A stretch of DNA of 64,000 nt from NCBI GenBank assembly GCA_964503955.1, contig CAZDCG010000001.1:173804-237803 (forward strand). The letters are read 5' to 3'. Below the pieces are notes generated by a model. The model ran no database searches. It was given only the letters and a program-made list of their open reading frames with translations, and was not told where the DNA came from. The first letter of the stretch is position 1. The number at the start of each line of letters is the position of its first letter. Shown piece by piece: positions 1 to 64,000 of the stretch. Source of the stretch: an uncultured Gammaproteobacteria bacterium (GTDB lineage Bacteria > Patescibacteriota > Patescibacteriia > VMEV01 > CAYQCH01). Position numbers and translations under genes: made by a program.

Positions 1-1832
1 CTCATATTGGGCCCCGTCAGCAAATGAAAACAGGTTTGCTCACCCATGATCAAGTCATTTGGGATATACGGATCGCTTTGCAGCGATTCAATCACAGGAT
101 GACGGCCCTGTTTGATCATCAGCCCCTCTTTGCTGATTTGCGGACGGCAATAATTCCTGTCTGCCGCCAGCTGGGCGTATGAGGCAAGAACATCAAGCTG
201 CGCCAGGGACCGAGCGGTTTCCCGCAGTGCTGACAAATGCGCAAAAACCTCAGAGCGCAACTCCTCAAACAATTGCTGCTCAATTAAAATCATTTTATCC
301 TGCGCGCCAAGAATTTTTTCTTCGTATTCTTTCAGCTCGGGCGTGATAAAGCGCTCGGCATTTACCAGTGTTTGCTTGCGGATATAATCTTGCGGAACAT
401 TAGCCAGATTCGCCTTGCTGATCTCAATATGGTAGCCAAACACTTTATTAAACTTCACTTTCAGCGAAGCAATACCCGTGCGCTCGCGCTCCTTCTCCTG
501 CAGATTGCTGATCCACTCTTTGCCCGATGTTGAAAGCACGCGCAGCTCGTCAAGTTCGGCATGCACTCCTTCTCTGATATAACCGCCGTCCTGCATCAGA
601 ACCGGCGGATCATCCTGCAGCGTCGCTTCAATTCTTGCAACAAGATCGTCATGCGTATGAAGATGCTGCAGCAAATCAGCCAGCAATGTGCTTTTCAAGG
701 CAGCAGGTTTGAGTGTTTCTTTTATCGTTGGAATTTTTTTGACCGCTTCTTTTACGTTGAAGAGGTCCCGGGGATTCACGCGCAATGTCCCGACTTTTCC
801 TAAAAGCCGCTCTAAATCGCAGATTCCTGAAAGCTGCTCGCGTACTTCGCCGCGCACCGGAGACTGCTGCATGAATTGGTCAACCGCGACCAGGCGTTCT
901 TCGATTTTCTTTGCGTCGAGCAGGGGGTGGGAAAGCCACCAGCGCAGGAGACGTCCGCCCATGGGCGTGACGGTTTGATCAAGCACGGAAATCAAGGTTC
1001 CCTCATTCTGTCCGGTCTGCTGGTTGGAAAAGAGTTCAAGATTGCGAATGGTCGATTCATCAAGAATCATGTAATCGCCCGGCTGGTAACGTTCGATCGA
1101 TTGAATATGCCCAAGCGCGGTACGCTGAGTTTCCTGCAGATAAGCGACCAGATGCGCGGCAACGCTAATGAGCAAAGGCTCATGTTCAAGGCCGAATCCA
1201 TCAAGCCCGACCGTATGAAATTGCTCCGTCAGCAATTCCTTTTTATCTTTCCAGGCTGGCAAAGCAAATTCGCTCACCGTGATATACCCAGAAAGCTGAT
1301 CGGACCATGATTGCTTTTGCGCGAGCAGCAGCTCAGCCGGACGAAGCCGCGAGATCTCATCCATCAATTGCGCGATGCCTTCAAGCAATGCCACCTGAAA
1401 TGTCCCGGTGGTGATATCCACCAAACCAAGGGCGAACTTGTCTTGATCCTGGTCAACAGCGCAAAGATAATTCGCTTCTTTCTGCGAAAGAATAGAGTCA
1501 TCAAAGGTTGTGCCGGGCGTGACGATGCGTGTCACCTCACGGCGCACAGGCCCTTTTCCATCCGGAGCGGAAAGCTGGTCGCAGACAGCCACTTTCTTGC
1601 CGGCGCGCGTGAGCTTTGCGATATACTGCTCGCCGGCACGGATCGGCGCGCCGCACATGGCTATTTCATTTTCAGTTCCTTTGCCGCGCGCGGTCAGCGT
1701 CAAATCCAGGATACGCGAGGCTTCAACCGCGTCGTCTCCAAACAATTCATAAAAATCTCCCATTTGAAAAAAGAGCACCGCATCGGCATGCTGCTTTTTG
1801 ATCTGAAAATATTGTTCAAGCATGGGAGTCAT
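1..1832 (-). CDS. mutS: DNA mismatch repair protein MutS. N-terminal ~610 aa are present; the C-terminus runs off the window start.
   Basis: The reverse complement of 1832 downward reads MTPMLEQYFQIKKQHADAVLFFQMGDFYELFGDDAVEASRILDLTLTARGKG..., the canonical MutS N-terminal mismatch-binding domain. There is no stop before position 1, which is why it is missing from the ORF track. Confidence 0.9.
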   Translation of the reverse strand, partial: MTPMLEQYFQIKKQHADAVLFFQMGDFYELFGDDAVEASRILDLTLTARGKGTENEIAMCGAPIRAGEQYIAKLTRAGKKVAVCDQLSAPDGKGPVRREVTRIVTPGTTFDDSILSQKEANYLCAVDQDQDKFALGLVDITTGTFQVALLEGIAQLMDEISRLRPAELLLAQKQSWSDQLSGYITVSEFALPAWKDKKELLTEQFHTVGLDGFGLEHEPLLISVAAHLVAYLQETQRTALGHIQSIERYQPGDYMILDESTIRNLELFSNQQTGQNEGTLISVLDQTVTPMGGRLLRWWLSHPLLDAKKIEERLVAVDQFMQQSPVRGEVREQLSGICDLERLLGKVGTLRVNPRDLFNVKEAVKKIPTIKETLKPAALKSTLLADLLQHLHTHDDLVARIEATLQDDPPVLMQDGGYIREGVHAELDELRVLSTSGKEWISNLQEKERERTGIASLKVKFNKVFGYHIEISKANLANVPQDYIRKQTLVNAERFITPELKEYEEKILGAQDKMILIEQQLFEELRSEVFAHLSALRETARSLAQLDVLASYAQLAADRNYCRPQISKEGLMIKQGRHPVIESLQSDPYIPNDLIMGEQTCFHLLTGPNM

Positions 1833-2027
1833 ACAGAAGACGCACAGACTTTATGGACTTGGCAGACTCACAGACAAATACAGTAAGCACTATTATAGCA
1901 GGTCAGCGCATGAGCGCGAGCGGCCCCAAGATCAAGCCGAACAAGAATGTTATTCAGCCGTTTTTCAAAGAAAAACTCACAAACGTGATCGTCTGTGAGT
2001 CTAAACATCTGTATGTCAGTCTTTGTT

Positions 2028-2666
2028 TTAACAGCCGCACCCTCCGCCACAGCAGCCGTCTTCCTTCTTTTCACCTTTGCAATGGCAGTCGCTCATCGCT
2101 TTGCCGCAAGGACAGCTTTCTTCTTCGCGCAGGGAGATAATCTTGAATCCTTCGCCTGAAGGCATGCTCACAAAGTCAACCAAGCTTGGTTTCATCAAAG
2201 ACAACGATTTATCGGTAATAAAGATTTTCCAACCTTGCCATTCCATGGTTTTTTCTTCCCCTTCAGGTTCCGCGACAAGGTCGAGGAAATACTCGAGCGC
2301 CTTGCCATGTTTTGTTGCTTCCACCTTCAAACCAAAACCCTGCTGGCCTTCGGTTTCAGCAATTGCTTCAAGGGCATCAATCGCGTTTGGACTCAGCGTA
2401 ATCCCCTCCGGGTTCAATTCGTAATCCGGCTTTTTGGTGACGACAAGATTGAGCTCGTCTATGAGGCTTTCAATGCTTTCTTTTTGCATGCCATGCCCAA
2501 GAGCTCCCTGCTCAATGGTTTCAAAAGGATTGACCGCGCAGCCCACGCATTGCAGGCCATAACTTAAGAGCACCTCAGCGGTCTGAGGGTATTCTTTCAC
2601 GACCGTTCCGATCGTCATTTGTGGATTGATTGGCTGGTTTTCCATAGTGGGATGATTATGGCACAA
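2028..2666 (-). CDS. DUF1858 / hybrid-cluster-associated redox-disulfide-like domain protein with a HesB/IscA-like middle region and a Cys-rich C-terminal tail
   Basis: The 212-aa ORF has an N-terminal QCVGCA motif. Its middle resembles the Fe-S scaffold fold (GFGLKVEATKHG...GFKIISL). The C-terminus is CPCGKAMSDCHCKGEKKEDGCCGGGCGC. The true start may be the internal MENQ at about 2645. Confidence 0.55.
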   Translation of the reverse strand: MCHNHPTMENQPINPQMTIGTVVKEYPQTAEVLLSYGLQCVGCAVNPFETIEQGALGHGMQKESIESLIDELNLVVTKKPDYELNPEGITLSPNAIDALEAIAETEGQQGFGLKVEATKHGKALEYFLDLVAEPEGEEKTMEWQGWKIFITDKSLSLMKPSLVDFVSMPSGEGFKIISLREEESCPCGKAMSDCHCKGEKKEDGCCGGGCGC

Positions 2667-2756
2667 AAAGAGAGGAAAATCAAGGTAGCTGAAGTAAGGC
2701 CATTCTCTTTGTTGAAGATGACAATGAAAAAAAATGTCGCAAAGGAGAAACGAAAA

Positions 2757-2786
2757 GAGCGGCTTGAGCCGCTCCTTTTTATTCGT
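2757..2786 (-). terminator. Rho-independent terminator downstream of the ATP-grasp gene; hairpin is symmetric
   Basis: The stem is gagcggc/gccgctc with loop ttga, and T-runs follow on both strands. Confidence 0.5.
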
Positions 2787-2813
2787 AATTCGTATAGATT
2801 CGTGTTTGTACTC

Positions 2814-4097
2814 CTAAATTTCAATCTGTATCGCCTTTTCCATGCGGCGGACATCAGCAAGCAATTCTTCGCGGGTATCGGCCGATAGCGTAATGTCTAA
2901 TACCTTGTTGAATCCGTCTTTTGAAAGCCCGGCCTTGTCTCCCACTTTCTTTACCATGATGAATTCCCGCAATGTCTTTAACTCGCGAACTTTTTTGATT
3001 CCTTTAATTGATTTAATCACCCCTTTCTTTTTGGGGAAGATATTAAATGACGCGACATATTTATGAATTTTTCTGTGCACCACCGGCTTTTCTCCCATGC
3101 GGGTAAGCAAATCATTCATCCCATGAGGGATATGATACGCCTCGCGGTACATTAGATCGCGGTGTCCGCCCATGCGCGCATCTACTTCAAGGACTTTCCA
3201 GCCTTCATCAAGTTTGATGAACTCCATATGCAGCATGCACGCGCGCAGCCCAAGCGCGATAACCGCTTTCTGGGCTACCTCCTGTGCCTTGGCTTCTTCT
3301 TCCAGAGTCAAACGCGTCGGCGTGATGTGTCGATAGGTGAAGAAATCATCCACGCCGATCTGCATGCCTGTTTTGTAGTGGGTGGCGGGCAGCAACGTAA
3401 TCTTCTGCCCGGTTTGATCGACATATCCGTCAATGGCGTAATTTTCTCCCTCCATGAATTGCTCCACAATCACCTCGGGTTCCACCATGGCTCCGTTTCT
3501 TTTATAAGCGCTGCGCAACCCGCGATACACCTTGCGCAAGGTTGATTGCAATTCTTCTTCATGAAAGCAGATGGATATCAAACGGCTGGCAGCCAGGCTC
3601 GCCGGCTTTACGATACAAGGAAAACCAACGTATTTCTTCACACGCTCCACGTCTTCTTTTCTTGCCCCATGAACCGATGTGAATTTCGGCGTGATTTCAG
3701 GGGCATAGCGTCGAAACTTTCGCCGCATGATGAGCTTATTGCCGCAAGCTTCCATGGAATCCTTGGTCGGCATAATCAAGTGCGGGAACAATCCGATCAA
3801 ATGCGCGTAAAGTGGCATGTAAAAAACCGAACGGCAGGAGACAACCATCACCTGGTCGCGGATCGGCATTAAAGCCTTTTCGATAGCCGCGGTATTCTTC
3901 ACGTCAACGGGAATAATAAAATCGATTTTTTCTTCCAACTCAGGATGTTTTGAAGGGACACGTTTATCAACCAAAAAAGCAACCCTTAACTTATAGCCAA
4001 GATGTTTTTCAAGATCTTTGACTGCCTGTAATGATTCAGGGATATAGGGCCCCACGTACAGGACAATATTTGGTTTTGATGGCATAAAAGAAAACAA
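2814..4097 (-). CDS. ATP-grasp domain protein (carboxylate-amine ligase-like)
   Basis: The 427-aa ORF has the central ATP-grasp fold, visible in ...GFPCIVKPASLAASRLISICFHEEEL...EQFMEGENYAIDGYVD...MLHMEFIKLDEGWKVLEVDARMGG. Confidence 0.7.
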   Translation of the reverse strand: MFSFMPSKPNIVLYVGPYIPESLQAVKDLEKHLGYKLRVAFLVDKRVPSKHPELEEKIDFIIPVDVKNTAAIEKALMPIRDQVMVVSCRSVFYMPLYAHLIGLFPHLIMPTKDSMEACGNKLIMRRKFRRYAPEITPKFTSVHGARKEDVERVKKYVGFPCIVKPASLAASRLISICFHEEELQSTLRKVYRGLRSAYKRNGAMVEPEVIVEQFMEGENYAIDGYVDQTGQKITLLPATHYKTGMQIGVDDFFTYRHITPTRLTLEEEAKAQEVAQKAVIALGLRACMLHMEFIKLDEGWKVLEVDARMGGHRDLMYREAYHIPHGMNDLLTRMGEKPVVHRKIHKYVASFNIFPKKKGVIKSIKGIKKVRELKTLREFIMVKKVGDKAGLSKDGFNKVLDITLSADTREELLADVRRMEKAIQIEI

Positions 4098-4399
4098 ACC
4101 GGAAGACAGACAGATCCGCCTTTACACCGGTTTTACTTCCATGGCGTAAGTATAACACCCAAGTCTGACTTGTCTAGCAAATTTGTCAATCTGTGTCAAT
4201 GATACACGTCGAGAAATTCTTGAAAATGACTGAAAAGAGCCTTAATAAACATCGATGCACAGGAGGAAGAAAATATTTCGTTCAAATGCAATGAACAATT
4301 GAGTACCGGAGTAAGGCGTACTGGAACGTACGCCGCACGAGGAACGCAGATTGTGAAGAAGCAGTTGACGGAAGATTTTCTTCCCTCAACGAAAATACC

Positions 4400-4428
4400 G
4401 TCCTCCGAAGAGGACGGCACAAGCATCG
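4400..4428 (-). terminator. Rho-independent terminator after the CofE-like gene
   Basis: The hairpin is ccgtcctc cgaa gaggacgg. On the minus strand it is followed by TATTTTCGTT. Confidence 0.5.
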
Positions 4429-4499
4429 AGAGAAAAGATTGTTTCCTGTGATGCCGCTATCTTATCAGAAGCAGTAAACATGTCAATGTGTATAACTGC

Positions 4500-5213
4500 C
4501 TACGCAATGCTCTTGAACAAAGGACCGTACAAATCGTCTTCAAGAGGGATCTTTAATTCATCTGGATCAACCGGGGTATCTGTGAAATCCGCATCAAATC
4601 CTTTGATATGCACAAGCGGCTGGCGTTCGTCCCCTTCGCCCATCACAAGGACAGCGGCGGAAGCGAGTCCATCGGGAATATTAAGTTTTGCGAGTTTGAA
4701 CGGACGGCCAAAAATATCCGGCGTGCCGACATAATCTCTCAATCCTTTAAATCCAGCGTATCCGTAGGCCACGCCAAGCGTTCCTTTGCGCAGCGGCATC
4801 ACGCGGCTGTCGGTTACGATGACACCAAGCTCTTTTACGCCAAGCCGCTTCATTAATGCTTCCCGAACAGAACGTGCAACCGCAAAACTGTCTTTTGGCA
4901 AAAGAATAAAGTAGTCGCCGCCCGCATTTGATTCATCAATGCCGGCGCTCGCCATAACCAAACCGTCTTTGAGCGTAAGCCAGGTATACGGGGTACGGAT
5001 AGCCGTATCGCTTTCCGCTTTGATCAATTCTTCTTTTTGATGTTCCAAATTCTCGCCGCGATGAGGAACAACCCTGTTCTCCGCCAGCGCCGCGATTTTT
5101 GACGTGATAACAATAATATCCCGCTCACCGGTATCCTTGATATGCTCCAAAATAAAATCGACCAGGTTTTCCCCGAGCTGAAAAATTCTTGTTTTGATTG
5201 GCATGACCTGCAT
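4500..5213 (-). CDS. CofE-like F420-0:gamma-glutamyl ligase family protein
   Basis: The 237-aa ORF has VITSKIAALAENR and AGIDESNAGGDYFILLPKD motifs typical of CofE/FbiB N-domain ligases. Confidence 0.7.
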   Translation of the reverse strand: MQVMPIKTRIFQLGENLVDFILEHIKDTGERDIIVITSKIAALAENRVVPHRGENLEHQKEELIKAESDTAIRTPYTWLTLKDGLVMASAGIDESNAGGDYFILLPKDSFAVARSVREALMKRLGVKELGVIVTDSRVMPLRKGTLGVAYGYAGFKGLRDYVGTPDIFGRPFKLAKLNIPDGLASAAVLVMGEGDERQPLVHIKGFDADFTDTPVDPDELKIPLEDDLYGPLFKSIA

Positions 5214-5321
5214 AGATCGATAACAGGTTTTAGATCTTCACGTTCTTGATGGATAGCTCGTTAACCCGTGAACGCGTTAACAATGAGCGAGTAGCTCGTT
5301 ATTCAATGTCACTTTGTTCTG

Positions 5322-5582
5322 TCAAAGCATCTTATTATAGAGCCACACAAAAAACGTACCGATGATGCCCCCGAGAAAAAATCCCCAGACAAGTGCGAGA
5401 AAGAAACCAGCCCAAGTCGGTTCAAGTCCGGGCAAGAGATCGCTCATCAGCTCAAGAAGCTGCCGGCCTCTTCCAAACATTGCCACGATCACCAAAGCGC
5501 CAAGCATGAGCGATGCCGTTGAGCCGGTTGTCAGCAGAAAACCGGAAACGCATAAGGGACGGTGCTTATGATGGTCAAGCAT
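5322..5582 (-). CDS. small hydrophobic membrane protein (start uncertain)
   Basis: It has two predicted transmembrane helices (LGALVIVAMFG..., FFLALVWGFFLGGIIGTFFVWLY). The likely start MLDHH overlaps the upstream stop by 8 nt. Confidence 0.35.
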   Translation of the reverse strand: MLDHHKHRPLCVSGFLLTTGSTASLMLGALVIVAMFGRGRQLLELMSDLLPGLEPTWAGFFLALVWGFFLGGIIGTFFVWLYNKML

Positions 5583-6438
5583 ATCGAGAAATTGATGAAG
5601 AAGGAGGCAGCATAACGGCTTTGCAGGTCTTTTGCAACTCAACAATGCGTGTTTTAGACAGACCGGTTTTTTTCGCCAAAGCACCCGGCTCTTTTTTCAC
5701 CAGCTCTCTGCAGAGCGTGACCTTCTGCTTCATAAGCGCCTGCAATTCATCATCCGCCAAATCATCCAAGACGGAAATCGGATAGAGCTGCACAAGGTCA
5801 ACCATGCGCGCAAACGTGCGTTCTTTCGGGTGATTCCAGCCGATCATCACCATATTTTTGCAATGAGCGAATTTCAGAGAATGTTCCGTAAATCGTGCAT
5901 TGGTGACAATCCAGGCTTCATCAAAATGCGGACAAAGCCCAAGCTTTGCGCCATCGACCAGATCTAAATACCTGGACCAGGTTGCCATGGTGTCTTTGAT
6001 ATTAACGACATCATTAAAGTTATTGCGGAACTTGGCTTCGATAAACATTGTCCGGCCATCCTTCTCCGCGATTACGTCGACTTCATGCGTGACGCAGGCA
6101 CCCTGCAGCTCATAAGGCAGCTGCGTTTTATATCCGTATGCTTCAAGAATTGCCGCGACATATTTTTCAAAGTTGAATCCAGCCGGCCCCAGCCTCCCTA
6201 AAGCATTGCGCAGCTGGTAGCGGGCCCCGGCCGCCGGATCACGCTCGGCCAGTTCCGCGCGAACCATGTCCATGATTTCCTCGGTTGTGATTTTTGGCCT
6301 CAGACGCTCTTGAATAGTGCCAAGAATTTCCTGAATCTGTTCAGGAGACGCGCCGCTGCGGCCAAGCGTGGTTTCAATGCGGACAGGGTCAAACGGCACA
6401 AGTTTACCATTTGATTTCCTTACCATGATGCGAGCCAT
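5575..6438 (-). CDS. ATP-cone domain protein fused to an Mrr-like restriction endonuclease domain
   Basis: The N-terminus (MARIMVRKSNGKLVPFDPVRIETTL...ITTEEIMDMV) is an ATP-cone. The C-terminal half (CVTHEVDVIAEKDGRTMFIEAKF...) has a PD-(D/E)xK Mrr_cat-like pattern. Confidence 0.7.
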   Translation of the reverse strand: MARIMVRKSNGKLVPFDPVRIETTLGRSGASPEQIQEILGTIQERLRPKITTEEIMDMVRAELAERDPAAGARYQLRNALGRLGPAGFNFEKYVAAILEAYGYKTQLPYELQGACVTHEVDVIAEKDGRTMFIEAKFRNNFNDVVNIKDTMATWSRYLDLVDGAKLGLCPHFDEAWIVTNARFTEHSLKFAHCKNMVMIGWNHPKERTFARMVDLVQLYPISVLDDLADDELQALMKQKVTLCRELVKKEPGALAKKTGLSKTRIVELQKTCKAVMLPPSSSISRYA

Positions 6439-6725
6439 AGGCAAAAACATTATCTATAGAGAGTATAGGCCAGATGACTGACCTCGTCGAGATAATGTTT
6501 TGCAAACGATCCCAGACGCGCAAGTCCCTCAAATGTATCAGATAGAACAAAAAAGATAAAAGATGCAAGGAGTAAGCTGATGCGCTGATTACTGATACGC
6601 TGAACGCTTGAGCTGAGTGCTTTCTTTCATGCCTCCAGCACACAGCATCAGCAACAGTGATCAGTGTTCAGTACTCAGCTTACCCTCAGACACACTGCCC
6701 ATAACCCGTCACCCGCAACCTCTTA

Positions 6726-8726
6726 CTACTGCCCTGTTCTTAGCGCATTGCCTCTCACAATGGCTCCCTGCCGTGGATCGGTTTGCCAAGGTGCGACATA
6801 TTCATCGCGCGGTCCATATGCCGTGTATACACGCACCGTTTTCAGATCAGGCGGTATTTCAAACGTTTCAGGTTCGTGATTTGCCAGATATTTATCCATG
6901 AATGAGCGCCAGACAGGAGCGGCCACCACCGCGCCCGCCCCCCCATATCGTAGCGGCGCATTATCATGATTCCCCGCCCAGACTCCGACCACGATGGACG
7001 GCGTATAGCCGATTGTCCAGGCATCACGATAGTCCTGGCTGGTTCCGGTTTTTGCCGCGACCTGTCGATCATAAAAGGATAAGGGGCTTCGCGCGCCAAA
7101 AACCGGAGTACGCGCCCGATTGTCGCTGAGAATGGATGTAATTTGATACGCCGTTTCCGGTTTAACGATTTCGCGAGGAAGCGCGGTTTTCCAATCGATC
7201 CTCCCCCCTTCAAGCGTTTGAATCGAAAGAATGCCTGTTGGAGAAATCTGGGTTCCCTGATTGGCGAATGTTCCGTACGCGCTGACAAGATCAAGCAGCT
7301 TGACCTCCGCGCCCCCAAGTACGATAGACGGACCAAAACGTTTGCGGTCTTCAAGCGTGGTAATGCCAAGATCCTCGGCAAAATCAATCGCCTCGTCCAC
7401 GCCAACCCGGATCACGGCTTCCACTGCGGGCACATTCAGCGATTGCGCGAGCGCGTCACGCAGGGTGATAGGACCTCGGAATTTCAAATCATAGTTTTGC
7501 GGGATATAAACCTGCCTGGGATCAAGACTGAAATTGCGCGGAGCATCCATGAGAATACTGGCCGGCGTCACTTTTTGTTTATCAAGCAGCGCGGCATACA
7601 CCAGCGGCTTAAACGAGCTTCCCGGCTGACGGTTGGCGGTTGTCATATTCACGTTTGCCGCTTCGCCTTCGAAATAATTTTTATTGCCAAGCATGGCAAG
7701 GATTTCTCCATTTCTTGGATCAAGCGCCACAAGACCTGTACTGTCCGCATTGTATCTGTTCAGCCGCTCATCCTGCTCTTGCACGGATTCCATTGCCAAA
7801 AGCTGGAGATGGTAATCAAGCGTTGTGGTCACGACAAGCCCGCCCTGCTCCACTCGTTGTTTTCCAAGCGCTTCCTCAAGCTGCTGGCGTATATGCATGA
7901 CAAAATGCGGGGCTTTAATCTCCATTTTCCCGCTGCCAAACTGGATTGCATCCGACAAAGCCGTAGAATAGGTTAACTCATCAATATATCCATGCGCATA
8001 CATCTTTGCGAGAATATAATCCCGCCGTTCAATAAGCGCGTCGACATGCCCGTTAAAAGGCGACAAATACGTCGGATGCTTTGGCAGTGCGGCCAACGTT
8101 GCCGCCTCGGCCACGGAAAGTTCGCTGGCATGCTTGTCAAAATACAAACGGCTTGCAGCCTCGGCTCCGTAGACATTTGATCCGTACGGAATGGTATTAA
8201 GATACAGATGCAGGATATCTTCCTTTGAAATCGCCAGATCAACGGCAACACTCATGAAAATTTCCTCAAGCTTGTCTCCATATCCTTGCGAAGGACCAAG
8301 GATTGTATTTTTAACAAGCTGCTGGACAAGCGTGGACCCTCCCTCGACCACTTCCTGCGCCTGCCAATTGCGCCAGAACGCGCGCAGGATTCCAAGCGGA
8401 TCAAAACCGGTATGTTTATAAAATCGTTCGTCTTCTGCCATCAAGGTAGCGTCGATCAAGGCCTGAGGAATTTGATCACGCTCAACGGGAATACGTCGTA
8501 TGTCTCCAAAAAATTCATAAAGCAGCACGCCATGACGGTCAAGGATTTGTGAAGAGCTTGGAAACTGCGTAATCAGCTCGACTTTGTCGGCATAGACCTC
8601 TTCAACGTAATAAAGACTGGCGCGCAGAGGCAGCAAAACGAAAAGCGTACCCAAAATCAGCCAGCGATAACATCTGCGATGTTGGCAAGTTCGCTTGATC
8701 TTCATAGAGGTCGGCCGGCTTGGCAA
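6726..8726 (-). CDS. class A penicillin-binding protein (PBP1A-type transglycosylase/transpeptidase)
   Basis: The N-terminus has a signal anchor. The glycosyltransferase 51 motif EDERFYKHTGFD and RQPGSSFKP (SxxK), SLN and KTGT transpeptidase motifs are present. The protein is 666 aa. Confidence 0.9.
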   Translation of the reverse strand: MPSRPTSMKIKRTCQHRRCYRWLILGTLFVLLPLRASLYYVEEVYADKVELITQFPSSSQILDRHGVLLYEFFGDIRRIPVERDQIPQALIDATLMAEDERFYKHTGFDPLGILRAFWRNWQAQEVVEGGSTLVQQLVKNTILGPSQGYGDKLEEIFMSVAVDLAISKEDILHLYLNTIPYGSNVYGAEAASRLYFDKHASELSVAEAATLAALPKHPTYLSPFNGHVDALIERRDYILAKMYAHGYIDELTYSTALSDAIQFGSGKMEIKAPHFVMHIRQQLEEALGKQRVEQGGLVVTTTLDYHLQLLAMESVQEQDERLNRYNADSTGLVALDPRNGEILAMLGNKNYFEGEAANVNMTTANRQPGSSFKPLVYAALLDKQKVTPASILMDAPRNFSLDPRQVYIPQNYDLKFRGPITLRDALAQSLNVPAVEAVIRVGVDEAIDFAEDLGITTLEDRKRFGPSIVLGGAEVKLLDLVSAYGTFANQGTQISPTGILSIQTLEGGRIDWKTALPREIVKPETAYQITSILSDNRARTPVFGARSPLSFYDRQVAAKTGTSQDYRDAWTIGYTPSIVVGVWAGNHDNAPLRYGGAGAVVAAPVWRSFMDKYLANHEPETFEIPPDLKTVRVYTAYGPRDEYVAPWQTDPRQGAIVRGNALRTGQ

Positions 8727-9124
8727 AGCCGGATGGAAGTTAGGTTCCCGCTTCGTCTAACTGTATTGAGACAATACAGGCAGACAACAGGAACGACGGT
8801 TCAATATGAAGAGTTCTGATTTCGAGAACGCTTCTCTCTTTCGGAGATGGATTGTCAAAAGACGGATCAGCTTAGTCGGTGGTCGAGATTGACACGAGAC
8901 GAGAAATGAATCGAGTTGAACTCCATCTATAACGTATCACTTCCATTGAAACGTTCAAGCTGTGTATAACTCCGTCATCAGTTTTGATGCATATGCATCT
9001 GTTCAAACATGAATCAAACGTTCCAGATAGACCACAACATTCCCGGACGAGTCCGCGGAATTTCAAATCTAACACGATCGTTAACGAGTTGTTCATGACT
9101 TGTAACCCGCTCACTCAAAACGAA

Positions 9125-9176
9125 GAAGACCCGCCGTCCGCAGCATCGATCGACACTGCTTCTGGCGGGTCTCTTC
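9125..9176 (-). terminator. imperfect hairpin just downstream of the high-GC island's 3' gene
   Basis: The arms are gaagacccgcc ... ggcgggtct(c)ttc. It lies immediately 3' of the stop at 9191. Confidence 0.35.
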
Positions 9177-9190
9177 AGAAGACGGGCAGC

Positions 9191-10636
9191 CTAGGCGGCC
9201 TGGCCCTTCTTCTTCTTACCGGACTTGGAGCTCTTCTCCTCGTCCTTGCTCTTCTTCCCCTTCTTCTTGCCACCCTTCTTGGCCGGCGACTCGGAGCTCT
9301 GCTTGAGACGAACCTCCTTGCGCTGCTCCTCGAGGAACTTGTCCCAGTTGAACGAAGGGAAGTCGTTCTTCATCTGGTTGAGCAGGCGGCTCACCTTGTC
9401 CGAGTCACCCAGCTGGAGGGCCGCCCGGAGGCGATCCTTGCTCTTCTCGACGCGCGGGTCGTTCTGGGGCTTCATGCCCTCCTTGACCGGCGCGGCCTTA
9501 TTGACGGGCTGGTTGTCCTTGCCCTTGGGCATGGACTTGGCGGTCGCCAGCTTCCGGATCGCACCGAAGACCTGCGTGGCCTTGGGGTGGGTCCAGACCG
9601 GCAGCGCGTTGCGGAGGCTGGGCTCCTTGCGGGCCAGCGACTCGATGCCGGCGTAGACCTGCTGCATGAGCTCGACACACTCGATGTTGCTCGCGAAGGC
9701 CTCCTCCAGGGTCCCCCGGATATTGGCCCACGACCCCACGATGTGTTCACCCACGATCTCGCAGGCATCGATCAGCTTCGCGCGCTGCCCCACCTTGCGG
9801 TTCGGGTCCATCTTGCGCCGCAGGTTGGCCAGCGTCGTGTCCACGCGCATGGCCAGGTGCTCGCTGTTCAGCGGCTCGCGGTCCTCGTTGGCCGCGTCCC
9901 AGCCCTTGCGGTAGTGCTCGCTCTGCCGGTCCACGGACACGGAGTCCGAGAACCGGACCTGAGCGCCGAGGCACTCGATCCAGCCGAGCAGCCAGAGCCC
10001 TCGCTTGTTGCCCACGAAGAGCCGCTCGAGACGACCGTTGAGCGAGGCGTCCTTGAGGCACCCCTCGCGGTTCCCCGAGCCGCTGACGATGTGCTTGATG
10101 ATCAGCACGCTGATCACCCAGGCCTTGCGCTTGCAGTTGAGGTTCTCGCTGTCGAACACCTTCTTGGCGTTGTCGAGCGTGGTGTTGAGGTACCACGCCC
10201 TCTTGGCCTTGAGGGTCTCCAGGGTCTCCTTGGCCCTGAGGTGGATGACGCGCGAGGTCTCGCACGCCTGCGCCTCCTTGTGGACCGGCCCGCGCTCGTC
10301 CCCGTTGTTGAGGGGCGAGCACATGATCATCTGGTAGTAGGTCACGAGCGCCTTGTCCACGGCATCCTCGGAGAGGAACTTGCCCTCCCCGTCCATAAGC
10401 GGACGGACGACCTCGACCCAGGCGTCGACCACCTTGCTGATCTCCTCCTTGAAGGTCACCGCCGGCTTGGGCGCCTCCTTCTTGTTCTCCTCGACCTCGA
10501 CGGTGGCCACCGGCTCGAGGGCGGGCGGCACGGCGAGGATCTCCTCGACCGGCTCGTTCTGCACGAGGTGATCGAGCGCCTTGTTGATGGCGCGGCCGAT
10601 GGCGCGCTCGAAGCGGCTGCGGATGAGACCGATCAT
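9191..10636 (-). CDS. hypothetical protein with a highly basic polylysine C-terminal tail, encoded in the high-GC island
   Basis: The 481-aa ORF begins MIGLIRSRFERAIG, and GGAGG lies 4 nt upstream of the ATG. GC3 is near 95%, with AAG/GAG/CTC/ATC codons throughout. The C-terminus is KKGGKKKGKKSKDEEKSSKSGKKKKGQAA. I recognise no family. Confidence 0.6.
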   Translation of the reverse strand: MIGLIRSRFERAIGRAINKALDHLVQNEPVEEILAVPPALEPVATVEVEENKKEAPKPAVTFKEEISKVVDAWVEVVRPLMDGEGKFLSEDAVDKALVTYYQMIMCSPLNNGDERGPVHKEAQACETSRVIHLRAKETLETLKAKRAWYLNTTLDNAKKVFDSENLNCKRKAWVISVLIIKHIVSGSGNREGCLKDASLNGRLERLFVGNKRGLWLLGWIECLGAQVRFSDSVSVDRQSEHYRKGWDAANEDREPLNSEHLAMRVDTTLANLRRKMDPNRKVGQRAKLIDACEIVGEHIVGSWANIRGTLEEAFASNIECVELMQQVYAGIESLARKEPSLRNALPVWTHPKATQVFGAIRKLATAKSMPKGKDNQPVNKAAPVKEGMKPQNDPRVEKSKDRLRAALQLGDSDKVSRLLNQMKNDFPSFNWDKFLEEQRKEVRLKQSSESPAKKGGKKKGKKSKDEEKSSKSGKKKKGQAA

Positions 10637-10848
10637 GAAACCTCCCCTGATGATGCCCGTTCGGGCGGTTGACGTGGGAACAAATCCCTTCTCTGTTTGG
10701 CAATGTATAAAAAGAATTTCTTCCCACGCCAACCTGATTTGTTTGTAAATGTGCGTTTTCCTCTCAGGTCACACCAGTCATGATGTAACCGATTGAGGAG
10801 AGGTGGCGCAGCTCATGGCCGCGCCACCCCCTCGTTGATCTTCCAGCC

Positions 10849-11412
10849 CTAGGCGCGCACCGCCTTGGACTGGTTGATCTTCTTGAGCATCTCGGCTGCC
10901 TTGGGGAGCCGTCCGTCGCGACTCTGGCGCTGAAGCGCGCGCCGGATCGCCTCCGCGCAGCCGCGGCAGATGATCCGCTCCTCGACCTGCGAGCGGCTGA
11001 AGCTCTCCCCCAGCTCATGGGCGTGGCGGACGAAGGCCTCGCTGAGCGAGACCTCGTTGCCGCACGGCCCGCTGTCGCGCCGCTTGCCGGTGCAGGCGTA
11101 GAGACGCTCACGCCTGCCCCCCGCGAGAACAGCGAAGGGCATGGCCTTGGTGAAGTCCTGCTCGGGCTTCTGCTCCTGAGCAGCGATGAGCTGCTTCTTG
11201 AGCACATCGAGCCCGTTGCGGCGCAGGGAGTAGGTGTCGAGGCTCTTCTTGCTCACCTCGACCGCCTCCTTCTGGACCAGAGCGAGCTTGCGTTCGGCGA
11301 CTCGGAGCAACCCGGACGCCTTCTTGAGGTCGCAAGACCTCAAGGCGCTCTCCACGCTCCTGAGCATCTGCTCATAGAGCCGCACGGAAGCCAAGAAATC
11401 ATCGAGATTCAT
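10849..11412 (-). CDS. hypothetical zinc-ribbon protein, first gene of the high-GC island
   Basis: The 187-aa ORF begins MNLDDFLASVRLYEQ, and GAGGG lies 6 nt upstream. Two CxxC-like pairs are present (YACTGKRRDSGPCGNE and ICRGCAEA). Codon bias matches the 9191-10636 gene. Confidence 0.55.
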   Translation of the reverse strand: MNLDDFLASVRLYEQMLRSVESALRSCDLKKASGLLRVAERKLALVQKEAVEVSKKSLDTYSLRRNGLDVLKKQLIAAQEQKPEQDFTKAMPFAVLAGGRRERLYACTGKRRDSGPCGNEVSLSEAFVRHAHELGESFSRSQVEERIICRGCAEAIRRALQRQSRDGRLPKAAEMLKKINQSKAVRA

Positions 11413-11597
11413 AATCGACCCTCCCAGGTCCTGGAACTTTTGGTAGTAAAAGAGCAACTCAATAAAATAGCAGAAATACCGAATTTTGTCAAGAACTCAA
11501 ACAAAAAAGCCACATTTTCAGGGACTTTTTCGTCTTTGAGATTTTTCCCATCTAGCTAATCGAGCAAGACTTGCTAACCTCACAACAACTCTCTTCC

Positions 11598-14500
11598 TCA
11601 GACAAGCTCATTCTCCCCCCATTTCAGATAGAGCATCGGAACAACCGCCAAGGTAAGAACGGTCGCAAAGGTCAGACCAAAAATCATGGACGCGCCAAGT
11701 CCGCGCCAGATCGGGTCGGAAATAGCCAGCGGCGCAATACCCGCTACGGTCGTAACCGTCGTTAAGAGAACCGGCTGCAGGCGTGATCTGCCGGCATGAA
11801 CAATGGCTTCGAATTTCTCCATCCCCTCTTTACGGTTTCGATTGATTTTATCAATGAGAATAATCGCGTCATTTACCACGACTCCGGATAAAGCGACAAT
11901 TCCAATAAAGGCCGGGAAACTCAGTGCCTGCCCCGTCAGCAAGAGACCGAAGAAGACACCGATAAGCGCCATCGGCAGACTCAGCAAGATGAAGAACGGC
12001 TGGCGATACGAGTTGAACTGCAGCAGCAAAATCGCGGCAATCAGGAAAATACCGATCAGCAATGCTCTGAAGAGGTCGCGGAATGATTCTGCCACGTCTT
12101 CAGCTTCGCCGCCCATCTTTATGGTATAACCGGGCATGAGATCAAGCTCAGACTGTCGCTTGGCAAATTGCGCGAATACTTCGCCGGCGGTTGTGCCGCT
12201 TACCTGCGCGCTGGCTTTTGCCACGCGTTCTCCGTCTTCATGCGGGATGGAACTTCTTGCAGGCGCGAGCTGCACGTCAACGAAGGACGCGAGTTTCACC
12301 GCCTGCCCGCCGATTGCCACCTCCATCTGCTCAAGCTCATTGATGGTCGTGGAAATGCGTTCGTCAACATCGGCGGCCGAAGGGTTCAATGCCTGGGTAA
12401 CAATCACGTCCAGGTCATCGCCTTCGAAGCGGAACTCAGCCGCTTCGGTTCCTGTCACAGCCGTACGCAATACCTGTCCGATCTGGGCAGGCGTCAGACC
12501 GTATGAGAGCGCCTGATCGCGGTTGACAGTCAGCACGAATTCAAATGAAGCGTCGCGCAGAGATGTAGACACTTCAGCCGTTCCAGGAATTTCTTGCAGC
12601 ATCGTTTCCGATTGCAGAGCAAGACGCTCAAGCTCGGCCAGATCAGGTCCCGCAAAGGTGATGGAAACCGGCGCGCCGGACGGAGGACCGGATGCCAGCT
12701 GGGTAACGGAAATATCCGCCCCGCTGATGAAAGACAAGCGGTCGCGGTATTCGTTTACGATTTCAGGCGTTGCCTGCTCGCGATCTTCTTTGAGGTTGAC
12801 CGTAAAACTTGCAAGATGCGTGCCGCTTCCTCCCCCGTCTTCTGAAAACGCATTGCCAGCCCCAACATTGACATAGAACGATTCAATGCGTTCATCCGTG
12901 TAAAGCTCCTCTTCAACCTGGCGGACAATACGATCGGTAGCCGTAAGCGAAGTGCCAAGCGGAGTTTCGATGTCGACATAGAAGAAGTCGGCATCCGCTT
13001 CAGGAAACATAATCACCTTGAGCATGCCGGTCATGGGAAGCGCAAGCGCAAGGATAAAGCCGATCACGACTGAACGGCCGAAACGTTTGCGGCGCTTTGG
13101 ATCTGAAAGCAGCGTTCTCAGTTTGGATTCATACCAGACATGCAGCCGCTCCATAGCCGGATCCATGTAGTGCTTCTTCAGAAGCTCCGCCCTGCTCACC
13201 TTCCCATGCTTGAGAAAGCGTGTGGCAAGCAAAGGCATAATCCCCAGAGCCGTAAATAATGATCCGAATAGCACGAGGTTAACGGTAATCGGAATATGTT
13301 TGACAAATTCCCCCATGATGCCGCTCATAAAGAGCATAGGCACAAAGGCGGCTACGGTCGTTAATGTCCCTGAAATCAACGGCATTTCAAATTCATTGAG
13401 CGTGCGCTTAGCCGCTTCCATGGGAGTCATGCCAAGCTTGAGATTTTCATGCATCCCTTCGGTAATAACAATACCGTTATCCACCACGATGCCAAGCGCC
13501 AGAATCAGGGAAAACAGCGAAAGGAAATTAATGCTTGAACCGAAATACTCAAGGCCGATAAATCCGATCAGAAAAGTAAATGGAACACTCAAGCCGGCAA
13601 GCAGCCCTTCTTTCAACCCAAGAAACAGGAAGAGCAATGCGCCGATCAGCACAATGGTTGAAAGCCCGTTGCTTGTCAGATCGCTCAGCGATTTTTGTAC
13701 TTCCTCAGCCGCGTCAAAGGTGATAATGGAAGAAGCTTCCGGGTAGGAATTGGTTTTCAGATCTTCAATAACCTGCTTGGCCTGATCCGCGATTTTGGTA
13801 ATGTCTCCACCGGTTTTCTTTTTCACGGCAAGCGAGATCGCATTGCTTGATGGTTCGCCGTTTACGCTCACGCGCGAAAATGTGCTTGAAGGAGACAAAC
13901 CAAGCGAAACGTCCGCCACATCGCGGAGGTAAACCGTGGCGCCATTCAGCTGCTTGATCGGAATCTGCGCGAACTCATCAGGCTGCTTTATTTCCGCATC
14001 CAGACGCACGGTATAACGGATATCGTCCGATCGGATCGCGCCGATCGGAAAGGTCAAATGCGTTGAACGCAGGGCGGACACAAGCTCATTGAGCGAGACT
14101 TGATACTGGTCAAGCCTGCTTTTATCCACGTTAATAAGCACTTCCTGCCCGCGCACGCCGGCAATGGTTACTTCTGAAACATTGGGAATCGCTTCAAGCG
14201 CGTCCTGCGCTTCTTCAGACATTTTCTTCAATGCGAATTCAGAGAGATCCGCGGAAAGCGCGAAAACGATAATCGGCTGGTCTGAAAAACTGACTTCCTG
14301 CACAATGGGATCTTGGGCATCCGCGGGCAAGCGGCTTTCCGCGGTGGCAACCACGTCGCGCAAGGCGCGGATCCGGTCATCAATGTCTGCTTTGGCGTTA
14401 AAGGTCACGACTATCGACGAGATTCCTTCGCTTGATGTGGACGTAAATGTGTCCATTTCCTCAAGACCATCGATCGCGTCTTCAAGCTCATCGGTCACAA

Positions 14501-14687
14501 GGCGCTCCACGTCCAATGCGCTCGCTCCCGGGTAAACCGTCGTAACCACGCCAATCGGAATTTTCACTTCCGGATTCGCTTCGCGCGGCAGCGTGAACAT
14601 GGCAAAGAATCCAGCCAAAGTGATCGCAGCAATAATCAAATACGTGAAACGGAATCGTTCCAGAAGAAAATGCCAAACACGAATCAT
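11598..14687 (-). CDS. RND efflux transporter permease subunit (AcrB/HAE1 family)
   Basis: The product is about 1030 aa with 12 transmembrane helices and large periplasmic loops. It begins MIRVWHFLLERFRFTYLIIAAITLAGFF... and has duplicated halves typical of AcrB. Confidence 0.9.
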   Translation of the reverse strand: MIRVWHFLLERFRFTYLIIAAITLAGFFAMFTLPREANPEVKIPIGVVTTVYPGASALDVERLVTDELEDAIDGLEEMDTFTSTSSEGISSIVVTFNAKADIDDRIRALRDVVATAESRLPADAQDPIVQEVSFSDQPIIVFALSADLSEFALKKMSEEAQDALEAIPNVSEVTIAGVRGQEVLINVDKSRLDQYQVSLNELVSALRSTHLTFPIGAIRSDDIRYTVRLDAEIKQPDEFAQIPIKQLNGATVYLRDVADVSLGLSPSSTFSRVSVNGEPSSNAISLAVKKKTGGDITKIADQAKQVIEDLKTNSYPEASSIITFDAAEEVQKSLSDLTSNGLSTIVLIGALLFLFLGLKEGLLAGLSVPFTFLIGFIGLEYFGSSINFLSLFSLILALGIVVDNGIVITEGMHENLKLGMTPMEAAKRTLNEFEMPLISGTLTTVAAFVPMLFMSGIMGEFVKHIPITVNLVLFGSLFTALGIMPLLATRFLKHGKVSRAELLKKHYMDPAMERLHVWYESKLRTLLSDPKRRKRFGRSVVIGFILALALPMTGMLKVIMFPEADADFFYVDIETPLGTSLTATDRIVRQVEEELYTDERIESFYVNVGAGNAFSEDGGGSGTHLASFTVNLKEDREQATPEIVNEYRDRLSFISGADISVTQLASGPPSGAPVSITFAGPDLAELERLALQSETMLQEIPGTAEVSTSLRDASFEFVLTVNRDQALSYGLTPAQIGQVLRTAVTGTEAAEFRFEGDDLDVIVTQALNPSAADVDERISTTINELEQMEVAIGGQAVKLASFVDVQLAPARSSIPHEDGERVAKASAQVSGTTAGEVFAQFAKRQSELDLMPGYTIKMGGEAEDVAESFRDLFRALLIGIFLIAAILLLQFNSYRQPFFILLSLPMALIGVFFGLLLTGQALSFPAFIGIVALSGVVVNDAIILIDKINRNRKEGMEKFEAIVHAGRSRLQPVLLTTVTTVAGIAPLAISDPIWRGLGASMIFGLTFATVLTLAVVPMLYLKWGENELV

Positions 14688-14691
14688 ACGG

Positions 14692-16512
14692 TTATCTGAT
14701 CTCAACGGCCTGGCCGCCGCGCAAACCGCGCGCATCCTTAACAATAAGCGTTTCCTGCTCAAACGGAGTCATGACTTCAACGTAATTTCCGCTCACTTCT
14801 CCCACCTGTACTTCCTGTTCCACCAGCACGCCTTCCACAATGCGGTAGACCAGCGCGTTTTCCTCGCGCAGCTTGACCGCGGAAAGAGGAAGCAATGTGA
14901 CGCCACCTTCGGCGGCCTTCTTTGAGAGTTCAACAGAAACGGACTGCCCCAACGTCAACGGAGTTTCCTGTGACGCGATAGCGACCATGACTTTGATTTT
15001 CTTTGTCGTTGGTTCAAGTGCGGGGGAAATTTCAGAAACCGTGCCTTCAATCGCTTCGTCGATCAATGCCTTCCCGCCAACTTCAATGAATAAGCGTTCA
15101 CGTTCAGTCACAAAGGTTTCGACTTCCATCCCGCCCTGATTTGCCAGGGAAACTACGATGGTCGTACCGCCGACCACATCACCGATCTTTGCGTCCAAAA
15201 ACATGACGCGGCCGGCAATCGGAGCGCGCACAATGGCCTTATCGCGGTTTGCCGCAGCAAGCGCCAGCGAAGCGCGCGCCTGAGCGACAGATGCTTCCTG
15301 CAATCGGACATCTTCCGGACGCGCGCCGTTTTTCGCGATCAGCAGCTGCTGCTCCGCCTGGCGGACACGCGCTTCCTGAATGGCAATTTGTTCAGGCGTA
15401 GGTCCATTTTTGACAATCTGAAGCTGCTCTTTGGATTTCGCCAAAGCGGTTTGCGCCGATTCAAGCGCCTTTTCATTAGAAAGCTTTACGGACGCAATTG
15501 ACTGCTTTTGCGCGATCAACGCGTCCGTACTCGATTTCACGGTCGTGCGAGCGGCATGCACCGTGGCAATTGCCGTCGTAATATCTGAACTTGAAAAACT
15601 TGGAGTTGCGACAGCATCCTGCAAGGCAAGCAGAGTCGTGTCCAGGAATCGAAGGAAGTCATTGGTTATGGACAAAGCTTCATCAATAGCGCGCAGAGTC
15701 TCGTCTTCCGTGCCTGTTTGCGGCGCGGCCTGTCTCCACGCCGCTAATGCGGAACCGATGGTGCGGCGGGCCGCATTCACCTGATTTTCAAGAATGACGT
15801 CAGCCATGGCCGGCTTGAACGTGTCCTGATTGGCATCGTCAAAAATACTCAGCAAATTCTGTTCAAGCAGGCTATCAAGCGAAAATTGCGTGCTGAGAAT
15901 CAGCTGACCGGTATTTTCAAACTGATTAGAAAGATTGATCTGGTTCTGCTGAATGGTCTGGTCGAAGGTTGCCTGCGCGTTTTGCACGGTCAATTCCGCC
16001 TGAGCAAGATCTTCAGGGCGGGCACCCTTCTGCAGTTCAAGCAGCTGCTGTTTGGCCGATTCAAGATTCTGCTCCGCGATAATCACGTCTTCAGGGCGAG
16101 AACCGTTTTTCATTTTGGCAAGCGCGGCCAAAGCGCTCTGCACACCGGCGGAAGCCTGCGCCACAGCAGCGTCCAGATCACGGTGATTAAGCTCAACCAG
16201 AATCTGGCCGGGCTGAACGAGCTGGTTTAATGATACGCGCACGGCCGCAACCTGCCCTCCGATCTGAGGACGTAAATCAATCTGATCGTTTGCCTGGACC
16301 GTCCCGGTTACAGGAATCGTCCCTCCGTCGCTTGAAAGATCGGTGATCGCAAGCGCCTCAACGCGTTTGGCGGATGTTTGAGCACTGGTTTCTGTCTCGC
16401 CTTTGCGAGCCATTGCTGAACCCACAAACAAGAGAAGGATGACTGCCACAAGAAGCGCGATGATTCGTTTCTTTGAAAGCTTTGAGCGGATCTTTTCAAC
16501 GATGCTATTCAT
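14692..16512 (-). CDS. RND efflux periplasmic adaptor (membrane fusion protein)
   Basis: The 606-aa ORF has an N-terminal transmembrane anchor, very long coiled-coil hairpins and a C-terminal beta-barrel/MP domain (RAPIAGRVMFLDAKIGDVV...). It sits immediately upstream of the RND pump. Confidence 0.85.
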   Translation of the reverse strand: MNSIVEKIRSKLSKKRIIALLVAVILLLFVGSAMARKGETETSAQTSAKRVEALAITDLSSDGGTIPVTGTVQANDQIDLRPQIGGQVAAVRVSLNQLVQPGQILVELNHRDLDAAVAQASAGVQSALAALAKMKNGSRPEDVIIAEQNLESAKQQLLELQKGARPEDLAQAELTVQNAQATFDQTIQQNQINLSNQFENTGQLILSTQFSLDSLLEQNLLSIFDDANQDTFKPAMADVILENQVNAARRTIGSALAAWRQAAPQTGTEDETLRAIDEALSITNDFLRFLDTTLLALQDAVATPSFSSSDITTAIATVHAARTTVKSSTDALIAQKQSIASVKLSNEKALESAQTALAKSKEQLQIVKNGPTPEQIAIQEARVRQAEQQLLIAKNGARPEDVRLQEASVAQARASLALAAANRDKAIVRAPIAGRVMFLDAKIGDVVGGTTIVVSLANQGGMEVETFVTERERLFIEVGGKALIDEAIEGTVSEISPALEPTTKKIKVMVAIASQETPLTLGQSVSVELSKKAAEGGVTLLPLSAVKLREENALVYRIVEGVLVEQEVQVGEVSGNYVEVMTPFEQETLIVKDARGLRGGQAVEIR

Positions 16513-16519
16513 AGCGTAA

Positions 16520-16939
16520 TTACTGATTACTCAATTTGGTCAGAAGTTCAATGAATTGTTTTTGTTCTTTTTCGTTGAGAATCGACATGTACTGGGCAAG
16601 GCGCTTGCGCTCTTTCTGATGGTGGGATCGCCAATGGGCCTGTTTCTTCTCGCTGAGTTGAATATAAATCTTTCTTCGGTCATTTTCATCCGCTATTCGC
16701 GTCAGCCATCCTTGTTTTACAAGCCTGTTCACAAGACTCGTAGCCGAAGCAGGGGTAATGTGCAAGCTTTGAGCGATTTGAGCCATGGAAAGCGGACCAT
16801 GAACATACACGGTCTTTAAAAGGCGGATTTGCGCAATCGACAAAACCGATTCTTCATGAGAAAAGACGCAAACCCGCTTGCGGATCTGCTCTCCCACGGC
16901 CTCAATGAGTTCCATGAGATGGTCAATATGCGTAGACAT
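16520..16939 (-). CDS. MarR family transcriptional regulator
   Basis: The 139-aa ORF has a winged HTH (LSIAQIRLLKTVYVHGPLSMAQIAQSLHITPASATSLVNRLVKQGWLTRIADENDRRKIYIQLSEKK). Confidence 0.85.
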   Translation of the reverse strand: MSTHIDHLMELIEAVGEQIRKRVCVFSHEESVLSIAQIRLLKTVYVHGPLSMAQIAQSLHITPASATSLVNRLVKQGWLTRIADENDRRKIYIQLSEKKQAHWRSHHQKERKRLAQYMSILNEKEQKQFIELLTKLSNQ

Positions 16940-16947
16940 GCAATTTT

Positions 16948-16964
16948 AATTAGATCGTCTAATT
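16948..16964. promoter_or_regulatory. candidate MarR operator palindrome AATTAGA-N3-TCTAATT, 9 nt upstream of the marR start
   Basis: It is an inverted repeat with 7-bp arms, located in the 5' leader of the marR-adaptor-RND operon. Confidence 0.4.
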
Positions 16965-17079
16965 ATACGCATCTCTAAGAAAAAGTCAAGCGAAAAAAAA
17001 GAAAAGAATAAAAACGAGAAACCCGCCCTAAAACCTATGACGAGTTTTCAAAAGGAAAAAATCTGAAAAGCGCAAAAAC

Positions 17080-17115
17080 TGAAAAACCGTAACGGCATTT
17101 TCCTTAACGGTTTCG
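17080..17115 (-). terminator. Rho-independent terminator after the VIT gene
   Basis: The minus-strand hairpin has arms aaccgtta / taacggtt and is followed by TTTTT. Confidence 0.45.
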
Positions 17116-17174
17116 CCCCCTCGCCTGCAACTCGTTAACCCGTTAACACATGAACATCAAAAACAATATGCCCC

Positions 17175-18125
17175 CTAAACCTCAATCCCCCAAATGCCTT
17201 TGACGGCGCTGCCGATAAGATAGGTAACGCTTACCGCGGCAACCATGAGAAGAACATTGATACCAATCCGGCGGCGGATCCGCATACCGGAAAAGAATGC
17301 CAGGATATACGACACAACTGAAGTCACGATCATTCCCGCTACGATTGAATACCAAACACTTTGCGCGCCAAAAAGAATGGGGACAACAGGAACCGCTGCG
17401 CCGCAAAGATATGCCCCGCCCACAAGCAAAGCCGCAGAAAATGGAGAGGATTGCTCCTCCGCCGGGGCCGTCTCCCCAAGAAACTGTTTCTTCCCCTGTT
17501 CAAGGTTTTGTACTTCGCGCTCGGATTCCGTTGCAGCAAAGGCGCCAGCCGCCATGGAAAAAGCTCCGGCCACGGCAACCGTGGTACCAGCAATCAGAAT
17601 GGAAGGGATATGCGCGAATGCGGCAAAGAACCCGCCGATCGCGCCGGTAATTTCAACAAGGCCGTCATTAAAACCGAGAAAAAAGTTGCGAATCCGTTCC
17701 GGATGCACCTGTTGCTGAATCAGGCCGGACACAATCTGATCTTCATGTTCGAATTCTTCGCGCAGAATTTCATCAAGCGCCTGGCGCATTTCAGGATCAT
17801 CTTTATAGTGCTCCCAAATGCGCAAATATTTTTTGATACCGTACACTTCAATACCCTCAAGAATGAGATGGATCGCCCGAACACCAAAGAGTCGGCAGAA
17901 GAAGGACAAAACAGCAAGCTTGACACGCTTGCCCGCAGGGAGTTCATTGATCTGCAAATGAAAAAAATTCTGCCAGATCGCGACGTGCTTGGTTTCAACG
18001 GCAACAAGGTGCTCAAGCGTCTCCTTTGTCTGGCCTTTGGCATGGCGCAATAGGGTCTGATACAACGAGAGATCAAAGAGCTCGTCAATGATGAGAGAAC
18101 GTTTAAGATCCAGAGGATATTCCAT
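17175..18125 (-). CDS. VIT1/CCC1 family iron/manganese transporter with an N-terminal ferritin-like (erythrin) domain
   Basis: The 316-aa ORF has an N-terminal ExxH-containing helical region (ETKHVAIW...EEFEHED). Its C-terminus has 5 transmembrane helices (GFNDGLVEITGAIGGF...), typical of erythrin-VIT fusions. Confidence 0.8.
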   Translation of the reverse strand: MEYPLDLKRSLIIDELFDLSLYQTLLRHAKGQTKETLEHLVAVETKHVAIWQNFFHLQINELPAGKRVKLAVLSFFCRLFGVRAIHLILEGIEVYGIKKYLRIWEHYKDDPEMRQALDEILREEFEHEDQIVSGLIQQQVHPERIRNFFLGFNDGLVEITGAIGGFFAAFAHIPSILIAGTTVAVAGAFSMAAGAFAATESEREVQNLEQGKKQFLGETAPAEEQSSPFSAALLVGGAYLCGAAVPVVPILFGAQSVWYSIVAGMIVTSVVSYILAFFSGMRIRRRIGINVLLMVAAVSVTYLIGSAVKGIWGIEV

Positions 18126-18134
18126 AGATTGTGT

Positions 18135-18692
18135 TTAATGGCCTTTGACTGGCGGGAGGCAAACCATCGGCTCATTGATTTTTTTCGCGAGTGAATAAAT
18201 GGAAAGCAGGATAAGGGCATTCCCAATGAAGAGGAACTCCGCTCCCCTCAATGGCAGAAAAGCGAGAAAGGCACCGGCTGCCGTCACCCCAAGAAGCGAT
18301 GAAAGCAGAAAGGTACCGCATGCTCCGCAGCCGAGCCCAAACATCCCGATCAGCATGCCAAGCAGCCCGGCTCCCCCAGCTTTTTGAATGGCGGCCCGCT
18401 TTCTGATATGTTGCAGGAGCATGGACAGGTAAATAGAAAGCAGGAAAACACCAAGAATCACCAGCACCTGTTGCAATGGCGTATACCCGACGCGGAATAG
18501 AAACAGCGCATCAATAAACACCGACCATTTGGCTTCACGATTGAGAATCGGAGAAAGAAAAGCATTTTCAAGCGTGGCCAGGCTTGGAATAAGCGCCGCC
18601 ACGAAGAGCAAAACCACGGCCAGCACGCATGAAATCAAAAGATACCTTTTTTTCCCGTAGACTGTCCGCAAAGCTTTAAACATTTCCTTCAT
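18135..18692 (-). CDS. hypothetical integral membrane protein
   Basis: The 185-aa ORF has about 5 transmembrane helices. Its stop is 10 nt from the VIT start, so the two are probably co-transcribed. Confidence 0.5.
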   Translation of the reverse strand: MKEMFKALRTVYGKKRYLLISCVLAVVLLFVAALIPSLATLENAFLSPILNREAKWSVFIDALFLFRVGYTPLQQVLVILGVFLLSIYLSMLLQHIRKRAAIQKAGGAGLLGMLIGMFGLGCGACGTFLLSSLLGVTAAGAFLAFLPLRGAEFLFIGNALILLSIYSLAKKINEPMVCLPPVKGH

Positions 18693-18771
18693 AGCCTAAC
18701 AATGAAAAGAAGCAGAACCGCCGCTCTGCCCCTGCATCAGTATAACCTCGCTTCTCTTTGACCACAAGCAT

Positions 18772-19437
18772 ATGCTCAGCCAGGCCAAAATCAAACAGAT
18801 CAAACAACTACACCACAAAAGAGGCCGCCAGGAACACGGCCTCTGTCTTGTGGAAGGAGAGAAGCTCGTGTCTGAGCTTCAAGACAAACTACTGTACACT
18901 TTTACACCGGCGGATACCGAGGTCTTTCATGAACTCGTCACCACAACTACCCCGCAGCAAATCGCCGGTGTGGCCAAGATTCCCGAATGGAGTCTTGATG
19001 ACGTGCAAAGCCGCAATCGCATTGTGCTCTTAGACGGCGTGCAGGATCCAGGAAACGTAGGAGCGATCGCCAGACTTTGCCAGGCATTCGCCGCGTCCAT
19101 GATTCTTGTCAACGCGGCTGACATGGCAAGCCCTAAGGTCATCCGCTCTTCAGCCGGCGCGGTCTTTCACATTCCCTGGAGAGAATTGACTCCAACAGCA
19201 GCTGAAGACTTCGTAAAAAATTCCGAAAAATCTGTTTATAGGATGGAGCAGCAAACCGACGCAATACCTTATGCGCGGGCGGATCTGCATTCATGCATCC
19301 TTATTGCCGGCTCGGAAGGAAGAGGCATTTCCTTGAACACGGATTCACCTTCTTTGTTTATTCCGCATGAAAAAAGCCTGGAATCACTGAATGTTGCTCA
19401 GGCGGTTGGCATCGTGCTTGCGCGCGCATACAGTTAA
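18772..19437 (+). CDS. TrmH/SpoU family RNA 2'-O-methyltransferase
   Basis: The 221-aa ORF has SPOUT motifs (LLDGVQDPGNVGAIARLCQAFAAS, ILIAGSEGRGIS, ESLNVAQAVGIVLA). Confidence 0.85.
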   Translation: MLSQAKIKQIKQLHHKRGRQEHGLCLVEGEKLVSELQDKLLYTFTPADTEVFHELVTTTTPQQIAGVAKIPEWSLDDVQSRNRIVLLDGVQDPGNVGAIARLCQAFAASMILVNAADMASPKVIRSSAGAVFHIPWRELTPTAAEDFVKNSEKSVYRMEQQTDAIPYARADLHSCILIAGSEGRGISLNTDSPSLFIPHEKSLESLNVAQAVGIVLARAYS

Positions 19438-21485
19438 TTAACTAGCCTGCGTCTCATGCCGCCTTCGGGGATTTCAACAAAAAAAGTCGTCCCTTTATTG
19501 AGTTCGGATGTAAATGAAATTGAAAGGCCAGTCAGGTCCGCAATCATTTTGGTAATGTACAACCCAAGTCCGGTTCCCTCAACTTTTGCCTTGACATTGT
19601 CTGCCCTGAACAACCCTTCAAACACTCTCTGCTGATCTTCTTTAGGGATACCATATCCCGTATCCTCTACAGCAAGAATCGCTCCTCTTCCTTTCTTGTC
19701 AATCCTAATCGTGATCTGCCCTTTTTCCGGCGTATACTTAACCGCGTTGGAGATAATGTTGTTTATGACCGTGGTAAACAAATCAGGATCCAGCATCATC
19801 AGAGGTGTTCGTTCGTCATAGGCAGTGAGCACATCCAATTTCTTCTCCTTGATTTGCAAATCAAATGATGAGAGAACATCTTGGATAAGATCTCTTGCAT
19901 CCAGCAATTCAGCGTGGACATCAATGATTCCACGTTCAAGCTGAACCGACCTCAACATACCCCCTATGATGGCGGCCATTCGTTCTCCTGCCTCCGCAAT
20001 TTTTTTCACAGCTTCTTTTTGCTTTTTAGGAATTTTCCCAAATGTGCCGGACAACAGCATGTCTGAGTACCCGTTAATTGCTGTAATTGGCGTCCGAAGT
20101 TCATGTGAAGCCAGGGAGGCAAACTCTTCTCTGATCCGCAAATAGTCCTTTTCGGCAGTGACATCGCGAAAAACCACAATCGCACCCGTTATTCTCCCGT
20201 CAGCATCAAAGAGAGGGGTGGCGGCATCGCTCACCGGGAGTGTGGAACCATCACGCTTTACAAGCAATATATCCTGCGGCATATCCGAGGGCTTTCCGTA
20301 GAGCATGGTCTCTTCGATAAACGCGATGTTCTCTTGGCGGTCATGTTCATTCACAAAACGCACAAACTCTCTGAAGGGTTTCCCAATAACCTCTTGCAGT
20401 TTCCAGCCGGTCAACTCCGCTGCTTTTGGATTCCAAAGTGTGATGTTCCAAAAACGATCAATCGCAAAAACCGCATCGCCAATGTTTTGGAGATAGGCTT
20501 CATCCCTGCGGTGATATTCTGACATGCGTCTCACCACCCTCAACACAAACAGAGCAAGTACTGTGCCGACCACGATGACAAATCCATTGACGACAAGCAG
20601 AATGAGCGTCGCCCGACTACGCTCTTTGAAAAACGTATCCCGATCATGCTCAAGAACAACCGACCACTCATGCCCCTGTATCGGGACCGTCACAATGACG
20701 GCATCGTTACCTGAAACAGGATCGGTCAATTCATACACGGCATCCTGACGCATCGAAACGTAAGGATGAAACGAGTTGATCTCTGAATTTGCACTCGTGA
20801 TGACGTTGCCTTGCCCGTCGACCAGGTGCATCACGCCATCCTGGTGCTTCTCACTGAGCCATTGTCCGATCCGGCTCGTTTCGAGTTCAAGCACTAGATA
20901 GCCAAGGATCACTTCCGTTTCATGTTCACGAACAGGAACCGTAATCGAGACAACGTTCATTCTTGGTTGCGACAACCTCTGGTACACGCCCGACACAACC
21001 GCCCCCCCCGAGTCAACGGCAAGCTGGAACCAGGGCTGAAAGCTTTTATCTCTGCCGGATATACCGGTTAAGTGCGGAGTATCAACCTTCACCAAGCCTT
21101 CAGGGTCAAGCACCAAAACATGTGTAATATCGGTAAAATCACGGGGAATATCTTGCATAAGCGCGCCGGCATCTTCCCACTCGCCGGTTCTAATCATAGC
21201 CTGAAATTGTCGCCGATTTGCTGCAGAAATCGCTATGGAAGCAACCCTATCCAGATTGCTTTTTACAACGAACGCGTTGGTTCTCATTTGAGCCAGATGC
21301 TGCTCACGAGCGCTCTCAGAAATCCTGACATAAGCATTAGAGGTTGCGAAAAAAAAGACGGCCGTAAGCGGCACAAGAATCAGCATCAAAAAAATCGTTT
21401 CGGCAAAAACACGGCCACGATTAGGCCTGAAAAAATAATGAACAAGCTTATCAAACCAACTGAGTTTTTGGGACATAGTGTCCAC
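19434..21485 (-). CDS. sensor histidine kinase with an extracytoplasmic Cache-like domain plus PAS domain
   Basis: The 683-aa ORF has two transmembrane segments flanking a periplasmic domain. A PAS domain follows, then HisKA (ASHELRTPITAINGYSDML) and HATPase_c (DTGYGIP...GTGLGLYI). Confidence 0.85.
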   Translation of the reverse strand: MDTMSQKLSWFDKLVHYFFRPNRGRVFAETIFLMLILVPLTAVFFFATSNAYVRISESAREQHLAQMRTNAFVVKSNLDRVASIAISAANRRQFQAMIRTGEWEDAGALMQDIPRDFTDITHVLVLDPEGLVKVDTPHLTGISGRDKSFQPWFQLAVDSGGAVVSGVYQRLSQPRMNVVSITVPVREHETEVILGYLVLELETSRIGQWLSEKHQDGVMHLVDGQGNVITSANSEINSFHPYVSMRQDAVYELTDPVSGNDAVIVTVPIQGHEWSVVLEHDRDTFFKERSRATLILLVVNGFVIVVGTVLALFVLRVVRRMSEYHRRDEAYLQNIGDAVFAIDRFWNITLWNPKAAELTGWKLQEVIGKPFREFVRFVNEHDRQENIAFIEETMLYGKPSDMPQDILLVKRDGSTLPVSDAATPLFDADGRITGAIVVFRDVTAEKDYLRIREEFASLASHELRTPITAINGYSDMLLSGTFGKIPKKQKEAVKKIAEAGERMAAIIGGMLRSVQLERGIIDVHAELLDARDLIQDVLSSFDLQIKEKKLDVLTAYDERTPLMMLDPDLFTTVINNIISNAVKYTPEKGQITIRIDKKGRGAILAVEDTGYGIPKEDQQRVFEGLFRADNVKAKVEGTGLGLYITKMIADLTGLSISFTSELNKGTTFFVEIPEGGMRRRLVN

Positions 21486-21490
21486 GGGTT

Positions 21491-21889
21491 TTATTTTTCT
21501 TTTGGCTCAAAGTTCAAAGCAATTGAGTTGATGCAATAGCGCTGTCCGGTTGTTTCCTGAGGACCGTCGTCAAAGACATGTCCAAGATGGCTGTTGCAAT
21601 TTTTGCAAAGTACTTCGACCCGATGCATACCATGGTTGTCATCAGGCTGCAAAATAACATGCTCCATGTTTTCAGGGCGGTCAAAACTCGGCCAGCCGCT
21701 TCCGGATTCAAATTTCGCATCTGAAGAAAACAATCGTTGCCCGCAGGCTGCGCATTGATACATGCCGTCCCGGTTCTCTTTATAATATTTCCCGCTGAAT
21801 GGAGCTTCCGTGCCTTTCTCCCGCAAAACCTTATATTGCTGCGGGCTGAGTTTTTCGCGGAATTCTTCGTCGGAGCAGACATTTGGCAT
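21491..21889 (-). CDS. msrB: peptide-methionine (R)-S-oxide reductase MsrB
   Basis: The 132-aa ORF has the SelR fold with CxxC pairs (YQCAACGQRLF... CKNCNSHLGHVFDDGP). Confidence 0.9.
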   Translation of the reverse strand: MPNVCSDEEFREKLSPQQYKVLREKGTEAPFSGKYYKENRDGMYQCAACGQRLFSSDAKFESGSGWPSFDRPENMEHVILQPDDNHGMHRVEVLCKNCNSHLGHVFDDGPQETTGQRYCINSIALNFEPKEK

Positions 21890-21942
21890 ATGAGGCGATG
21901 ATTTCCTTTAGTATAGCGGATACTCCATTGAAACGACAGCGG

Positions 21943-22245
21943 TTATTCTTCGCGGCGCACGAATTTGAAAAAGCGGCTCTCTTCTCCTGATGCAAGCTCC
22001 TCCTGGTATAAAAAGGCAAGATTTCTCGATTCAAAAATGTCAAAAAACTCTTCCCAGGGTATCGGCTCCAGGCTCTCTTCGCCAGCGCCTCCGGGAAAAT
22101 CGATCCTGAGAATCCCTTCTCCTTCCTGTTCGCCAACGCATTTTACTTTCGCAGGGCGGCCGTCTCTGGACTCCACCCAGGCGCGGATTTCATTATGGTC
22201 CGTGGTTGTTTTTGCTTCATGCGGCATAGTAATGGTTGCTACCAT
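21943..22245 (-). CDS. hypothetical protein
   Basis: The 100-aa acidic ORF lies directly upstream of msrB on the same strand. Confidence 0.45.
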   Translation of the reverse strand: MVATITMPHEAKTTTDHNEIRAWVESRDGRPAKVKCVGEQEGEGILRIDFPGGAGEESLEPIPWEEFFDIFESRNLAFLYQEELASGEESRFFKFVRREE

Positions 22246-22340
22246 GCCCCCATTCGTTTCCTTTCCTTTTTGCCGTTTGAAGTGTCAAACAATGACGATG
22301 TCTGCAGATACGGGATGAACCGGTATTAGTACGGACGCTT

Positions 22341-22946
22341 ATGGACGAAGCAAAGGCATCCGCGCTCAGACAAATTGCCGAGGAGCTGAAATCCTCTCCC
22401 TGTCCGCTTCGAAGGAAGGGAGTTGTTCCCGTTGCCGGAGAAGGCAACCCGGATGCTGACGTGCTCTTTCTTGGCGAAGCTCCTGGCAGAGCGGAAAATG
22501 AACAAGGACGGCCATTTGTCGGGGCGGCAGGCAAGATCTTTGACGATTTGCTGCGAGTGGCAGGGCTTTTACGGACAGATGTTTTTATCACAAGCATTGA
22601 AAAATTCCACCCTCCTCAAAACCGCGCTCCGACGCGAAACGAAATCGCCGCCTGCCTTCCCTACCTTCAATCGCAAATCGCGATCATCAAGCCGACCCTG
22701 ATTGTGACCCTTGGCAGGCATGCATTGCAAGTCATGCTTGAATGGGACGGCGAACCGATTCCGCTCCCCTCTATGGACCTGATGCATGGCAAAATAATTC
22801 TGCTTTCCTCGGGATTGACTTGCTATGCCGTTCATCACCCGGCAGCTGTTTTGCACCAGAGAAAGCTTAAGCCGCTGCTGGAACAGGATTTCGCTCGCAT
22901 TCCAAAAATCGTTGCCTCGCTGACGCATATTTCATCCGACGTATGA
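22341..22946 (+). CDS. uracil-DNA glycosylase, family 4
   Basis: The 201-aa ORF has the GEAPG motif (LFLGEAPGRAENEQGRPFVGAAGK) and a C-terminal HHPAAVL. Confidence 0.85.
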   Translation: MDEAKASALRQIAEELKSSPCPLRRKGVVPVAGEGNPDADVLFLGEAPGRAENEQGRPFVGAAGKIFDDLLRVAGLLRTDVFITSIEKFHPPQNRAPTRNEIAACLPYLQSQIAIIKPTLIVTLGRHALQVMLEWDGEPIPLPSMDLMHGKIILLSSGLTCYAVHHPAAVLHQRKLKPLLEQDFARIPKIVASLTHISSDV

Positions 22947-23689
22947 AGATTCCCGCTTGGAAAACGCGTATTCATATCGGCACATCAGGATGGAATTATG
23001 CAGACTGGAAAGGCACATTCTATCCCGGCGGACTGCCGCAAAAATCCTGGCTGGCCCACTATGCGCGAACCTTTCAGACCGTCGAAATAAACGCGACATT
23101 TTACCGAATCCCTTCAAAGAACGTTATCCGCTCATGGAAACAAGCCGTGCCGGAACAGTTTATTTTTTCCTGCAAAGCGCATCGCATGACCACGCATGTC
23201 AAAAAATTGCGAAGCCCAAAAGAAACCATCAAGCCGTATCTTTCTGTCATCAGGGGTTTACGGCCGAAGCTCGGCCCCATTCTGATTCAGCTTCCTCCAA
23301 GCCTGAAACATAACCAACAGCGGCTGGATCAATGTTTGCGCGCCCTGCCCAAAAACCACCGCTTTGCATTCGAGTTTAGAAATCCAAGCTGGTTTAACAA
23401 TGAAGTACGCGCATCATTGCAAAAGCATCACTGCGCATTTGTGATCTACCACATGGCAGGCCAGAAAACGCCGCATTGGGTGACAACCGACTTTGTTTAT
23501 ATTCGGATGCACGGCGCTTCAGGAAAATACCAGGGTAAATATCAGAAGCGGGATCTAGGCAAATGGGCCGAGCGCATACAGCAATGGGCCAAAACAAAAA
23601 AAGATGTCTATTGCTACTTTAATAATGACCCGCATGCCCATGCGCCCATAAACGCGCAGGAACTCAAACAGCTGCTTGGAATCGCTTAA
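22943..23689 (+). CDS. DUF72 domain protein
   Basis: The 248-aa ORF begins IGTSGWNYADWKGTFYP...FQTVEINATFYRIP, the DUF72 signature. It overlaps the UDG gene by 4 nt (ATGA). Confidence 0.85.
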   Translation: MKIPAWKTRIHIGTSGWNYADWKGTFYPGGLPQKSWLAHYARTFQTVEINATFYRIPSKNVIRSWKQAVPEQFIFSCKAHRMTTHVKKLRSPKETIKPYLSVIRGLRPKLGPILIQLPPSLKHNQQRLDQCLRALPKNHRFAFEFRNPSWFNNEVRASLQKHHCAFVIYHMAGQKTPHWVTTDFVYIRMHGASGKYQGKYQKRDLGKWAERIQQWAKTKKDVYCYFNNDPHAHAPINAQELKQLLGIA

Positions 23690-24513
23690 GTAAGGAAAAG
23701 CATGGATCTTGAACTCACTCGTATCTGCAGCTTATTGCTTTGCACCGAAATGCCGTCAAATGTCATTGGCAGCGGCAAGGACGACTGAACAAGCAGAGAG
23801 TCGATTTCTATGGCGGGCATTCCATTCACGCCCTCTTGTATTTGCCGTACATAGTCTCGCAAAAGCGACAACATCCCTCCTTCATGGATATGCAGGCAAA
23901 GCTTCTCAGCCCCCGCATCCATTAGAAACGCGGATAATTCCTGCCCATGCAATCGCACCCAGGCCATTCCGCAGGATCCGGTTACCGTCACGGAATTCCG
24001 CCGCAAAGCCGCGCGGCACTTTCGTGCAAACGTTGATTCGTTCGTCAGCATATGCATGCATTTAGGAGCCCAGCCGATTCTCAGGCTTGAGATGAAATAT
24101 CCATGCTGGCTTTCTCCCTGAAACTCGCCTAAAAACACGCGCTCAGGTTTTGGCTGCATGAGCCTTGCCACAGCTTGCTCAATATCTTTTGAAATACCGA
24201 GCCGCTTAACCGAGTGCATCACGCTGCCGCATGGCAAAATCCCGACAGGACCGCAATCAAAAGGAAGGCCATTGACCACCTCATGCAATGTTCCGTCCCC
24301 GCCTGCCACCAATACGCCTTTGTAGCGGCCTCCTTCGTTGCGCGCCACATCCGTGGTATCCTGCCGAGATTTCGTGACGACCGCCCGCACATTCAGCGCG
24401 TGCTTTTTACAAAGCACAAGCAGGTCAGGAAGCAGCACGCGGCAGGTTCGAGAAAGCAAAAAACGTTTCCTGCCGGCTTTGGGATTATAAATCAGCAGAT
24501 AAGAGGATTTCAT
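23686..24513 (-). CDS. diacylglycerol/lipid kinase catalytic domain protein (YegS/DAGK_cat family)
   Basis: It begins MKSSYLLIYNPKAGRKRF and carries VLVAGGDGTLHEVVNGL (GGDG motif). Confidence 0.75.
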   Translation of the reverse strand: MKSSYLLIYNPKAGRKRFLLSRTCRVLLPDLLVLCKKHALNVRAVVTKSRQDTTDVARNEGGRYKGVLVAGGDGTLHEVVNGLPFDCGPVGILPCGSVMHSVKRLGISKDIEQAVARLMQPKPERVFLGEFQGESQHGYFISSLRIGWAPKCMHMLTNESTFARKCRAALRRNSVTVTGSCGMAWVRLHGQELSAFLMDAGAEKLCLHIHEGGMLSLLRDYVRQIQEGVNGMPAIEIDSLLVQSSLPLPMTFDGISVQSNKLQIRVSSRSMLFLT

Positions 24514-24555
24514 ATCTCCTACATACCCCCTCACCAGCAAGTCTCTCTCAACAGC

Positions 24556-24768
24556 TCACTTTGCATGTCCGCGCTGCTTATGGTGTTTCATCACCGTGCG
24601 CGCAGCCACCTCTTTTTCCCTTCCTTTATACCGCCCGGTTTTTCTCGCACTGTTCTTTATATGTTCATACTCCCGCTGCTCCTTTTTGCTCAGGCTGGCT
24701 ATGGGATTGTTTCGTTTGGATGGCTTTGATCGTGATTGTTTTGGCATAACCACCCGTATATACACCAA
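24556..24768 (-). CDS. small highly basic hypothetical protein
   Basis: The 70-aa Lys/Arg-rich ORF lies upstream of the lipid kinase on the same strand. There is no recognisable domain. Confidence 0.3.
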   Translation of the reverse strand: MVYIRVVMPKQSRSKPSKRNNPIASLSKKEQREYEHIKNSARKTGRYKGREKEVAARTVMKHHKQRGHAK

Positions 24769-24813
24769 ATGATCTTAGAACATCCTGCAAAATGAGCTGT
24801 ATTAGAGATTGAT

Positions 24814-25296
24814 ATGAAATGGCTTTACCTCATCATTCCATTGCTGGCTTTAACTCCTCTTTCAGAGGTTTTTGCCCACTCTGGGAGCAGCTGCGGTTCT
24901 TGCAGCGGATACGGCGGATATCCTGATTATGGGCGCTACGCGAATATTCCAAGATATGGCGGCTATTACCCAGGATACGGAGGGTATCCTCGCCACGGCG
25001 GGTATCCTGGATATGGCTACTATGGGTATCTCCCCCGGTTCGGTGAACAGTACGAAGGAGATTTCCGCCGCGGACAGGGTTCAGATTTCTTCTTTGATGA
25101 TCGCCTAGACCAGTTCAATCGTTCAAATCTCCGCTTTGATCCCTACCGGGGATTTAAAGGGTTTGATCCAAGACCGATTGACGGATTTCAGCATGACCGG
25201 CTTGACCGCTATAACTATCTTTACCAGCCTCAGGAAATTTATCAGGGATTTAAAGGGTTTGAACGGAGCTTTGGCCGTTTCCCCGGAGACCGCTAG
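24814..25296 (+). CDS. secreted Gly/Tyr/Pro-rich low-complexity protein
   Basis: It has a signal peptide (MKWLYLIIPLLALTPLSEVFA), then GYGGYPDYGRYANIPRYGGYYPGYGGYPRHGGYPGYGYYGY repeats, then a DRLD/FKGF repeat region. Confidence 0.6.
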   Translation: MKWLYLIIPLLALTPLSEVFAHSGSSCGSCSGYGGYPDYGRYANIPRYGGYYPGYGGYPRHGGYPGYGYYGYLPRFGEQYEGDFRRGQGSDFFFDDRLDQFNRSNLRFDPYRGFKGFDPRPIDGFQHDRLDRYNYLYQPQEIYQGFKGFERSFGRFPGDR

Positions 25297-25299
25297 TGT

Positions 25300-25782
25300 A
25301 TGAAAAAGCAAATCTTTTTTTTGATCGCACCGTTCCTCGCTCTGCCGGGGCTCAGCCAGGCTCAATCTCCGTATGGGCCTCCATACAACCCGTCTTATCC
25401 AGCTGACATCCCCATCAACGGGGAGCCTTCATACCAGCAGAATCCTTACGAGCAAACCCCATGCAGCGAAACGAGGGATACCTATACGCCGCGGCCAAGA
25501 GATGTCTATTACCCAAACCAGGGATTGCCGGACGGTGACGATCTTTTCCGCAACCCCGAAGAATTTGTCAGGCGCAGAAACGAATATTATCGAGCGAATC
25601 CCCACGTACCAGGCGATGGTTTTTTCGTGCCGGAAGAGCAACCCCCTTACCGCAGGCATCCGCAGCTTCCTCCTCCGCATTTCTACCCGCAGGACCCTTG
25701 GCAGCCGCAGCCGTATCCGCCACTTCCGCCGCCTCGCTTCTGTTGTTTCCTGATGCCTCCCGGCTATCAGCAGCCGTACTGA
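25300..25782 (+). CDS. secreted Pro/Tyr-rich low-complexity protein
   Basis: It has a signal peptide (MKKQIFFLIAPFLALPGLSQA), then PYGPPYNPSYP... and a PQPYPPLPPPRF tail. It is 160 aa, the same length as its upstream neighbour. Confidence 0.6.
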   Translation: MKKQIFFLIAPFLALPGLSQAQSPYGPPYNPSYPADIPINGEPSYQQNPYEQTPCSETRDTYTPRPRDVYYPNQGLPDGDDLFRNPEEFVRRRNEYYRANPHVPGDGFFVPEEQPPYRRHPQLPPPHFYPQDPWQPQPYPPLPPPRFCCFLMPPGYQQPY

Positions 25783-25793
25783 CCGCGAAAATC

Positions 25794-25821
25794 TTGACAA
25801 AACGCCAAAATATGCTATACT
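25794..25821 (+). promoter_or_regulatory. sigma70-type promoter for the RRM gene
   Basis: A TTGACA -35 box, 16-nt spacer and TATACT -10 box. It lies about 80 nt upstream of the ATG at 25900. Confidence 0.6.
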
Positions 25822-25899
25822 CCGAGCGTTACCTTACCTGTTTTGTTTCATGACAAATGGGGATGGTGCTCTTTATTATTAAGCAAGACTCCTCTTGTT

Positions 25900-26151
25900 A
25901 TGCAAAACAAGTTGTTCGTCGGTGGCCTTCCATGGTCTACAACCGACCAGGAGCTTCAGGACCTCTTCGCCCAGCACGGGCAGGTGGTTTCTGCACGCGT
26001 TGTAACCGACCGTGAAACCGGAAAAAGCCGAGGCTTTGGTTTCGTGGAAATGGCTTCAGACGCAGAAGCTCAGACAGCTATCGACGCACTGGACGGCAGC
26101 GAAGCGCTCGGACGAGCGATTTCTGTCAACGTTGCTCGACCAAAAGCGTAA
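25900..26151 (+). CDS. RNA-binding protein, RRM domain
   Basis: It has RNP2 (KLFVGGL) and RNP1 (SRGFGFVEM) motifs and is 83 aa from MQNK. Confidence 0.85.
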   Translation: MQNKLFVGGLPWSTTDQELQDLFAQHGQVVSARVVTDRETGKSRGFGFVEMASDAEAQTAIDALDGSEALGRAISVNVARPKA

Positions 26152-26173
26152 ACGGCTTTGGTAAGATAGCAGG

Positions 26174-26206
26174 AAAAAACCGTCCCATTCGGGGCGGTTT
26201 TTTCAT
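26174..26206 (+). terminator. Rho-independent terminator
   Basis: The hairpin is aaaaccgtccc attc ggggcggtttt, followed by a T-run. Confidence 0.7.
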
Positions 26207-26314
26207 TGGCTTTTTGTCTCGCTTTGATGACAAAACCTTCTTGTGCGCGGCCGTGTCTGCAAACATTTCCTTAAAGCTTCTGTAATGAGAATCAGAAGTG
26301 GAGGACCAACTCTT

Positions 26315-26773
26315 ATGAACAAGAAAGATATTCTTGCGTTAATCAAACGTGATCATGAGGATGTCCAGGAACTCTTTGAAAAGCTCTCAGAGGAAACTGA
26401 CAAAGAAACCGCTTATGACCGGTTCAGTCTGCTCAAGCAAATGCTTCTCGCACATACGATCGGTGAAGAAAAAACCGTTTACCAGCGGCTCGAACAAGAC
26501 ACATCCGACGAGATTCGTGAATACAAACAAGAACACGGCGAGGCGGAGGAATTGCTTAATGAAATGGAGAATGCGGCCCCGCTCTCGGAAGAATGGCAAG
26601 ACAATCTGGATGAGCTGAAACAAATCGTGCTGCATCATGTGCAGGAAGAAGAGGGGGAATTCTTCAAACGCGTGGAAGACCTCTGCGACGAAAAAGAGCG
26701 CCAAGAGCTGGGCGAGCAATTCGAGCAGGAAAAAGAAACATTCAAATCAAATATGAAAGAAGTTGAATCTTAA
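26315..26773 (+). CDS. hemerythrin HHE cation-binding domain protein
   Basis: GGAGGA lies 9 nt upstream of the ATG. His/Glu motifs typical of the hemerythrin-like fold are present (IKRDHEDVQELF... HTIGEEKTVY... HHVQEEEGEFF). Confidence 0.7.
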   Translation: MNKKDILALIKRDHEDVQELFEKLSEETDKETAYDRFSLLKQMLLAHTIGEEKTVYQRLEQDTSDEIREYKQEHGEAEELLNEMENAAPLSEEWQDNLDELKQIVLHHVQEEEGEFFKRVEDLCDEKERQELGEQFEQEKETFKSNMKEVES

Positions 26774-26782
26774 CCCCTGCCT

Positions 26783-27226
26783 ATGAGAAACGGAAACGGA
26801 GCAACACTTGTCGCCTGGATCGCACTGGTCGTGGCCGTCATCGCCCTGATCGTTGGCTGGAGCGCCTATGCACGAGGAGATCAAAGCATCCGCCGGTACG
26901 CCCAGGATCAGTTCAACAGCTGGGACAACCGGTTTGATTCCTGGCAGGCGGACATGGCTTTGCGCGGCGCCGCAGAGGATTTACGCGACATCCGCCGCGC
27001 GATTGAAAATGAGGACGATCAACAAGACATACAGGAAGATATGGACGACCTGCGGGATGATCTCAGAGATGTCGCGGCTGATCTTGAGGGAGATGAAGCG
27101 CAGCCGGTCAGAGAAATCGAACAAGGCGTTCTGGAATTGGCCGGGCAATGGAAACAAGATGCGCAGCAGGCAATTTCCCGGATCGATCAGCTGCTGCAAG
27201 ACATTGACCGCGCGCTTGCCCGGTAA
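26783..27226 (+). CDS. hypothetical membrane-anchored acidic coiled-coil protein
   Basis: It has one N-terminal transmembrane helix, then DDLRDDLRDVAADLEGDE repeats. Confidence 0.45.
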   Translation: MRNGNGATLVAWIALVVAVIALIVGWSAYARGDQSIRRYAQDQFNSWDNRFDSWQADMALRGAAEDLRDIRRAIENEDDQQDIQEDMDDLRDDLRDVAADLEGDEAQPVREIEQGVLELAGQWKQDAQQAISRIDQLLQDIDRALAR

Positions 27227-27227
27227 A

Positions 27228-27262
27228 AAACATCGCCCCGCAAGGGCGATGTTTTGGTTATT
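27228..27262. terminator. bidirectional Rho-independent terminator
   Basis: The stem is catcgccc cgcaa gggcgatg, with T/A runs on both sides. Confidence 0.55.
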
Positions 27263-27281
27263 GAAAGAGAGCAGAACGATG

Positions 27282-28826
27282 TTAGAGTACCCGCAAGATC
27301 AGAGCAAGCAGAATCATAAGCGCGCACCACGCGGCCGTCTTCCAACCGGAAAACAAAATTCGTTTCAGCCGGTCTGCGGGCCTATTATCAAGCTGCTGTT
27401 CACCTGGCAGCGAACAGCGCAAATCCACCGGATCGAAAATACTTGGATCGATTTGTTCCCCATTCACCATCTGCGAAATACGGAAACTGCCATAAACGGA
27501 AGGAAGAATGCCCACCCCATTGCATCCCAGATTATACATCAAAACCGGGTTGCAGCTCTCCGGTCCAACGCAGCGTATCCCATTTGGCGTATATCCCATC
27601 AGACCATGCCATAAATGCGTAAACCGCAATGTTTTTCCCGCATGGCGATAGGTTTTTGCCACAAATTTTTCGATCATTTTCTTCGCCTCTTCAGGATAGG
27701 GATGCTCGCGGCGATACCCGGTACTGTCATCCATATGCGATTCGGGTCCGCCAATACAGACAAGCCCTTTCTCCGGCGAAGCTGTAGGTCTGCGCGTTAA
27801 ATAGTAATAGGGTTCGCTGTCATAAGCGCCGGTCATATCGGAAAGATGCGTGGGAAGGTAGCTGATCGCCGTTGGCGCCATTTGCGGCGTCTCTTCAAAT
27901 GCGGCCATGTAGCCGATAGATCCGCGTACCAGATGATGGAATTTTACGTCGATATTGGCACCGGCATGATTCTGAATGGTGAAATTCTCAAATCCGTTGG
28001 TGCACAGCACGATTCTCTTGGCCCTGGCCCGCAACGATGCCGCTTCAAGAATTCCATAACGTTTATAGAGAGCGATCTTGTTCACATGCGTATGCTCCGT
28101 GAGCATGAGCCGGCCGGAATACCGTTCAAGCAGTTTGCGCACGACTTCTTCTGAGAATTTCGCGCTATTCATGCACCCTTTCCTTGAAGAAAGCGCTGCG
28201 ATGTAATGCTTGTCCTTTGTCTGCAGCACATCCATCAATGACTTGCTTGAAATAACCGTATAAAACCGCTTATACGAAGCCGGGATAGCTGCTTTTTTGA
28301 TAAAAGCATCGGAAACATAAATCATTTCCGGCCTCCCGCCAGCGCTCGCCTTTTTCTTTTTCTCTTTAAGACGGTCAAGCAATTCTTCTTTGTCGACAAT
28401 GCCTGCATAGCCGTTAAAGACATGGCACTCCGTTTCAAGCCGCAAATCAGCGCGGATATCAGCCAGCAAATCCCAGGAGGATTTTACAAGCTCTTCCCCC
28501 TCAACCGCCATTTTCAACCCGAATTCGCTGACGATTTCTGCAAACGGCTTTTCAAAATAGCTTGCGATCTGCCCGGCATTATGCCCCGTGGCGCCATGTG
28601 CCACGCGACCGGATTCAACCAGCAGGATGTTTTTGTTCGTCCGTGTGAGCAAAAAGTAGGCGGTTGTTACTCCCGCGATCCCCGCGCCGATAACGGCAAC
28701 ATCGCAATGATGGCTGCCAAATAGCTGCCGCTTTGCCCGCTTGCGGTCAAGCTGTTCTAGCCATGGAGATTGTGTTTTTGTCTTCTGCATGAAAACAGTA
28801 TAGCAAATACTGATCTTTGCTATCAC
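27282..28826 (-). CDS. FAD-dependent oxidoreductase (DAO family) with C-terminal transmembrane anchor
   Basis: It has DVAVIGAGIAGVTTAY (GxGxxG Rossmann motif) and a C-terminal hydrophobic helix (TAAWCALMILLALILRVL). Confidence 0.8.
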   Translation of the reverse strand: MIAKISICYTVFMQKTKTQSPWLEQLDRKRAKRQLFGSHHCDVAVIGAGIAGVTTAYFLLTRTNKNILLVESGRVAHGATGHNAGQIASYFEKPFAEIVSEFGLKMAVEGEELVKSSWDLLADIRADLRLETECHVFNGYAGIVDKEELLDRLKEKKKKASAGGRPEMIYVSDAFIKKAAIPASYKRFYTVISSKSLMDVLQTKDKHYIAALSSRKGCMNSAKFSEEVVRKLLERYSGRLMLTEHTHVNKIALYKRYGILEAASLRARAKRIVLCTNGFENFTIQNHAGANIDVKFHHLVRGSIGYMAAFEETPQMAPTAISYLPTHLSDMTGAYDSEPYYYLTRRPTASPEKGLVCIGGPESHMDDSTGYRREHPYPEEAKKMIEKFVAKTYRHAGKTLRFTHLWHGLMGYTPNGIRCVGPESCNPVLMYNLGCNGVGILPSVYGSFRISQMVNGEQIDPSIFDPVDLRCSLPGEQQLDNRPADRLKRILFSGWKTAAWCALMILLALILRVL

Positions 28827-28865
28827 TCACTTCCCCTCTGCTTGGCAAAAACAACAGCAATGACG

Positions 28866-28900
28866 GCCGCTTGACATATATCCGTAACGGATACATGATC
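28866..28900 (+). promoter_or_regulatory. putative promoter with embedded palindrome ATCCGT-A-ACGGAT (candidate PadR operator)
   Basis: cTTGACAtatatccgtaacggatacatgat. The -35 box is TTGACA and the palindrome lies in the spacer. It is directly upstream of padR. Confidence 0.35.
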
Positions 28901-28907
28901 CTTTCAT

Positions 28908-29267
28908 ATGAAACCACCATCAAGTTCGCCTCTCACGCCCGCCGTGCTGCACATTCTGCTTGCACTTTCCACGCAGGAGCGCCATGGCTATGGAATCATG
29001 AAACAGACCGAGATTGATTCTCAAGGCAAAGTAAAGATGGGACCCGGCACACTCTATGGATCTCTTGGACGCATGATCGAGGCCGGCTTGATCAGCGAAA
29101 GCGGAAAAAAACGTGATCCTGACATGGACGACGAACGTCGCGTCTACTACAGAATCACCGCGCTTGGCCAGCAGGCGCTCAATGCGGAGCTTGACCGCTA
29201 TCGCAGAGTAGTCGCCGTTGCTAAACAAAAGCGTCTTTCACCAAAATCTCTGGCCTATGCAGCATAG
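28908..29267 (+). CDS. PadR family transcriptional regulator
   Basis: The 119-aa winged-helix protein carries ERHGYGIMKQ...GPGTLYGSLGRMIEAGLI. Confidence 0.85.
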   Translation: MKPPSSSPLTPAVLHILLALSTQERHGYGIMKQTEIDSQGKVKMGPGTLYGSLGRMIEAGLISESGKKRDPDMDDERRVYYRITALGQQALNAELDRYRRVVAVAKQKRLSPKSLAYAA

Positions 29268-30021
29268 CAGGACCAAACGTTACCGCCGCTGGTACGCACA
29301 GCTGCTGCTCTTTTACGCAAAACCATTTCATGACCGATTTGGCGAGGAGATGGAACAAACATTCGCCGACCTGCTTCACGAGCGGGAACAAACACGCAAG
29401 CCATTACTGCCTTACGCGCTCTGGTTATACATGGAAACAAGCTTGAGCATTATTAAAGAAGACTTAACTCGAACCTTTATGAAACAGAAACGTATCTTGG
29501 CCGTCGCGTTCGTGACGGCACTCATTCTCCTTATACCGCTGATTGCCATGCAGTTCAGTGATAATGTCGTTTGGACACTCTCTGATTTCATCTTCGCGGG
29601 CGTTCTGCTCTTTGGCACGGGACTGGCTTACGAACTGATCTCAAGCAAAGGTGGCACATCCGCCTATCGCGCGGCCGTTGCCATGGCTTGCGTGTCAACC
29701 TTTCTGCTCATTTGGATCAACGCGGCTGTCGGCATTATTGGCGACGGACCGGTCAACATTCTTTACGCAGCCATTCCATTGGTGCTACTGGTTGGATCCG
29801 TCTTCTCGCTTCTGAAGGCAAAAGGGATGGCGATCACCCTTTTTGCGACCGCCATCACTCAAATGCTCATTCCCGTCATCGCGCTGCTCTTTTGGGATAC
29901 TTCAGAAATTTCATGGTCGCCAGGAGTAGCGGGCGTATTCCTGATTAACGCATTCTTTGCGGCACTCTACGCAGGATCGGGGTGGCTGTTTCTCCAGTCA
30001 GACGCGACAAGAAAACAGTAA
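29257..30021 (+). CDS. membrane protein co-transcribed with PadR
   Basis: It overlaps the padR stop and has 5-6 transmembrane helices. Confidence 0.55.
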   Translation: MQHSRTKRYRRWYAQLLLFYAKPFHDRFGEEMEQTFADLLHEREQTRKPLLPYALWLYMETSLSIIKEDLTRTFMKQKRILAVAFVTALILLIPLIAMQFSDNVVWTLSDFIFAGVLLFGTGLAYELISSKGGTSAYRAAVAMACVSTFLLIWINAAVGIIGDGPVNILYAAIPLVLLVGSVFSLLKAKGMAITLFATAITQMLIPVIALLFWDTSEISWSPGVAGVFLINAFFAALYAGSGWLFLQSDATRKQ

Positions 30022-30026
30022 CGAAA

Positions 30027-30055
30027 AAGCGCCCTCGGGCGCTTTTTTTCTCAGA
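30027..30055. terminator. bidirectional Rho-independent terminator
   Basis: aaaaagcgccc tc gggcgc ttttttt. Confidence 0.7.
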
Positions 30056-30061
30056 AGATTT

Positions 30062-31438
30062 CTAGGCGCTTGCGGTTGCCTCGGCTTGGACCAAGCTCGG
30101 TTTTTGCGTCCTGCTCTTCCAGCTGTAACCAGCTGCAGCCAGGACAACGTTGCCAATGGCGATCGCCCACCAGATCGGCTGGATATTGCCCGGGAAATAG
30201 CGCACGGCAAGATAGGCAAGCGGGATAGAAAGCACGAAGAACTTCAGGAAGAATAACCAGAAGCCGGGCCATGAGCGGCCAATGGCCTGAAAGGAGCTGG
30301 CCACAATCATGCCAACAGCCAAGCATCCATAGGTAACAGCCACAATGAACAGATATTGCGTTGCGTAGGCAATCACCGTCGGATCAGCCGTGAAAGCACC
30401 GATGATATATCTGCCAAGCACAACCATCAGCAAGCCAAGCCCCGTCGCCGATAGAAATCCGACAAGGACCGCTTTCTTGAAAACTTCATCGGCACGCTGC
30501 ATATTGCCCGCGCCCATGCTCTGGCTCATCATGGCCATCGCCGCCATCCCGAAACCGGCCGCTGGAAGATACGCGAAAAATTCCAAACGGAAAACCAAGC
30601 TGAACGCGGTCGCACCAGCCTCAAGGAATGTTCGTGAAACTAAAGAGACAAGCACCGCCAACCCCACCGGATTGATCACCTGGGTAAGCGAAGCGGGAAT
30701 GCCAATCCGTAAAACCTCTCTGGCTGACTGCCAGCGGATCCCCACATAACGCCAGTTAAAACGCGTTCTGCGCGAAGGGCGAGACAGCACGTACAGCCCC
30801 GACGCCACAAAAACCGCCTGTGAGATGAGTGTGGCATAGGCGGCTCCGGCAATGCCCAATGCCGGGATAAAGCCGTATCCAAAAATCATGAGCGGATCAA
30901 GCACGATATTGATGAAGGTTGAAACCGCGAAGAGCTTTGTCAGCGTGAAGGTATCTCCTTCCGCGTTGAACGCAAACATCACGTTCATGAGAAGAAAGAA
31001 TAGAATGGAACCGCCCGCCGTAATGGAGAAATAAACCTTCGCCGGATCGTAAATCGCCCCGACAGCTCCGGAAAGCGTTAGCAATGAGTGCTGGAAAACG
31101 AAACAAATCGTGGTGAAGAAAAGTGAGGCAACCCCCGCGAGCGCGAATGACTGAGCCAGCGTTCGTTCTGCCCCAAGATCGTCTTTCGCGCCGATGCGCA
31201 TAGCCATCACCACACCCGAACCTACGGCAATTCCCATGCTCAACGAAATCATGATGAACAGCACGATTTGAGATATGCTGACCGCGGCAATAGACTCCAC
31301 GGAAAGTTTCCCTACCCAGAAGGTATCGACAATTCCGTAGAGCGTGTAGAAGAACATGGACAGCATCATCGGCCAAGCCAAGGACCAAAGTTGCGAAAAA
31401 ATAGGACCCTTGGTGAGGTCTTTTTCCGAATGCGACAT
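30062..31438 (-). CDS. MATE family efflux transporter
   Basis: The 458-aa ORF has 12 transmembrane helices and the N-terminal LWSLAWPMMLSMFFYTLYGIVDTFWVGKL signature of NorM/DinF-type pumps. Confidence 0.85.
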   Translation of the reverse strand: MSHSEKDLTKGPIFSQLWSLAWPMMLSMFFYTLYGIVDTFWVGKLSVESIAAVSISQIVLFIMISLSMGIAVGSGVVMAMRIGAKDDLGAERTLAQSFALAGVASLFFTTICFVFQHSLLTLSGAVGAIYDPAKVYFSITAGGSILFFLLMNVMFAFNAEGDTFTLTKLFAVSTFINIVLDPLMIFGYGFIPALGIAGAAYATLISQAVFVASGLYVLSRPSRRTRFNWRYVGIRWQSAREVLRIGIPASLTQVINPVGLAVLVSLVSRTFLEAGATAFSLVFRLEFFAYLPAAGFGMAAMAMMSQSMGAGNMQRADEVFKKAVLVGFLSATGLGLLMVVLGRYIIGAFTADPTVIAYATQYLFIVAVTYGCLAVGMIVASSFQAIGRSWPGFWLFFLKFFVLSIPLAYLAVRYFPGNIQPIWWAIAIGNVVLAAAGYSWKSRTQKPSLVQAEATASA

Positions 31439-31519
31439 ACAGTTTGATTGTTGGACAATTAGATCACCAAAGTATACAGAAACTTAGGAGAATGTACAGA
31501 GTCACCCTTCTAACAAACA

Positions 31520-31552
31520 AAAACACCGCTCAGATGAACGGTGCTTTGTGAA
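31520..31552 (-). terminator. Rho-independent terminator after the DUF1428 gene
   Basis: The minus-strand hairpin is caccgttcatctgagcggtg, followed by TTTTTG. Confidence 0.5.
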
Positions 31553-31559
31553 CTTGCTA

Positions 31560-31949
31560 TTACGATCCAACGACGACCTTAAATCCACCGTAAGCCATTT
31601 TCTTCAAATCAAACGGCATATCCTTCATATGATCAGGGTGCTCTTTGGCATACTCCTCCATTTCTTTGTGCACCTTTTTATTTACTTGATTTCGATGCGT
31701 TTTGTTCTTGTATTCAATATATGAAAAGAAAACAACTTCATCTTTTTTTAAGTTGACGAGTTTCGGAAACTGTAACACTTCATAGCCTCCCATATTGGGA
31801 GTAAGATCATCTCCGACACATTCGCGATACGCAAGGGCTCCATGCTTCATCCATGCTTTGGCTCCTTCTCTGGCAGCTTCTTTATATTTTGCGAGGTTCT
31901 TTTTTTTGATGACCAGAACGTATGCGTCGATGTAGGTTGTTTTTTTCAT
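31560..31949 (-). CDS. DUF1428 domain protein
   Basis: The 129-aa ORF begins YIDAYVLVIKKKNLAKYKEAAREGAKAWMKHGAL, the DUF1428 signature. Confidence 0.8.
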   Translation of the reverse strand: MKKTTYIDAYVLVIKKKNLAKYKEAAREGAKAWMKHGALAYRECVGDDLTPNMGGYEVLQFPKLVNLKKDEVVFFSYIEYKNKTHRNQVNKKVHKEMEEYAKEHPDHMKDMPFDLKKMAYGGFKVVVGS

Positions 31950-32010
31950 AGTAATGGATGAATAAATCTATCTATTAAATAGCACTGATTTGATGCCGCT
32001 CAAGGAACCA

Positions 32011-35000
32011 TTAAGGCACGATTATTACCGGCTCCCCTATTTTATACTCTTTGAAAAAAACCGGGTTCAAATCTGAAACAAAAGTTGTCCAATATCTGCC
32101 ATAGAGTGCTGAGGCTAATGTCTCATCTGGAACCAGGTGTAAAACGCCTCCTTTTCCGACAACGTAAACATCTGCAGACGCCATTGTTTTAAGCATTTTT
32201 TTCCCCGGCCGGTAGGTCACCATTCCACCCGAATCAATACGCGAAAGACGTTCTTGAGAAACAACCTGTATACCCGCGAAATCTTCATACCAGCTATAAT
32301 AGGTTCCTTCATCCGGAAAGTAGTATTTTTTTCGATCAACGCCACAGTAATAAACAGTTTTATCATCCTCGGCTTTGAGAAGCGTTTCCGGCTCGCATCC
32401 TCCCGTCCCTGCAACCATCAGATCTTTATCAAGACTGATCGTCGGTGCTGAGGCAAGGGCTTGACCCACGTCATACGAAAGTTGATGCGAACCATCTTGT
32501 GTTTCCGACGGCTCCGGAGGAGAAGGCACCCCCGACGGCTGTTCCGAAATCTGAGAAGAGCCGAGATCATCAATAACAACGCGGCAGGTTTTCACTTCTT
32601 CCTGATCCAAATAAATGATTCCTTCTTCCGTACACCCCTCGGAGAAGTACTGCGCATAGGAAGGATCTTTTGTCGCGGTGATGACATACATTCCCGCAGG
32701 ATACCTGTATGCGGTATCAGCTTCAATCGCACTTCCATTGATGAAGAGCGAGAAACTATCCTGTGATTTTGTTCCTTCATTATCATTGATGATTTCTTTT
32801 GTTGCCATGATTGTTCCTCCGCGGGTTCTGGATTCTTCCAAACCATAGCCAATCGAAACGGATGAGATCGTTGGAGTATGCCCCCTATCATCCGTTTGCA
32901 ATGTTATTTTATACTGGAAAACCTGAGCATCTTTCCCCGATTTCATCTGAGCAGGAATGCTTTCCGGCAAACAGGTAACAGTATCGTTTGATTTTTGGCA
33001 ATTAGCTGTCGCATTGGTGAAATCAGCCCACGGACCAACAAGTTCCGCAACGCTTGGAGCCGCACGTAAAGAAAGCGTCACGCCGGTGCCGGCTGGCAAA
33101 GTTTCATCCTCCTGCCAGGAGATACCACCAACCAGATTTCCTGCATTGAAGGAGTTAAAGATCGATGATTCCAAAGTGCCCGACGGTTGATACGCGGTAT
33201 ATGCGATTGTCAGATCATGCAGTCTCGGCGTCCGTTCCGAATTGGAAGAAGCAAACAAAGCTCGATATTGCACGTAACGCGCAACCGGAGAAGCCATTGG
33301 AGCACCAGATGGATCAGACATTTCATCACTCCATTCCGACCACGCATTGTCCGGCTCTGGTGTACTGCCTGTGCGTGTGGCAACCGTCAAGGACGTACCG
33401 GCAGGCACAGTTTGCGTCCAAGCTAAATCACCAAAGCCAAGTACGCCGGAAGTGTCTATGACCGCGGAGGTAAAGGTGCCGGAGGGAGCGTAATCAACCT
33501 GATTAATCGTGTACTCCCAAAAATTATCCGACTTATTACCCTGAACAACATACAAAACGTTTCCATCATCGCTCAGAACCATATTACCTCCTGCATCCAC
33601 GCGCCCAGGAACACCGGCAAATGTGGACCAGCTATTAGTAGAAATTGTGTATTGATATATCGCGGAGCGCTGATACCCTTGCAGAAGCAGAATTTCATCT
33701 GCGGAACGGCCAAACATCATGGACGACCCCGAACTCACTTCGCCAGGAACGTCAGGGAGACTCACCCAGGTATTGTCTGTGATAGAATATCGGTAAAAAC
33801 CTCTTTGCCGGTCGCCTCGTACAACATAGATATCATTGCTGGCCCCGTTTCGAATCGCGCGGCCGCCTAGACTTATTAGACCTGGTGCCGGCGCGAGAGT
33901 TATCCATTCATTCGTTGATATTGTGTACTTATAAAAGTCCCCTGTGGCCTTACCGCGCACGACATAGATTTCATTGTCAGAAGCATAGCGCAGCATTGCC
34001 CCCCCCGAATCAACCGTTCCTGGCACATCCGCCAAGGACTCCCATTCGTTTGCAGCGATCGAGTACCGATAAAAACCAGAGCTCTTATTGCCCCGCAGCG
34101 CATAGATGTAATCATCGCTTCCATTACGAATCAGGAAGCTTCCGTTCCAGGCAGCCGCAGGAATCGGCGCAAGGGTTGTCCAGCTGTCATTTGTGATTGA
34201 ATACCGGTAAAACCCCGTTGTATTTGATTCACGCAGCAGATAAATATAGTCATCATCACTATTGCGGATTATGGAATCTCCAGCTGTAATGTTGGACGGG
34301 AGGCTGGCAAGAGATGCCCAAGATTTGTTCGCAATGTCATATTTGTAAAATGACGTTGTGCTGTCACCTCTTACAAGGTACATCAACTCTGACGATGGAT
34401 CATATAACAGCCGCGCACCAACTCCGATGCCCCCCTGGGTTTTCACGGTACTTTGCATGCTTAACCATTCCCCTTGCGAGACAGAGTACACATGGACTGC
34501 ATTTGTGCTCCCGCCGGGTACGACATAAATCTTATCCTCCGATGGATGATGCAGCATATATCCGCCAGTACTTACCCTGGTCGGCACAGAAGACAGCGTG
34601 GTCCACGTATTGTTGGTAATGGAATAACGCCGAAAATGCTCCGAAAATCCTCCCGCGGCAAGGTAAATATTGTCTCCATTCAACCGTAATGTGCTCCCCT
34701 CTCTTACGTAAGCCGTAGATGCAAGCGGAGTCCAGCTATCCCCTGATATGGAGTAACGTGAAAATGATGAACTTCCTCCATGAATGACATAAACACTGTC
34801 GTCATCACCGTTACGCAACATAAACGATCCTGTCGATGCCGACACCGATAAAGACGCCAGAGTTGCCCAACTATTTTCAGAAATGGAGTATCGATAAAAT
34901 GAAGTGGTTCCGCCCTTAAGCACGTAAATAAAATCCTCATTCGTATTGTGGAGCATAAACATGCTGGCAGTAATAAATGCGGGTGCATTTGCTAATGTTG

Positions 35001-35829
35001 TCCACGAATTTTCTGAGATGGAATACCGATAAAAGCTGGTTGTATTCCCCGCGGCCAAAGCATAGATATACCCTCCTTCGCCAAGGACCATGTTATTTGA
35101 TGTCGTCCCGAAATTTCCCGGCGCGGAGGCAAGCGTCGTCCAATTGTTGCTTGAAATAGAATATACATAAAGCGCCGCCGTGCCGCTGCCACCAAGCGCG
35201 TATATCAGATCGCTGGTTCCATCTCTAACCAGTGCGCGGTTTGTAATTATTCCGGGAGAACTGGCAAGAGGCGTCCATGTGCCATCGGTAACCGAATATC
35301 TGAAAAAATCCGTACTTCCATCTCCCCTAGCTACATAAACAACGTTTTCTCCATCCGCTCGATGGTAAGCAGCTCCTGTACCGACGGTTCCGGGCACCGG
35401 CTCAGTATCTGTATTAAAACTGTTAACGGGGGTAAAGGTTGCGCTTAAGACCACGTCTGTATCTTCACCGATCTCAGCAAGCATAACCTGTTCGGCCGTA
35501 CCGTTTCCAAACCCTCCACCAGCCGCCAATCCGTCGGAAGCAGGATCCTCATCGTCGGTGAAATAGAATTCTTCTGAAGCGATGCGTATCTCACCTGGTG
35601 CGTCATTAGATGTAAGATTGACCATGGCTGAGTACTTGTTCCATCCGTCCTGGTCATCCGGGTGTACGGCTTCAGCTCCATCGTCAAAACCACCGGACCA
35701 ATCTGTTTGTGTCCACAAAAACGCAGCCCCCAAAGAAACCGTCCCCTGATTAAGAACATGCGCCCCCACAACAAGTATGCAGGAGATAATCGCAGTGACA
35801 GACAGAAACCAGGCGGTTTTTTCATTCAT
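32011..35829 (-). CDS. large secreted protein with about 14 tandem Kelch-like beta-propeller repeats and a C-terminal region of about 450 aa
   Basis: The 1272-aa ORF has an N-terminal signal/transmembrane segment. About 14 repeats of roughly 46 aa follow, each with the pattern FYRYSI(S/T)xNxWTTLAxxPGxxxxGxxMxxxxxDxIYVxxG. Confidence 0.8.
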   Translation of the reverse strand: MNEKTAWFLSVTAIISCILVVGAHVLNQGTVSLGAAFLWTQTDWSGGFDDGAEAVHPDDQDGWNKYSAMVNLTSNDAPGEIRIASEEFYFTDDEDPASDGLAAGGGFGNGTAEQVMLAEIGEDTDVVLSATFTPVNSFNTDTEPVPGTVGTGAAYHRADGENVVYVARGDGSTDFFRYSVTDGTWTPLASSPGIITNRALVRDGTSDLIYALGGSGTAALYVYSISSNNWTTLASAPGNFGTTSNNMVLGEGGYIYALAAGNTTSFYRYSISENSWTTLANAPAFITASMFMLHNTNEDFIYVLKGGTTSFYRYSISENSWATLASLSVSASTGSFMLRNGDDDSVYVIHGGSSSFSRYSISGDSWTPLASTAYVREGSTLRLNGDNIYLAAGGFSEHFRRYSITNNTWTTLSSVPTRVSTGGYMLHHPSEDKIYVVPGGSTNAVHVYSVSQGEWLSMQSTVKTQGGIGVGARLLYDPSSELMYLVRGDSTTSFYKYDIANKSWASLASLPSNITAGDSIIRNSDDDYIYLLRESNTTGFYRYSITNDSWTTLAPIPAAAWNGSFLIRNGSDDYIYALRGNKSSGFYRYSIAANEWESLADVPGTVDSGGAMLRYASDNEIYVVRGKATGDFYKYTISTNEWITLAPAPGLISLGGRAIRNGASNDIYVVRGDRQRGFYRYSITDNTWVSLPDVPGEVSSGSSMMFGRSADEILLLQGYQRSAIYQYTISTNSWSTFAGVPGRVDAGGNMVLSDDGNVLYVVQGNKSDNFWEYTINQVDYAPSGTFTSAVIDTSGVLGFGDLAWTQTVPAGTSLTVATRTGSTPEPDNAWSEWSDEMSDPSGAPMASPVARYVQYRALFASSNSERTPRLHDLTIAYTAYQPSGTLESSIFNSFNAGNLVGGISWQEDETLPAGTGVTLSLRAAPSVAELVGPWADFTNATANCQKSNDTVTCLPESIPAQMKSGKDAQVFQYKITLQTDDRGHTPTISSVSIGYGLEESRTRGGTIMATKEIINDNEGTKSQDSFSLFINGSAIEADTAYRYPAGMYVITATKDPSYAQYFSEGCTEEGIIYLDQEEVKTCRVVIDDLGSSQISEQPSGVPSPPEPSETQDGSHQLSYDVGQALASAPTISLDKDLMVAGTGGCEPETLLKAEDDKTVYYCGVDRKKYYFPDEGTYYSWYEDFAGIQVVSQERLSRIDSGGMVTYRPGKKMLKTMASADVYVVGKGGVLHLVPDETLASALYGRYWTTFVSDLNPVFFKEYKIGEPVIIVP

Positions 35830-35842
35830 AGGATGAGGAGGA

Positions 35843-36580
35843 TTAACGCAGCCCCTTTTTCGTAACCTTGGCTCGCTTCCCGGCAGATCGTCGTTTTTTT
35901 ACACTGCCTTCTGTTCTTTCTCTCAATCGAAACTCTTCCATTTTTTCGATGAACCCCTCAAGCTCTTTCATCCGATCTTCAAGACGCTGCCGCGCGGTTT
36001 CTTGTTCCGTAACATCGGCGGATAAAATCATAAGTCCCTCCTCGACAGGCTCAATCTTTAACCTGAACCAACCCAATGTCCCATCAGGGAACCTGAATTC
36101 ATTCAGCATTTCTGATCTTTGTTTGCGCTTCATGCAGCGCTGTAATTCTCTAAAAAGCACCGTCTGCTCAATGCCAGGATATGCCTGCATCATTGTTTTG
36201 CCGAGCAATCTTTCAGGGGTCGATTTTCCCTGCCTCGCAACAACCTCGTTTACGTACAGATACTTCCAGTCTTTGCTGATAATTTGCAATCCATCGGACA
36301 TGCCGTCGATGATTTCCCTCAACCGAACATCCATTTGCTGAATCCTTTTCAGCGGCCTGAAGATCGCCCTCGCTGAAATCAGCACGCAGAGACTGCTGAG
36401 AACTAAAACAGCCGGCCATAGCCGGTCTGCCCATAAAACTTGCTGTGATTCGTACACGGTCGAGGTAACGAAGTAAAGGACACTCGACAAGAGCGTTAAC
36501 ATGCCAAGACAAACAATTGCACGCGTGAGGATTATTCTTCTCGGTGTCGAGGGCAAAGGTGATTGCTCAATATCTTTCAT
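35843..36580 (-). CDS. membrane-anchored PAS domain protein
   Basis: It has two N-terminal transmembrane helices then a PAS fold (MSDGLQIISKDWKYLYVNEVVARQGKSTPERLLGKTMMQAYPG...). There is no kinase or other output domain. Confidence 0.65.
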   Translation of the reverse strand: MKDIEQSPLPSTPRRIILTRAIVCLGMLTLLSSVLYFVTSTVYESQQVLWADRLWPAVLVLSSLCVLISARAIFRPLKRIQQMDVRLREIIDGMSDGLQIISKDWKYLYVNEVVARQGKSTPERLLGKTMMQAYPGIEQTVLFRELQRCMKRKQRSEMLNEFRFPDGTLGWFRLKIEPVEEGLMILSADVTEQETARQRLEDRMKELEGFIEKMEEFRLRERTEGSVKKRRSAGKRAKVTKKGLR

Positions 36581-36650
36581 AAAGGGTTTATTTTGTTTTT
36601 ATTTTACCAGCAAATGCTGATTCTTCAAATGAATTCGGCCTAACCAGCAC

Positions 36651-37034
36651 TTACACGAGCATAAGCTTTTTTGAAGCGGGGCGAAAATGCCACGAGAAGC
36701 CCGTCATCAGGAAAAGAACAATGGCCGGCATCGCCTCAGCAACCGTATCACCAACAGCGAAATGAGAAATAATAGCGCCAATCCAGATGAGCGCCGTACC
36801 AAAATAGCTCCATTCTTTTAAGAGCGGCTGCCTTGGAGAAAAGAGAATAACAACTGATACAAGCTTATACAGTCCGACCATGGGCATGAAATAGAGCGGA
36901 TAGCCAAGATGCGTAAAGATCTCGGTAAAAGCCTGGCCGTGCATCACTTGCTGCAATCCGCTGGCAACCATGGCAAAGCCAAGCCAGATCGTAGCGATCC
37001 AATAAATAAGAGCGTTCCTTTTTTGTGTGGTCAT
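36651..37034 (-). CDS. DoxX family membrane protein
   Basis: The 127-aa ORF has 4 transmembrane helices and begins YWIATIWLGFAMVASGLQQV. Confidence 0.8.
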   Translation of the reverse strand: MTTQKRNALIYWIATIWLGFAMVASGLQQVMHGQAFTEIFTHLGYPLYFMPMVGLYKLVSVVILFSPRQPLLKEWSYFGTALIWIGAIISHFAVGDTVAEAMPAIVLFLMTGFSWHFRPASKKLMLV

Positions 37035-37063
37035 AGAATTGAAATAAGTTTTGTTGAAAGCTT

Positions 37064-39007
37064 TTATAACGCCAATGCTGCTAAAGCGCCTTCAGCCATG
37101 GCTTCAGTCACTCGACGCGGCTGTAGCGCGTCGCCAACGATCATCACTCGTTTGACTTGCTTCTTCAGCTCATTTGCCAGTCCGTCATTAGGATACGACC
37201 CAAGACACAAGACGACGGTATCGGCAGCAAGCGTGCTTGAGCCTTTCTGGTCTTCAATTGTGACGGTGTTCGTTCCGACCGTCGCAAGTTTCGTATGCAA
37301 TCGCAGATGAACCTTTTTTTGTTTGAGGCGATCCAGCAAAAGCATGCGGTCATCTACCGGCGCTTCTAACGCGATCTCCCCCCCTGCTTCTATCAACGTG
37401 ACAGGAAACCCCTTATCGGCAAGAAATTCGGCAGTCTGTGCGCCCGCGCAACCGCCGCCAACGACCACAACCTTCCCTTTTGCTTTCTTTTTTCTCTCCA
37501 GAAGATCGCGGGCAATGATAACATGCGCTTTATCAACTCCCGGAATGTTCGGCCGGACGGCTGACGAACCGATAGCGATAATCACTGCGTCGGGTTTGGA
37601 CTTGGCAAGCGTGGCCGGAACCACATTCGACTTCAGCTTCACACGCACCTTCAGCCGCTTCACATCTCGGATCAACGTCTCTCTCAATTCACGCCAGCCC
37701 TCACGATGAGGAGCCGCGGCGGCGGCAGACAACTGCCCGCCAAGACGAGAGGATTTTTCATAGAGGGTTACAGCATGCCCTCTCTTGGCCGCGACGCGAG
37801 CAGCCTCAAGGCCGGCCGGGCCTCCGCCCACAATCACAACCCGCTTTTTCGATTTGACCGGCTTGGCAAAGGCTCTTTCGCGACTGGTTTCTGGATTCAC
37901 CGTGCACCAGACATCCTGCTGTGCGAATAATCGGCTGATGCACCCCTGATTGCAGGCGATACACGGATTGATTTGATTCAACTTGCCTGACTGAACCTTG
38001 TTTGGCCATTCCGGATCAGCAAGCAGCATGCGCCCGATAGCAACAAAATCAGCTTTCCTCTGCTTGATAATGGTTGCGGCCAGTTTCGGATCTCTGATCT
38101 TTGCAACGGTAATAACCGGGAGGCTCGTCTTTTTTTTGATCTGCGAAGCAAGATCGACAAGAACTCCGTCTTTAACTGCCATAGGCGGAATCATTTTCCC
38201 CTGGGCATACGAAGCGTAATTCCCGGCAGAAATATGTATGGCGTCAATCTGCTCTTTTTCCAGTCGTTTGACGATCTGCATTGTATCTTTTGCCCTGAGG
38301 CCGCCGGGAACAAGCTCATCGCCGGAAAGTCTGATCAGAACCGGAAAATCACGCCCGACTTCTTTGCGCACCGCCTGAACCACTTCTTTGAGAAAACGAT
38401 AGCGCTTCTCAAAGCTTCCGCCGTAGGCATCGGTTCGTTTATTACTGAACGGCGAAAGAAACTGCGTGATCAAATAACCATGCGCGCCGTGCAGTTCGAC
38501 AAAATCACATCCAGCCGCTTTTGCTCTTCTCGCGGCGTCAGCATATTGCTTCACAAGCTTTTTGATCTCACTCTGCGTCAACGCATGAGGAACCTCATTG
38601 ACCGTCGGATCAGGGATGGCTGAAGGCGCCACCGGTTGTTTACCGGTTGTTTTTGACGACGTTTGTCTGCCCGCGTGATACAGCTGCGGACCGATCATCG
38701 CACCATATTTATGAGCAGCTTTGACCAATTTTTTCAATCCTGGGATCACTTCATCGGAATGAATCCCCAGCTCGTGCACGAACCCCTTCCCACGGGGATC
38801 TATAAAACTGGCTTCCAAAATCATCATACCAACCCCGCCTCTGGCAATTCTGTCTATATGGTCAACATACCGTTGCGTGACAAAACCGTTCGAGTCAGCA
38901 TAATTCCTGACCATTGGAGGCATGACTAAACAGTTTTTCACCTTCATCTTTCCGATAGCCGCTGAGGTAAAAAGAGGATTCCTGCGCATATGTTCATGAC
39001 TGATCAC
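37064..39007 (-). CDS. NADH:flavin oxidoreductase (Old Yellow Enzyme family) fused to an FAD/NAD(P)-binding domain, 2,4-dienoyl-CoA reductase-like
   Basis: The N-terminal TIM barrel carries LVMPPMV...GPQLYHAGRQ...HGAHGYLITQFLSP. The C-terminus carries VVIVGGGPAGLEAARV and VVVVGGGCAGAQTAEFL Rossmann motifs. Confidence 0.85.
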   Translation of the reverse strand: MISHEHMRRNPLFTSAAIGKMKVKNCLVMPPMVRNYADSNGFVTQRYVDHIDRIARGGVGMMILEASFIDPRGKGFVHELGIHSDEVIPGLKKLVKAAHKYGAMIGPQLYHAGRQTSSKTTGKQPVAPSAIPDPTVNEVPHALTQSEIKKLVKQYADAARRAKAAGCDFVELHGAHGYLITQFLSPFSNKRTDAYGGSFEKRYRFLKEVVQAVRKEVGRDFPVLIRLSGDELVPGGLRAKDTMQIVKRLEKEQIDAIHISAGNYASYAQGKMIPPMAVKDGVLVDLASQIKKKTSLPVITVAKIRDPKLAATIIKQRKADFVAIGRMLLADPEWPNKVQSGKLNQINPCIACNQGCISRLFAQQDVWCTVNPETSRERAFAKPVKSKKRVVIVGGGPAGLEAARVAAKRGHAVTLYEKSSRLGGQLSAAAAAPHREGWRELRETLIRDVKRLKVRVKLKSNVVPATLAKSKPDAVIIAIGSSAVRPNIPGVDKAHVIIARDLLERKKKAKGKVVVVGGGCAGAQTAEFLADKGFPVTLIEAGGEIALEAPVDDRMLLLDRLKQKKVHLRLHTKLATVGTNTVTIEDQKGSSTLAADTVVLCLGSYPNDGLANELKKQVKRVMIVGDALQPRRVTEAMAEGALAALAL

Positions 39008-39065
39008 CCTGTTAACAAAAAAGGGGGGAAACTCGCCTATAGATTATAGCAAATAAAAAGCGGCT

Positions 39066-39236
39066 TTACTGACCAGGAAAGTCCTTTTTGCTTCTCATTA
39101 CTCCAACCACACCCCCAATCAAGACGAGCAGCCCGATCAGCTGCGCGCCGGGGCTGTCGTCTGCCCCGCCATAGACGAAGAGGAATGCCCCAAGAGCGAC
39201 CGCAAGAAGAGAGAAGATGAGTTTCGGAATGTTCAT
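39066..39236 (-). CDS. possible 56-aa single-pass membrane protein
   Basis: MNIPKLIFSLLAVALGAFLFVYGGADDSPGAQLIGLLVLIGGVVGVMRSKKDFPGQ. It is absent from the ORF track because it is under 60 aa. Confidence 0.3.
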   Translation of the reverse strand: MNIPKLIFSLLAVALGAFLFVYGGADDSPGAQLIGLLVLIGGVVGVMRSKKDFPGQ

Positions 39237-39256
39237 ATACTTGGCTTGAGAACAAA

Positions 39257-39376
39257 TTAATTGTTACGATCCTCAAAATCTTCGCGGCCTTTGTCTTTGA
39301 TCCGCCCATAGATAAGCACCACGAGCGTAAGGATACAGACTCCAAGCACCGTCATTGCAATCAGATCATTGAACAT
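39257..39376 (-). CDS. possible 39-aa single-pass membrane peptide
   Basis: MFNDLIAMTVLGVCILTLVVLIYGRIKDKGREDFEDRNN. Confidence 0.25.
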   Translation of the reverse strand: MFNDLIAMTVLGVCILTLVVLIYGRIKDKGREDFEDRNN

Positions 39377-39380
39377 AATG

Positions 39381-39698
39381 CTACGCCTTAAACTTTACGG
39401 CGGTTCCGTAAGCCAGAATTTCTGACGCGCCGTCCATGATCATTGATGTCTGAAGCCGCACGCAAACCACGGCATCGGCCCCCAGCCGCTCTGCGTCTTC
39501 CACCATTCTTTGCAAAGCCTGTTCGCGGGCATCCGCCTGCATTTTTGTATATTCTGAGACTTCTCCTCCAATAAATAATTTCAAGCCGGCAATAATATGC
39601 CGTCCGACATGCCTTGTCCGCACGGTACTCCCCCGCGCGACACCAAGCACTTGCGCTATTTCCTTGCCGGCAATTGTTTCCGTTGTTGAGATGAGCAT
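39381..39698 (-). CDS. YbjQ family (UPF0145/DUF74) protein
   Basis: The 105-aa ORF carries TTETIAGKEI...GGEVSEYTKMQADAREQALQRMVEDAERLGADAVV. Confidence 0.85.
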   Translation of the reverse strand: MLISTTETIAGKEIAQVLGVARGSTVRTRHVGRHIIAGLKLFIGGEVSEYTKMQADAREQALQRMVEDAERLGADAVVCVRLQTSMIMDGASEILAYGTAVKFKA

Positions 39699-39746
39699 AG
39701 TTGATGATGAGTTAATTGGCTCACTTTACAGGCAGAAAAGAAATGC

Positions 39747-40175
39747 TTACTCACCTGGATAAAACTCAATAATCCACTCAATACCGTACTTGTCCCTAAA
39801 CATACCGGCATAAGAACCCCAGGGACCTTCGCCCATTGGCCCTTCTACGCTTCCTCCGGCAGAAAGACCGTTAAATAACCTGTCCGCTTCTTCCTTGCTT
39901 TGAGCCGTAACTAAAATTTTGCTCCTGTTCTCTTGCTCATTCACCTTCCCCATAAATTCCGGCACATCATTTCCCGTCAATACGCTGCCCTCGCCAATCG
40001 TCAACGTAATAAGCATGATTTTGTTTTCTTCTCCTTCCGGAACGGTGAATTCAGGACTCGCAAGGTCTTTGAAACGCACGATTTTCCCAAATTCCCCGCC
40101 GAATACTGATTGATAAAACGTAAACGCCTCTTCAGCGTTGCCATTGAAGTTGATCCAAGGATTGATTGTGGCCAT
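39747..40175 (-). CDS. VOC family protein (PhnB / 3-demethylubiquinone-9 3-methyltransferase-like glyoxalase fold)
   Basis: It begins MATINPWINFNGNAEEAFTFYQSVFGG. This is a paralog of the gene at 42045-42491. Confidence 0.8.
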   Translation of the reverse strand: MATINPWINFNGNAEEAFTFYQSVFGGEFGKIVRFKDLASPEFTVPEGEENKIMLITLTIGEGSVLTGNDVPEFMGKVNEQENRSKILVTAQSKEEADRLFNGLSAGGSVEGPMGEGPWGSYAGMFRDKYGIEWIIEFYPGE

Positions 40176-40297
40176 AGGTGAGTTAGATAAAACTAGATTG
40201 ATTGTACATTCCGGAATCAAAAATCACCAGCTTTTGCCGGTGATTTTTGATTGGCTCCCTTTGTTGGACTCATTTAGAACGGTTGATTGATATGCGA

Positions 40298-40570
40298 TTA
40301 AGAAACAGTTATCCTCAACTTCACGTTAAGGGCATCTGCCACCTTGTAAAGAAATTCTAAAGAGGGATTATACGATCCTGACTCAAACCGAGAAATAGCA
40401 GATTGTTTGGTGCCAATTTTTTTTGCTAAATCCGATTGAGAAATATTTTTCTCTAACCTTTTTTCTATCAACTCTTGAATAATCAAATACTCAGGTTCAA
40501 GCGCTTTGTAGCTCTTATTGACCTGCTTGTCTTTAAGCAATTCAGATTTTAGGGATTTATAGCTTTTCAT
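40298..40570 (-). CDS. HTH XRE-family antitoxin (HigA-like)
   Basis: The 90-aa ORF has a helix-turn-helix (ISQSDLAKKIGTKQSAISRFESG). It lies directly downstream of the RelE/ParE-like toxin. Confidence 0.75.
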   Translation of the reverse strand: MKSYKSLKSELLKDKQVNKSYKALEPEYLIIQELIEKRLEKNISQSDLAKKIGTKQSAISRFESGSYNPSLEFLYKVADALNVKLRITVS

Positions 40571-40593
40571 ATGGAATGAATATAACGTATATG

Positions 40594-40911
40594 TTATATA
40601 CTGTCAAGCGATGCTTTTCTTTCTTGTGCCAGCTTTAAGTGCTTTGCAGGTATCTTCTGACTCTTTTTCATAAAGCCATGCAAGATAATGGCTATTTTGC
40701 CAGATTGAAAAGTATAGATAAAGCGAACTTCTTGAACACCTCTAATTCGCAACTCATGCAATCCTTTTCCAATACTCTTTGAATGAGGCATTTTTAGATC
40801 TTCCCCAAATTGCTCAAGTAAATCAAAGGTACGCAAAACCTTGGCAATAGTTTGTTTCTCCAAACTCTTGATAAATTTTTCTATGTCTTCGTCATACAAC
40901 TTTATTTGCAT
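40594..40911 (-). CDS. type II toxin, RelE/ParE superfamily (HigB-like)
   Basis: It begins MQIKLYDEDIEKFIKSLEKQTIAKVLRTFDLLEQFGEDL and has KGLHELRI...IAIILHGFMKKSQKIP. The toxin-first order is typical of HigBA. Confidence 0.7.
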   Translation of the reverse strand: MQIKLYDEDIEKFIKSLEKQTIAKVLRTFDLLEQFGEDLKMPHSKSIGKGLHELRIRGVQEVRFIYTFQSGKIAIILHGFMKKSQKIPAKHLKLAQERKASLDSI

Positions 40912-40989
40912 AAAAAAACACGCCATTTCTTTTTAAAGAAGGGGCGTGGGCTGACATGTTGATTATAGCAGAAAAATATCAATCAAAAA

Positions 40990-41012
40990 ACTGGTCAAAG
41001 GACCAGCTTTTT
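40990..41012 (-). terminator. Rho-independent terminator after tRNA-Asn
   Basis: ctggtc aaag gaccag, with T-runs on both strands. Confidence 0.6.
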
Positions 41013-41015
41013 GAT

Positions 41016-41090
41016 TGGCTCCGAGGGTGGGACTCGAACCCACGACCAATTGGTTAACAGCCAACTGCTCTACCACTGAGCTACCTCGGA
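41016..41090 (-). tRNA. tRNA-Asn (anticodon GTT), CCA encoded
   Basis: The reverse complement folds as a cloverleaf (TCCGAGGTAGCTCAGTGGTAGAGCAGTTGGCTGTTAACCAATTGGTCGTGGGTTCGAGTCCCACCCTCGGAGCCA). The acceptor stem has 7 bp, the D stem is GCTC/GAGC and the anticodon loop is CTGTTAA. The T arm is GTGGG-TTCGAGT-CCCAC. Confidence 0.85.
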
Positions 41091-41326
41091 ATATTCTCGT
41101 CTAACCATTTTCTGCCTTGGCCAGACTTCAAGAAACGCTCTCTCTTTTCTGCTTCCCACCTGGTTTGAAAACCTTCACTGTGCATCAAGTTGAATGGGCC
41201 ATTCTGCCTCGTCCATTTATTTGATCCTGAATGATGATCTTTCAAGCGCTCAAGAGCGGTTTTTGAAGTATAACCAACGTAGCGTTTGTTATTTTTCAGA
41301 CTTCTCAGCACATAAACAAAAAACAT
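41081..41326 (-). CDS. GIY-YIG nuclease family protein (81 aa)
   Basis: MFFVYVLRSLKNNKRYVGYTSKTALERLKDHHSG.... The last codons and the TAG stop (IPR*) are positions 2-10 of the downstream tRNA-Asn. Confidence 0.8.
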   Translation of the reverse strand: MFFVYVLRSLKNNKRYVGYTSKTALERLKDHHSGSNKWTRQNGPFNLMHSEGFQTRWEAEKRERFLKSGQGRKWLDENIPR

Positions 41327-41361
41327 AAATTTATGGGCAGAGATTAATATTGTAAGGAGCT

Positions 41362-41431
41362 TGGTGAACAGCCCCAGCCATAGGCTGGTCCGCCTCTGGC
41401 GGAAACTGCTCTACCACTGAGCTACCTCGGA
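41362..41431 (-). pseudogene. degenerate partial tRNA-Asn copy (positions 1-28, a roughly 30-nt GC-hairpin insertion, then a mutated anticodon arm GGCTGTTCACCAAGC)
   Basis: 29 nt are identical to the tRNA 5' end. After the insert, 12 of 15 nt match tRNA positions 29-43. Confidence 0.55.
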
Positions 41432-41676
41432 ATATATATTCTTCTTTTTAAGAACGCTCTCCCAAACCCAGTTTTAAAGTATTTCTCACGAGCCTGGGAA
41501 TCTCTCTTCGACAAACAAGCCTCGTAGTAAATTAACTTCACGGGCCTACGGTAATTTGTCGAGGAAACATTTCCACTCTCGTGTTCACTTATCCTTCTTT
41601 GCAAGTCAGATGCACTACCGATGTAAAACTTATCATCCGAGCAAAGAAGTACATATGTGTAATGAAACCCTTCCAT
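41422..41676 (-). CDS. GIY-YIG nuclease family protein (84 aa)
   Basis: MEGFHYTYVLLCSDDKFYIGSASDLQRRISEHESG.... Its ATG directly abuts tRNA-like GAGCAGTTT, and its C-terminal IPR* plus TAG is supplied by the next pseudo-tRNA copy. Confidence 0.8.
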   Translation of the reverse strand: MEGFHYTYVLLCSDDKFYIGSASDLQRRISEHESGNVSSTNYRRPVKLIYYEACLSKRDSQAREKYFKTGFGRAFLKRRIYIPR

Positions 41677-41779
41677 AAACTGCTCCCCGCCGCTCAGCTA
41701 TGCAGAGCTGGCGGGCCCGCCTGCACTGAACGTAGCATAGCGCAGTGATGTGCGGCGGGTACCACTGAGCTACCTCGGA
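41677..41779 (-). pseudogene. partial tRNA-Asn copy (positions 1-20 and 21-28) interrupted in the D-loop by a 74-nt inverted-repeat element
   Basis: TCCGAGGTAGCTCAGTGGTA, then the 74-nt insert, then GAGCAGTTT. Confidence 0.55.
41686..41759. repeat. 74-nt GC-rich miniature insertion with 8-bp terminal inverted repeats CCCGCCGC / GCGGCGGG
   Basis: CCCGCCGCACATCACTGCGCTATGCTACGTTCAGTGCAGGCGGGCCCGCCAGCTCTGCATAGCTGAGCGGCGGG. A related copy about 85% identical over some 45 nt lies at 41906-41950. Confidence 0.5.
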
Positions 41780-41785
41780 ATACAA

Positions 41786-41815
41786 TTGACATTTGACTGT
41801 TGACCTTTGACTTGA
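41786..41815. repeat. heptamer tandem repeat (TTGAC on the plus strand, four times at 7-nt phasing)
   Basis: aatTGACAtTTGACTgTTGACCtTTGACTtg lies immediately 5' (minus-strand sense) of the pseudo-tRNA/GIY-YIG array. Confidence 0.4.
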
Positions 41816-41825
41816 AAGATCAACA

Positions 41826-41955
41826 TTCTTTGGATCAACTGCTCTACCACTGCCCGCCCGCCGGCTCCTAACGAGCGCTAGCGAGGATAAGCGGTGGGAG
41901 CTACCCCTGCCCGCCAGCACTGAACGAAGCATAGCGTAGTGATGTGCGGCGGGTC
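41826..41955 (-). pseudogene. fourth, most degenerate tRNA-Asn 5' fragment
   Basis: Minus-strand TCCGA + insert + GGGTAGCTC + insert + CAGTGGTAGAGCAGTTG. It carries two GC-rich insertions related to the 74-nt element. Confidence 0.45.
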
Positions 41956-42044
41956 GGAATAAGAAGAAAATGACCAGGAGAGCCGGCCATTTCCATGAAT
42001 ATCCTAACAGAATGAGACAAAAGAAGCAAGCTTGTTCCCTTCTC

Positions 42045-42491
42045 TTACGAAGCCTGCTTCTTCTCGGAAACCGCGATCATCCATTGCACGCCAAATTTAT
42101 CTGTAAACGACCCAAAATAGTCTCCCCAGAACATGTCCTGCATAGGCATTTCTACCTTGCCCCCTTCCGAGAGGGCCGCAAATAAACGGTCGGCTTCTTC
42201 CTTCTCATCAAGATTAAGGCTGATATAGACATTATTGCCCTGATTCAGCGTAAACCCCATGGATTCGGGAGCGTCTGTTCCCATGAGCAGCACACCGCCA
42301 TAGAGCGGAAGCGCGACATGCATCACAAGGTTTTTATCTTCCTCGGCAAGCGGCGGCATTCCTTCTTGCTGAGGGACGCTTCCCATGCGGGCAATGCCGC
42401 CGACGAATTCTGTTCCAAAAACCGATTTGTAGAAGGTAAAAGCTTCTTCGGTATTGCGTGAGAAATTAAGATAGATATTGGTTTGTGCCAT
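42045..42491 (-). CDS. VOC family protein (PhnB-like), paralog of 39747-40175
   Basis: MAQTNIYLNFSRNTEEAFTFYKSVFGTEF...KEEADRLFAALSEGGKVEMPMQD. It aligns along its whole length with the other VOC gene. Confidence 0.8.
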   Translation of the reverse strand: MAQTNIYLNFSRNTEEAFTFYKSVFGTEFVGGIARMGSVPQQEGMPPLAEEDKNLVMHVALPLYGGVLLMGTDAPESMGFTLNQGNNVYISLNLDEKEEADRLFAALSEGGKVEMPMQDMFWGDYFGSFTDKFGVQWMIAVSEKKQAS

Positions 42492-42522
42492 ATGACGATG
42501 TTAAGGTTAGCCGACTAGTGAC

Positions 42523-43014
42523 TTAAGCAGAGAGCAATTCTTCCAGCTGGTTAAGCCCCATGGAGAACCCTTCTTCAAAGCCCATTTCAATAATCTGCTT
42601 CATAGACTCCAGAGATGCGAATACCAGCTTGACCATGATCTTGGTTTGTCCGTCCTGCTCGCTGAACTGAATGTTCCAGTCCGTGGCCGGCATATCGGGA
42701 TTGAGATTCCCCTCTTCATCACAGAAAGCGTCTTTAGCGGTGAAACCATGTTCCGGATCAATCGTGAGATAATCAATCAAACTCCAGGATTTTGTTCCGT
42801 CCGGACCTTCCATGTAATACAGCCAGCGCCCGCCTTCCGAAAAATCAAAAGACTTGGTAACAGCTTTCCATGGTTTCGGCGCCCACCACGGTTCAAGCAA
42901 TTCCCGCGTAGTCCAGGCCTGCCACACCTTGGCGCGCGGAGCGGAAAACATGCGCTCAATGGTGATCGTCTTATTTGCTTCGTCTTTTGTCACGATTGGT
43001 TGTTGCATAGTCAC
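42523..43014 (-). CDS. SRPBCC domain protein (AHSA1 / activator of Hsp90 ATPase homolog-like)
   Basis: The 163-aa ORF carries ITIERMFSAPRAKVWQAWTTRELLEPWW. It is paired with the upstream ArsR gene, a common operon arrangement. Confidence 0.8.
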   Translation of the reverse strand: MTMQQPIVTKDEANKTITIERMFSAPRAKVWQAWTTRELLEPWWAPKPWKAVTKSFDFSEGGRWLYYMEGPDGTKSWSLIDYLTIDPEHGFTAKDAFCDEEGNLNPDMPATDWNIQFSEQDGQTKIMVKLVFASLESMKQIIEMGFEEGFSMGLNQLEELLSA

Positions 43015-43330
43015 TTGTTAATAATTGATCTAGCGAGGCGAAGCGCGCCTGCCAGAGAGCTTCATAACGCTGAAGATGCTTATTCGCGATCCTGACCGTT
43101 TCCGGAACAAGGCTGACGATTTGCTGTTTGCCCTCACGGCGCTTCTTCACAAGCCTTGCCTGCTCCAAAACATGCACCTGTTTGGCGATGGCCGCAAATG
43201 TCACATCATGCGGCTTGGCTAATTGGCTGATCGTCTGCTCTTTTTTTGCCACGCGGCGCAGAATATCCCGCCTTGTGGGGTCCGCAAGGGCCTGAAAAAT
43301 GCGATCAAGCTGAACATGATATTCAACCAT
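42971..43330 (-). CDS. ArsR/SmtB family transcriptional regulator
   Basis: IFQALADPTRRDILRRVAKKEQTISQLAKPHDVTFAAIAKQVHVLEQARLV. Confidence 0.8.
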   Translation of the reverse strand: MVEYHVQLDRIFQALADPTRRDILRRVAKKEQTISQLAKPHDVTFAAIAKQVHVLEQARLVKKRREGKQQIVSLVPETVRIANKHLQRYEALWQARFASLDQLLTSDYATTNRDKRRSK

Positions 43331-43434
43331 ATGGTTTAATGTATCAGCTGCCCAATTTCATGTCAAACACCTGCAATTTGAGCATTTTCAAATTATTGGG
43401 AGTATAATGGAGAAGAAACCATTAATGTTATCGT

Positions 43435-43779
43435 ATGAAGATCAGAATAAAACGCGCATATGATTCCCCCGCCAAGAACGACGGCTATCGCGTTCTTGTG
43501 GACCGCCTCTGGCCAAGAGGCGTCAAGAAACAGGACGCGCGCATTGATCTATGGGCCAAGGAATTGACTCCCTCAAATGAACTGCGCAAATGGTTTCACG
43601 CCGACCAGGAGAAGCGGTTTCAGGAATTTAAAAAAATATTCCGCAAAGAATTAAGCCGGCAAAAGCCATACGTGAAAGAACACCTCTCCAAAAAGAAATC
43701 CGTTACGCTGGTAACCGCGGTCAAAGATATTGAGCATTCGCATATTCCGGTGCTGCTGGCTTTTTTGAAAAAGCAGTAG
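43435..43779 (+). CDS. DUF488 domain protein
   Basis: KRAYDSPAKNDGYRVLVDRLWPRGVKKQDARIDLWAKELTPSNELRKWF. Confidence 0.8.
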   Translation: MKIRIKRAYDSPAKNDGYRVLVDRLWPRGVKKQDARIDLWAKELTPSNELRKWFHADQEKRFQEFKKIFRKELSRQKPYVKEHLSKKKSVTLVTAVKDIEHSHIPVLLAFLKKQ

Positions 43780-43785
43780 ACAGCA

Positions 43786-43818
43786 TCAACCCGCAGCGCG
43801 CCTCAGGCGCGCTTTTTC
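43786..43818 (+). terminator. Rho-independent terminator
   Basis: agcgcgcc tca ggcgcgct, followed by ttttctt. Confidence 0.6.
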
Positions 43819-43895
43819 TTATCCACAATTGTTTTTTGAAAAAGCATGTTATTATTAAACAGTTATTTAACTAATTAACAATAATCCAACAACCT

Positions 43896-44534
43896 ATGCC
43901 TCATAAAAAAGTCGCCCTATGGCTGATGACCGCCCTTCTCCTCGGCGGCGTAGCCGGATATTGCGCAAACGGACTTAAAGACACAGAAAACCCTCTTTCA
44001 AGCAAGAGCGTTGAACTCTACAGCACCATGCGCAAGCTCTGGGCGGATCATGTGATCTGGACGCGCGAGTACATTGTGAGCGCCATCGACAATGCGGACG
44101 ACACGAATTTCGCAGCGGAACGCTTGATGAGAAACCAGGAAGATATCGGAGCGGCGATTGTTCCCTTTTACGGCGAAGAAGCCGGAGCTGAATTAACGCG
44201 TCTTCTTAAAGAACATATTTCCATTGCCGTGGAATTGATTGACGCGGCCAAAACAAACAACCAGGCGGGCTATCATGAAGCTGATCATCGATGGACCCAA
44301 AACGCGCAAGATATCGCTGTCTTCTTAAGCAAGGCAAATCCTCATTGGCCTGAGCAGGCTTTGGTGGAAACAATGAATATGCATTTAAAGACCACCACGG
44401 ATGAAGCGGTTGCAAGGCTCAATAAAGATTACGTCAAAGATATTGAAGCCTTCGACATGGTTTTTCACCACATCATGGAAATGTCCGACCAGATTGCCGC
44501 AGGAGTGATCAAGCAATTTCCGGAAAAATTCTGA
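43896..44534 (+). CDS. hypothetical exported helical protein
   Basis: The 212-aa ORF has an N-terminal signal/anchor (VALWLMTALLLGGVAGYC). Its all-helical His/Glu-rich body may be ferritin-like. Confidence 0.5.
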   Translation: MPHKKVALWLMTALLLGGVAGYCANGLKDTENPLSSKSVELYSTMRKLWADHVIWTREYIVSAIDNADDTNFAAERLMRNQEDIGAAIVPFYGEEAGAELTRLLKEHISIAVELIDAAKTNNQAGYHEADHRWTQNAQDIAVFLSKANPHWPEQALVETMNMHLKTTTDEAVARLNKDYVKDIEAFDMVFHHIMEMSDQIAAGVIKQFPEKF

Positions 44535-44601
44535 TTATTGTTGAGTTTGCGGCAAAAATCAGTATACTCATGTCATACGTTTTCCATTAACCCCCGCCGC
44601 A

Positions 44602-44913
44602 ATGCTGTCTGATCAGGAAATCGCAAAAGTGAAAAAATACCTGAACGGAAAAGATCAGAATCTCGCTGAAACCTTCAAACTCTTAAGCGACCCTAATCGC
44701 TGCAAGATGTTTCGCGCGCTCGCAAAGCATAAGCAGATTTCAGTCAGCGACGCGGCAAACATCCTCGACATCTCTCTCCCGCTGGCTTCCCAGCACCTCA
44801 AAATTCTCTACCAGGGAGATCTCCTGGCAAAAAAGAAAGAAGGGCAATCCGTCTATTACAGTCTTAACGAACATAACCCGTTCGTAGATTCCATTCTGCG
44901 AGCGATCAATTGA
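44602..44913 (+). CDS. ArsR/SmtB family HTH regulator
   Basis: FKLLSDPNRCKMFRALAKHKQISVSDAANILDISLPLASQHLKILYQGDLL. Confidence 0.8.
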   Translation: MLSDQEIAKVKKYLNGKDQNLAETFKLLSDPNRCKMFRALAKHKQISVSDAANILDISLPLASQHLKILYQGDLLAKKKEGQSVYYSLNEHNPFVDSILRAIN

Positions 44914-44914
44914 T

Positions 44915-45625
44915 ATGCGAACGAAATTCATCACAGGAGAAGAAATCGCCAATAGCACCATGGCCTTCTCTTTTGAAAAGCCCGAAGGCTTTTCGCACCG
45001 AGCAGGCCAATCCATTGATATAACCTTGATCAATCCGCCTGAAACCGACCAGGAAGGCAATACCAGAGCTTTTTCCCTTGTCTCTACCCCGGAAGAAAAC
45101 AACCTGGTCATCGCAACGCGCATGCGCGACACCGCGTTCAAGCGCGTGCTTAAAACCATGCAACCCGGCACTGAAGTGGAAATCACCGAAGCATTAGGTT
45201 CATTTACCCTGCACAACGATACTTCCAAACCAGCTGTTTTTCTCACCGGAGGCATTGGTATTACGCCGGTCCGCTCAATCATCAAAGACGCAACCAACCG
45301 CAATCTCCCGCATGAACTCTTCTTGTTCTACTCCAACAAACGGCCGCAAGACGCAGCTTTCCTTGCTGAGCTGGAAGAACTAGCAGACAAAAACCCCAAA
45401 TTTACCCTCATCCCTACCATGACCGACCTGCCGGAGGATGACGCTGATTGGACGGGCGAACGCGGCTATATCACGGCGGAAATGATTAAACAGTATTTCA
45501 CTGGCAAAGATGCCGTTTGGTATCTCACCGGACCGGCCGGCATGGTCAAGGCCATGCGCGAAGTCTTAGGGCAATTACAGGCCGACGAAGACTTCATCAG
45601 AACCGAAGAGTTCGCCGGGTACTGA
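44915..45625 (+). CDS. FAD/NAD(P)-binding oxidoreductase (ferredoxin-NADP reductase-like)
   Basis: It has the RAFSLVS (RxYS-type FAD-binding) motif and VFLTGGIGITPVRS (NAD-binding) motif. It starts 2 nt after the ArsR stop. Confidence 0.8.
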   Translation: MRTKFITGEEIANSTMAFSFEKPEGFSHRAGQSIDITLINPPETDQEGNTRAFSLVSTPEENNLVIATRMRDTAFKRVLKTMQPGTEVEITEALGSFTLHNDTSKPAVFLTGGIGITPVRSIIKDATNRNLPHELFLFYSNKRPQDAAFLAELEELADKNPKFTLIPTMTDLPEDDADWTGERGYITAEMIKQYFTGKDAVWYLTGPAGMVKAMREVLGQLQADEDFIRTEEFAGY

Positions 45626-45875
45626 TGTCCCTCGTCAAAAGAACATGCAAAAAGCAAGGGAAACCTTGCTTTTTTGCTGCCTGAGCATGCATCTTGGTAT
45701 GATTCTTACGCATCTTAAAGCTCCTGGGATGCATCGCATCGCGGCAGACAGAAAGCTCCTGCCGGGAACACCCAAAGCTTTCTGGCGTATTTGCGATCAT
45801 CACACGAACAGTTATCCATTCCATGATTAAACGGACAGCAAGGACCTGCCTCGAACGAAAAAACGCATAAGTACT

Positions 45876-46610
45876 ATGCCAGAGAAATTTTCACCATTTG
45901 CCCATCATCTCAAATCGGCGAATAAAGATTCAAAAGAAACCAGTGTCAAAGAGTTTCAAGCTCCCGCCGAGAAAAAACCTCGCCTCTCCGTTGTCAAAGA
46001 AATCATCTTTAACGATGCGACACCCCCTCCATCAAACTTTAAGCGTTCGCATGAACTCTTGATCGCTGGCGGATTGCAGAGATTTCTTCCCCAAACAGAA
46101 TTTGTGATTGGCCAAACAGAAAGCGGTCAAAAAGCGCTGTTTATCGCTCAGGAAAAAATTGAGGGGCAAACCCTGGAAGAGAACCCGAAACTAACCGAGA
46201 ATCAGAAAAAGGAGCTCCAGCGTTTATACGCCCTCTCTTTAAAAATGCTTTTAGCAACAATCGGATCAGAAAAGACCGTTGATTTCACGATCTCTACCGA
46301 TTTCTATGAAAAAGGATATACCAAGCCTCACAAGGAAGACGGTTTAATGCCCGAAATCTTCAAAGAATCTAATATCCTCGTGGGCAAAAAAGCCACCGAC
46401 AAGGTTGCGCACGTCTATCTCGTTGATAACCATTCATTGATATCGTTCAGGCAGGATGAAATGCGAGAGAATTCCTACGGTCTGTCTTTGCTCAAAGACT
46501 TTGTACGGCATAGATCAAGCGGACTTTACAAAGAAAACAGCAAGAACCAGCTTCATCGGTTGTATCTTGACATACAGAAGAAACTCCGTAACCATGAACC
46601 GACAGAATAG
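45876..46610 (+). CDS. hypothetical protein
   Basis: The 244-aa ORF has no recognisable domain. Confidence 0.45.
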   Translation: MPEKFSPFAHHLKSANKDSKETSVKEFQAPAEKKPRLSVVKEIIFNDATPPPSNFKRSHELLIAGGLQRFLPQTEFVIGQTESGQKALFIAQEKIEGQTLEENPKLTENQKKELQRLYALSLKMLLATIGSEKTVDFTISTDFYEKGYTKPHKEDGLMPEIFKESNILVGKKATDKVAHVYLVDNHSLISFRQDEMRENSYGLSLLKDFVRHRSSGLYKENSKNQLHRLYLDIQKKLRNHEPTE

Positions 46611-46618
46611 AGGGGGAA

Positions 46619-46939
46619 ATGACCGACGAAGAACGTCTCGTAAAGCTCGTTAAGAGAATCAACTCAGAATCGTACGGACCGGGGGATTTCCCTTCCGTCC
46701 AGCATCGTCTGGCCACCCTGTGGAAGGCATGCCTCGAACGAGAGGACTGGCCCATGGCCAAGGCTTTCGCCAATGCGTATCTGCGGGGTTTCCAAAAAGC
46801 GGGGTTTGACGTGAGCCAGCGTCTCCTCGAGGAAATCCTCGCCCTGCTGATCGAAAAGGCCCAGAACCCGGCTGACTACAACCTGCAGCCGGAAGGAGAA
46901 CTTCGCAAGGCTCTGAACGAGAGCCGGCACGCGGCCTGA
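46619..46939 (+). CDS. hypothetical protein (locally GC-rich, about 57%)
   Basis: The 106-aa ORF has a GC palindrome terminator downstream. Confidence 0.45.
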   Translation: MTDEERLVKLVKRINSESYGPGDFPSVQHRLATLWKACLEREDWPMAKAFANAYLRGFQKAGFDVSQRLLEEILALLIEKAQNPADYNLQPEGELRKALNESRHAA

Positions 46940-46952
46940 CAAAGGCCATTCC

Positions 46953-46995
46953 GTGCACGAAGGCGCGCCAGCCATTGAGCGGCGCGCCTTTTCTA
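46953..46995 (+). terminator. GC-palindrome terminator
   Basis: aaggcgcgcc agccattgagc ggcgcgcctttt, with a T-rich tail. Confidence 0.5.
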
Positions 46996-47049
46996 TTTAG
47001 CCGCATCATTCACGATCCTGCTATACTATGCTCAATTAATCATTCCTCT

Positions 47050-47463
47050 ATGACAGACATCAATCTTTGGGCAATTCTCGCCGCTGCAATCGCATCCATG
47101 ATTATCGGTTCCATTTGGTACGGTCCGCTTTTTGGCAAACAATTCATGGTTGCCACTGGTATGGACAAATGGACTCCTGAGCGGCAGGAAGCGGAGAAAA
47201 AGAACATGGGTAAACTCTACGGCATTCAGTTTGCAGCGAACCTCTTAATGTTCTTTGTTCTTGCATGGCTGATGACAAATCTTGGTCAATTGTCTCTAAC
47301 GGGCGGGCTTACCGCCGGATTCTGGAGCTGGCTTGGTTTTGTGATGCCCGTTCAGCTCGCCAATCAGCTTTGGGGAGGAAAAATGACTTTGTTCTGGATT
47401 GGGACTGGCAATATGCTTCTTACCCTCCTCGCGGCAGGAGCCATCATCGGATCTTGGGCTTAG
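47050..47463 (+). CDS. DUF1761 family membrane protein
   Basis: MTDINLWAILAAAIASMIIGSIWYGPLFGKQFM... It has 4 transmembrane helices. Confidence 0.7.
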   Translation: MTDINLWAILAAAIASMIIGSIWYGPLFGKQFMVATGMDKWTPERQEAEKKNMGKLYGIQFAANLLMFFVLAWLMTNLGQLSLTGGLTAGFWSWLGFVMPVQLANQLWGGKMTLFWIGTGNMLLTLLAAGAIIGSWA

Positions 47464-47540
47464 TAGTAATAGCAATAGTATTAGTTATAGTGATAGGGAT
47501 GGGCTCTGCCTATCACTAGCTATTGCTTTACCTAATACGA
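47464..47540 (+). other. stop-codon-periodic stretch (NNNTAG repeated about 6 times) forming a long imperfect hairpin
   Basis: tagtaatagcaatagtattagttatagtgataggg atgggctctg cctatcactagctattgcttta. The inner stem tagtgatagg/cctatcacta is 10 bp, and the outer stem is agcaatag/ctattgct. Confidence 0.4.
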
Positions 47541-47547
47541 AAACAGT

Positions 47548-47838
47548 ATGGCGCAAAAAGTCTGCAGCCGCGGGCATACCTTCAACCGAAGCAGCAGCTG
47601 TCCGGTCTGCCCCAAATGCTGGCCGGGGCAATACAAGGCGGCCGCAATGGACAGCGCTTTTGATAAGATCGGCGCACCGGCCCAACGCGCCCTTGCGCAG
47701 AACAAGATCCGCAAGCTTGAACAATTAGCGCGCCATACGGAAAGAGAAGTACTCTTGTGGCATGGAATCGGCCCGAAAGCAATTGGCTTGCTAAAAGCAG
47801 CTCTGAAACAGCGTGGCATCTCCTTTAAACGGGAATAA
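47548..47838 (+). CDS. hypothetical zinc-ribbon protein with a C-terminal HhH-like region
   Basis: CSRGHTFNRSSSCPVCPKC (C4 ribbon), then LLWHGIGPKAIGLLKAAL. Confidence 0.45.
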   Translation: MAQKVCSRGHTFNRSSSCPVCPKCWPGQYKAAAMDSAFDKIGAPAQRALAQNKIRKLEQLARHTEREVLLWHGIGPKAIGLLKAALKQRGISFKRE

Positions 47839-47897
47839 CCCTTGTCAAAAACAAAAAAACAGGTTATTCTGCGGGAAATTGATCAAACCCTACTCTT

Positions 47898-48008
47898 ATG
47901 AATAGCGCATTGCGAGGCCGCATCAAGCAGGCCAAGAAAAACACCAGGATGGGCAAGCGGCTTAAAGCAAGCACGCGAAAACGCCGGGTGATGAAAGAGA
48001 AACGATAA
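47898..48008 (+). CDS. possible 36-aa highly basic peptide
   Basis: MNSALRGRIKQAKKNTRMGKRLKASTRKRRVMKEKR. A terminator hairpin follows directly. It is below the ORF-track size cutoff. Confidence 0.25.
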   Translation: MNSALRGRIKQAKKNTRMGKRLKASTRKRRVMKEKR

Positions 48009-48011
48009 CCA

Positions 48012-48040
48012 AAAAGCAGCCCGAAAGGGCTGTTTTCGTA
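48012..48040 (+). terminator. Rho-independent terminator
   Basis: aaaagcagccc gaaa gggctgttttcg. Confidence 0.5.
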
Positions 48041-48101
48041 TGGATTGACAGAAAAACATATTTGCATTATACTTGATCAATCAAGTATTTATCACGTATT
48101 T

Positions 48102-48530
48102 ATGCAAACATCCTCACCCGTACAATTCTTCATGGCGCTGGCCAAATCGCATGCCGTGCTTTCTCATTTGTTTGACAGCTGCCTGAACGGCATTTCATTT
48201 ACGGAGTTTCTTATCCTCTATCATCTAAATCAGGCCGAAAACGAACAATTGCGCCGCGTGGATTTGGCGAAGAAAATTGGATTGACTCCTTCAGGCGTAA
48301 CCCGCATGCTCGCTCCTATGGAAAAAATCGGTTTAGTCAAAACCGCTCAGCCGCAGCAGGACGCTCGCGCGCGCTTTGTCCGATTATCTTCTGCCGGAAA
48401 AGCAAAAATGCAGGACGCGCTTGAACGGTTGGACAGCGTCGGCGAGGATATTCTTCCAGCTGACAAGCAGAAAATGAACGATTTAACCAAGTCTCTGGTT
48501 GACATTTCCGGCAAGGCGCTGATGCGTTAA
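48102..48530 (+). CDS. MarR family transcriptional regulator
   Basis: FTEFLILYHLNQAENEQLRRVDLAKKIGLTPSGVTRMLAPMEKIGLV. Confidence 0.8.
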   Translation: MQTSSPVQFFMALAKSHAVLSHLFDSCLNGISFTEFLILYHLNQAENEQLRRVDLAKKIGLTPSGVTRMLAPMEKIGLVKTAQPQQDARARFVRLSSAGKAKMQDALERLDSVGEDILPADKQKMNDLTKSLVDISGKALMR

Positions 48531-48591
48531 GCTTCAGCAGTTCATTCTCGATTAAGGGACAAAATGCTACTATCCAGGGGAAGTATGTTGA

Positions 48592-49215
48592 TTGAAACAA
48601 CCTATGTACACCTGCCCAATGCATCCGGAGGTCACCTCCGATATCAAAGGATCATGTCCAAAATGCGGCATGGCTCTTGTACAATATTCCACGGCAAAAT
48701 CCCAGCGTCATCATCAGGAAGGTAAAGGACTTGGCGGCACCACATGGAAGAGCTACCAGCCGCTTGCCGTCATTCTATCTCTGATTGTTCTCTGCGCGGC
48801 CATTGTTTCGCTGGAAAGTGAGCGCCCCCTTTCCTCATTTTTGCTTGCCACAATGACCGGGTTTTTTCTTGTCTTTGCGGGCTTTAAGCTCATTGACTTG
48901 AAAGGATTCGCGCAAGGCTATTCCACATACGACCTGCTCGCCCAGCGCTGGTTCGGGTATGGATATATCTACCCATTCATCGAACTGGGATTTGGCTTGC
49001 TCATGCTTGCCGGTTATCACCCTGACTGGCTCTTATGGTCAGAAGCCGGTCTGATGTCGTTTAGCGGACTTGGAGTAGCTCTCAAATTGGCCAAACGGGA
49101 ACGATTTACCTGTGCCTGCCTTGGAACATTCCTGAAAGTACCGCTTACCTATGTCACCCTGCTGGAAAACTTCGGCATGGCCGCAATCGCGCTCCTGCTT
49201 CTTTTCCTTCGTTAA
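48592..49215 (+). CDS. heavy-metal-binding (CPMHPE motif) domain fused to a MauE/DoxX-like membrane domain
   Basis: The N-terminus is YTCPMHPEVTSDIKGSCPKCGMAL. Four transmembrane helices follow, then a C-terminal CxC (FTCACLG). Confidence 0.6.
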   Translation: MKQPMYTCPMHPEVTSDIKGSCPKCGMALVQYSTAKSQRHHQEGKGLGGTTWKSYQPLAVILSLIVLCAAIVSLESERPLSSFLLATMTGFFLVFAGFKLIDLKGFAQGYSTYDLLAQRWFGYGYIYPFIELGFGLLMLAGYHPDWLLWSEAGLMSFSGLGVALKLAKRERFTCACLGTFLKVPLTYVTLLENFGMAAIALLLLFLR

Positions 49216-49226
49216 TACACCAAGCT

Positions 49227-50132
49227 ATGCAAAAAATTATTCCTCATCTCTGGTACGACAAAGAGGCAAAAGAAGCGGCGGAATTTTACACGTCGATTTT
49301 CCCGAATTCAAACGTTACAAGCACCGTAACGCTGCACGATACTCCCTCAGGCGACGCGCAGACCGTTTCTTTCGAACTGAACGGCCAAGAATTCATGGCG
49401 ATCAGCGCGGGTCCTTACTTCAAATTCAACCCGTCCATTTCCTTCATGGTTAACTTTGACCCCTCTCAAGACAAAAATGCGAAACAGCATTTGGACGAGG
49501 CCTGGAAGAAACTTTCCGAAGGAGGCCAGGTTCTTATGCCGCTTGATACATACCCGTTCAGCGAATACTATGGCTGGATTCAGGACAAGTACGGTCTCTC
49601 CTGGCAGCTCATGCTGACAAACCCTAAAGGAGAAGCGCGTCCCTTCATCATTCCTTCGCTCCTGTATGTGACGGATACCTGCGATAAAGCTGAAGAAGCA
49701 ACAAACTTTTATCTTTCTGTCTTTAACGACGCGAGGCGCGGGCAGCTGGTCCGCTACCCGGCCGGCATGGAGCCCAATAAAGAAGGGGCCATCATGTTCA
49801 CAGATTTTCAGCTTGAAAACCAGTGGTTCATGGCCATGGACGGCAGTAGCACAATGCACCATTTCGCGTTCAACGAAGCAGTTTCTTTCATGGTAAAATG
49901 CAGAGACCAGGAAGAGATCGATTATTACTGGGAGAAACTTTCAGCCGTCCCCGAAGCGGAACAATGCGGCTGGCTCAAAGACGCCTACGGCGTTTCCTGG
50001 CAGATCGCGCCGACGATTATGGACGATATGATGCGGAATGGAACCCAGAAACAAATCGCAAATGTCACGCAGGCTTTCCTGAGAATGAAAAAGTTCGATA
50101 TCAAAACCTTAGAAGAAGCCTTTAAACAATAA
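49227..50132 (+). CDS. tandem-domain VOC family protein (two PhnB-like glyoxalase-fold domains)
   Basis: IIPHLWYDKEAKEAAEFYTSIF... and IIPSLLYVTDTCDKAEEATNFYLSVF... are repeated halves. Confidence 0.8.
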   Translation: MQKIIPHLWYDKEAKEAAEFYTSIFPNSNVTSTVTLHDTPSGDAQTVSFELNGQEFMAISAGPYFKFNPSISFMVNFDPSQDKNAKQHLDEAWKKLSEGGQVLMPLDTYPFSEYYGWIQDKYGLSWQLMLTNPKGEARPFIIPSLLYVTDTCDKAEEATNFYLSVFNDARRGQLVRYPAGMEPNKEGAIMFTDFQLENQWFMAMDGSSTMHHFAFNEAVSFMVKCRDQEEIDYYWEKLSAVPEAEQCGWLKDAYGVSWQIAPTIMDDMMRNGTQKQIANVTQAFLRMKKFDIKTLEEAFKQ

Positions 50133-50136
50133 TCCT

Positions 50137-50571
50137 ATGTTTGCATCAAACAAAGAATCCTTTTTTACAAAAGCCTCCCAATCCACCTACTCTCTCCTGC
50201 GCATCGTCGCGGCATTCTTCTTTATCCAATTTGGAGGAATGAAACTGTTCGGTTGGTTCGGGGGCATGGATGGACAAGGCGCAGCCGCTGAACTGGCAAC
50301 ACTCATGGGCGCGGCCGGTATCTTAGAAGTATTTGGAGGAGCTCTCATTCTGCTTGGATTATTCACCAGGCCGGTTGCCTTTTTGCTCGCGGGTGAAATG
50401 GCTTTTGCTTATTTCCTCGGCCACTTTTCCATGGCATTTTGGCCGGTACAGAATGGCGGGATTGGAGCGGTTCTCTATTGTTTCCTCTTCCTGCATATGG
50501 CAGCCAAAGGCGCGGGAGGGTTCAGTCTCGATTCACGGCTTGATCGAAGGAAAATGGCAAAACAAGCCTAA
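50137..50571 (+). CDS. DoxX family membrane protein
   Basis: YSLLRIVAAFFFIQFGGMKLFGWFGG... It has 4 transmembrane helices. Confidence 0.8.
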   Translation: MFASNKESFFTKASQSTYSLLRIVAAFFFIQFGGMKLFGWFGGMDGQGAAAELATLMGAAGILEVFGGALILLGLFTRPVAFLLAGEMAFAYFLGHFSMAFWPVQNGGIGAVLYCFLFLHMAAKGAGGFSLDSRLDRRKMAKQA

Positions 50572-50584
50572 AATAAAAATGCCG

Positions 50585-50612
50585 CCCCTTTCATGGGGTG
50601 GTTTTCTTTTTG
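50585..50612. terminator. bidirectional terminator
   Basis: cccc tttcat gggg, followed by tggttttctttttg on the plus strand and CATTTTTATTTT on the minus strand. Confidence 0.5.
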
Positions 50613-50635
50613 TGCTGATTTTTTCATGGGTATCC

Positions 50636-50661
50636 CCTCCGGGAGCTCCCGCTCCCGGAGG
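50636..50661. repeat. perfect 11-bp-arm GC palindrome (cctccgggagc tccc gctcccggagg)
   Basis: Seen directly in the sequence. It lies in the 377-nt convergent intergenic region between the DoxX and rlu genes. Confidence 0.6.
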
Positions 50662-50948
50662 TACACCCATGACTGACCGCTAACCGACGTTGCCGCCGGC
50701 GAGCGGATTGGGAAGCGCAAAACGGCGCGTAGAACGCTTAGGCAGGACGGACGGCTGATCCCTCTTGGAATCGGCCGCTTCCTCATGCCGCCGCGCCTGC
50801 TTGCCGTCCTGAACATCTTGTGCCTGATCGTTGCGAGTAGATTCCGTGCCAGCCATAAACCCTCCCGCGGCTCCAGACAAGGAAAAGACAAGACCAAAAG
50901 CAATACATTTTGTTCCGGCCTTTCCTCCTTGTCAATGGTTCAGGAAGG

Positions 50949-51662
50949 CTATTTTTCCACAGAGCGCAGGCGGCGTTTGAGTGTTTTTACTTCGCCCGCG
51001 GAAAGCGGCCTTATCTCCCCTGCGGCAAGTTCGCCAAGCCTGACATTCATCACGCGGACACGCTTGAGCTTTTTGACTTCATAGCCAAGCTGCTCGCACA
51101 TGCGCCTGATCTGACGGTTTCTCCCTTCGGTAAGAACGATTGAAAATTGATTCTGGTTTAACTGCTTTACCTTCGCCGGCTTTGTTTTTTTGCCAAGGAT
51201 AACCATGCCTTTCGCCATGACGGCAAGATCCTGTTCTTTCAGCGGCTGTCTGACCGTGATAAGGTATTCCTTTTCATGATTGCCTTTCGGATGAGTGATT
51301 GCTTCCGCCAATACGCCGTCATTGGTCAGCAGCAAAAGTCCTTCTGAGGCAACATCTAGCCGGCCGACATGAAAGAGACGCTCCTGAAGCTTGAGAAAGG
51401 TCGCAATGGTATCCCGGCCGTTTGGATCAACCGATGAGAGAATGCCCACGGGTTTATAAAAAGCATAGTACTTGTATTCCGTTGGTTTGACCTGAAGAAA
51501 TTTGGCATCCACCTCGATTCGTTCATCGCCGCTGATAAGCATGCCTTTCTCCGCGATTCTCCCGTTCACGCGCACGCGGCCCGACGCAATGAGCTCGTCT
51601 GCACCCCGCCGCGACGCAATGCCCTGTTCGGCTAGAAATTTATTGATACGAATATAGGCCAT
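50949..51662 (-). CDS. RluB/RsuA-family pseudouridine synthase with S4 domain
   Basis: MAYIRINKFLAEQGIASRRGADELIASGRVRVNG (S4), then HVGRLDVASEGLLLLTNDG (catalytic Asp motif). Confidence 0.85.
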   Translation of the reverse strand: MAYIRINKFLAEQGIASRRGADELIASGRVRVNGRIAEKGMLISGDERIEVDAKFLQVKPTEYKYYAFYKPVGILSSVDPNGRDTIATFLKLQERLFHVGRLDVASEGLLLLTNDGVLAEAITHPKGNHEKEYLITVRQPLKEQDLAVMAKGMVILGKKTKPAKVKQLNQNQFSIVLTEGRNRQIRRMCEQLGYEVKKLKRVRVMNVRLGELAAGEIRPLSAGEVKTLKRRLRSVEK

Positions 51663-51777
51663 AGAATAGAATGTTCAAACGGTATCTGATTTTTCAAATA
51701 GGCGCAATCTCTTGAAAAGACCATTAAGCCGTTTTTTTGACGAAGATCTTGCCGCAACGTACGATACCGATTGAACC

Positions 51778-52887
51778 ATGATCAAAGAAAAGATCCAACA
51801 ATTCTTCTTCTTTCAAAAAACGAAGCAGCTCTATCGGCGCTTTGAGCGTTTTGTCATGCCGGCAACCCTGCTGCTTGGTTTGATGATTGATTTCTTCACG
51901 TTCAAAAACGTCAAGATCAGCACGGCTTTTCTTCTTCTTGGCCTGCACTTTCTTTGCGCGGGGCTCATCATTGCCTACCGCCAGCTCTATGACGCCAAAC
52001 GCATCCCGCGCTTGCTCCCCTTCCGTTACCTGCGGCTCTTTGCCCCCTTGCTGTTGCAGTTCTTTTTTGGCGCATTGCTTAGCGCCTCGTTTATTTTTTA
52101 CTGGTTCAGCGCGGCCGTTTCCGTGAGCTGGCCGTTTATTTTCCTCATTGCTTTTTTGATGGTTGCAAACGATGTCTTCCGTGAGTTCTATCTCAAACCG
52201 GTGGTTCAGGTCACGGTCTACTATTTTGTCACATTCTCCTTGTTCACGCTTGTCTTGCCATATCTGTCCCGTTCAATTGATGCACGCTATTTCCTCCTGT
52301 CCGGTTTGCTCAGCCTGGTTTTTATCAACCTGTACCTGCATCTTCTCTGGAAATTCGCCAAACAAATGCGCGCGCAGAGAAAGCAATATTTGTTTTCTAT
52401 AGCAGCCGTTTTTTTGGTTATGAATGCGGCCTATTTTTTCAATGTGATTCCTCCAATCCCCTTATCGCTGCGGGAAGCGGGCGTTTACCATGATATTCGC
52501 CGGCATGGTCCAAACTACATCCTGCAATCAGAGCAACAAACCCTGTTGCAAAAATTGGTTCCTGGACAAACCATCCATTGGCAGCCGGGAAGCCGCATAT
52601 CCGTTTTCACGTCCGTTTACGCGCCAACGGATTTTCGCGTCCCAATCACGCATCAATGGCAATACTATGACGAAAGCCGGGGACGCTGGATCAGCAAAGA
52701 CACGCTTTCCTTTCCTCTGACCGGCGGACGCCAAGACGGCTATCGGGGATATACCACAAAATCCGCGCTGGCTCCGGGCAGATGGCGCGTGAACGTGCAA
52801 ACATCACGTGGACAGGTGATAGGAAGGATTCGTTTTACCGTTGTTGAAACCGACCAGCCGCCTGTAGTGAAAGAAATTCTCCGTTAA
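51778..52887 (+). CDS. polytopic membrane protein with a C-terminal soluble domain
   Basis: The 369-aa ORF has 7-8 transmembrane helices. Its C-terminal 110 aa are hydrophilic (GQTIHWQPGSRISVFTSVYAPTDFRVPITHQWQYYDESRGRWISKD...). Confidence 0.55.
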   Translation: MIKEKIQQFFFFQKTKQLYRRFERFVMPATLLLGLMIDFFTFKNVKISTAFLLLGLHFLCAGLIIAYRQLYDAKRIPRLLPFRYLRLFAPLLLQFFFGALLSASFIFYWFSAAVSVSWPFIFLIAFLMVANDVFREFYLKPVVQVTVYYFVTFSLFTLVLPYLSRSIDARYFLLSGLLSLVFINLYLHLLWKFAKQMRAQRKQYLFSIAAVFLVMNAAYFFNVIPPIPLSLREAGVYHDIRRHGPNYILQSEQQTLLQKLVPGQTIHWQPGSRISVFTSVYAPTDFRVPITHQWQYYDESRGRWISKDTLSFPLTGGRQDGYRGYTTKSALAPGRWRVNVQTSRGQVIGRIRFTVVETDQPPVVKEILR

Positions 52888-52923
52888 GTATGTTATTCTT
52901 GTGAGCAGCATTACTTTTAACAC

Positions 52924-53568
52924 ATGCCTATGCTAAAGGAACATGCATCAAAACACCGTGGCAAGCTGCTCTTAGCGGCTATTGTCGTCCTGGCCGCAGG
53001 TTCAGGCTTGTTTGCCAGCAACTATTTCTCCGAGAAAAAAAATGAGCAGGTTTTTTGCACGCTCGAGGCAAAACTTTGTCCAGATGGGACAATGGTCGGC
53101 AGAACCGGGCCAAATTGCGAATTTGCAGAATGCCCAAGTACATCTATCCCACAAGGGTGGAAGACCATGACGGACGAACAATCCGGCCTCACCTTCTCGT
53201 ATCCGGAAACCCTTGAAACGACCTATATCAGCACCACGGACTGGCCTCCAAGCATTTTTGTTGTGAATGAACCGTTCTCATGTGTTGAAGCAGGATCCCC
53301 TATTGATCGTGCCGGCGAGACACGCCAACGTGAAATAAACGGACATATCTATTGCGTGACAACCATCATGGAAGGAGCGGCAGGAAGCACCTATACGCAA
53401 TACGCCTATGTCACCGAAATCGATGGCAAGGTTATTTCGCTGACATTCTCTCTACGTATGGTTCAATGCATGAATTACGATGATCCGCAGCAAACCGAAT
53501 GCCTCAATGAACGGGAAACGTTCAATGTAGATCCGATTATCCATCAAATTGCGCAAAGCGTTAGATAA
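52924..53568 (+). CDS. hypothetical membrane-anchored or secreted Cys-containing protein
   Basis: It has an N-terminal anchor (LLLAAIVVLAAGSGLFA) and paired cysteines (CTLEAKLCPDG...CEFAECP). Confidence 0.5.
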   Translation: MPMLKEHASKHRGKLLLAAIVVLAAGSGLFASNYFSEKKNEQVFCTLEAKLCPDGTMVGRTGPNCEFAECPSTSIPQGWKTMTDEQSGLTFSYPETLETTYISTTDWPPSIFVVNEPFSCVEAGSPIDRAGETRQREINGHIYCVTTIMEGAAGSTYTQYAYVTEIDGKVISLTFSLRMVQCMNYDDPQQTECLNERETFNVDPIIHQIAQSVR

Positions 53569-53634
53569 CAGCAGAATAGGCCCGGATTGCCAATGAAAGG
53601 CTTCTGGGCTATTCTTTGTATAACCTAATAACCC

Positions 53635-53651
53635 ATACCCCCTTAGGGTAT
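53635..53651 (+). promoter_or_regulatory. candidate CsoR operator ATACCCCC-TTA-GGGTAT
   Basis: This GC-tract palindrome of the ATACCC...GGGTAT type lies 9 nt upstream of the csoR start. It matches the architecture of known CsoR operators. Confidence 0.55.
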
Positions 53652-53659
53652 ACACACCT

Positions 53660-53932
53660 ATGCTGCCGGAGATCAAAAAAGACGCGGTTCGCCGCATGAA
53701 AATCATTCAGGGACAGGTGAACAAAATCCAGTCCATGATTGAGGACGGAGCTTACTGCCCAGACATCATGACGCAGTCATTAGCGGTGCAAAACGGACTG
53801 AAACAAGTGGAGGCCAAGCTGCTTGAAGGTCACCTGAAAACATGCGTTAAACACCAGATGACTGAAGGGAAAACCAATAAAGCTGTTGAGGAACTCTTGA
53901 AAATCTTCAAGCTTTCAAAGAAAAATAAGTAA
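53660..53932 (+). CDS. csoR: CsoR family copper-sensing transcriptional repressor
   Basis: The 90-aa ORF has the DUF156 fold, with the x-Y-C-x...H...C signature residues (AYCPDIMTQSLAVQ...HLKTCVKH). Confidence 0.8.
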   Translation: MLPEIKKDAVRRMKIIQGQVNKIQSMIEDGAYCPDIMTQSLAVQNGLKQVEAKLLEGHLKTCVKHQMTEGKTNKAVEELLKIFKLSKKNK

Positions 53933-53936
53933 TACT

Positions 53937-55376
53937 ATGAACGCACAACCGGGCGAAAAGAAACCAAAGGAGAACATTTTCTACATCCGCGGAATGCATT
54001 GTTCATCGTGCGAGATTCTCATTGAGAAGAAACTGCTGAAGCAACCTCAAATCCTGGCGGCAGATGTTTCTCTTGGAAAGAGAAGCGCCAGGGTATCTGT
54101 CGAACGGGGGAAATTCATCGACACCAACGAGCTAAACCGAATCTTTGCTGAAGACGGATATAAATTTTCAAAGCAGCCGTTCGCAGATGACCGCCCCCCT
54201 CTCTTCTCCTATACAGACGGAAAGCTTGTCATCAATAAGCAAAAGTTTAACTCCCTGATGAAAATACTCCTTGTCTTCACATCATTTCTTTTTGTCTTTT
54301 TTTCCCTTGAACGGATGCAGCTGGGCCGTTTCATTACTGTCGACACCTCCTCATCCCTGGTTGCTTTCTTCCTGCTCGGACTTATAGCAGGACTCTCAAG
54401 CTGCGCCGCACTGATTGGTGGGATCTTGCTTTCGTTGACCAAACATTGGAATGAGCTGGCCATAGCGAGCGACGGCAAACAAAAGCGTAAAACCCCTCAC
54501 CTCCTTTTCCACGTCGGAAGAATTGCCTCATTCTTTCTTCTGGGCGGATTGCTAGGCATGCTCGGAGACACCATCTCTTTGAACAATACTGTTGTTTACG
54601 GCTCCCTCGTCACCATCATTTCACTTGTCATGTTTCTTCTTGCTCTGCAGATGTTAGGCGTATCTTGGGCTCAGCGAATGAAATTTTCCGCACCTAAATT
54701 CATTACTCGCTTCGCGGCTGACGAAACATCGTTTTCGGGTAAACAGATGCCCTTCCTCACTGGAGCGCTGACCTTTTTTCTGCCCTGCGGATTTACGTTG
54801 ATCGCCCAAGGTGTCGCACTGACTACAGGAAGTTTTTTTCAGGGAGCAGCGATCATGTTGTTTTTCGCTCTGGGAACATTGCCATTGCTTGCTAGTATCA
54901 GCTTGACCGGACTCACCTTCACCAAGCGTCCCCACCTGACAGCAAACTTCACGCGCGTGGCAGGACTCCTGATATTGTTCTTCGCCCTTTACAACATCAA
55001 CGGACAGCTTAATGTTCTGGGCCTCCCAAGCCTTAGTGACTTGAATCTCTCAAGCTCCTTCAAACCAGCGAAACCTGATCCTCGCTTGGCAGCGAACCCG
55101 GGAGAACAGCAAGAAATCAACATCATCGCAGAGGGATTTGACTATACTGCCAATGGGCCGACCGTACTTGCCGCAGGCGTCCCCACAACACTCATCGTAG
55201 AAAACCGAGGCGTGCTTGGCTGCGCGGCATACATGGCATCAAGAGGCCTCATCGACAGCTTCGTTCAGCTGCAAACAGGAGTGAATAAAATTGACCTGGG
55301 CACCCCAAAGCCCGGCACGTACAAGATTACCTGCTCGATGGGCATGGTGGCACCTGTTGCCGTTACCTTTAACTAA
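53937..55376 (+). CDS. heavy-metal-associated (HMA) domain fused to a TauE/SafE-DsbD-like permease, with a C-terminal cupredoxin-like domain
   Basis: The N-terminus has GMHCSSCE. Six or more transmembrane helices follow. The C-terminus carries TTLIVENRG...TYKITCSMGM. Confidence 0.65.
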   Translation: MNAQPGEKKPKENIFYIRGMHCSSCEILIEKKLLKQPQILAADVSLGKRSARVSVERGKFIDTNELNRIFAEDGYKFSKQPFADDRPPLFSYTDGKLVINKQKFNSLMKILLVFTSFLFVFFSLERMQLGRFITVDTSSSLVAFFLLGLIAGLSSCAALIGGILLSLTKHWNELAIASDGKQKRKTPHLLFHVGRIASFFLLGGLLGMLGDTISLNNTVVYGSLVTIISLVMFLLALQMLGVSWAQRMKFSAPKFITRFAADETSFSGKQMPFLTGALTFFLPCGFTLIAQGVALTTGSFFQGAAIMLFFALGTLPLLASISLTGLTFTKRPHLTANFTRVAGLLILFFALYNINGQLNVLGLPSLSDLNLSSSFKPAKPDPRLAANPGEQQEINIIAEGFDYTANGPTVLAAGVPTTLIVENRGVLGCAAYMASRGLIDSFVQLQTGVNKIDLGTPKPGTYKITCSMGMVAPVAVTFN

Positions 55377-55381
55377 ACTCT

Positions 55382-55597
55382 ATGAAAACACTCCAGATTA
55401 AAGGGATGCATTGCGCCTCCTGTGTTTCACTGATCAAAATGGAATTGGACGAGACCGGATTTTCTCCTCTCCTGCTCGAGTTAAAGCCAACCGGCAACAA
55501 CGAAGGCATTCTCGAGCTCAAGGAAACAACTACGGATAATCAGCTACAAGAAATACGCGATCTCATCAACGCAATGGAGAACTACTCCGTCATGTAA
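55382..55597 (+). CDS. copZ: copper chaperone CopZ-like HMA protein
   Basis: The 71-aa ORF has GMHCASCV. Confidence 0.8.
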
Positions 55598-55607
55598 ATC
55601 AATCCCT

Positions 55608-58037
55608 ATGAAAAAAGAAACTTACCCTGTTATGGGCATGCATTGCGCCTCCTGCAAGCAGCTCATAGAAAAGATGATCGGCAAAATAGACGGCGTGAAA
55701 TCTGTCACTGTTAATTACGCGAACGAAAAGATTTTTGTTGAGTACGATGAAACGAAAGTTTCTCTTCAAGACCTTGAAGGGGCAGTAAAAAAAGCTGGAG
55801 ATTACAAGCTGATCGCCAACTCTGCACAGCAGCCAAAAATGGATCATGCCGGAATGGGAGACCATGATCACGCCGCAATGCTCAAGAAAGAAGAATATAA
55901 AAAACTGAAGCGCATCGTTTTCTGGGTTGGCATCGGCTCTGTCCCCTTTGCTCTGTTCATGATCCGCATGGTTCTTATTTCAGCCGGCATGATGGAACCT
56001 GATCATGAACCGCTGGGAATGATTGTTTTTAGCGGTCTTGATTATACGGTGAATACATTTTTCCTCCTCCAATTTTTGCTCGCAACCCCGATCCTTTTCA
56101 TCGGTGGTCGCCAGTTCTTTTCAAGCACCTGGAGCGCGCTGAAGGCCGGCGCGGCAAATATGGACACGCTCATTGCGCTTGGTACATTCACGGCCTGGCT
56201 CTTCTCAGCGGTGGTAACCTTTGCGCCGCGCGTATTCGGGGATCTTGAAGTTGATGTCTTCTACGAAGCCGCTGTTTTCATCGCCTTCTTCATTCTGCTT
56301 GGCCGGCTTCTGGAAGCCCGTGCCAAAAGCCAGGCAAGCGATGCCATCAAAAAGCTGCTTGAGCTGCAGGCAAAAGACGCCGCCATACTTCGCGACGGAC
56401 AAGAAATCAGAATCCCGATTGATCAAGTGCAAAAAGGAGATATCATCATCGTGCGCCCGGGAGAGAAAGTTCCGGTAGACGGTGTGATCACAAAAGGATC
56501 AAGCACATTGGATGAATCAATGGTCACCGGCGAATCGTTGCCTGTCGAAAAGAAAGAGGGAGATGCCGTTGTCGGCGCGACGATGAATAAAACCGGTTCT
56601 TTTCAATTCCGTGCCGACAAAGTAGGCAAAGAAACCATGCTGGCGAACATCATAAAAATGGTTGAAGAAGCACAAGGCACCACCGCGCCAATCCAAAAGC
56701 GCGCTGATGTTATTTCTTCCATCTTTGTTCCGGCGGTGATTGTGATCGCGGCGGCGGCATTCTTCTTCTGGCTATTTGCAGCTCCCAAGCTAGAATTGGT
56801 TGACCCTCAATCTTCATTTCTGCAGCTTTCCGTTTTTATCGCGGCGACCATACTGATTATTGCGTGCCCATGCGCCCTTGGACTAGCAACTCCCACGGCA
56901 GTTATGGTGGGAACCGGCAAAGCGGCGCGAAAAGGGATCTTGATCAAAAACGCCGAAAGCCTTGAACGTGCTCAGGAGATCCACACAATTGTTTTCGACA
57001 AAACCGGGACGCTTACCAAAGGAAAACCGCAGGTAACAGATTTCTTCATAGCAGACGGAATGGATCAAGAGGAACTCCTTTCGATGGCTTACGCGATTGA
57101 GCATCCATCAGAACACCCGTTATCAGACGCGGTGGCTGATTACGCGGCTGAGAAGATCTCAGAAAGGCCACAGGCTGATACGTTCACCGTGATAGAAGGC
57201 CGTGGCGTAAGCGGAAGCCTCTCCGGAAAAGAAGTCTTGATCGGCAATAAGCTGCTGTTCACGGAAAAGCAAGTCAGCTGGAATAACGAACTCCTGAAAA
57301 AATCTGAACCGCTAAGTACCACGGGGAAAACCGTGGTCTACATGTCGATCAATGGAAAACACGCCGCCACATTCGCTCTTGCGGACGTGGTTAAAGAAGA
57401 GTCAAAACTTGCCGTGAATAAATTGCAAAGACTTGGCATTCGTGTTGCCATGATGACCGGTGACAACCGTCAAACAGCCGAGGCGATCGCAAAACAGCTG
57501 GGCATCACAACTGTTCTGGCGGAGGTCTTACCGCAGGATAAAGCTCATGAAATCAAAAAATTACAGAAGCAGAACCCCGGTGAAGTTATCGCCATGGTTG
57601 GAGATGGGATCAACGACGCACCGGCTTTAGCACAGGCCGATATCGGCATTGCAATGGGAACAGGCACGGACGTCGCCATTGAATCGGGAGATATCGTGTT
57701 GGTCAAAGGAACGCTAGATAAAGTAGTTGAGACGATTGAGCTGTCACGCCTCAGCCTTGGGGTCATTAAAGAAAACCTGCTATGGGCTTTCGGTTATAAT
57801 ATCATTGCCATTCCAGTAGCCGCCGGCCTCCTGTACCCCGCTTTTGGCTTGTTACTCTCTCCAGTGATCGCAAGCGCAGCCATGGCCTTCAGCTCGATCT
57901 CTGTCGTCTTAAACAGCATTCGCCTGAAATCACTGACGGTGCAAAACAAACAGAAATCCGATATGCTCTTCATAGCCTTCATATTCCTTTTCATTCTGCT
58001 CGTAACCTGGATTGGATTTTCACTAGCCACGATCTAA
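55608..58037 (+). CDS. copA: copper-translocating P1B-type ATPase
   Basis: It has an N-terminal HMA (GMHCASCK), the CPC transmembrane motif, [15 protein letters not shown] and 8 transmembrane helices. It is 809 aa. Confidence 0.92.
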
Positions 58038-58043
58038 ACCACT

Positions 58044-58709
58044 ATGAACTTACAGAAGAAACTCTTGCTCATCCTCGCGATTTTTGTCACCTTCATGGCG
58101 GGAAGCATTACAGCCCTGTACGCGACAAAGGCCAAAATCGCCCGACTCCCTGAACCCGCATTCCATGAACACGCCGATTTCGCTCTATTCATAAACGGCG
58201 AGCGATTCGATTTCGCCAAAGGCGAGTATATGTCGACCGAGCCGTGCAAAATCACTCGTTCCTTCATCCCCACTGCTCAGGCTCACGAAGGTGACCGCAG
58301 TCAAGATGTGCATTTGCACAATCGTAACGGTTCAATCGTGCACGTCCACGCGCCGAGTATTACATGGCATAACTTCTTCGATTCTTTGAACATGTCTTTC
58401 CAGGACGATGAATTTGTCACAGACCAGGGACTCGCTTATAAACCTGCTTCAGAGAAAAGTTTCATCTTCCTCGTAAACGGAGAAGAAGTAGAAACTCTTG
58501 CCCAGCGAGAAATTCGGAACCTGGATCAGGTGCTCATCAGCATTTCAGATACCCCTCAGCTTCCTGAACAGATCGCTCTGCAATGGGCTCAGGTCGGGAA
58601 TGACGCTTGCTTATATTCTGAATCCTGTCCCCACCGAGGCGTCGCACCTGTCGAAGCATGCGGCACTTCTTATCAACAACCATCTCTCATCAGATGGCTG
58701 GGACTGTAA
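58044..58709 (+). CDS. hypothetical His-rich membrane-anchored protein in the cop operon
   Basis: It has an N-terminal transmembrane helix and His clusters (PAFHEHADF, HEGDRSQDVHLHNRNGSIVHVHAP). Its start is 7 nt after the copA stop. Confidence 0.5.
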   Translation: MNLQKKLLLILAIFVTFMAGSITALYATKAKIARLPEPAFHEHADFALFINGERFDFAKGEYMSTEPCKITRSFIPTAQAHEGDRSQDVHLHNRNGSIVHVHAPSITWHNFFDSLNMSFQDDEFVTDQGLAYKPASEKSFIFLVNGEEVETLAQREIRNLDQVLISISDTPQLPEQIALQWAQVGNDACLYSESCPHRGVAPVEACGTSYQQPSLIRWLGL

Positions 58710-58786
58710 AAAATCGCTTTAACTTGCTTTTATTTCGCAAATAGCTCAATCTGACAAGTTCTAATCGTAAGGAGCATTCAATACGT

Positions 58787-59230
58787 ATGGGAAATGACTA
58801 TCGGGAAAAGAAAAAGGGCGGATGGAAAGGACGGACAAAGTTCGGTGGAAACCGTTCATGGAAACCGGGGAGAAACAGCGGCCGACCTGAGCGCGCTTCG
58901 GTGCACCAAGCCGTTTGTGACACATGTGGTAAAGATTGCGATGTACCTTTCAAGCCAACTGGAAGCAAACCGGTTCTCTGCAGAGAGTGTTTTCGAAAAG
59001 AGGGCGGTTCAAGACAGTTCGGCGGAAATTCCTACGGACATCGTGATGACAGACGGCAAGCCGGCGGGCATGACCGAGGCAACAGCAAAACCAATGAACA
59101 GTTCAAAATGATCAATGCGAAGCTTGACGCCATCATCGACGCTTTGGCGGCACAAGGGATGATGTCAGATCAAGGAAAAAGCGAAACTCCCAAGAAAAAG
59201 TTCTGGGGAAGAAAAAAAGTTACGTTCTAA
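58787..59230 (+). CDS. hypothetical Arg/Gly-rich zinc-ribbon protein
   Basis: CDTCGKDCDVPFKPTGSKPVLCRECF (CxxC...CxxC), flanked by RGG-like basic low-complexity sequence. Confidence 0.5.
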   Translation: MGNDYREKKKGGWKGRTKFGGNRSWKPGRNSGRPERASVHQAVCDTCGKDCDVPFKPTGSKPVLCRECFRKEGGSRQFGGNSYGHRDDRRQAGGHDRGNSKTNEQFKMINAKLDAIIDALAAQGMMSDQGKSETPKKKFWGRKKVTF

Positions 59231-59237
59231 GACAATA

Positions 59238-59268
59238 AAACGCGCCGGAAATTCCGGCGCGTTTTTTC
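59238..59268 (+). terminator. Rho-independent terminator
   Basis: aaaacgcgccgg aaatt ccggcgcgtttttt. Confidence 0.75.
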
Positions 59269-59323
59269 ATTCTCGCTTTTTTCCTTCTGCGTTACAGTAC
59301 TACTTCATATAAGAATTCCGTCG

Positions 59324-59581
59324 GGCGGGGGCTCCGTCCCCGCCACGCACAGACGCCCCTCACCGAATTTTTGACTGCTCCAGATCAATCCAGTCCCCCT
59401 TTTCTAGGGGGAAGAACATTCTTCATTGCCTGTCCGGCTCCCCCTCTCTTTTGAAGAGAGGGGCTGGGGGTGAGATCATCATTTAGCAGAGATAACTCAT
59501 CAAATTTTAAGAGGCTCGGAGAACCAAGGACCGAAGTCCAAAGGTTTTCCGAGCCTCAAGCTCGCCCGCCTCTGGCGAGGC
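59324..59581. repeat. cluster of five GC-rich hairpins in a non-coding stretch
   Basis: The hairpins are ggcgggg-gctccgt-ccccgcc, ccccc-ttttcta-ggggg, cccctctctt-ttg-aagagagggg, gaggctcgga-27nt-tccgagcctc and gcctc-tggc-gaggc. Confidence 0.5.
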
Positions 59582-59591
59582 CTAGTACCGA

Positions 59592-59840
59592 TCACTCCCC
59601 GGCGAAAGCGGGAACCGCGTCGTCCCTGCCCCGATCGTCGACGCAGTGCTGGTCCAGGCTGATCTGCCCGCCGTGCTGATAGAAGTCGACGAACGGAACG
59701 AACGGCGAAGCCGGATTGCCGCACTCGTAGCCAGCAGCCCACACGTAGGGGACGGTCTGGCCATCCATCGCCTTCACCCACGTCGGGTGATGCGCGGCAG
59801 CCGCGAGGATGCCGGCATGCGGCGACTTCTTTGGGATCAC
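59592..59840 (-). pseudogene. high-GC (about 63%) fragment of a foreign ORF (C-terminal roughly 80 aa; GTG at the boundary, no plausible full-length start)
   Basis: ...PYVWAAGYECGNPASPFVPFVDFYQHGGQISLDQHCVDD... GC3 is very high. The ORF opens exactly at the GC/AT boundary at 59846. Codon usage matches the 9.2-11.4 kb island. Confidence 0.4.
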
Positions 59841-59913
59841 GGACGTCTTCCGGCTGGAGTTTTAGCTAAAATTAGATAAAAACCACCATATCTCTCCCGA
59901 GCGCCAGCCAAGG

Positions 59914-59933
59914 CCTGCCTGCCGGCAGGCAGG
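59914..59933. repeat. perfect 20-nt palindrome cctgcctgccggcaggcagg
   Basis: Seen directly in the sequence. Confidence 0.6.
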
Positions 59934-60115
59934 ATCTTATCTCTAGGGATATGCTAAGTCGGATTATCCCGAGAGGTGAGATCCCTCCATTCCGCGGAGT
60001 TTACCCTGAGCGTCAGCCGAATGGGCTCCAGTCGGGATGACCATGCGAGCCCAAGACTTCATTCCCGTTCTTTCAAATTGTGCGAACAGGCTGAAACCGT
60101 TAAACTGCCTAATAT

Positions 60116-60493
60116 ATGACTATCTCAAAAAAGCCTCTCATTCTCGGTTTCATCACCGGTGTCGTACTCGTCTTTGTTTCAACCCTTGGTCTTGTTATCG
60201 GTTTGGTTGAATTTCTCCAGCCTTTGCTCTCGCCTGGCACGGAGCTTCTGCGAGGCAGAGCAGAAAATCTGCCGGTTAATCCGCTCCTGCTCGGACTTTT
60301 ACTTAACGGTTTGATTTACATGGTTCTGTTTGGCCTCATTTCCCTTGCCAAACAGCTTAAAGAGAGGTGGATGCGCGTAACAGCAATCGTCCTCATCTTC
60401 ATTGTGTTCATCTTTGCAACCGGCATGACAAACCATATCATGGCCTCCATTGCTTCACCGGATAAATCCTTCATCTTTGGGGTCGGCGCTTAA
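60116..60493 (+). CDS. hypothetical membrane protein
   Basis: The 125-aa ORF has 3-4 transmembrane helices. Confidence 0.5.
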   Translation: MTISKKPLILGFITGVVLVFVSTLGLVIGLVEFLQPLLSPGTELLRGRAENLPVNPLLLGLLLNGLIYMVLFGLISLAKQLKERWMRVTAIVLIFIVFIFATGMTNHIMASIASPDKSFIFGVGA

Positions 60494-60504
60494 ATGACAC
60501 CATA

Positions 60505-60535
60505 AACAAAGCACGCTTTTTTAAGAGCGTGCTTT
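60505..60535. terminator. bidirectional terminator
   Basis: aaagcacgc ttttttaag agcgtgcttt. Confidence 0.6.
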
Positions 60536-60539
60536 ATTA

Positions 60540-61298
60540 TTATGATTGTTTTTCATGCTGGTCGCAGTAGTACGCGATCGCATCTTTCATGAACTGCGCA
60601 AGTCCCGGCTTGAACTTTTCATAGTAGGCCGTAAAGCGAGGATCGCCGACATACATTTCTCCAAGATTGCGGAACATCTTCACATCGCAATCGTAAAAGA
60701 AGTTGATTCCCTCGTGAGATTTGGCAATCAGCGCTTGAACATCTGGATGCTCAATGCCTTTTTCCATATTGTCTGCAATTGCTTGCGTATGCGCCTCCCC
60801 GTCTTTTTTTAGCTGCTCCATATCTTTCTTTGTCATTTTGCCGACGCGCTCCATGCTTTGCTTATAGGCGTCGGTATTGCCCCAGCGCTGCTTTGCTTCT
60901 TCCTGATACTGTTTTACGTCGTCGTCTTTGAATGGATCATAAAGTTCTTCACCATTCATTGCTTGTTGATTGTTCATAGATATTATTGTTTTATCAATCG
61001 TCTTCATCAACCGATCCAGACGATTGCGTTTTAATCGCAAGAGATTCTTTTGATCCCGAAGGATCTGTGTTTTGTCAGCCGCAGGATTATTGATAATGCG
61101 CTTGATTTCATCAAGCGGAAAATCAAGTTCGCGAAAGAACAGAATCTGCTGCAAACGCAGCAATTCATCTTGTTCGTAATAGCGGTAGCCATTCTTTGCC
61201 ACAAGCGAGGGCTTGAGCAAGCCGATCTCGTCGTAGTAATGAAGCGTGCGCACGCTGATATTGGCCAGTCTGGCTAATTGGCTGATGGTATACGGCAT
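60540..61298 (-). CDS. MerR family regulator with TipAS antibiotic-recognition domain (TipAL/Mta-like)
   Basis: The N-terminal HTH is YTISQLARLANISVRTLHYYDEIGLL. The C-terminal TipAS-type helical domain includes WGNTDAYKQS. Confidence 0.85.
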   Translation of the reverse strand: MPYTISQLARLANISVRTLHYYDEIGLLKPSLVAKNGYRYYEQDELLRLQQILFFRELDFPLDEIKRIINNPAADKTQILRDQKNLLRLKRNRLDRLMKTIDKTIISMNNQQAMNGEELYDPFKDDDVKQYQEEAKQRWGNTDAYKQSMERVGKMTKKDMEQLKKDGEAHTQAIADNMEKGIEHPDVQALIAKSHEGINFFYDCDVKMFRNLGEMYVGDPRFTAYYEKFKPGLAQFMKDAIAYYCDQHEKQS

Positions 61299-61442
61299 AG
61301 GGTCTCAGGTTGTAAGTTGCAGGTTGCTGGTCGTAGAAACACATTCCTATGACCATGAACGACAACATACAACTGTTCTCGTAGCTACTGAATACCATAG
61401 TAAACTATAACGCAACGTAAGGGTCAAGTGCTCAATTTCCCT

Positions 61443-61820
61443 TTATTTTTCAGCTTTATAGTCATAGTTTCCAAGAAGGAATCCCGCAAATATGCTTTCT
61501 ACCAAAAAATCGAACCAGAACATGTATGAAGTTCCACCTTGCAATAAATAAACAAGATCAACCGCCGCCAGACCCGCCGCGATCGCAGCCGCAAGGAACA
61601 CCACGTTTGAGCGCGGTTGTGTATTTTTTATCTCCACGAGGAAAAACAGTCCCAAGAAGAAAAAGAGAACCGCATTTGCTTGCGTTTTAAACGGATCAGC
61701 AGGATTGCGAGAAAACGCAACAAAACTGTTCAAATCCACAATCCCCCAAAGACCAGTGAATGTGTAGAATACCCCCTGCAGACCAAGAGCCGCCCGGATG
61801 ATTCTCCATTTGTTGGACAT
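61443..61820 (-). CDS. hypothetical membrane protein
   Basis: The 125-aa ORF has 4 transmembrane helices. Confidence 0.5.
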   Translation of the reverse strand: MSNKWRIIRAALGLQGVFYTFTGLWGIVDLNSFVAFSRNPADPFKTQANAVLFFFLGLFFLVEIKNTQPRSNVVFLAAAIAAGLAAVDLVYLLQGGTSYMFWFDFLVESIFAGFLLGNYDYKAEK

Positions 61821-61949
61821 ATGAAGATAATACAGAAAAATGAAAGGATACTCACATTCTGTATTCCCGCTTGAAGAATTGCCGATTTTCTGGTATTCTT
61901 CTCTCCAACCCTAACCATGAGCTCGCATGCATGCGGGCTCTTTGTATCC

Positions 61950-63413
61950 ATGTCAAACGACCGTGTTGTTCTCAGATTTGATGAAGTGACTTTCGGCTAT
62001 GATCGCAAAATCCTTTTGGATGAAGCGAGCTTTTCCGTGCGCAATGACAGCCGCATTGCTTTGATGGGCCAGAATGGAGCTGGCAAATCCACTCTGTTTA
62101 AAATGATCATGGGCGAAACCAGGCCAGATCGCGGGCAAATCCATATCACCCCCAAAGACACGACCATTGCCACAGCACGCCAGGTCATGAAACCTGAGCA
62201 CCTGGATTTGACCGTGCGCGACTATTTCGCCACGGCATTTCGCGAAACCAAATACGACCTAGATAAACGGATCAAAGATGTTTTTGAAATCGTGAATCTG
62301 CAGGCAAATCTTGAAAAGCCGGTTCGTGCGTTCTCCGGGGGCCAGCAGGCGCGGCTCCTGCTTGCGCATGCATTGATTCAGAATCCGGACATTCTGCTTT
62401 TAGACGAGCCGACCAATAATCTCGACCAAGAAGGCATTGATCATCTCACCACCTTTTTGATCATGTACCCAAAAACCTGCATCGTCATTTCCCATGACGC
62501 GGACTTCCTTAACGCATTCACTGATGGCGTCCTCTACTTGGACAGCTTCACGCACAAAGTCGAACAATATACCGGCACCTATCACGACGTGGTCGAAGAA
62601 ATCGCCGCACGCGTAGAGAAGGAACAGATGAAAAACGCCCAAGCAGAAAAAGAAATCAAGCGCCTCAAAGCACAGGCGGAAGTCTTCGCGCATAAAGGAG
62701 GCAAATTGCGCGGAATCGCAAAGAAAATGCGCACGGCTGCCGAAGAAGCGGAAGAAAGCAAAGTGGATGTACGCCGCGAAGACCGCACCATCCGCCCGTT
62801 CACGATTCCCATCCAGGAATTCGATCCTTTTTTTGATGGCAAAATCGTTGAGTTTTCTTCTGTTTCCGTGATTAAAAAAGGCAAAGCCGTGAAAAAAGAT
62901 CTGGATTTGATCCTGCGCAAAAACATGCACTTGCTCATTTCAGGCCCCAACGGGATTGGGAAAAGCACATTGCTTGAAGCACTCGCGACCGGACAAGCCC
63001 AGGGCGCTAAAATTGCAAACGAGATTGAAGTCGGCTACTATCGCCAGGATTTTTCAACGCTGGACTTCTCTCAAAAAGCCTATGACAGCCTTGCAAGCGT
63101 GATGGAAAAGAAAGAAGACCAGGTTTTGCGCGAAGTGGCGGCAAAATTCCTGCTTGATGGAAAAACGCTTGATCAAACCATCAGCGATTTATCGGAAGGG
63201 CAAAAAGGCTTGCTCTCTTTTGCCCGTCTGGTTTTGCAAAAACCCGGCCTGCTGATACTTGATGAACCGACCAACCATATCAATTTCCGCCATCTCCCTG
63301 TCATTGCAAAAGCGCTCGACGAATACGAAGGCGCGATGATTCTTGTCAGCCATATTCCCGATTTTGTAAAGCAAATCCGCATCGATGAAGAAATCGACCT
63401 CAGCCTGATTTAA
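61950..63413 (+). CDS. ABC-F family ATPase (tandem ABC domains, no transmembrane domain)
   Basis: It has two Walker A sites (GQNGAGKST, GPNGIGKST), two LSGGQ signatures (FSGGQQARL, LSEGQKGLL) and a Lys/Glu-rich linker of about 60 aa. Confidence 0.85.
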   Translation: MSNDRVVLRFDEVTFGYDRKILLDEASFSVRNDSRIALMGQNGAGKSTLFKMIMGETRPDRGQIHITPKDTTIATARQVMKPEHLDLTVRDYFATAFRETKYDLDKRIKDVFEIVNLQANLEKPVRAFSGGQQARLLLAHALIQNPDILLLDEPTNNLDQEGIDHLTTFLIMYPKTCIVISHDADFLNAFTDGVLYLDSFTHKVEQYTGTYHDVVEEIAARVEKEQMKNAQAEKEIKRLKAQAEVFAHKGGKLRGIAKKMRTAAEEAEESKVDVRREDRTIRPFTIPIQEFDPFFDGKIVEFSSVSVIKKGKAVKKDLDLILRKNMHLLISGPNGIGKSTLLEALATGQAQGAKIANEIEVGYYRQDFSTLDFSQKAYDSLASVMEKKEDQVLREVAAKFLLDGKTLDQTISDLSEGQKGLLSFARLVLQKPGLLILDEPTNHINFRHLPVIAKALDEYEGAMILVSHIPDFVKQIRIDEEIDLSLI

Positions 63414-63440
63414 GGCGGCGAGACAGAAAAGTGCTATGAT

Positions 63441-63467
63441 AAAATCAGGTTAACCAGACCTGATTTT
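63441..63467 (+). terminator. hairpin terminator after the ABC-F gene
   Basis: aaaatcaggt taaccag acctgatttt. Confidence 0.5.
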
Positions 63468-64000
63468 ATGAAACCCACATTTTACTGTATCAACCGGTGC
63501 GAAGGGAAAAACCAGATTGCCATTGACCTCCTCCAGTCGGCATGCGAAAAGCAAGGCATCAAATTCACGCTGATTGACGCTGAAAAAGCAGATTTTGCCG
63601 ATCTTCCAAAACCAACAAGCAAGGATGCCGTTTATAATCTGAGCAGGACAAGCCGCTCCAGAAGAATTGAACAGCAGTTGGTGCATGCGCGGGTGAAATC
63701 TTTTTACAAAAATCCGATGACCGCGATCGTGAAACCGGATAATGTCATTGACGGGACATTGATCATGGAAAAAGCAGGAGTTCCTATTATCCCGACCGTC
63801 TATGGCCTGCCCCGTGGCAAGGCACAAGCCGAAAGTACGGCGAAAGCACTCAATGGATTTCCATTGGTTATTAAAACAATAGGAGGCATGCACGGCATTG
63901 GCGTAATCAAAACGGATTCCATGGACAGCTTCTCCTCGCTTTGCGATTACCTGAGCAAGCAAGGCGTCCCAGGGATCATCAGAGCTTTCATCAAACACAA
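63468..64000 (+). CDS. ATP-grasp protein (RimK/glutathione-synthetase-like). N-terminal ~177 aa are present; the C-terminus runs off the window end.
   Basis: MKPTFYCINRCEGKNQIAIDLLQSACEKQGIKFTLIDAEK...GFPLVIKTIGGMHGIGVIKTDSMDSF. It runs off the window, which is why it is absent from the ORF track. Confidence 0.65.
   Translation, partial: MKPTFYCINRCEGKNQIAIDLLQSACEKQGIKFTLIDAEKADFADLPKPTSKDAVYNLSRTSRSRRIEQQLVHARVKSFYKNPMTAIVKPDNVIDGTLIMEKAGVPIIPTVYGLPRGKAQAESTAKALNGFPLVIKTIGGMHGIGVIKTDSMDSFSSLCDYLSKQGVPGIIRAFIKH

What the first reader, a model, noticed from the sequence alone, without database searches (positions are those of the whole stretch)
9120..11460. 2.3-kb high-GC island (about 63% GC, GC3 about 95%) encoding two unrecognisable proteins, one with a polylysine tail
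GC rises abruptly from about 50% to about 63%, with extreme third-position GC and exclusive use of AAG, GAG, CTC and ATC codons. Alternate-frame and antisense shadow ORFs (8984-10672+, 9747-10727-) are typical of such DNA. The island holds a 187-aa protein with two CxxC pairs (own promoter-like TTGGCG-17-TATACA, GAGGG RBS) and a 481-aa protein ending KKGGKKKGKKSKDEEKSSKSGKKKKGQAA. A GC hairpin separates the two genes, an upstream promoter-like element precedes the second, and a terminator hairpin follows it. Neither protein matches any family I can recognise. The composition points to recent horizontal acquisition from a high-GC donor, or a phage- or eukaryote-like source; the histone H1-like Lys tail suggests nucleic-acid binding. 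It is a candidate novel two-gene module.
Basis: seen in the sequence. Interest (0 to 1): 0.75.

Follow-up and report, generated by a model that had tools for sequence, protein, structure and literature searches.

The report
Codon-skewed orphan operon in Patescibacteria
A real two-gene operon for basic proteins with no known relatives, spelled almost entirely in G/C-ending codons, occupies a chromosomal slot that holds similarly spelled but different genes in two related, much AT-richer bacteria, so it is not a simple recent import from a GC-rich donor.

Summary
Two minus-strand genes, A (10849-11412, 187 aa, GC3 0.89) and B (9191-10636, 481 aa, GC3 0.95), lie in a genome whose other genes have GC3 0.43-0.64. 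Six independent Logan assemblies reproduce the locus, so it is not a misassembly. Neither protein has a detectable relative in Pfam, PHROGs, NCBIfam, PADLOC, PDB, 5.8 billion protein clusters, or (for B) a full HMMER pass over 1.84 billion representatives. The "recent transfer from a high-GC donor" reading is not supported. The host is a Patescibacteria (CPR) bacterium. Two relatives (PBP 64-65% identical, genome GC 40%, GC3 about 0.25) carry their own 60-64% GC islands in the same RND-to-PBP slot. All six island genes share one codon dialect: AAG 159/160, third-position A 0.4-9%, and a TAG stop every time. All six encode basic proteins. Each operon has a consensus-like promoter and a heavily structured spacer. 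GC1, GC2 and the non-coding parts are not GC-rich. One zinc-binding module and the promoter are shared between genomes. My best reading is a clade-specific hypervariable slot whose cargo is held in a G/C-ending dialect by selection on synonymous sites. The function, probably nucleic-acid binding, is inferred only. Public annotation calls B on the wrong strand.

The parts
11464..11492 (-). Promoter-like site of the operon: TTGACA, 17 nt, TG-n-TATTTT (perfect -35, extended -10)
   Evidence: Consensus scan, 10 of 12 matches with TG. Unique in the window. Homologous to the promoter upstream of gene 1 in L012: local alignment score 34 against shuffles 16.3 +/- 2.1, 0 of 500. L011 has the same TTGACA-17-TGcTATAGT design.
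11419..11425 (-). Ribosome-binding site GGGAGGG of gene A, within CCTGGGAGGG
   Evidence: Read from the sequence. The same 10-mer, CCTGGGAGGG, precedes the ATG of L012 gene 1.
10849..11412 (-). Gene A, 187 aa, pI 9.9. N-terminal helical hairpin or bundle (residues 1-80), then a Cys4 zinc-type module. TAG stop.
   Evidence: GC1/2/3 = 0.64/0.43/0.89. AF2 gives confident helices only for residues 1-80. No family, PDB or large-database match.
10957..11094 (-). Zinc-type module of A: C107-x9-C117 ... QV-x5-C149-x2-C152
   Evidence: Similar to two copies in L012 gene 2. Smith-Waterman score 59 against shuffles 31.6 +/- 5.1, 0 of 300, Gumbel p about 6e-4. Alignment A2 has invariant G, C, Q, V, C, C, P. 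No PDB or Pfam match.
10858..11010 (-). Strain-variable C-terminal third of A (residues 135-185)
   Evidence: The variant in SRR11843836 (L008) differs in 12 codons here (8 non-synonymous) and in none of codons 1-134. The adjacent RND gene has 2 synonymous changes in 391 codons.
10637..10848 (-). Structured A-B spacer: 13-bp GC hairpin (10800-10830), a second hairpin, and a 25-bp imperfect hairpin (10667-10734) ending 20 nt before B's RBS.
   Evidence: MFE -93.6 kcal/mol against shuffles -60.6 +/- 4.1, z = -8.0. Inverted repeat I1. No Rfam family. Spacers in L012 and L011 are also strongly structured, z = -7.9 and -5.3.
10641..10647 (-). Ribosome-binding site GGGGAGG of gene B
   Evidence: Read from the sequence, 4 nt before the ATG at 10636.
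9191..10636 (-). Gene B, 481 aa, pI 9.5, all-helical. Basic disordered linker (about 366-393), confident three-helix unit (394-446), Lys-rich tail (447-481). TAG stop.
   Evidence: GC1/2/3 = 0.61/0.39/0.95 and third-position A 0.4%. AF2 mean pLDDT 44.9, with only residues 390-446 above 79. Only itself found in 5.8e9 clusters and in a full phmmer pass over 1.84e9 representatives.
9194..9298 (-). Polybasic tail of B: SSESPAKKGGKKKGKKSKDEEKSSKSGKKKKGQAA
   Evidence: Translation. The most basic 25-mer has net charge +11.
9120..9172 (-). Intrinsic-terminator-like hairpin after B (AGACCCGCC...GGCGGGTCT followed by TCTTCGTTTTG)
   Evidence: Inverted repeat I2. Fold z = -4.2.
8984..10672 (+). Antisense shadow ORF. 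It is not a gene, but the NCBI and Logan annotations call its 525-aa version.
   Evidence: GC1/2/3 = 0.89/0.40/0.60. 92% of its residues come from 10 amino acids, with Leu at 22%. It stays open because sense TTA, CTA and TCA are absent. Annotation look-ups.

Best explanation
The island is one transcription unit, made up of a strong promoter, gene A, a multi-hairpin spacer, gene B and a terminator. It sits in a clade-specific variable slot between the RND efflux operon and the class-A PBP gene of a Patescibacteria (CPR) lineage. It is not a one-off recent import.

Three genomes of this sub-clade fill the slot with different, mostly non-alignable cargo that obeys the same rules:
- two small or medium basic proteins with polybasic segments, in some cases a Cys4 zinc-type module;
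- a consensus-like TTGACA-17-TGnTATNNT promoter;
- a highly structured intergenic RNA;
- coding sequence written almost only in C- or G-ending codons, with A at the third position most strongly excluded and TAG as the stop.

The bias is confined to synonymous positions. It coexists with AT-rich promoters and UTRs, and it appears in hosts whose own GC3 ranges from 0.25 to 0.53. I therefore infer that the dialect is maintained by selection acting on the mRNA or on its decoding. The candidates are very stable mRNA folding, or decoding without wobble-uridine tRNAs. Donor mutational bias that has not yet decayed does not fit.

The cargo itself turns over or diverges very fast, probably through recombination in the conserved flanks.

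The proteins most likely act by binding nucleic acid (polybasic tails, zinc module, pI 9.0-11.5).

Shown: the anatomy, the synteny, the shared dialect, the shared promoter and zinc module, and the absence of homologues.
Inferred: selection on synonymous sites, the mode of turnover, and nucleic-acid binding.
For: (1) The locus is real and reproducible: six independent assemblies at 99-100% identity.

(2) The host is Patescibacteria. The PBP's named relatives at 43-49% identity are Parcubacteria-type CPR, and the best GTDB hit is a Moraniibacteriota MAG.

(3) Synteny. L011 and L012 show SpoU-MarR-MFP-RND-[island]-53 aa-PBP-ATP-cone. Genome GC is 0.40 and host GC3 0.19-0.31. Their islands are 60-64% GC, with gene-1 GC3 of 0.90-0.92.

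(4) The outgroup (L015-L017, PBP 55-61% identical to the window) has an HhH-GPD glycosylase, with or without a C39 peptidase, in the slot and no high-GC island.

(5) One dialect in six of six genes:
- AAG 159/160, ATC 60/61, no TTA or CTA.
- Third-position A is 0.4-9.2% against 20-36% in host genes.
- TAG stop 6/6 against 19/79 in host genes, p about 2e-4.

(6) GC1 0.59-0.68 and GC2 0.36-0.44 are host-like, and the proteins are Lys-rich. The promoter plus UTR is 37-39% GC and the spacers 50-52% in all three islands.

(7) The promoter and RBS context are homologous between the window and L012. The zinc module is shared between A and L012 gene 2.

(8) Island CDS fold more stably than versions with shuffled synonymous codons. 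z is -2.3 to -5.05 in six of six genes, against a mean of -1.0 (sd 1.5) in the 12 host genes. Mann-Whitney p = 0.003 against 14 host genes, including the two PBP controls.

(9) A3 is avoided about five times more strongly than T3. NNR codons are 354 G to 10 A; NNY codons are 191 C to 33 T. CGA, the one A-ending codon read by an I34 tRNA, is 9-10% of CGN, against 2.4-2.7% A-ending in the other four-fold boxes (p 4e-4).

(10) B shows 1 synonymous difference between strains where 7.3 are expected from the neighbouring PBP (Poisson p 0.006).

(11) All six proteins have pI 9.0-11.5 and a polybasic 25-mer of net charge +6 to +13.
Against: - Only three island-bearing genomes were seen with DNA. A fourth (P0010) has the same gene layout but no sequence was available.
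- Apart from the zinc module, the island proteins of different genomes are not detectably homologous. L011 and L012 islands do not align although their flanks do, non-coding parts included. That fits replacement from an external pool as well as it fits in-situ evolution.
- The shortage of synonymous polymorphism in B could instead reflect recent exchange of the island between strains.
- The folding excess overlaps the host range: three host genes have z of -2.5 to -3.6.
- TAG stops are not explained by tRNA choice.
- There are no expression, proteomic, tRNA-inventory or biochemical data.
- The structure models are too poor (pLDDT 45 and 53) to support any fold assignment.
Confidence: 0.5

Rival explanations
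1. Cassette turnover from an unsampled GC3-rich mobile gene pool, such as a phage, plasmid or satellite that circulates in this CPR clade. The slot would be an integration or recombination hotspot, each genome would have picked up a different cassette recently, and the codon dialect would be that of the element and not selected in situ.
For: - Island cargo differs almost completely between L011, L012 and the window, while the flanks align, non-coding DNA included.
- Each variable segment is exactly one promoter-to-terminator unit.
- There is a recombination-like tract of 12 changed codons in A between strains.
- B has low synonymous divergence relative to the PBP, which fits recent spread.
- No homologues anywhere is typical of mobile-element ORFans.
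- The non-coding GC values are the same in the three islands, regardless of host GC.
Against: - No integrase, transposase, tRNA or border repeats.
- Nothing in IMG/VR, INPHARED phages, PLSDB plasmids, PHROGs or PADLOC.
- Elements normally track or fall below host GC, whereas here GC3 is 0.9 in hosts with GC3 0.25.
- GC1 and GC2 are host-like, so the pool itself would still need a synonymous-site explanation.
- The window and L012 share the promoter although the cargo behind it differs.
Confidence: 0.3
2. One reading: a single recent horizontal acquisition by this genome from a high-GC bacterium, a eukaryote or a virus, not yet ameliorated.
For: - There is a sharp composition jump, with GC3 0.89-0.95 against 0.43-0.64.
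- The genes are ORFans.
- A more distant sub-clade lacks the island.
Against: - Islands with the same dialect occupy the same slot in L011 and L012, whose PBP and RND proteins are only 61-65% identical to the window's.
- The promoter and RBS are homologous with L012.
- GC1 and GC2 are host-like, and Lys at 8-11% is unlike high-GC bacterial proteomes (the comparison rests on general knowledge).
- All stops are TAG, whereas high-GC bacteria mostly use TGA (general knowledge).
- The promoter and UTR are AT-rich.
- No donor homologue exists in about 15 billion proteins.
Confidence: 0.05
3. GC-biased gene conversion at a recombination hotspot raised the GC of whatever sits in the slot.
For: - The locus is variable and shows a recombination-like tract.
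- MutS and MutL are encoded nearby in the relatives.
Against: - Conversion bias should act on non-coding DNA too, yet the promoter and UTR are 37-39% GC and lie immediately next to CDS with GC3 above 0.9.
- It does not predict A3 far below T3, the CGA exception, or folding beyond composition.
- The size of the effect is far beyond what has been reported for bacteria (general knowledge).
Confidence: 0.05
4. The plus-strand ORF (8984-10672) is the real or a second gene, making this an ambigrammatic locus. The avoidance of A at sense third positions would exist to keep it open.
For: - The antisense frame is open across all of B.
- Gene callers, including the one behind the NCBI record, chose it.
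Against: - Its GC1/2/3 is 0.89/0.40/0.60.
- 92% of its residues come from 10 amino acids, with 22% Leu and no Trp or Tyr.
- Keeping it open needs only TTA, CTA and TCA to be avoided, yet all A-ending and most T-ending codons are avoided. This is the 'pseudoambigrammatic' situation described for an extreme-GC3 RNA virus (bioRxiv 10.1101/2025.03.14.643323).
- The RBS, promoter and terminator serve the minus strand.
Confidence: 0.03
5. The region is a large structured non-coding RNA and is not protein-coding. GC-rich stretches in AT-rich genomes are often structured RNAs.
For: - Very stable folding of the spacers and CDS.
- GC-rich in 40% GC genomes.
Against: - Strong three-base periodicity (GC3 0.95 against GC2 0.39).
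- Uninterrupted ORFs with an RBS and normal amino-acid composition.
- No Rfam match even at E up to 1.
Confidence: 0.02

Closest known systems
Variable-gene hotspots between conserved core genes (genomic islets, defence or accessory-gene hotspots, O-antigen or capsule-type loci with persistently atypical GC)
   Same: - The flanks are conserved (RND operon and PBP) while the cargo differs between relatives.
- The composition is atypical in every lineage.
- There are signs of recombination.
- The cargo has no recognisable families.
   Different: - The cargo is only two small cytoplasmic basic proteins, with no enzymes.
- The composition is higher, not lower, than the host's, and the excess is confined to synonymous sites.
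- There are no mobility genes and no PADLOC match.
Classical horizontally acquired genomic island from a high-GC donor
   Same: An abrupt GC shift and ORFan content.
   Different: - Present in the same slot in relatives of different genomic GC.
- GC1 and GC2 are host-like, and the internal non-coding DNA is AT-rich.
- No tRNA, integrase or repeats, and no donor.
Pseudoambigrammatic, extreme-GC3 coding sequences (SalaUV-NL1 and similar RNA viruses; bioRxiv 10.1101/2025.03.14.643323)
   Same: GC3 of about 95-98% far above the host's, an accidental full-length antisense ORF, and an unexplained selective cause.
   Different: Those are RNA virus genomes of eukaryotes. This is a chromosomal DNA operon in a CPR bacterium with bacterial promoter, RBS and terminator signals.
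Codon-biased, tRNA-tuned stress regulons (for example the mycobacterial DosR regulon and wobble-U modification, PMC5114619)
   Same: A gene set written in a distinctive synonymous-codon choice that maps onto particular tRNA classes. Here every codon that needs a U34 tRNA is avoided and the I34-read CGA is tolerated.
   Different: - The bias is far more extreme.
- It involves ORFans at one locus and not a regulon.
- No tRNA or modification data exist, and TAG stops are not explained by it.
- This is a resemblance in logic only; nothing was tested.
Lys-rich-tailed nucleoid or nucleic-acid-binding proteins (histone H1, chlamydial Hc1, actinobacterial HU/Hlp and TopA tails)
   Same: A C-terminal low-complexity Lys tail with net charge +11 over 25 residues, and a basic protein overall.
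   Different: - No sequence or profile similarity to any such family.
- The tail is of the KKGGKKKGKKSK type, unlike the PAKK/AAKK repeats of the actinobacterial proteins (that comparison is from general knowledge).
- The globular part is an unassigned helical domain.

Membership tests
Recently acquired genomic island (high-GC donor) | Composition atypical for the host | tested here: met
   GC 0.62-0.65 and GC3 0.89-0.95, against host GC3 0.43-0.64.
Recently acquired genomic island (high-GC donor) | Absent from the same site in related genomes | tested here: not met
   L011 and L012 carry islands in the same dialect in the same RND-PBP slot. Only the more distant L015-L017 lack one.
Recently acquired genomic island (high-GC donor) | Mobility signatures at the borders (integrase or transposase, tRNA, direct repeats) | tested here: not met
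   No such genes. The only tRNA is 30 kb away. No flanking repeats beyond chance-size matches.
Recently acquired genomic island (high-GC donor) | Homologues in a plausible donor | tested here: not met
   Only self-matches in 5.8e9 clusters for A and B, and in 1.84e9 representatives for B. None in metagenome contigs (B), viral contigs, phages or plasmids.
Recently acquired genomic island (high-GC donor) | Donor-type composition at non-synonymous and non-coding positions as well | tested here: not met
   GC1 0.61-0.64, GC2 0.39-0.43, Lys 8-11%. Promoter and UTR 0.39, spacer 0.52.
Zinc ribbon / treble-clef Cys4 module | Two Cys pairs (knuckles) conserved among homologues | tested here: met
   C-x9-C ... 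C-x2-C in A. The second and the last two Cys align across A and both copies in L012 gene 2; the first aligns in two of the three copies.
Zinc ribbon / treble-clef Cys4 module | Match to a described family or solved fold | tested here: not met
   No Pfam, NCBIfam or PDB profile match. The AF2 model of this part has pLDDT below 50.
Zinc ribbon / treble-clef Cys4 module | Metal binding | not testable with these tools
   Needs purified protein.
Histone H1 / Hc1-like nucleoid proteins | Sequence or profile membership | tested here: not met
   No Pfam or NCBIfam hit at E up to 0.1.
Histone H1 / Hc1-like nucleoid proteins | Lys-rich low-complexity tail | tested here: met
   Residues 447-481 of B, net +11 over 25 residues.
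Histone H1 / Hc1-like nucleoid proteins | DNA binding or compaction | not testable with these tools
   Needs an experiment.
Known anti-phage defence or toxin-antitoxin systems | Profile match to a PADLOC model or a Pfam toxin/antitoxin family | tested here: not met
   The best hit is JetB at E 0.011 and 13 bits over 75 residues, treated as chance. Nothing else.
Prophage or viral remnant | Match to phage protein families or viral contigs | tested here: not met
   PHROGs E at least 0.05. No IMG/VR loci. No INPHARED tblastn hit.
Ambigrammatic (functional antisense ORF) locus | Selective avoidance of only the three codons (TTA, CTA, TCA) that give antisense stops, and a plausible antisense protein | tested here: not met
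   All A-ending codons are avoided. The antisense product is 92% ten amino acids.
Structured non-coding RNA | Rfam match, or no coding periodicity | tested here: not met
   No Rfam family. GC3 0.95 against GC2 0.39.
Codon-biased, tRNA-tuned gene set | Codon choice partitioned by tRNA class | tested here: inconclusive
   NNR 354 G to 10 A. NNY 191 C to 33 T. CGA 9-10% against 2.4-2.7% for other A-ending codons. The TAG stops, and the equally good fit of an RNA-structure explanation, leave it open.
Codon-biased, tRNA-tuned gene set | Matching tRNA gene or modification repertoire and condition-dependent translation | not testable with these tools
   Only one tRNA gene lies in the window and none in the related loci.

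The most novel reading that the evidence does not exclude
The slot holds a previously undescribed kind of operon whose defining property is its spelling. The genes are kept, by selection over long evolutionary time and across hosts of 40-50% GC, in a codon set that needs no wobble-uridine tRNA, and their mRNAs fold exceptionally tightly. This would let these basic nucleic-acid-binding proteins be made when the ordinary A/U-ending decoding capacity of the cell is disabled or scarce. Examples are attack by anticodon nucleases, loss of wobble-U modification, or starvation. The tight folding could alternatively protect the message from A/U-directed RNases. The protein sequences themselves would be free to diversify.
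Probability: 0.15. Interest if true: 0.85.

Novelty: new variant of a known kind. Interest (0 to 1): 0.55.

Why it matters
- Atypical GC is routinely read as 'recent foreign DNA'. Here the same extreme synonymous-site bias recurs in one syntenic slot of genomes whose own GC3 differs two-fold, with AT-rich regulatory DNA in between. That points to a force acting on synonymous sites of particular genes, which bacterial genomics rarely considers at this magnitude.
- If that is right, the locus is a natural test case for selection on mRNA folding or on tRNA-class usage. It is also a handle on unknown biology of CPR bacteria, in the form of abundant, fast-changing basic proteins.
- On the practical side, standard gene callers and the public record annotate the wrong strand for B and for L012 gene 2. 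Such genes, and any relatives, are therefore partly invisible to protein-database searches.

Tried and rejected
**Homology searches**
- Pfam, PHROGs, NCBIfam, PADLOC and PDB searches for A and B gave only sub-threshold noise: PCM1_C, JetB, CsrA, bL9.
- The search for homologous proteins for A and B returned only self-matches. The full phmmer pass of B(1-446) over 1.84e9 representatives also returned only itself.
- tblastn against phages and plasmids found nothing.
- The search for related loci in viral contigs (A, B, L011 g1, L012 g2) and metagenome contigs (B, PBP) found nothing.

**Structure**
- AF2 single-sequence models were too poor to use (pLDDT 44.9 and 53.2).

**RNA and sequence comparison**
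- Rfam at gathering threshold and at E up to 1 gave nothing usable.
- tblastx between islands gave many scattered hits. They lie in shifted or antisense frames and reflect composition, so I rejected them.
- MAFFT of the upstream regions failed to put the promoters in register. Local alignment with shuffles replaced it.

**Provenance and context**
- I tried to learn the environment from the SRA run numbers. The only paper with neighbouring accessions is an unrelated Cryptosporidium study.
- The GTDB scan gave only a distant, non-syntenic Moraniibacteriota locus and a Bradyrhizobium PBP.
- The 53-aa membrane gene of L011 and L012 could not be found in the window.
- The dif/IMEX idea was dropped because cumulative GC skew is monotonic across the window.

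Full report
**1. The observation**

The 1-kb GC profile jumps to 0.624 and 0.627 at 9001-11000, against 0.44-0.55 in most other windows (0.37 in one). In 100-nt steps the borders sit near 9100 and 11400, with a dip to 0.41 at 10701-10800.

The coding strand is the minus strand.
- Gene A is 10849-11412, 187 aa, with GC1/2/3 = 0.64/0.43/0.89.
- Gene B is 9191-10636, 481 aa, with GC1/2/3 = 0.61/0.39/0.95.
- Fifty other ORFs of at least 120 aa in the window have GC3 0.43-0.64, so these two genes are far outside the host range.

Codon counts for A+B are AAG 68/68, GAG 57/59, ATC 25/25 and CAG 26/26. CTC is 42 against CTG 17. Both stops are TAG.

Two details need correcting. A carries C107-x9-C117 and C149-x2-C152, so it does not have two CxxC pairs. 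TTGGCG-17-TATACA lies upstream of B. A's own promoter is a much better TTGACA-17-TATTTT with an extended -10 TG, at 11492-11464.

**2. Not an assembly artefact**

The exact proteins occur on Logan contigs from six independent runs (SRR11843827, -830, -816, -817, -834 and SRR19086438) and in an NCBI record. The contigs match the window at 99.4-100% identity. L003 and L010 (the same SRR11843816 contig fetched in both orientations) span both composition borders, and L001 and L002 cross both transitions. Read coverage could not be examined.

**3. Which strand codes**

The plus-strand ORF 8984-10672 has GC1/2/3 = 0.89/0.40/0.60. 92% of its residues come from ten amino acids, with Leu at 22%. It is open only because the sense strand has no TTA, CTA or TCA.

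The promoter, the RBSs (GGGAGGG for A, GGGGAGG for B) and the terminator all serve the minus strand.

Even so, the gene caller used for two Logan contigs, and the NCBI record, annotate a 525-aa antisense protein (P0004) instead of B. The same mistake was made for gene 2 of L012. An accidental antisense ORF caused by extreme GC3 has been described for an RNA virus and called 'pseudoambigrammatic' (bioRxiv 10.1101/2025.03.14.643323).

**4. Anatomy of the unit**

In order along the minus strand:
- Promoter at 11492-11464 and RBS at 11425-11419.
- Gene A.
- A 212-nt spacer that folds into three stable hairpins. MFE is -93.6 kcal/mol against -60.6 +/- 4.1 for shuffles, z = -8.0. The last hairpin is a 25-bp imperfect stem at 10734-10667, ending 20 nt before B's RBS.
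- Gene B.
- A terminator-like hairpin at 9172-9120 with a T-rich tail, z = -4.2.

No Rfam family matches any of this.

AF2 without an alignment gives an all-helical B with mean pLDDT 44.9; only residues 390-446, a three-helix unit, are confident. A has a confident helical N-terminus (residues 1-80) and an unresolved Cys-rich C-terminus. Fold searches gave only generic helical bundles and I disregard them.

**5. No relatives**

- Pfam, PHROGs, NCBIfam, PADLOC and PDB sequence searches gave nothing above noise.
- Word-indexed HMMER against 5.8 billion clusters found only the proteins themselves.
- A full phmmer pass of B(1-446) over 1.84 billion representatives found only B.
- tblastn against phage and plasmid records, and pattern scans of viral contigs (A, B) and metagenome contigs (B only), found nothing.
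- One caveat applies. Callers can pick the wrong strand for such genes, so protein databases under-represent them.

**6. The host and the decisive comparison**

The flanking genes are an RND/AcrB pump (11598-14762) and a class-A PBP (6726-8726). PBP relatives at 43-49% identity carry Patescibacteria/Parcubacteria names. The best GTDB hit is a Moraniibacteriota MAG.

A closer set (53-67% identity) allowed context look-ups.
- L011 (SRR14610177) and L012/L013 (ERR3484135/114) have the same gene order: SpoU-MarR-MFP-RND-[x]-53 aa-PBP-ATP-cone.
- Their genomes are 40% GC, with host GC3 of 0.19-0.31.
- Slot [x] nevertheless holds a 60-64% GC island with two ORFan genes.
- The L011 genes are 7653-8465 (270 aa, GC3 0.92) and 8761-9384 (207 aa, GC3 0.68).
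- The L012 genes are 8173-8673 (166 aa; GC3 0.90 computed on the caller's longer 8125-8673 ORF) and 8881-9393 (170 aa; GC3 0.80 computed on the 8833-9393 ORF).
- A fourth genome (P0010, no DNA available) has the L011-like layout.
- More distant relatives L015-L017 (PBP 55-61% identical to the window, GC about 50%) have an HhH-GPD glycosylase, with or without a C39 peptidase, in the slot and no high-GC island. Neither gene is found in the window, L011 or L012.

The PBP and RND identity matrices group the window with L011, L012 and L014, against L015-L017.

Across about 180 kb of fetched clade sequence, genes with GC3 of at least 0.75 and A3 below 6% occur only in this slot, apart from short shadow ORFs.

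**7. One dialect, three genomes**

All six island genes share the following features.
- AAG 159/160, ATC 60/61, CTC at or above CTG, and no TTA or CTA.
- Third-position A of 0.4-4.3% (9.2% in L011 gene 2), against 20% in the window host and 35-36% in the L011 and L012 hosts.
- A TAG stop in six of six genes, against 19 of 79 host ORFs (p about 2e-4).

GC1 (0.59-0.68) and GC2 (0.36-0.44) are host-like, and the proteins are Lys-rich. From general knowledge of how GC1 and GC2 scale with GC3 across bacteria, a donor with GC3 of 0.95 would be expected to show clearly higher GC1 and GC2 and an Arg-over-Lys proteome.

Inside the islands the promoter plus UTR is 37-39% GC and the spacers are 50-52%, in all three genomes.

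A3 is avoided about five times more strongly than T3.
- Two-fold NNR codons are 354 G to 10 A.
- Two-fold NNY codons are 191 C to 33 T.
- Four-fold boxes other than CGN have 2.4% A and 11.5% T.
- CGA is 9-10% of CGN (Fisher p 4e-4).

**8. What is shared and what is not**

Shared:
- The A promoter aligns with the L012 gene-1 promoter: TTGACAAAATTCGGTATTTCTGC-TATTTT against TTGACAAATTACCGTATTTATGC-TATATT. The score is 34 against 16.3 +/- 2.1 for shuffles, 0 of 500.
- Both have CCTGGGAGGG before the ATG.
- L011 has the same TTGACA-17-TGcTATAGT design but no extended similarity.
- The Cys module of A is significantly similar to L012 gene 2, which has two copies. The score is 59 against 31.6 +/- 5.1, p about 6e-4.
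- All three gene1-gene2 spacers are multi-hairpin RNAs, with z of -8.0, -7.9 and -5.3.
- All six proteins are basic, with pI 9.0-11.5 and a polybasic segment at the N-terminus, the C-terminus or internally.

Not shared:
- No other pair of island proteins is similar beyond chance.
- The islands do not align at the DNA level.
- The DNA just downstream does align between L011 and L012, non-coding parts included, with a score of 163 against 21.7. This covers the 53-aa gene and the PBP leader.

The variable unit is therefore exactly the promoter-to-terminator cassette.

**9. Strain-level variation**

- L008 (SRR11843836) differs from the window in 12 codons of A. All lie in residues 135-185, 8 are non-synonymous, and one codon has three changed bases. 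The adjoining RND segment has 2 synonymous changes in 391 codons. This looks like a recombination tract from a diverged allele.
- L009 (SRR11843834) differs in 4 codons of B. All lie in the disordered linker (residues 379-390): 1 synonymous and 3 non-synonymous. The PBP has 10 synonymous and 3 non-synonymous changes.
- Island against flanks is 5 to 11 versus 12 to 3 (synonymous to non-synonymous), Fisher p = 0.011.
- B shows 1 synonymous change where 7.3 are expected at the PBP's rate (Poisson p 0.006).
- Either the synonymous sites of B are constrained or the island moved between strains recently. The numbers are small.

**10. mRNA folding**

In 150-nt windows the island CDS fold at -55 to -66 kcal/mol, against -31 to -46 for host genes. 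They are also more stable than versions in which synonymous codons are permuted within the gene.
- z is -2.7, -5.05, -2.3, -2.4, -2.6 and -4.6 for the six island genes.
- The 12 host genes have mean z of -1.0 (sd 1.5, range -3.6 to +1.5).
- Mann-Whitney p = 0.003 against 14 host genes, including the two PBP controls.

This is suggestive, because the ranges overlap.

**11. Interpretation**

The simple 'recent import from a high-GC donor' does not fit sections 6-8. Two readings remain.

Reading (a), which I prefer (about 0.5), is a resident, clade-specific slot whose cargo is kept in a G/C-ending, A-avoiding spelling by selection at synonymous sites. It fits these results:
- The confinement of the bias to synonymous positions.
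- The AT-rich regulatory DNA next to GC3 above 0.9.
- The persistence across hosts with GC3 from 0.25 to 0.53.
- The shared promoter.
- The excess folding.
- The shortage of synonymous polymorphism.

Two mechanisms could supply that selection.
- Very stable mRNA structure. U is tolerated more than A because of G-U pairing.
- Decoding without wobble-uridine tRNAs. NNY codons share one G34 tRNA, NNR codons do not, and CGA is read by I34. The logic resembles codon-biased stress regulons (PMC5114619, seen only as the title and abstract start).
- TAG stops fit the first mechanism better than the second.

Reading (b), at about 0.3, is repeated replacement by cassettes from an unsampled GC3-rich mobile pool through the conserved flanks. 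It explains the lack of protein homology and the recombination tract. It has no support from mobility genes or viral and plasmid databases, and it only moves the codon puzzle into the pool.

Biased gene conversion, a functional antisense gene and a non-coding RNA are each disfavoured by specific tests (see the rival explanations).

The function of the proteins is inferred only. Polybasic tails, a Cys4 module and high pI point to nucleic-acid binding. The consensus-like promoter and strong RBS suggest high expression.

**12. Verdict**

The feature is real. It is a genuine ORFan operon, and it is more interesting for its spelling and its recurrence in a syntenic slot than as 'foreign DNA'. The kind is known: a variable islet between conserved genes. 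The persistent, extreme synonymous-site regime is a new variant of that kind. I score interest at 0.55, limited by three sampled genomes, the absence of expression data and the unknown function.

Noticed in passing
window 8984-10672 (+); L012 8689-9372 (-): The public annotations (NCBI record with the 454,799-bp contig, and Logan gene calls) annotate the antisense shadow ORF (525 aa, P0004/P0005) instead of gene B. They make the same error for gene 2 of L012. Protein databases therefore hold the wrong product for these loci.
   Followed up: yes
window about 8735-8860 (-); L011 about 9850-9965; L012 about 9840-9945: The 5' leader and promoter region of the PBP gene is conserved at the DNA level in three genomes whose PBPs are only about 65% identical (GAAAGA..AAGCGTTCT ... 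GCTAAGCGGGAACCTAA). It could be a cis-regulatory leader. No Rfam family matches it.
   Followed up: partly
window 40298-41676 (-): A low-GC patch (37%) holds an XRE-type HTH gene (90 aa) and a Gp49/HigB-like gene (110 aa) beside tRNA-Asn (41016-41090). Two small GIY-YIG-like ORFs follow (41081-41326, 41422-41676). By eye it looks like a toxin-antitoxin pair at a tRNA-linked insertion spot. I ran no profile search on these ORFs.
   Followed up: no
window 8727-9119: The 53-aa single-pass membrane gene that lies between the island and the PBP in L011 and L012 (52-67 aa versions exist in L015-L017) has no detectable counterpart in the window. The 393-nt interval seems to be non-coding.
   Followed up: partly
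L015 8141-9505; L016 8730-9626; L017 8296-9616: In the island-less sub-clade the slot holds an HhH-GPD DNA glycosylase, with or without a small C39-peptidase-domain protein. Neither gene is found in the window, L011, L012 or L014 sequence available.
   Followed up: partly
L014 (GCA_964352335.1, CAYGRO010000003.1) position 1-300: This MAG contig (35.5% GC over the fetched 12.3-kb stretch; PBP 80% identical to L012's) ends 300 nt upstream of the PBP, exactly where an island would begin. The composition shift may break assemblies or binning, which would hide such islands.
   Followed up: no
L011 1331-1810 (+): A 159-aa ORFan with GC 0.52 and GC3 0.54 sits between the SpoU methylase and MarR genes of a 40% GC genome. 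It is a second, milder composition outlier near the same operon.
   Followed up: no
window 6583-6597: A 15-nt insertion/deletion difference between strains (window against L009) lies in the spacer between the PBP and ATP-cone genes.
   Followed up: no
L011 and L012, all host ORFs of at least 120 aa: None of 27 host ORFs ends in TGA (17 TAA, 10 TAG), whereas the window host uses TGA in 7 of 52. TGA may be rare or have a special status in the AT-rich relatives.
   Followed up: no

Follow-up and report, generated by a model that had tools for sequence, protein, structure and literature searches.

Two adjacent open reading frames (ORFs) of equal length, each predicted to encode a small exported protein of strongly biased composition, raise two questions: whether they are genes at all, and what their products would do outside the cytoplasm. 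They lie within a window of 64,000 nucleotides, the whole stretch of DNA that was analysed, from what is apparently a soil bacterium: its close relatives sit in runs and catalogues that look soil-derived. A preliminary description of this DNA had announced a tandem pair of 160-aa ORFs, and both are present exactly where it placed them, on the + strand. The first, P1 (24814..25296), encodes a 160-aa precursor with a mature part of about 139 aa (16.2 kDa, pI 8.5); the second, P2 (25300..25782), encodes a 160-aa precursor whose mature part, also of about 139 aa, has a mass of 16.4 kDa and a pI of 5.1. P1 can be classed as a predicted exported Gly/Tyr/Arg/Phe-rich protein, and P2 as a predicted exported Pro/Tyr/Gln-rich acidic one.

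Coding status and genomic setting

P1 and P2 are very probably real genes, as judged from the DNA itself, and we hold with high confidence that they are both real and exported. The competing explanation is that the ORFs are spurious, whether as low-complexity DNA, non-coding or in decay, that has stayed open by chance, or as the parts of one earlier gene interrupted by a stop codon. Several observations lean that way. Frame scores of 0.128 for P1 and 0.012 for P2 fall below the 0.257 ± 0.088 typical of genes; in the Gly/Tyr-rich region of P1 the +1 frame is ahead on the composition score, and other frames hold long shadow ORFs. Homologues are lacking, and an exact look-up in a collection of 15 billion proteins returned the neighbours of P1 and not P1 itself, so that the NCBI record may lack an annotation of P1 or give it another start. 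The two ORFs also share one reading frame with a single TAG between them, the gap after this stop codon being 3 nt (TGT), as might be expected of a split gene.

The remaining evidence argues against spurious ORFs. Among the six frames, the annotated one scores highest for P1 and, if weakly, for P2. Synonymous codon usage is gene-like, with LLR scores (0.079 for P1, 0.065 for P2) within about 1 s.d. of confident genes (0.118 ± 0.061; off-frame −0.013 ± 0.068), and repeats are kept at the protein level through synonymous changes. By our own arithmetic, the chance of an uninterrupted 160-codon ORF is about 5e-4 per frame. Both ORFs are called as genes on independent metagenome (Logan) contigs, all strain contigs keep them intact, and an NCBI genome and Logan runs both contain P2. 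The rest of the window is compact: without P1 and P2, the region would become a 1.27-kb non-coding gap, where other neighbour spacings are at most 163 nt, bar the 300 nt that precede P1. Finally, two canonical signal peptides stand side by side, and since P2 opens with a signal peptide of its own, which would be senseless in mid-protein, a split gene is improbable and a read-through or fused single gene was rejected. We regard spurious ORFs as very unlikely, and recommend that annotation keep both as genes on the strength of the signal peptides and of the repeats conserved at the protein level.

P1 and P2 probably form a co-transcribed, translationally coupled pair, given their 3-nt same-frame gap, the absence of a terminator between them and the position of the next promoter, which comes only after P2. 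This promoter (25794..25821, + strand; TTGACA-16-TATACT, TG-extended) is a strong sigma-70-like site with an 11/12 match; it belongs to the RRM gene and marks the 3' boundary of the unit. The interval between P2 and RRM holds no terminator-like site, and the first strong one (26173..26204) lies past RRM. On the 5' side, a 300-nt gap (24514..24813), negative for coding in all six frames, is the presumed promoter or regulatory region. It has no Rfam match, no cis-regulatory RNA was found in it, and no sigma-70-like match on its + strand reaches 8/12. A 70-aa antisense ORF within it (24556..24768) was rejected as a gene on account of its off-frame-like codon usage.

Beyond this gap lies the divergent lipid-kinase gene DAGK_cat (23686..24513, − strand), so that the neighbours are those first described, with DAGK_cat upstream on the opposite strand and RRM_1 downstream; DUF72, UDG, hemerythrin, DAO oxidase, PadR and MsrB genes are found nearby as well. 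The RRM protein has no Gly-rich tail. The earlier remark that nothing nearby explains the pair also holds, as no cross-linking enzyme and no amyloid-secretion gene was found in the 64-kb window, and no secretion or assembly genes lie nearby.

Export signals and make-up of the predicted proteins

Each precursor begins with a signal peptide of canonical Sec/signal peptidase I anatomy, as had been claimed. In P1, residues 1-21 (MKWLYLIIPLLALTPLSEVFA, 24814..24876, + strand, followed by HS) consist of MK, an 11-residue hydrophobic core (LYLIIPLLALT, Kyte-Doolittle 2.38) and an AXA-like cleavage site between VFA and H, with no acidic residue in the first 14 positions. In P2, residues 1-21 (MKKQIFFLIAPFLALPGLSQA, 25300..25362, + strand, followed by QS) consist of MKK, an 11-residue core (IFFLIAPFLAL, Kyte-Doolittle 2.80) and a site between SQA and Q. 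These calls follow crude rules of our own (n-region, h-region, small residues at −3/−1), by which cleavage is placed after residue 21 in both; of the 279 mechanically called ORFs across the window with a length of 60 aa or more, just 8 pass this filter, the adjacent P1 and P2 among them. Read from the sequence, neither protein has a lipobox ([LVI][ASTVI][GAS]C) at the end of its h-region, the first Cys of P1 being residue 26, after HSGSS, and neither has the RR of a twin-arginine signal in its n-region. P1, a stand-alone protein headed by a signal peptide, is expected to work outside the cytoplasm. The signal peptides of P1 and P2 resemble each other (Smith-Waterman score 36 versus 16.7 ± 3.5 in shuffles, p about 2e-4), with 8 of 14 residues identical, 6 of them via synonymous codons. 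The likeness stops there: paralogy of the mature parts was rejected, as no similarity appeared by BLASTP, by Smith-Waterman against shuffles, in any ungapped register or at the DNA level.

The low complexity and extreme Tyr/Gly/Pro content first noted in the pair are confirmed. Sequence entropy is 3.54 for P1 and 3.70 for P2, against 3.95 ± 0.12 for confident genes, and the two ORFs are the richest in Tyr+Gly+Pro of the whole window. Mature P1 contains about 19-19.6% Gly, 14.5% Tyr, 11.6% Arg and about 10% Phe; mature P2 contains 25% Pro, about 11% Tyr, 8% Gln, 8.0% Arg, 5.1% Phe and 5% Gly. Aromatic residues make up 24.5% and 16.5% of the two chains, compared with a mean of 8.9% and a highest value of 23.9% among the confident genes of the window. 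Both mature chains are strongly hydrophilic (GRAVY −1.2 for P1, −1.36 for P2). Cysteines are few: a CGSC motif in P1, and C55 and a CC pair in P2.

P1 is tripartite, with a GYGGYP-type region at about residues 31-76, a charged linker and a two-copy internal repeat. The first region (24904..25041, + strand) carries two copies of GYGGYP and one of GYPGYGYY; it is Gly/Tyr-rich and basic (29% Gly, 27% aromatic, pI 8.9), with one proline per 6-9 residues, and every difference between its two GYGGYP copies falls on a third codon position when read in the annotated frame. P1 had been described as GYGGY followed by FKGF repeats, and the first half of this picture stands; the second part is not simply FKGF and corresponds instead to a DRLDxxN...YxGFKGF[D/E] repeat, whose copies span residues 96-118 (DRLDQFNRSNLRFDPYRGFKGFD, 25099..25167, + strand) and 128-150 (DRLDRYNYLYQPQEIYQGFKGFE, 25195..25263, + strand). 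They align with a Smith-Waterman score of 56, versus 23.8 ± 5.3 in shuffles (p about 2e-4), and share 11 of 23 residues, 5 via synonymous codons; within DRLD..N, four of the five conserved residues differ at the third codon position only. In P2, Pro/Tyr/Gln-rich ends agree with the PY/PQPYPP repeats reported before, with the exception of the centre (about residues 71-112), which is charged and non-repetitive and holds a predicted helix. The C-terminal Pro-rich region (residues 113-160, 25636..25779, + strand) reaches 37.5% Pro and ends in PPPRFCCFLMPPGYQQPY with the Cys-Cys pair. One PPxY-type motif, PPGY, can be read in P2. TRF found no tandem repeats at the DNA level.

Structure prediction tentatively suggests chains with little fixed fold. 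AlphaFold models (AF2, single sequence, for which low confidence is expected without an alignment) are mostly coil, with a mean pLDDT of 48.7 for P1 and 58.1 for P2 and a pTM of at most 0.20 for both. Residues 21-76 of P1 stay below a pLDDT of 50, and its predicted helices are a short one at 94-104 and another at 128-132; P2 has a single predicted helix, at residues 81-99 (25540..25596). From these models we infer that both mature proteins would be mostly disordered. Their aromatic residues are spaced more evenly than expected by chance, the largest gap being 8 residues in P1 versus 14.7 in shuffles (p = 0.0026) and 12 in P2 versus 20.1 (p = 0.024). Enrichment in Tyr, Phe and Arg, set among Gly and polar residues in P1 and among Pro and Gln in P2, together with this even spacing gives both chains a sticker-and-spacer pattern.

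Relatives and resemblances

Neither protein matched a family in Pfam (E <= 0.01), NCBIfam (E <= 1), PHROGs or PADLOC, and a PDB sequence search returned nothing significant for either. In a word-indexed search of 5.8 billion clusters, P1 had no match and P2 matched only a 98% allele; the C-terminal half of P1 on its own found nothing, and in an exhaustive phmmer search of 1.84 billion representatives P2 recovered the same allele as its sole match. No match was obtained by scanning JGI metagenomes with P1, IMG/VR with P1 and P2, or plasmids with P1 by tblastn. At 90% identity, even conserved neighbour genes form singleton clusters; the orphan status of the pair is thus unsurprising in a lineage that is unsampled as a whole, and the lack of homologues, as far as these searches tell, reflects sampling as much as novelty. 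Poor conservation had been proposed as grounds for dismissing the ORFs; it is technically what we find, and it is uninformative in a lineage with no sequenced relatives, so conservation cannot be used as evidence. Scans anchored on neighbouring genes yielded only 30-38% identical genes in unrelated phyla (genomes, with the adjacent lipid kinase) and 43-53% identical short soil contigs (metagenomes, with DUF72), and none of these loci holds a comparable ORF.

Comparison with known systems must thus proceed by composition and architecture. Tyr and Arg are presented, in the passage cited, as the primary drivers of phase separation in low-complexity domains (PMC10888811). P1 resembles prion-like domains of the FUS/hnRNPA1 type, and the Gly/Tyr tails of RRM proteins, in its Gly/Tyr/Arg content, GYGG-type motifs, evenly placed aromatics and predicted disorder. 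However, the FUS/hnRNPA1-type domains belong to larger RNA-binding proteins of the cytoplasm or nucleus, whereas P1 stands alone behind a signal peptide, has much Phe and Asp but little Ser, Gln or Asn, and shows no homology to them. Insect resilin, plant extensins and plant glycine-rich cell-wall proteins, which are cross-linked through dityrosine or isodityrosine, are secreted by way of a signal peptide, disordered and Gly/Pro/Tyr-rich, as P1 and P2 are predicted to be. Resilin is a disordered elastomer; P2 combines Pro and Tyr in a manner akin to extensin chemistry, and P1, with its Gly+Tyr composition, recalls resilin and plant glycine-rich proteins. All these proteins are eukaryotic, however, and their characteristic repeats (SPPPP, GGRPSDSYGAPGGGN) are absent from P1 and P2. 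Dityrosine cross-linking of the pair is possible; no tyrosinase, laccase or peroxidase of the kind associated with dityrosine systems was found among the scanned ORFs of the 64-kb window, where the sole nearby oxidase is a DAO-family flavoprotein, encoded on the opposite strand and without a signal peptide.

Bacterial systems offer further parallels. Curli CsgA/CsgB, Fap, TasA and chaplins are likewise secreted, repeat-containing and matrix-forming, and functional amyloid had been suggested for the pair. P1 and P2, however, have no Pfam or NCBIfam match and no PDB relative among these families, no dedicated nucleator or secretion genes are adjacent, no csgEFG/fap-type assembly genes lie nearby, and no amyloid-secretion gene was found in the 64-kb window. 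A classical amyloid with a cross-beta core is moreover disfavoured by the proline content, at 25% in P2 and as regularly placed prolines in the Gly/Tyr-rich region of P1, and by the hydrophilicity of both chains. The likeness to spore-coat, cuticle or adhesive proteins does not extend to homology with any such family (Pfam, NCBIfam, PDB, phmmer). The Bacillus proteins CotC, CotU and CotG are small, Tyr-rich and cross-linkable; Tyr-rich proteins of the Bacillus spore coat are Lys/Asp-rich, reach the coat from the cytoplasm of the mother cell and, in contrast to P1 and P2, have no signal peptides. The window showed no sporulation genes.

The sulfur globule proteins SgpA/B/C/D of purple sulfur bacteria are Sec-exported periplasmic structural proteins of 11-13 kDa, keratin-like or cell-wall-protein-like; several occur per genome, two are mutually replaceable, and they are described as "extremely hydrophobic" (PMC10386293). 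Small size and a Sec signal peptide are common to these proteins and to P1 and P2, and the Gly/Tyr composition of P1 is itself keratin-associated-protein-like. P1 and P2 might on this basis coat an extracytoplasmic inclusion or mineral, as sulfur-globule-like or biomineral-binding proteins on a periplasmic deposit. We consider such a role highly improbable: both chains fall at the opposite, hydrophilic end of the scale, no sequence relatives emerged from any search, and no sulfur-oxidation genes (sox/dsr/sqr) were found in the 64-kb window.

A possible envelope material and strain variation in P2

Our best reading, on which the evidence seems to us evenly poised, is that P1 and P2 make up a unit of two genes whose exported products self-associate and have a structural or protective role in the envelope. 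The narrower claim that they form a structural or protective self-assembling material is more tentative, and leans somewhat to the doubtful side. The steps that we infer, from export and co-transcription through disorder and assembly to biological role, would be as follows. Sec-type signal peptides would be cleaved by signal peptidase I after Ala21, releasing two proteins of about 16 kDa into the periplasm, wall or medium, depending on the envelope type. The mature chains would behave as stickers and spacers, with evenly spaced Tyr and Phe (and Arg in P1) set between Gly, Pro, Gln and Asp. Multivalent association of each chain with itself and with its partner could then build a gel-like or coat-like envelope or matrix material through aromatic-aromatic, aromatic-arginine and electrostatic contacts, the Gly/Tyr end of P1 being basic, P2 acidic and the pI values of the mature proteins complementary (8.5 and 5.1). 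Cysteines or tyrosine cross-links might stabilise this material, whose role may be structural, adhesive or protective.

Protection could also be of a different kind, if P1 and P2 were exported hydrophilin-like proteins that shield the envelope from desiccation, freezing or oxidative stress in soil. The GRAVY values of the chains and the 19% Gly of P1 fit this idea, as do the soil-like source of the runs and catalogues with close relatives, the stress-flavoured neighbours (MsrB, UDG, hemerythrin, RRM protein, PadR) and the lack of a housekeeping-type promoter before P1, which suits conditional expression. Hydrophilins and LEA proteins, however, are rich in Lys, Glu, Ala and Thr, not in aromatics as P1 and P2 are; Gly is just 5% in P2; and the link to the neighbours is positional, as these have a promoter of their own. 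This explanation appears decidedly unlikely to us.

Returning to a self-associating envelope material, a bolder and speculative form of it, which we would not expect to prove right, casts P1 and P2 as a two-component extracytoplasmic condensate or hydrogel, an exported bacterial counterpart of eukaryotic sticker-and-spacer proteins. This assembly would form a coat on the envelope or fill it, could harden by disulfide or dityrosine formation, and would present the helix of P2 as an exposed face under diversifying selection. If real, such a condensate would count as a new class of envelope material in bacteria, arisen de novo or evolved beyond recognition. As it stands, the locus is one more lineage-restricted orphan gene pair. 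If the behaviour proposed is right, it would provide a compact, genetically simple example of exported bacterial proteins built on a Tyr/Arg sticker grammar, known mainly from eukaryotic intracellular condensates and from animal and plant structural materials. It would then help to address whether chemistry of the condensate or gel type is at work in the envelope of bacteria, and would supply small recombinant polypeptides with adhesive or elastomer-like properties.

Strain variation in P2 is markedly clustered. The window and strain contig L004 differ at 9 nucleotides, all confined to 105 nt of P2 (codons 73-107, 25516..25620, + strand), a segment that spans the sole predicted helix; this hot-spot is defined by a single variant contig. 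The L004 allele carries N73D, Q74L, D80G and H102R together with 3 synonymous changes, and its ORFs are intact. A contig of another strain, L018, begins at 25621. The segment was also considered as the target of a diversity-generating retroelement, which was rejected within the window because no template copy exists there (no second copy of 25470-25670, the best chance match being 13 nt); no reverse transcriptase domain was found among the scanned ORFs of the 64-kb window.

A polymorphic surface or helix of this kind would fit an arms race, and P1 and P2 might accordingly be exported bioactive proteins or peptide precursors, whether antimicrobials, anti-predator factors or effectors on another organism, rather than structural proteins. 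Gly/Tyr-rich secreted peptides serve as antimicrobials in animals and plants; GYGG-rich examples that parallel P1 are the NLP/CNC peptides of nematodes and the shepherins of plants. We consider a bioactive role unlikely, in that no immunity, transporter or processing gene adjoins P1 or P2, dibasic or double-glycine processing sites are not evident, charge-balanced proteins of 16 kDa are unlike typical cationic antimicrobial peptides, and the hot-spot comes from one variant contig. The signal peptides, the small size, the orphan and fast-evolving character of the pair and the PPGY motif of P2 would all be consistent with it.

Coding status and probable export of the gene pair

P1 (24814..25296) and P2 (25300..25782) are two back-to-back ORFs of 160 codons each on the forward strand, sharing one common frame, and only the TAG stop of P1 and a single TGT codon separate them. 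Each protein opens with a textbook Sec signal peptide, MKWLYLIIPLLALTPLSEVFA followed by HS in P1 and MKKQIFFLIAPFLALPGLSQA followed by QS in P2. Both have a positive n-region, small residues at -3/-1 and a hydrophobic core of 11 residues (Kyte-Doolittle 2.4 in P1, 2.8 in P2), and inspection of the two sequences detected neither a lipobox nor a twin-arginine motif. Of the 279 ORFs in the window that reach 60 aa, only 8 pass a crude signal-peptide filter (n-region, core and -3/-1 residues); P1 and P2 are adjacent members of this set, and the other six are mostly membrane or exported-looking ORFs. The preliminary description of two adjacent 160-aa ORFs, each with a signal peptide, is confirmed by coordinates, frame and rule-based signal-peptide anatomy. 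The two ORFs are unlikely to be one gene interrupted by a stop codon, because a second signal peptide opens P2.

The annotated frame has the top codon/amino-acid score among the six frames for both ORFs. The scores are low (P1 0.128, P2 0.012, versus 0.257 +/- 0.088 in confident genes), which the odd composition would lead one to expect, and within the GY region of P1 alone the +1 frame outscores the annotated one. When only synonymous codon choice is scored, P1 (0.079) and P2 (0.065) can be set against 0.118 +/- 0.061 in genes and -0.013 +/- 0.068 in off-frame controls. Conservation within the locus is also seen at the protein level: 8 of 14 residues are identical between the two signal peptides, 6 of them through synonymous codons; the repeat copies of P1 share 11 of 23 residues, 5 through different synonymous codons; four of the five conserved residues of the P1 DRLD..N block differ at the third codon position only, and the two P1 GYGGYP copies likewise differ from each other only at third positions. 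Gene callers predicted both ORFs on independent metagenome assemblies, and the ORFs are unbroken on every covering contig, whether identical to the window (three contigs) or carrying a strain allele with 3 synonymous and 4 amino-acid changes. Finally, their removal would leave an empty stretch of 1.27 kb in a compact region where, save for the 300 nt that separate P1 from the lipid-kinase gene, no other local gap exceeds 163 nt. Taken together, frame, codon usage, protein-level conservation, gene calls, intact ORFs and compactness make spurious ORFs improbable; P1 and P2 are very probably real and exported.

Composition, architecture and possible role

Mature P1 is rich in Gly (19.6%), Tyr (14.5%), Arg (11.6%), Phe (10.1%) and Asp (8.7%), and mature P2 in Pro (25.4%), Tyr (10.9%), Gln (8.0%) and Arg (8.0%). 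Their aromatic contents (24.5% and 16.5%) compare with a mean of 8.9% and a maximum of 23.9% in confident genes of the window, and their sequence entropies (3.54 and 3.70) with 3.95 +/- 0.12; by Tyr+Gly+Pro content they are the top two ORFs in the window. The repeats first noticed hold in part: GYGGYP-type, GFKGF and Pro/Tyr/Gln-rich stretches are present, but there are no DNA-level tandem repeats at the two genes, P1 has three parts and the centre of P2 is charged and non-repetitive, only its two ends being Pro/Tyr/Gln-rich. In P1, a charged linker joins a basic GYGGYP-type region (~residues 31-76) to an internal repeat present in two copies (residues 96-118 and 128-150, pattern DRLDxxN...YxGFKGF[D/E]; Smith-Waterman score 56 versus 23.8 +/- 5.3 in shuffles).

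Both mature proteins are very hydrophilic (GRAVY -1.20 for P1, -1.36 for P2); P1 is basic (pI 8.5, GY region 8.9) and P2 acidic (pI 5.1). Single-sequence AlphaFold models are mostly coil (mean pLDDT 48.7 and 58.1), with short helices predicted at P1 94-104 and 128-132, opening each internal repeat, and at P2 81-99, which is weak evidence that both proteins are largely disordered. Aromatic residues are spaced more evenly than in shuffles in P1 (largest gap 8 versus 14.7 expected, p = 0.0026) and in P2 (12 versus 20.1, p = 0.024). Cysteines are few and suggestively placed, as CGSC just past the P1 cleavage site and, in P2, as C55 and a CC pair close to the C-terminus. One study (PMC10888811) presents Tyr and Arg as the main drivers of phase separation in low-complexity domains, through aromatic-aromatic and aromatic-arginine contacts. 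On the reading we favour, P1 and P2 are Sec-exported, largely disordered sticker-and-spacer proteins of this kind, which would self-associate and bind each other outside the cytoplasm and form a gel-like or coat-like envelope or matrix material. Disulfides or tyrosine cross-links might stabilise it, and its role would be structural, adhesive or protective. We rate this role somewhat below an even chance. The ORFs scanned in the window yielded no tyrosinase, laccase or peroxidase.

Exported bioactive or effector proteins are an unlikely alternative reading of the pair. Slightly less probable still are hydrophilin-like stress protectants, which the stress-flavoured neighbourhood (MsrB, UDG, hemerythrin, RRM, PadR) would favour. 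Inclusion-envelope proteins of the sulfur-globule type, which are small Sec-exported structural proteins, are very improbable, as those are 'extremely hydrophobic' (PMC10386293) whereas P1 and P2 are very hydrophilic. The original likening to cross-linkable structural proteins and functional amyloids survives as far as exported, Tyr-rich, low-complexity proteins are concerned. Proline density and hydrophilicity speak against a classical amyloid, and neither a match to an amyloid family nor an amyloid-assembly gene nearby turned up. The spore-coat proteins CotC, CotU and CotG have no signal peptides, unlike P1 and P2, which is at odds with that analogy.

Lineage sampling and allelic variation

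The two proteins have no match in Pfam, NCBIfam, PHROGs, PADLOC or PDB, and have no paralogues within the window. Homologs in related genomes, a suggested check, did not emerge: a full HMMER search of P2 against 1.84 billion representative proteins returned only its own 98% allele, and P1 gave nothing in word-indexed searches (whole or C-terminal half) or in JGI metagenomes, IMG/VR and plasmids. This signal is weakened by poor sampling of the lineage. In a set of 15 billion proteins clustered at 90% identity, the UDG, DUF72, lipid-kinase, RRM and PadR neighbours are singletons, which marks the lineage as essentially unsampled, and the clusters of hemerythrin and DAO oxidase hold a few strain-level fragments only. 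The closest relatives reached 38% in a genome scan anchored on the lipid kinase and 53% in a soil-metagenome scan anchored on DUF72; at such distances fast-evolving low-complexity orthologues would be undetectable even if present. P1 and P2 are a lineage-restricted orphan pair, resembling known structural and phase-separating proteins at the level of composition. Unsampled lineages commonly encode such secreted low-complexity orphans.

Contig L004, from another strain, shows 9 nucleotide differences from the window. Every one falls in 25516..25620 (P2 codons 73-107, spanning its only predicted helix), and the other 1146 nt show none. By a simple calculation taking ~7 independent events, the probability of such clustering by chance is < 1e-6. 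The first base of L018, a contig from a further strain, is 25621, which would fit assemblies breaking off at a multi-allelic bubble; downstream of it L018 shows ordinary scattered substitutions. With no template copy in the window, DGR-like diversification does not apply here; the clustering may reflect a tract recombined in from a diverged allele, or diversifying selection on the predicted helix, which would then be exposed. The mature parts of P1 and P2 are unrelated in every register despite equal length and similar signal peptides, and an old tandem duplication is plausible.

Probable transcription unit and surrounding features

The 300 nt between P1 and the divergent lipid-kinase gene appear non-coding. 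They contain no Rfam element, and sigma-70-like sites scoring 8/12 or better are absent from their forward strand. A 70-aa Lys/Arg-rich ORF there (24556-24768, reverse strand) is probably not coding, being negative in all frames with off-frame-like codon usage; the sole gene call for it comes from an edge contig, L021. Directly after P2 lies a sigma-70 promoter of the RRM gene (25794..25821, forward strand; 11/12 consensus, TTGACA-16-TATACT with TG), and the first strong terminator-like (intrinsic) site downstream (26173..26204) follows RRM. This layout suggests that P1 and P2, 3 nt apart, form a bicistronic unit, probably driven by a non-housekeeping promoter. GGAG precedes P2 and carries little weight, because only 4 of 26 gene starts sampled across the window have a Shine-Dalgarno motif (GGAG/GAGG/AGGA/AAGG) in the 25 nt upstream, and initiation led by such motifs is therefore largely absent from the organism.

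The RRM gene encodes 83 aa behind a leader of ~70 nt. Gly-rich (Gly/Tyr-rich) tails are common in bacterial RRM proteins; this one has none, while P1 has such a composition behind its signal peptide, which we treat as coincidence. Further downstream, 9 nt past the hemerythrin gene, a 147-aa protein (26783-27226, forward strand) combines an N-terminal membrane anchor with a very acidic domain (DDLRDDLRD...) that is probably a coiled coil; no family scored above threshold. All 5 L018 substitutions in its gene are synonymous, which fits strong purifying selection.

Elsewhere, 8984-10732 is locally GC-rich (0.55-0.59) with three long overlapping ORFs on both strands, of which the plausible one (9191..10732, reverse strand; 513 aa, Lys-rich tail) has no Pfam match. 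A GC dip (0.42) at 40000-42000 coincides with tRNA-Asn (41016..41090), an 83-aa GIY-YIG ORF (41422..41676, reverse strand) and an HTH_3 regulator (40298..40570, reverse strand), and may be a small integrated element at the tRNA. A metal-handling cluster at 48592-58037 includes an HMBD-MauE fusion, a 479-aa protein with a MerTP-like N-terminus and a CopA-type P1B ATPase (809 aa).
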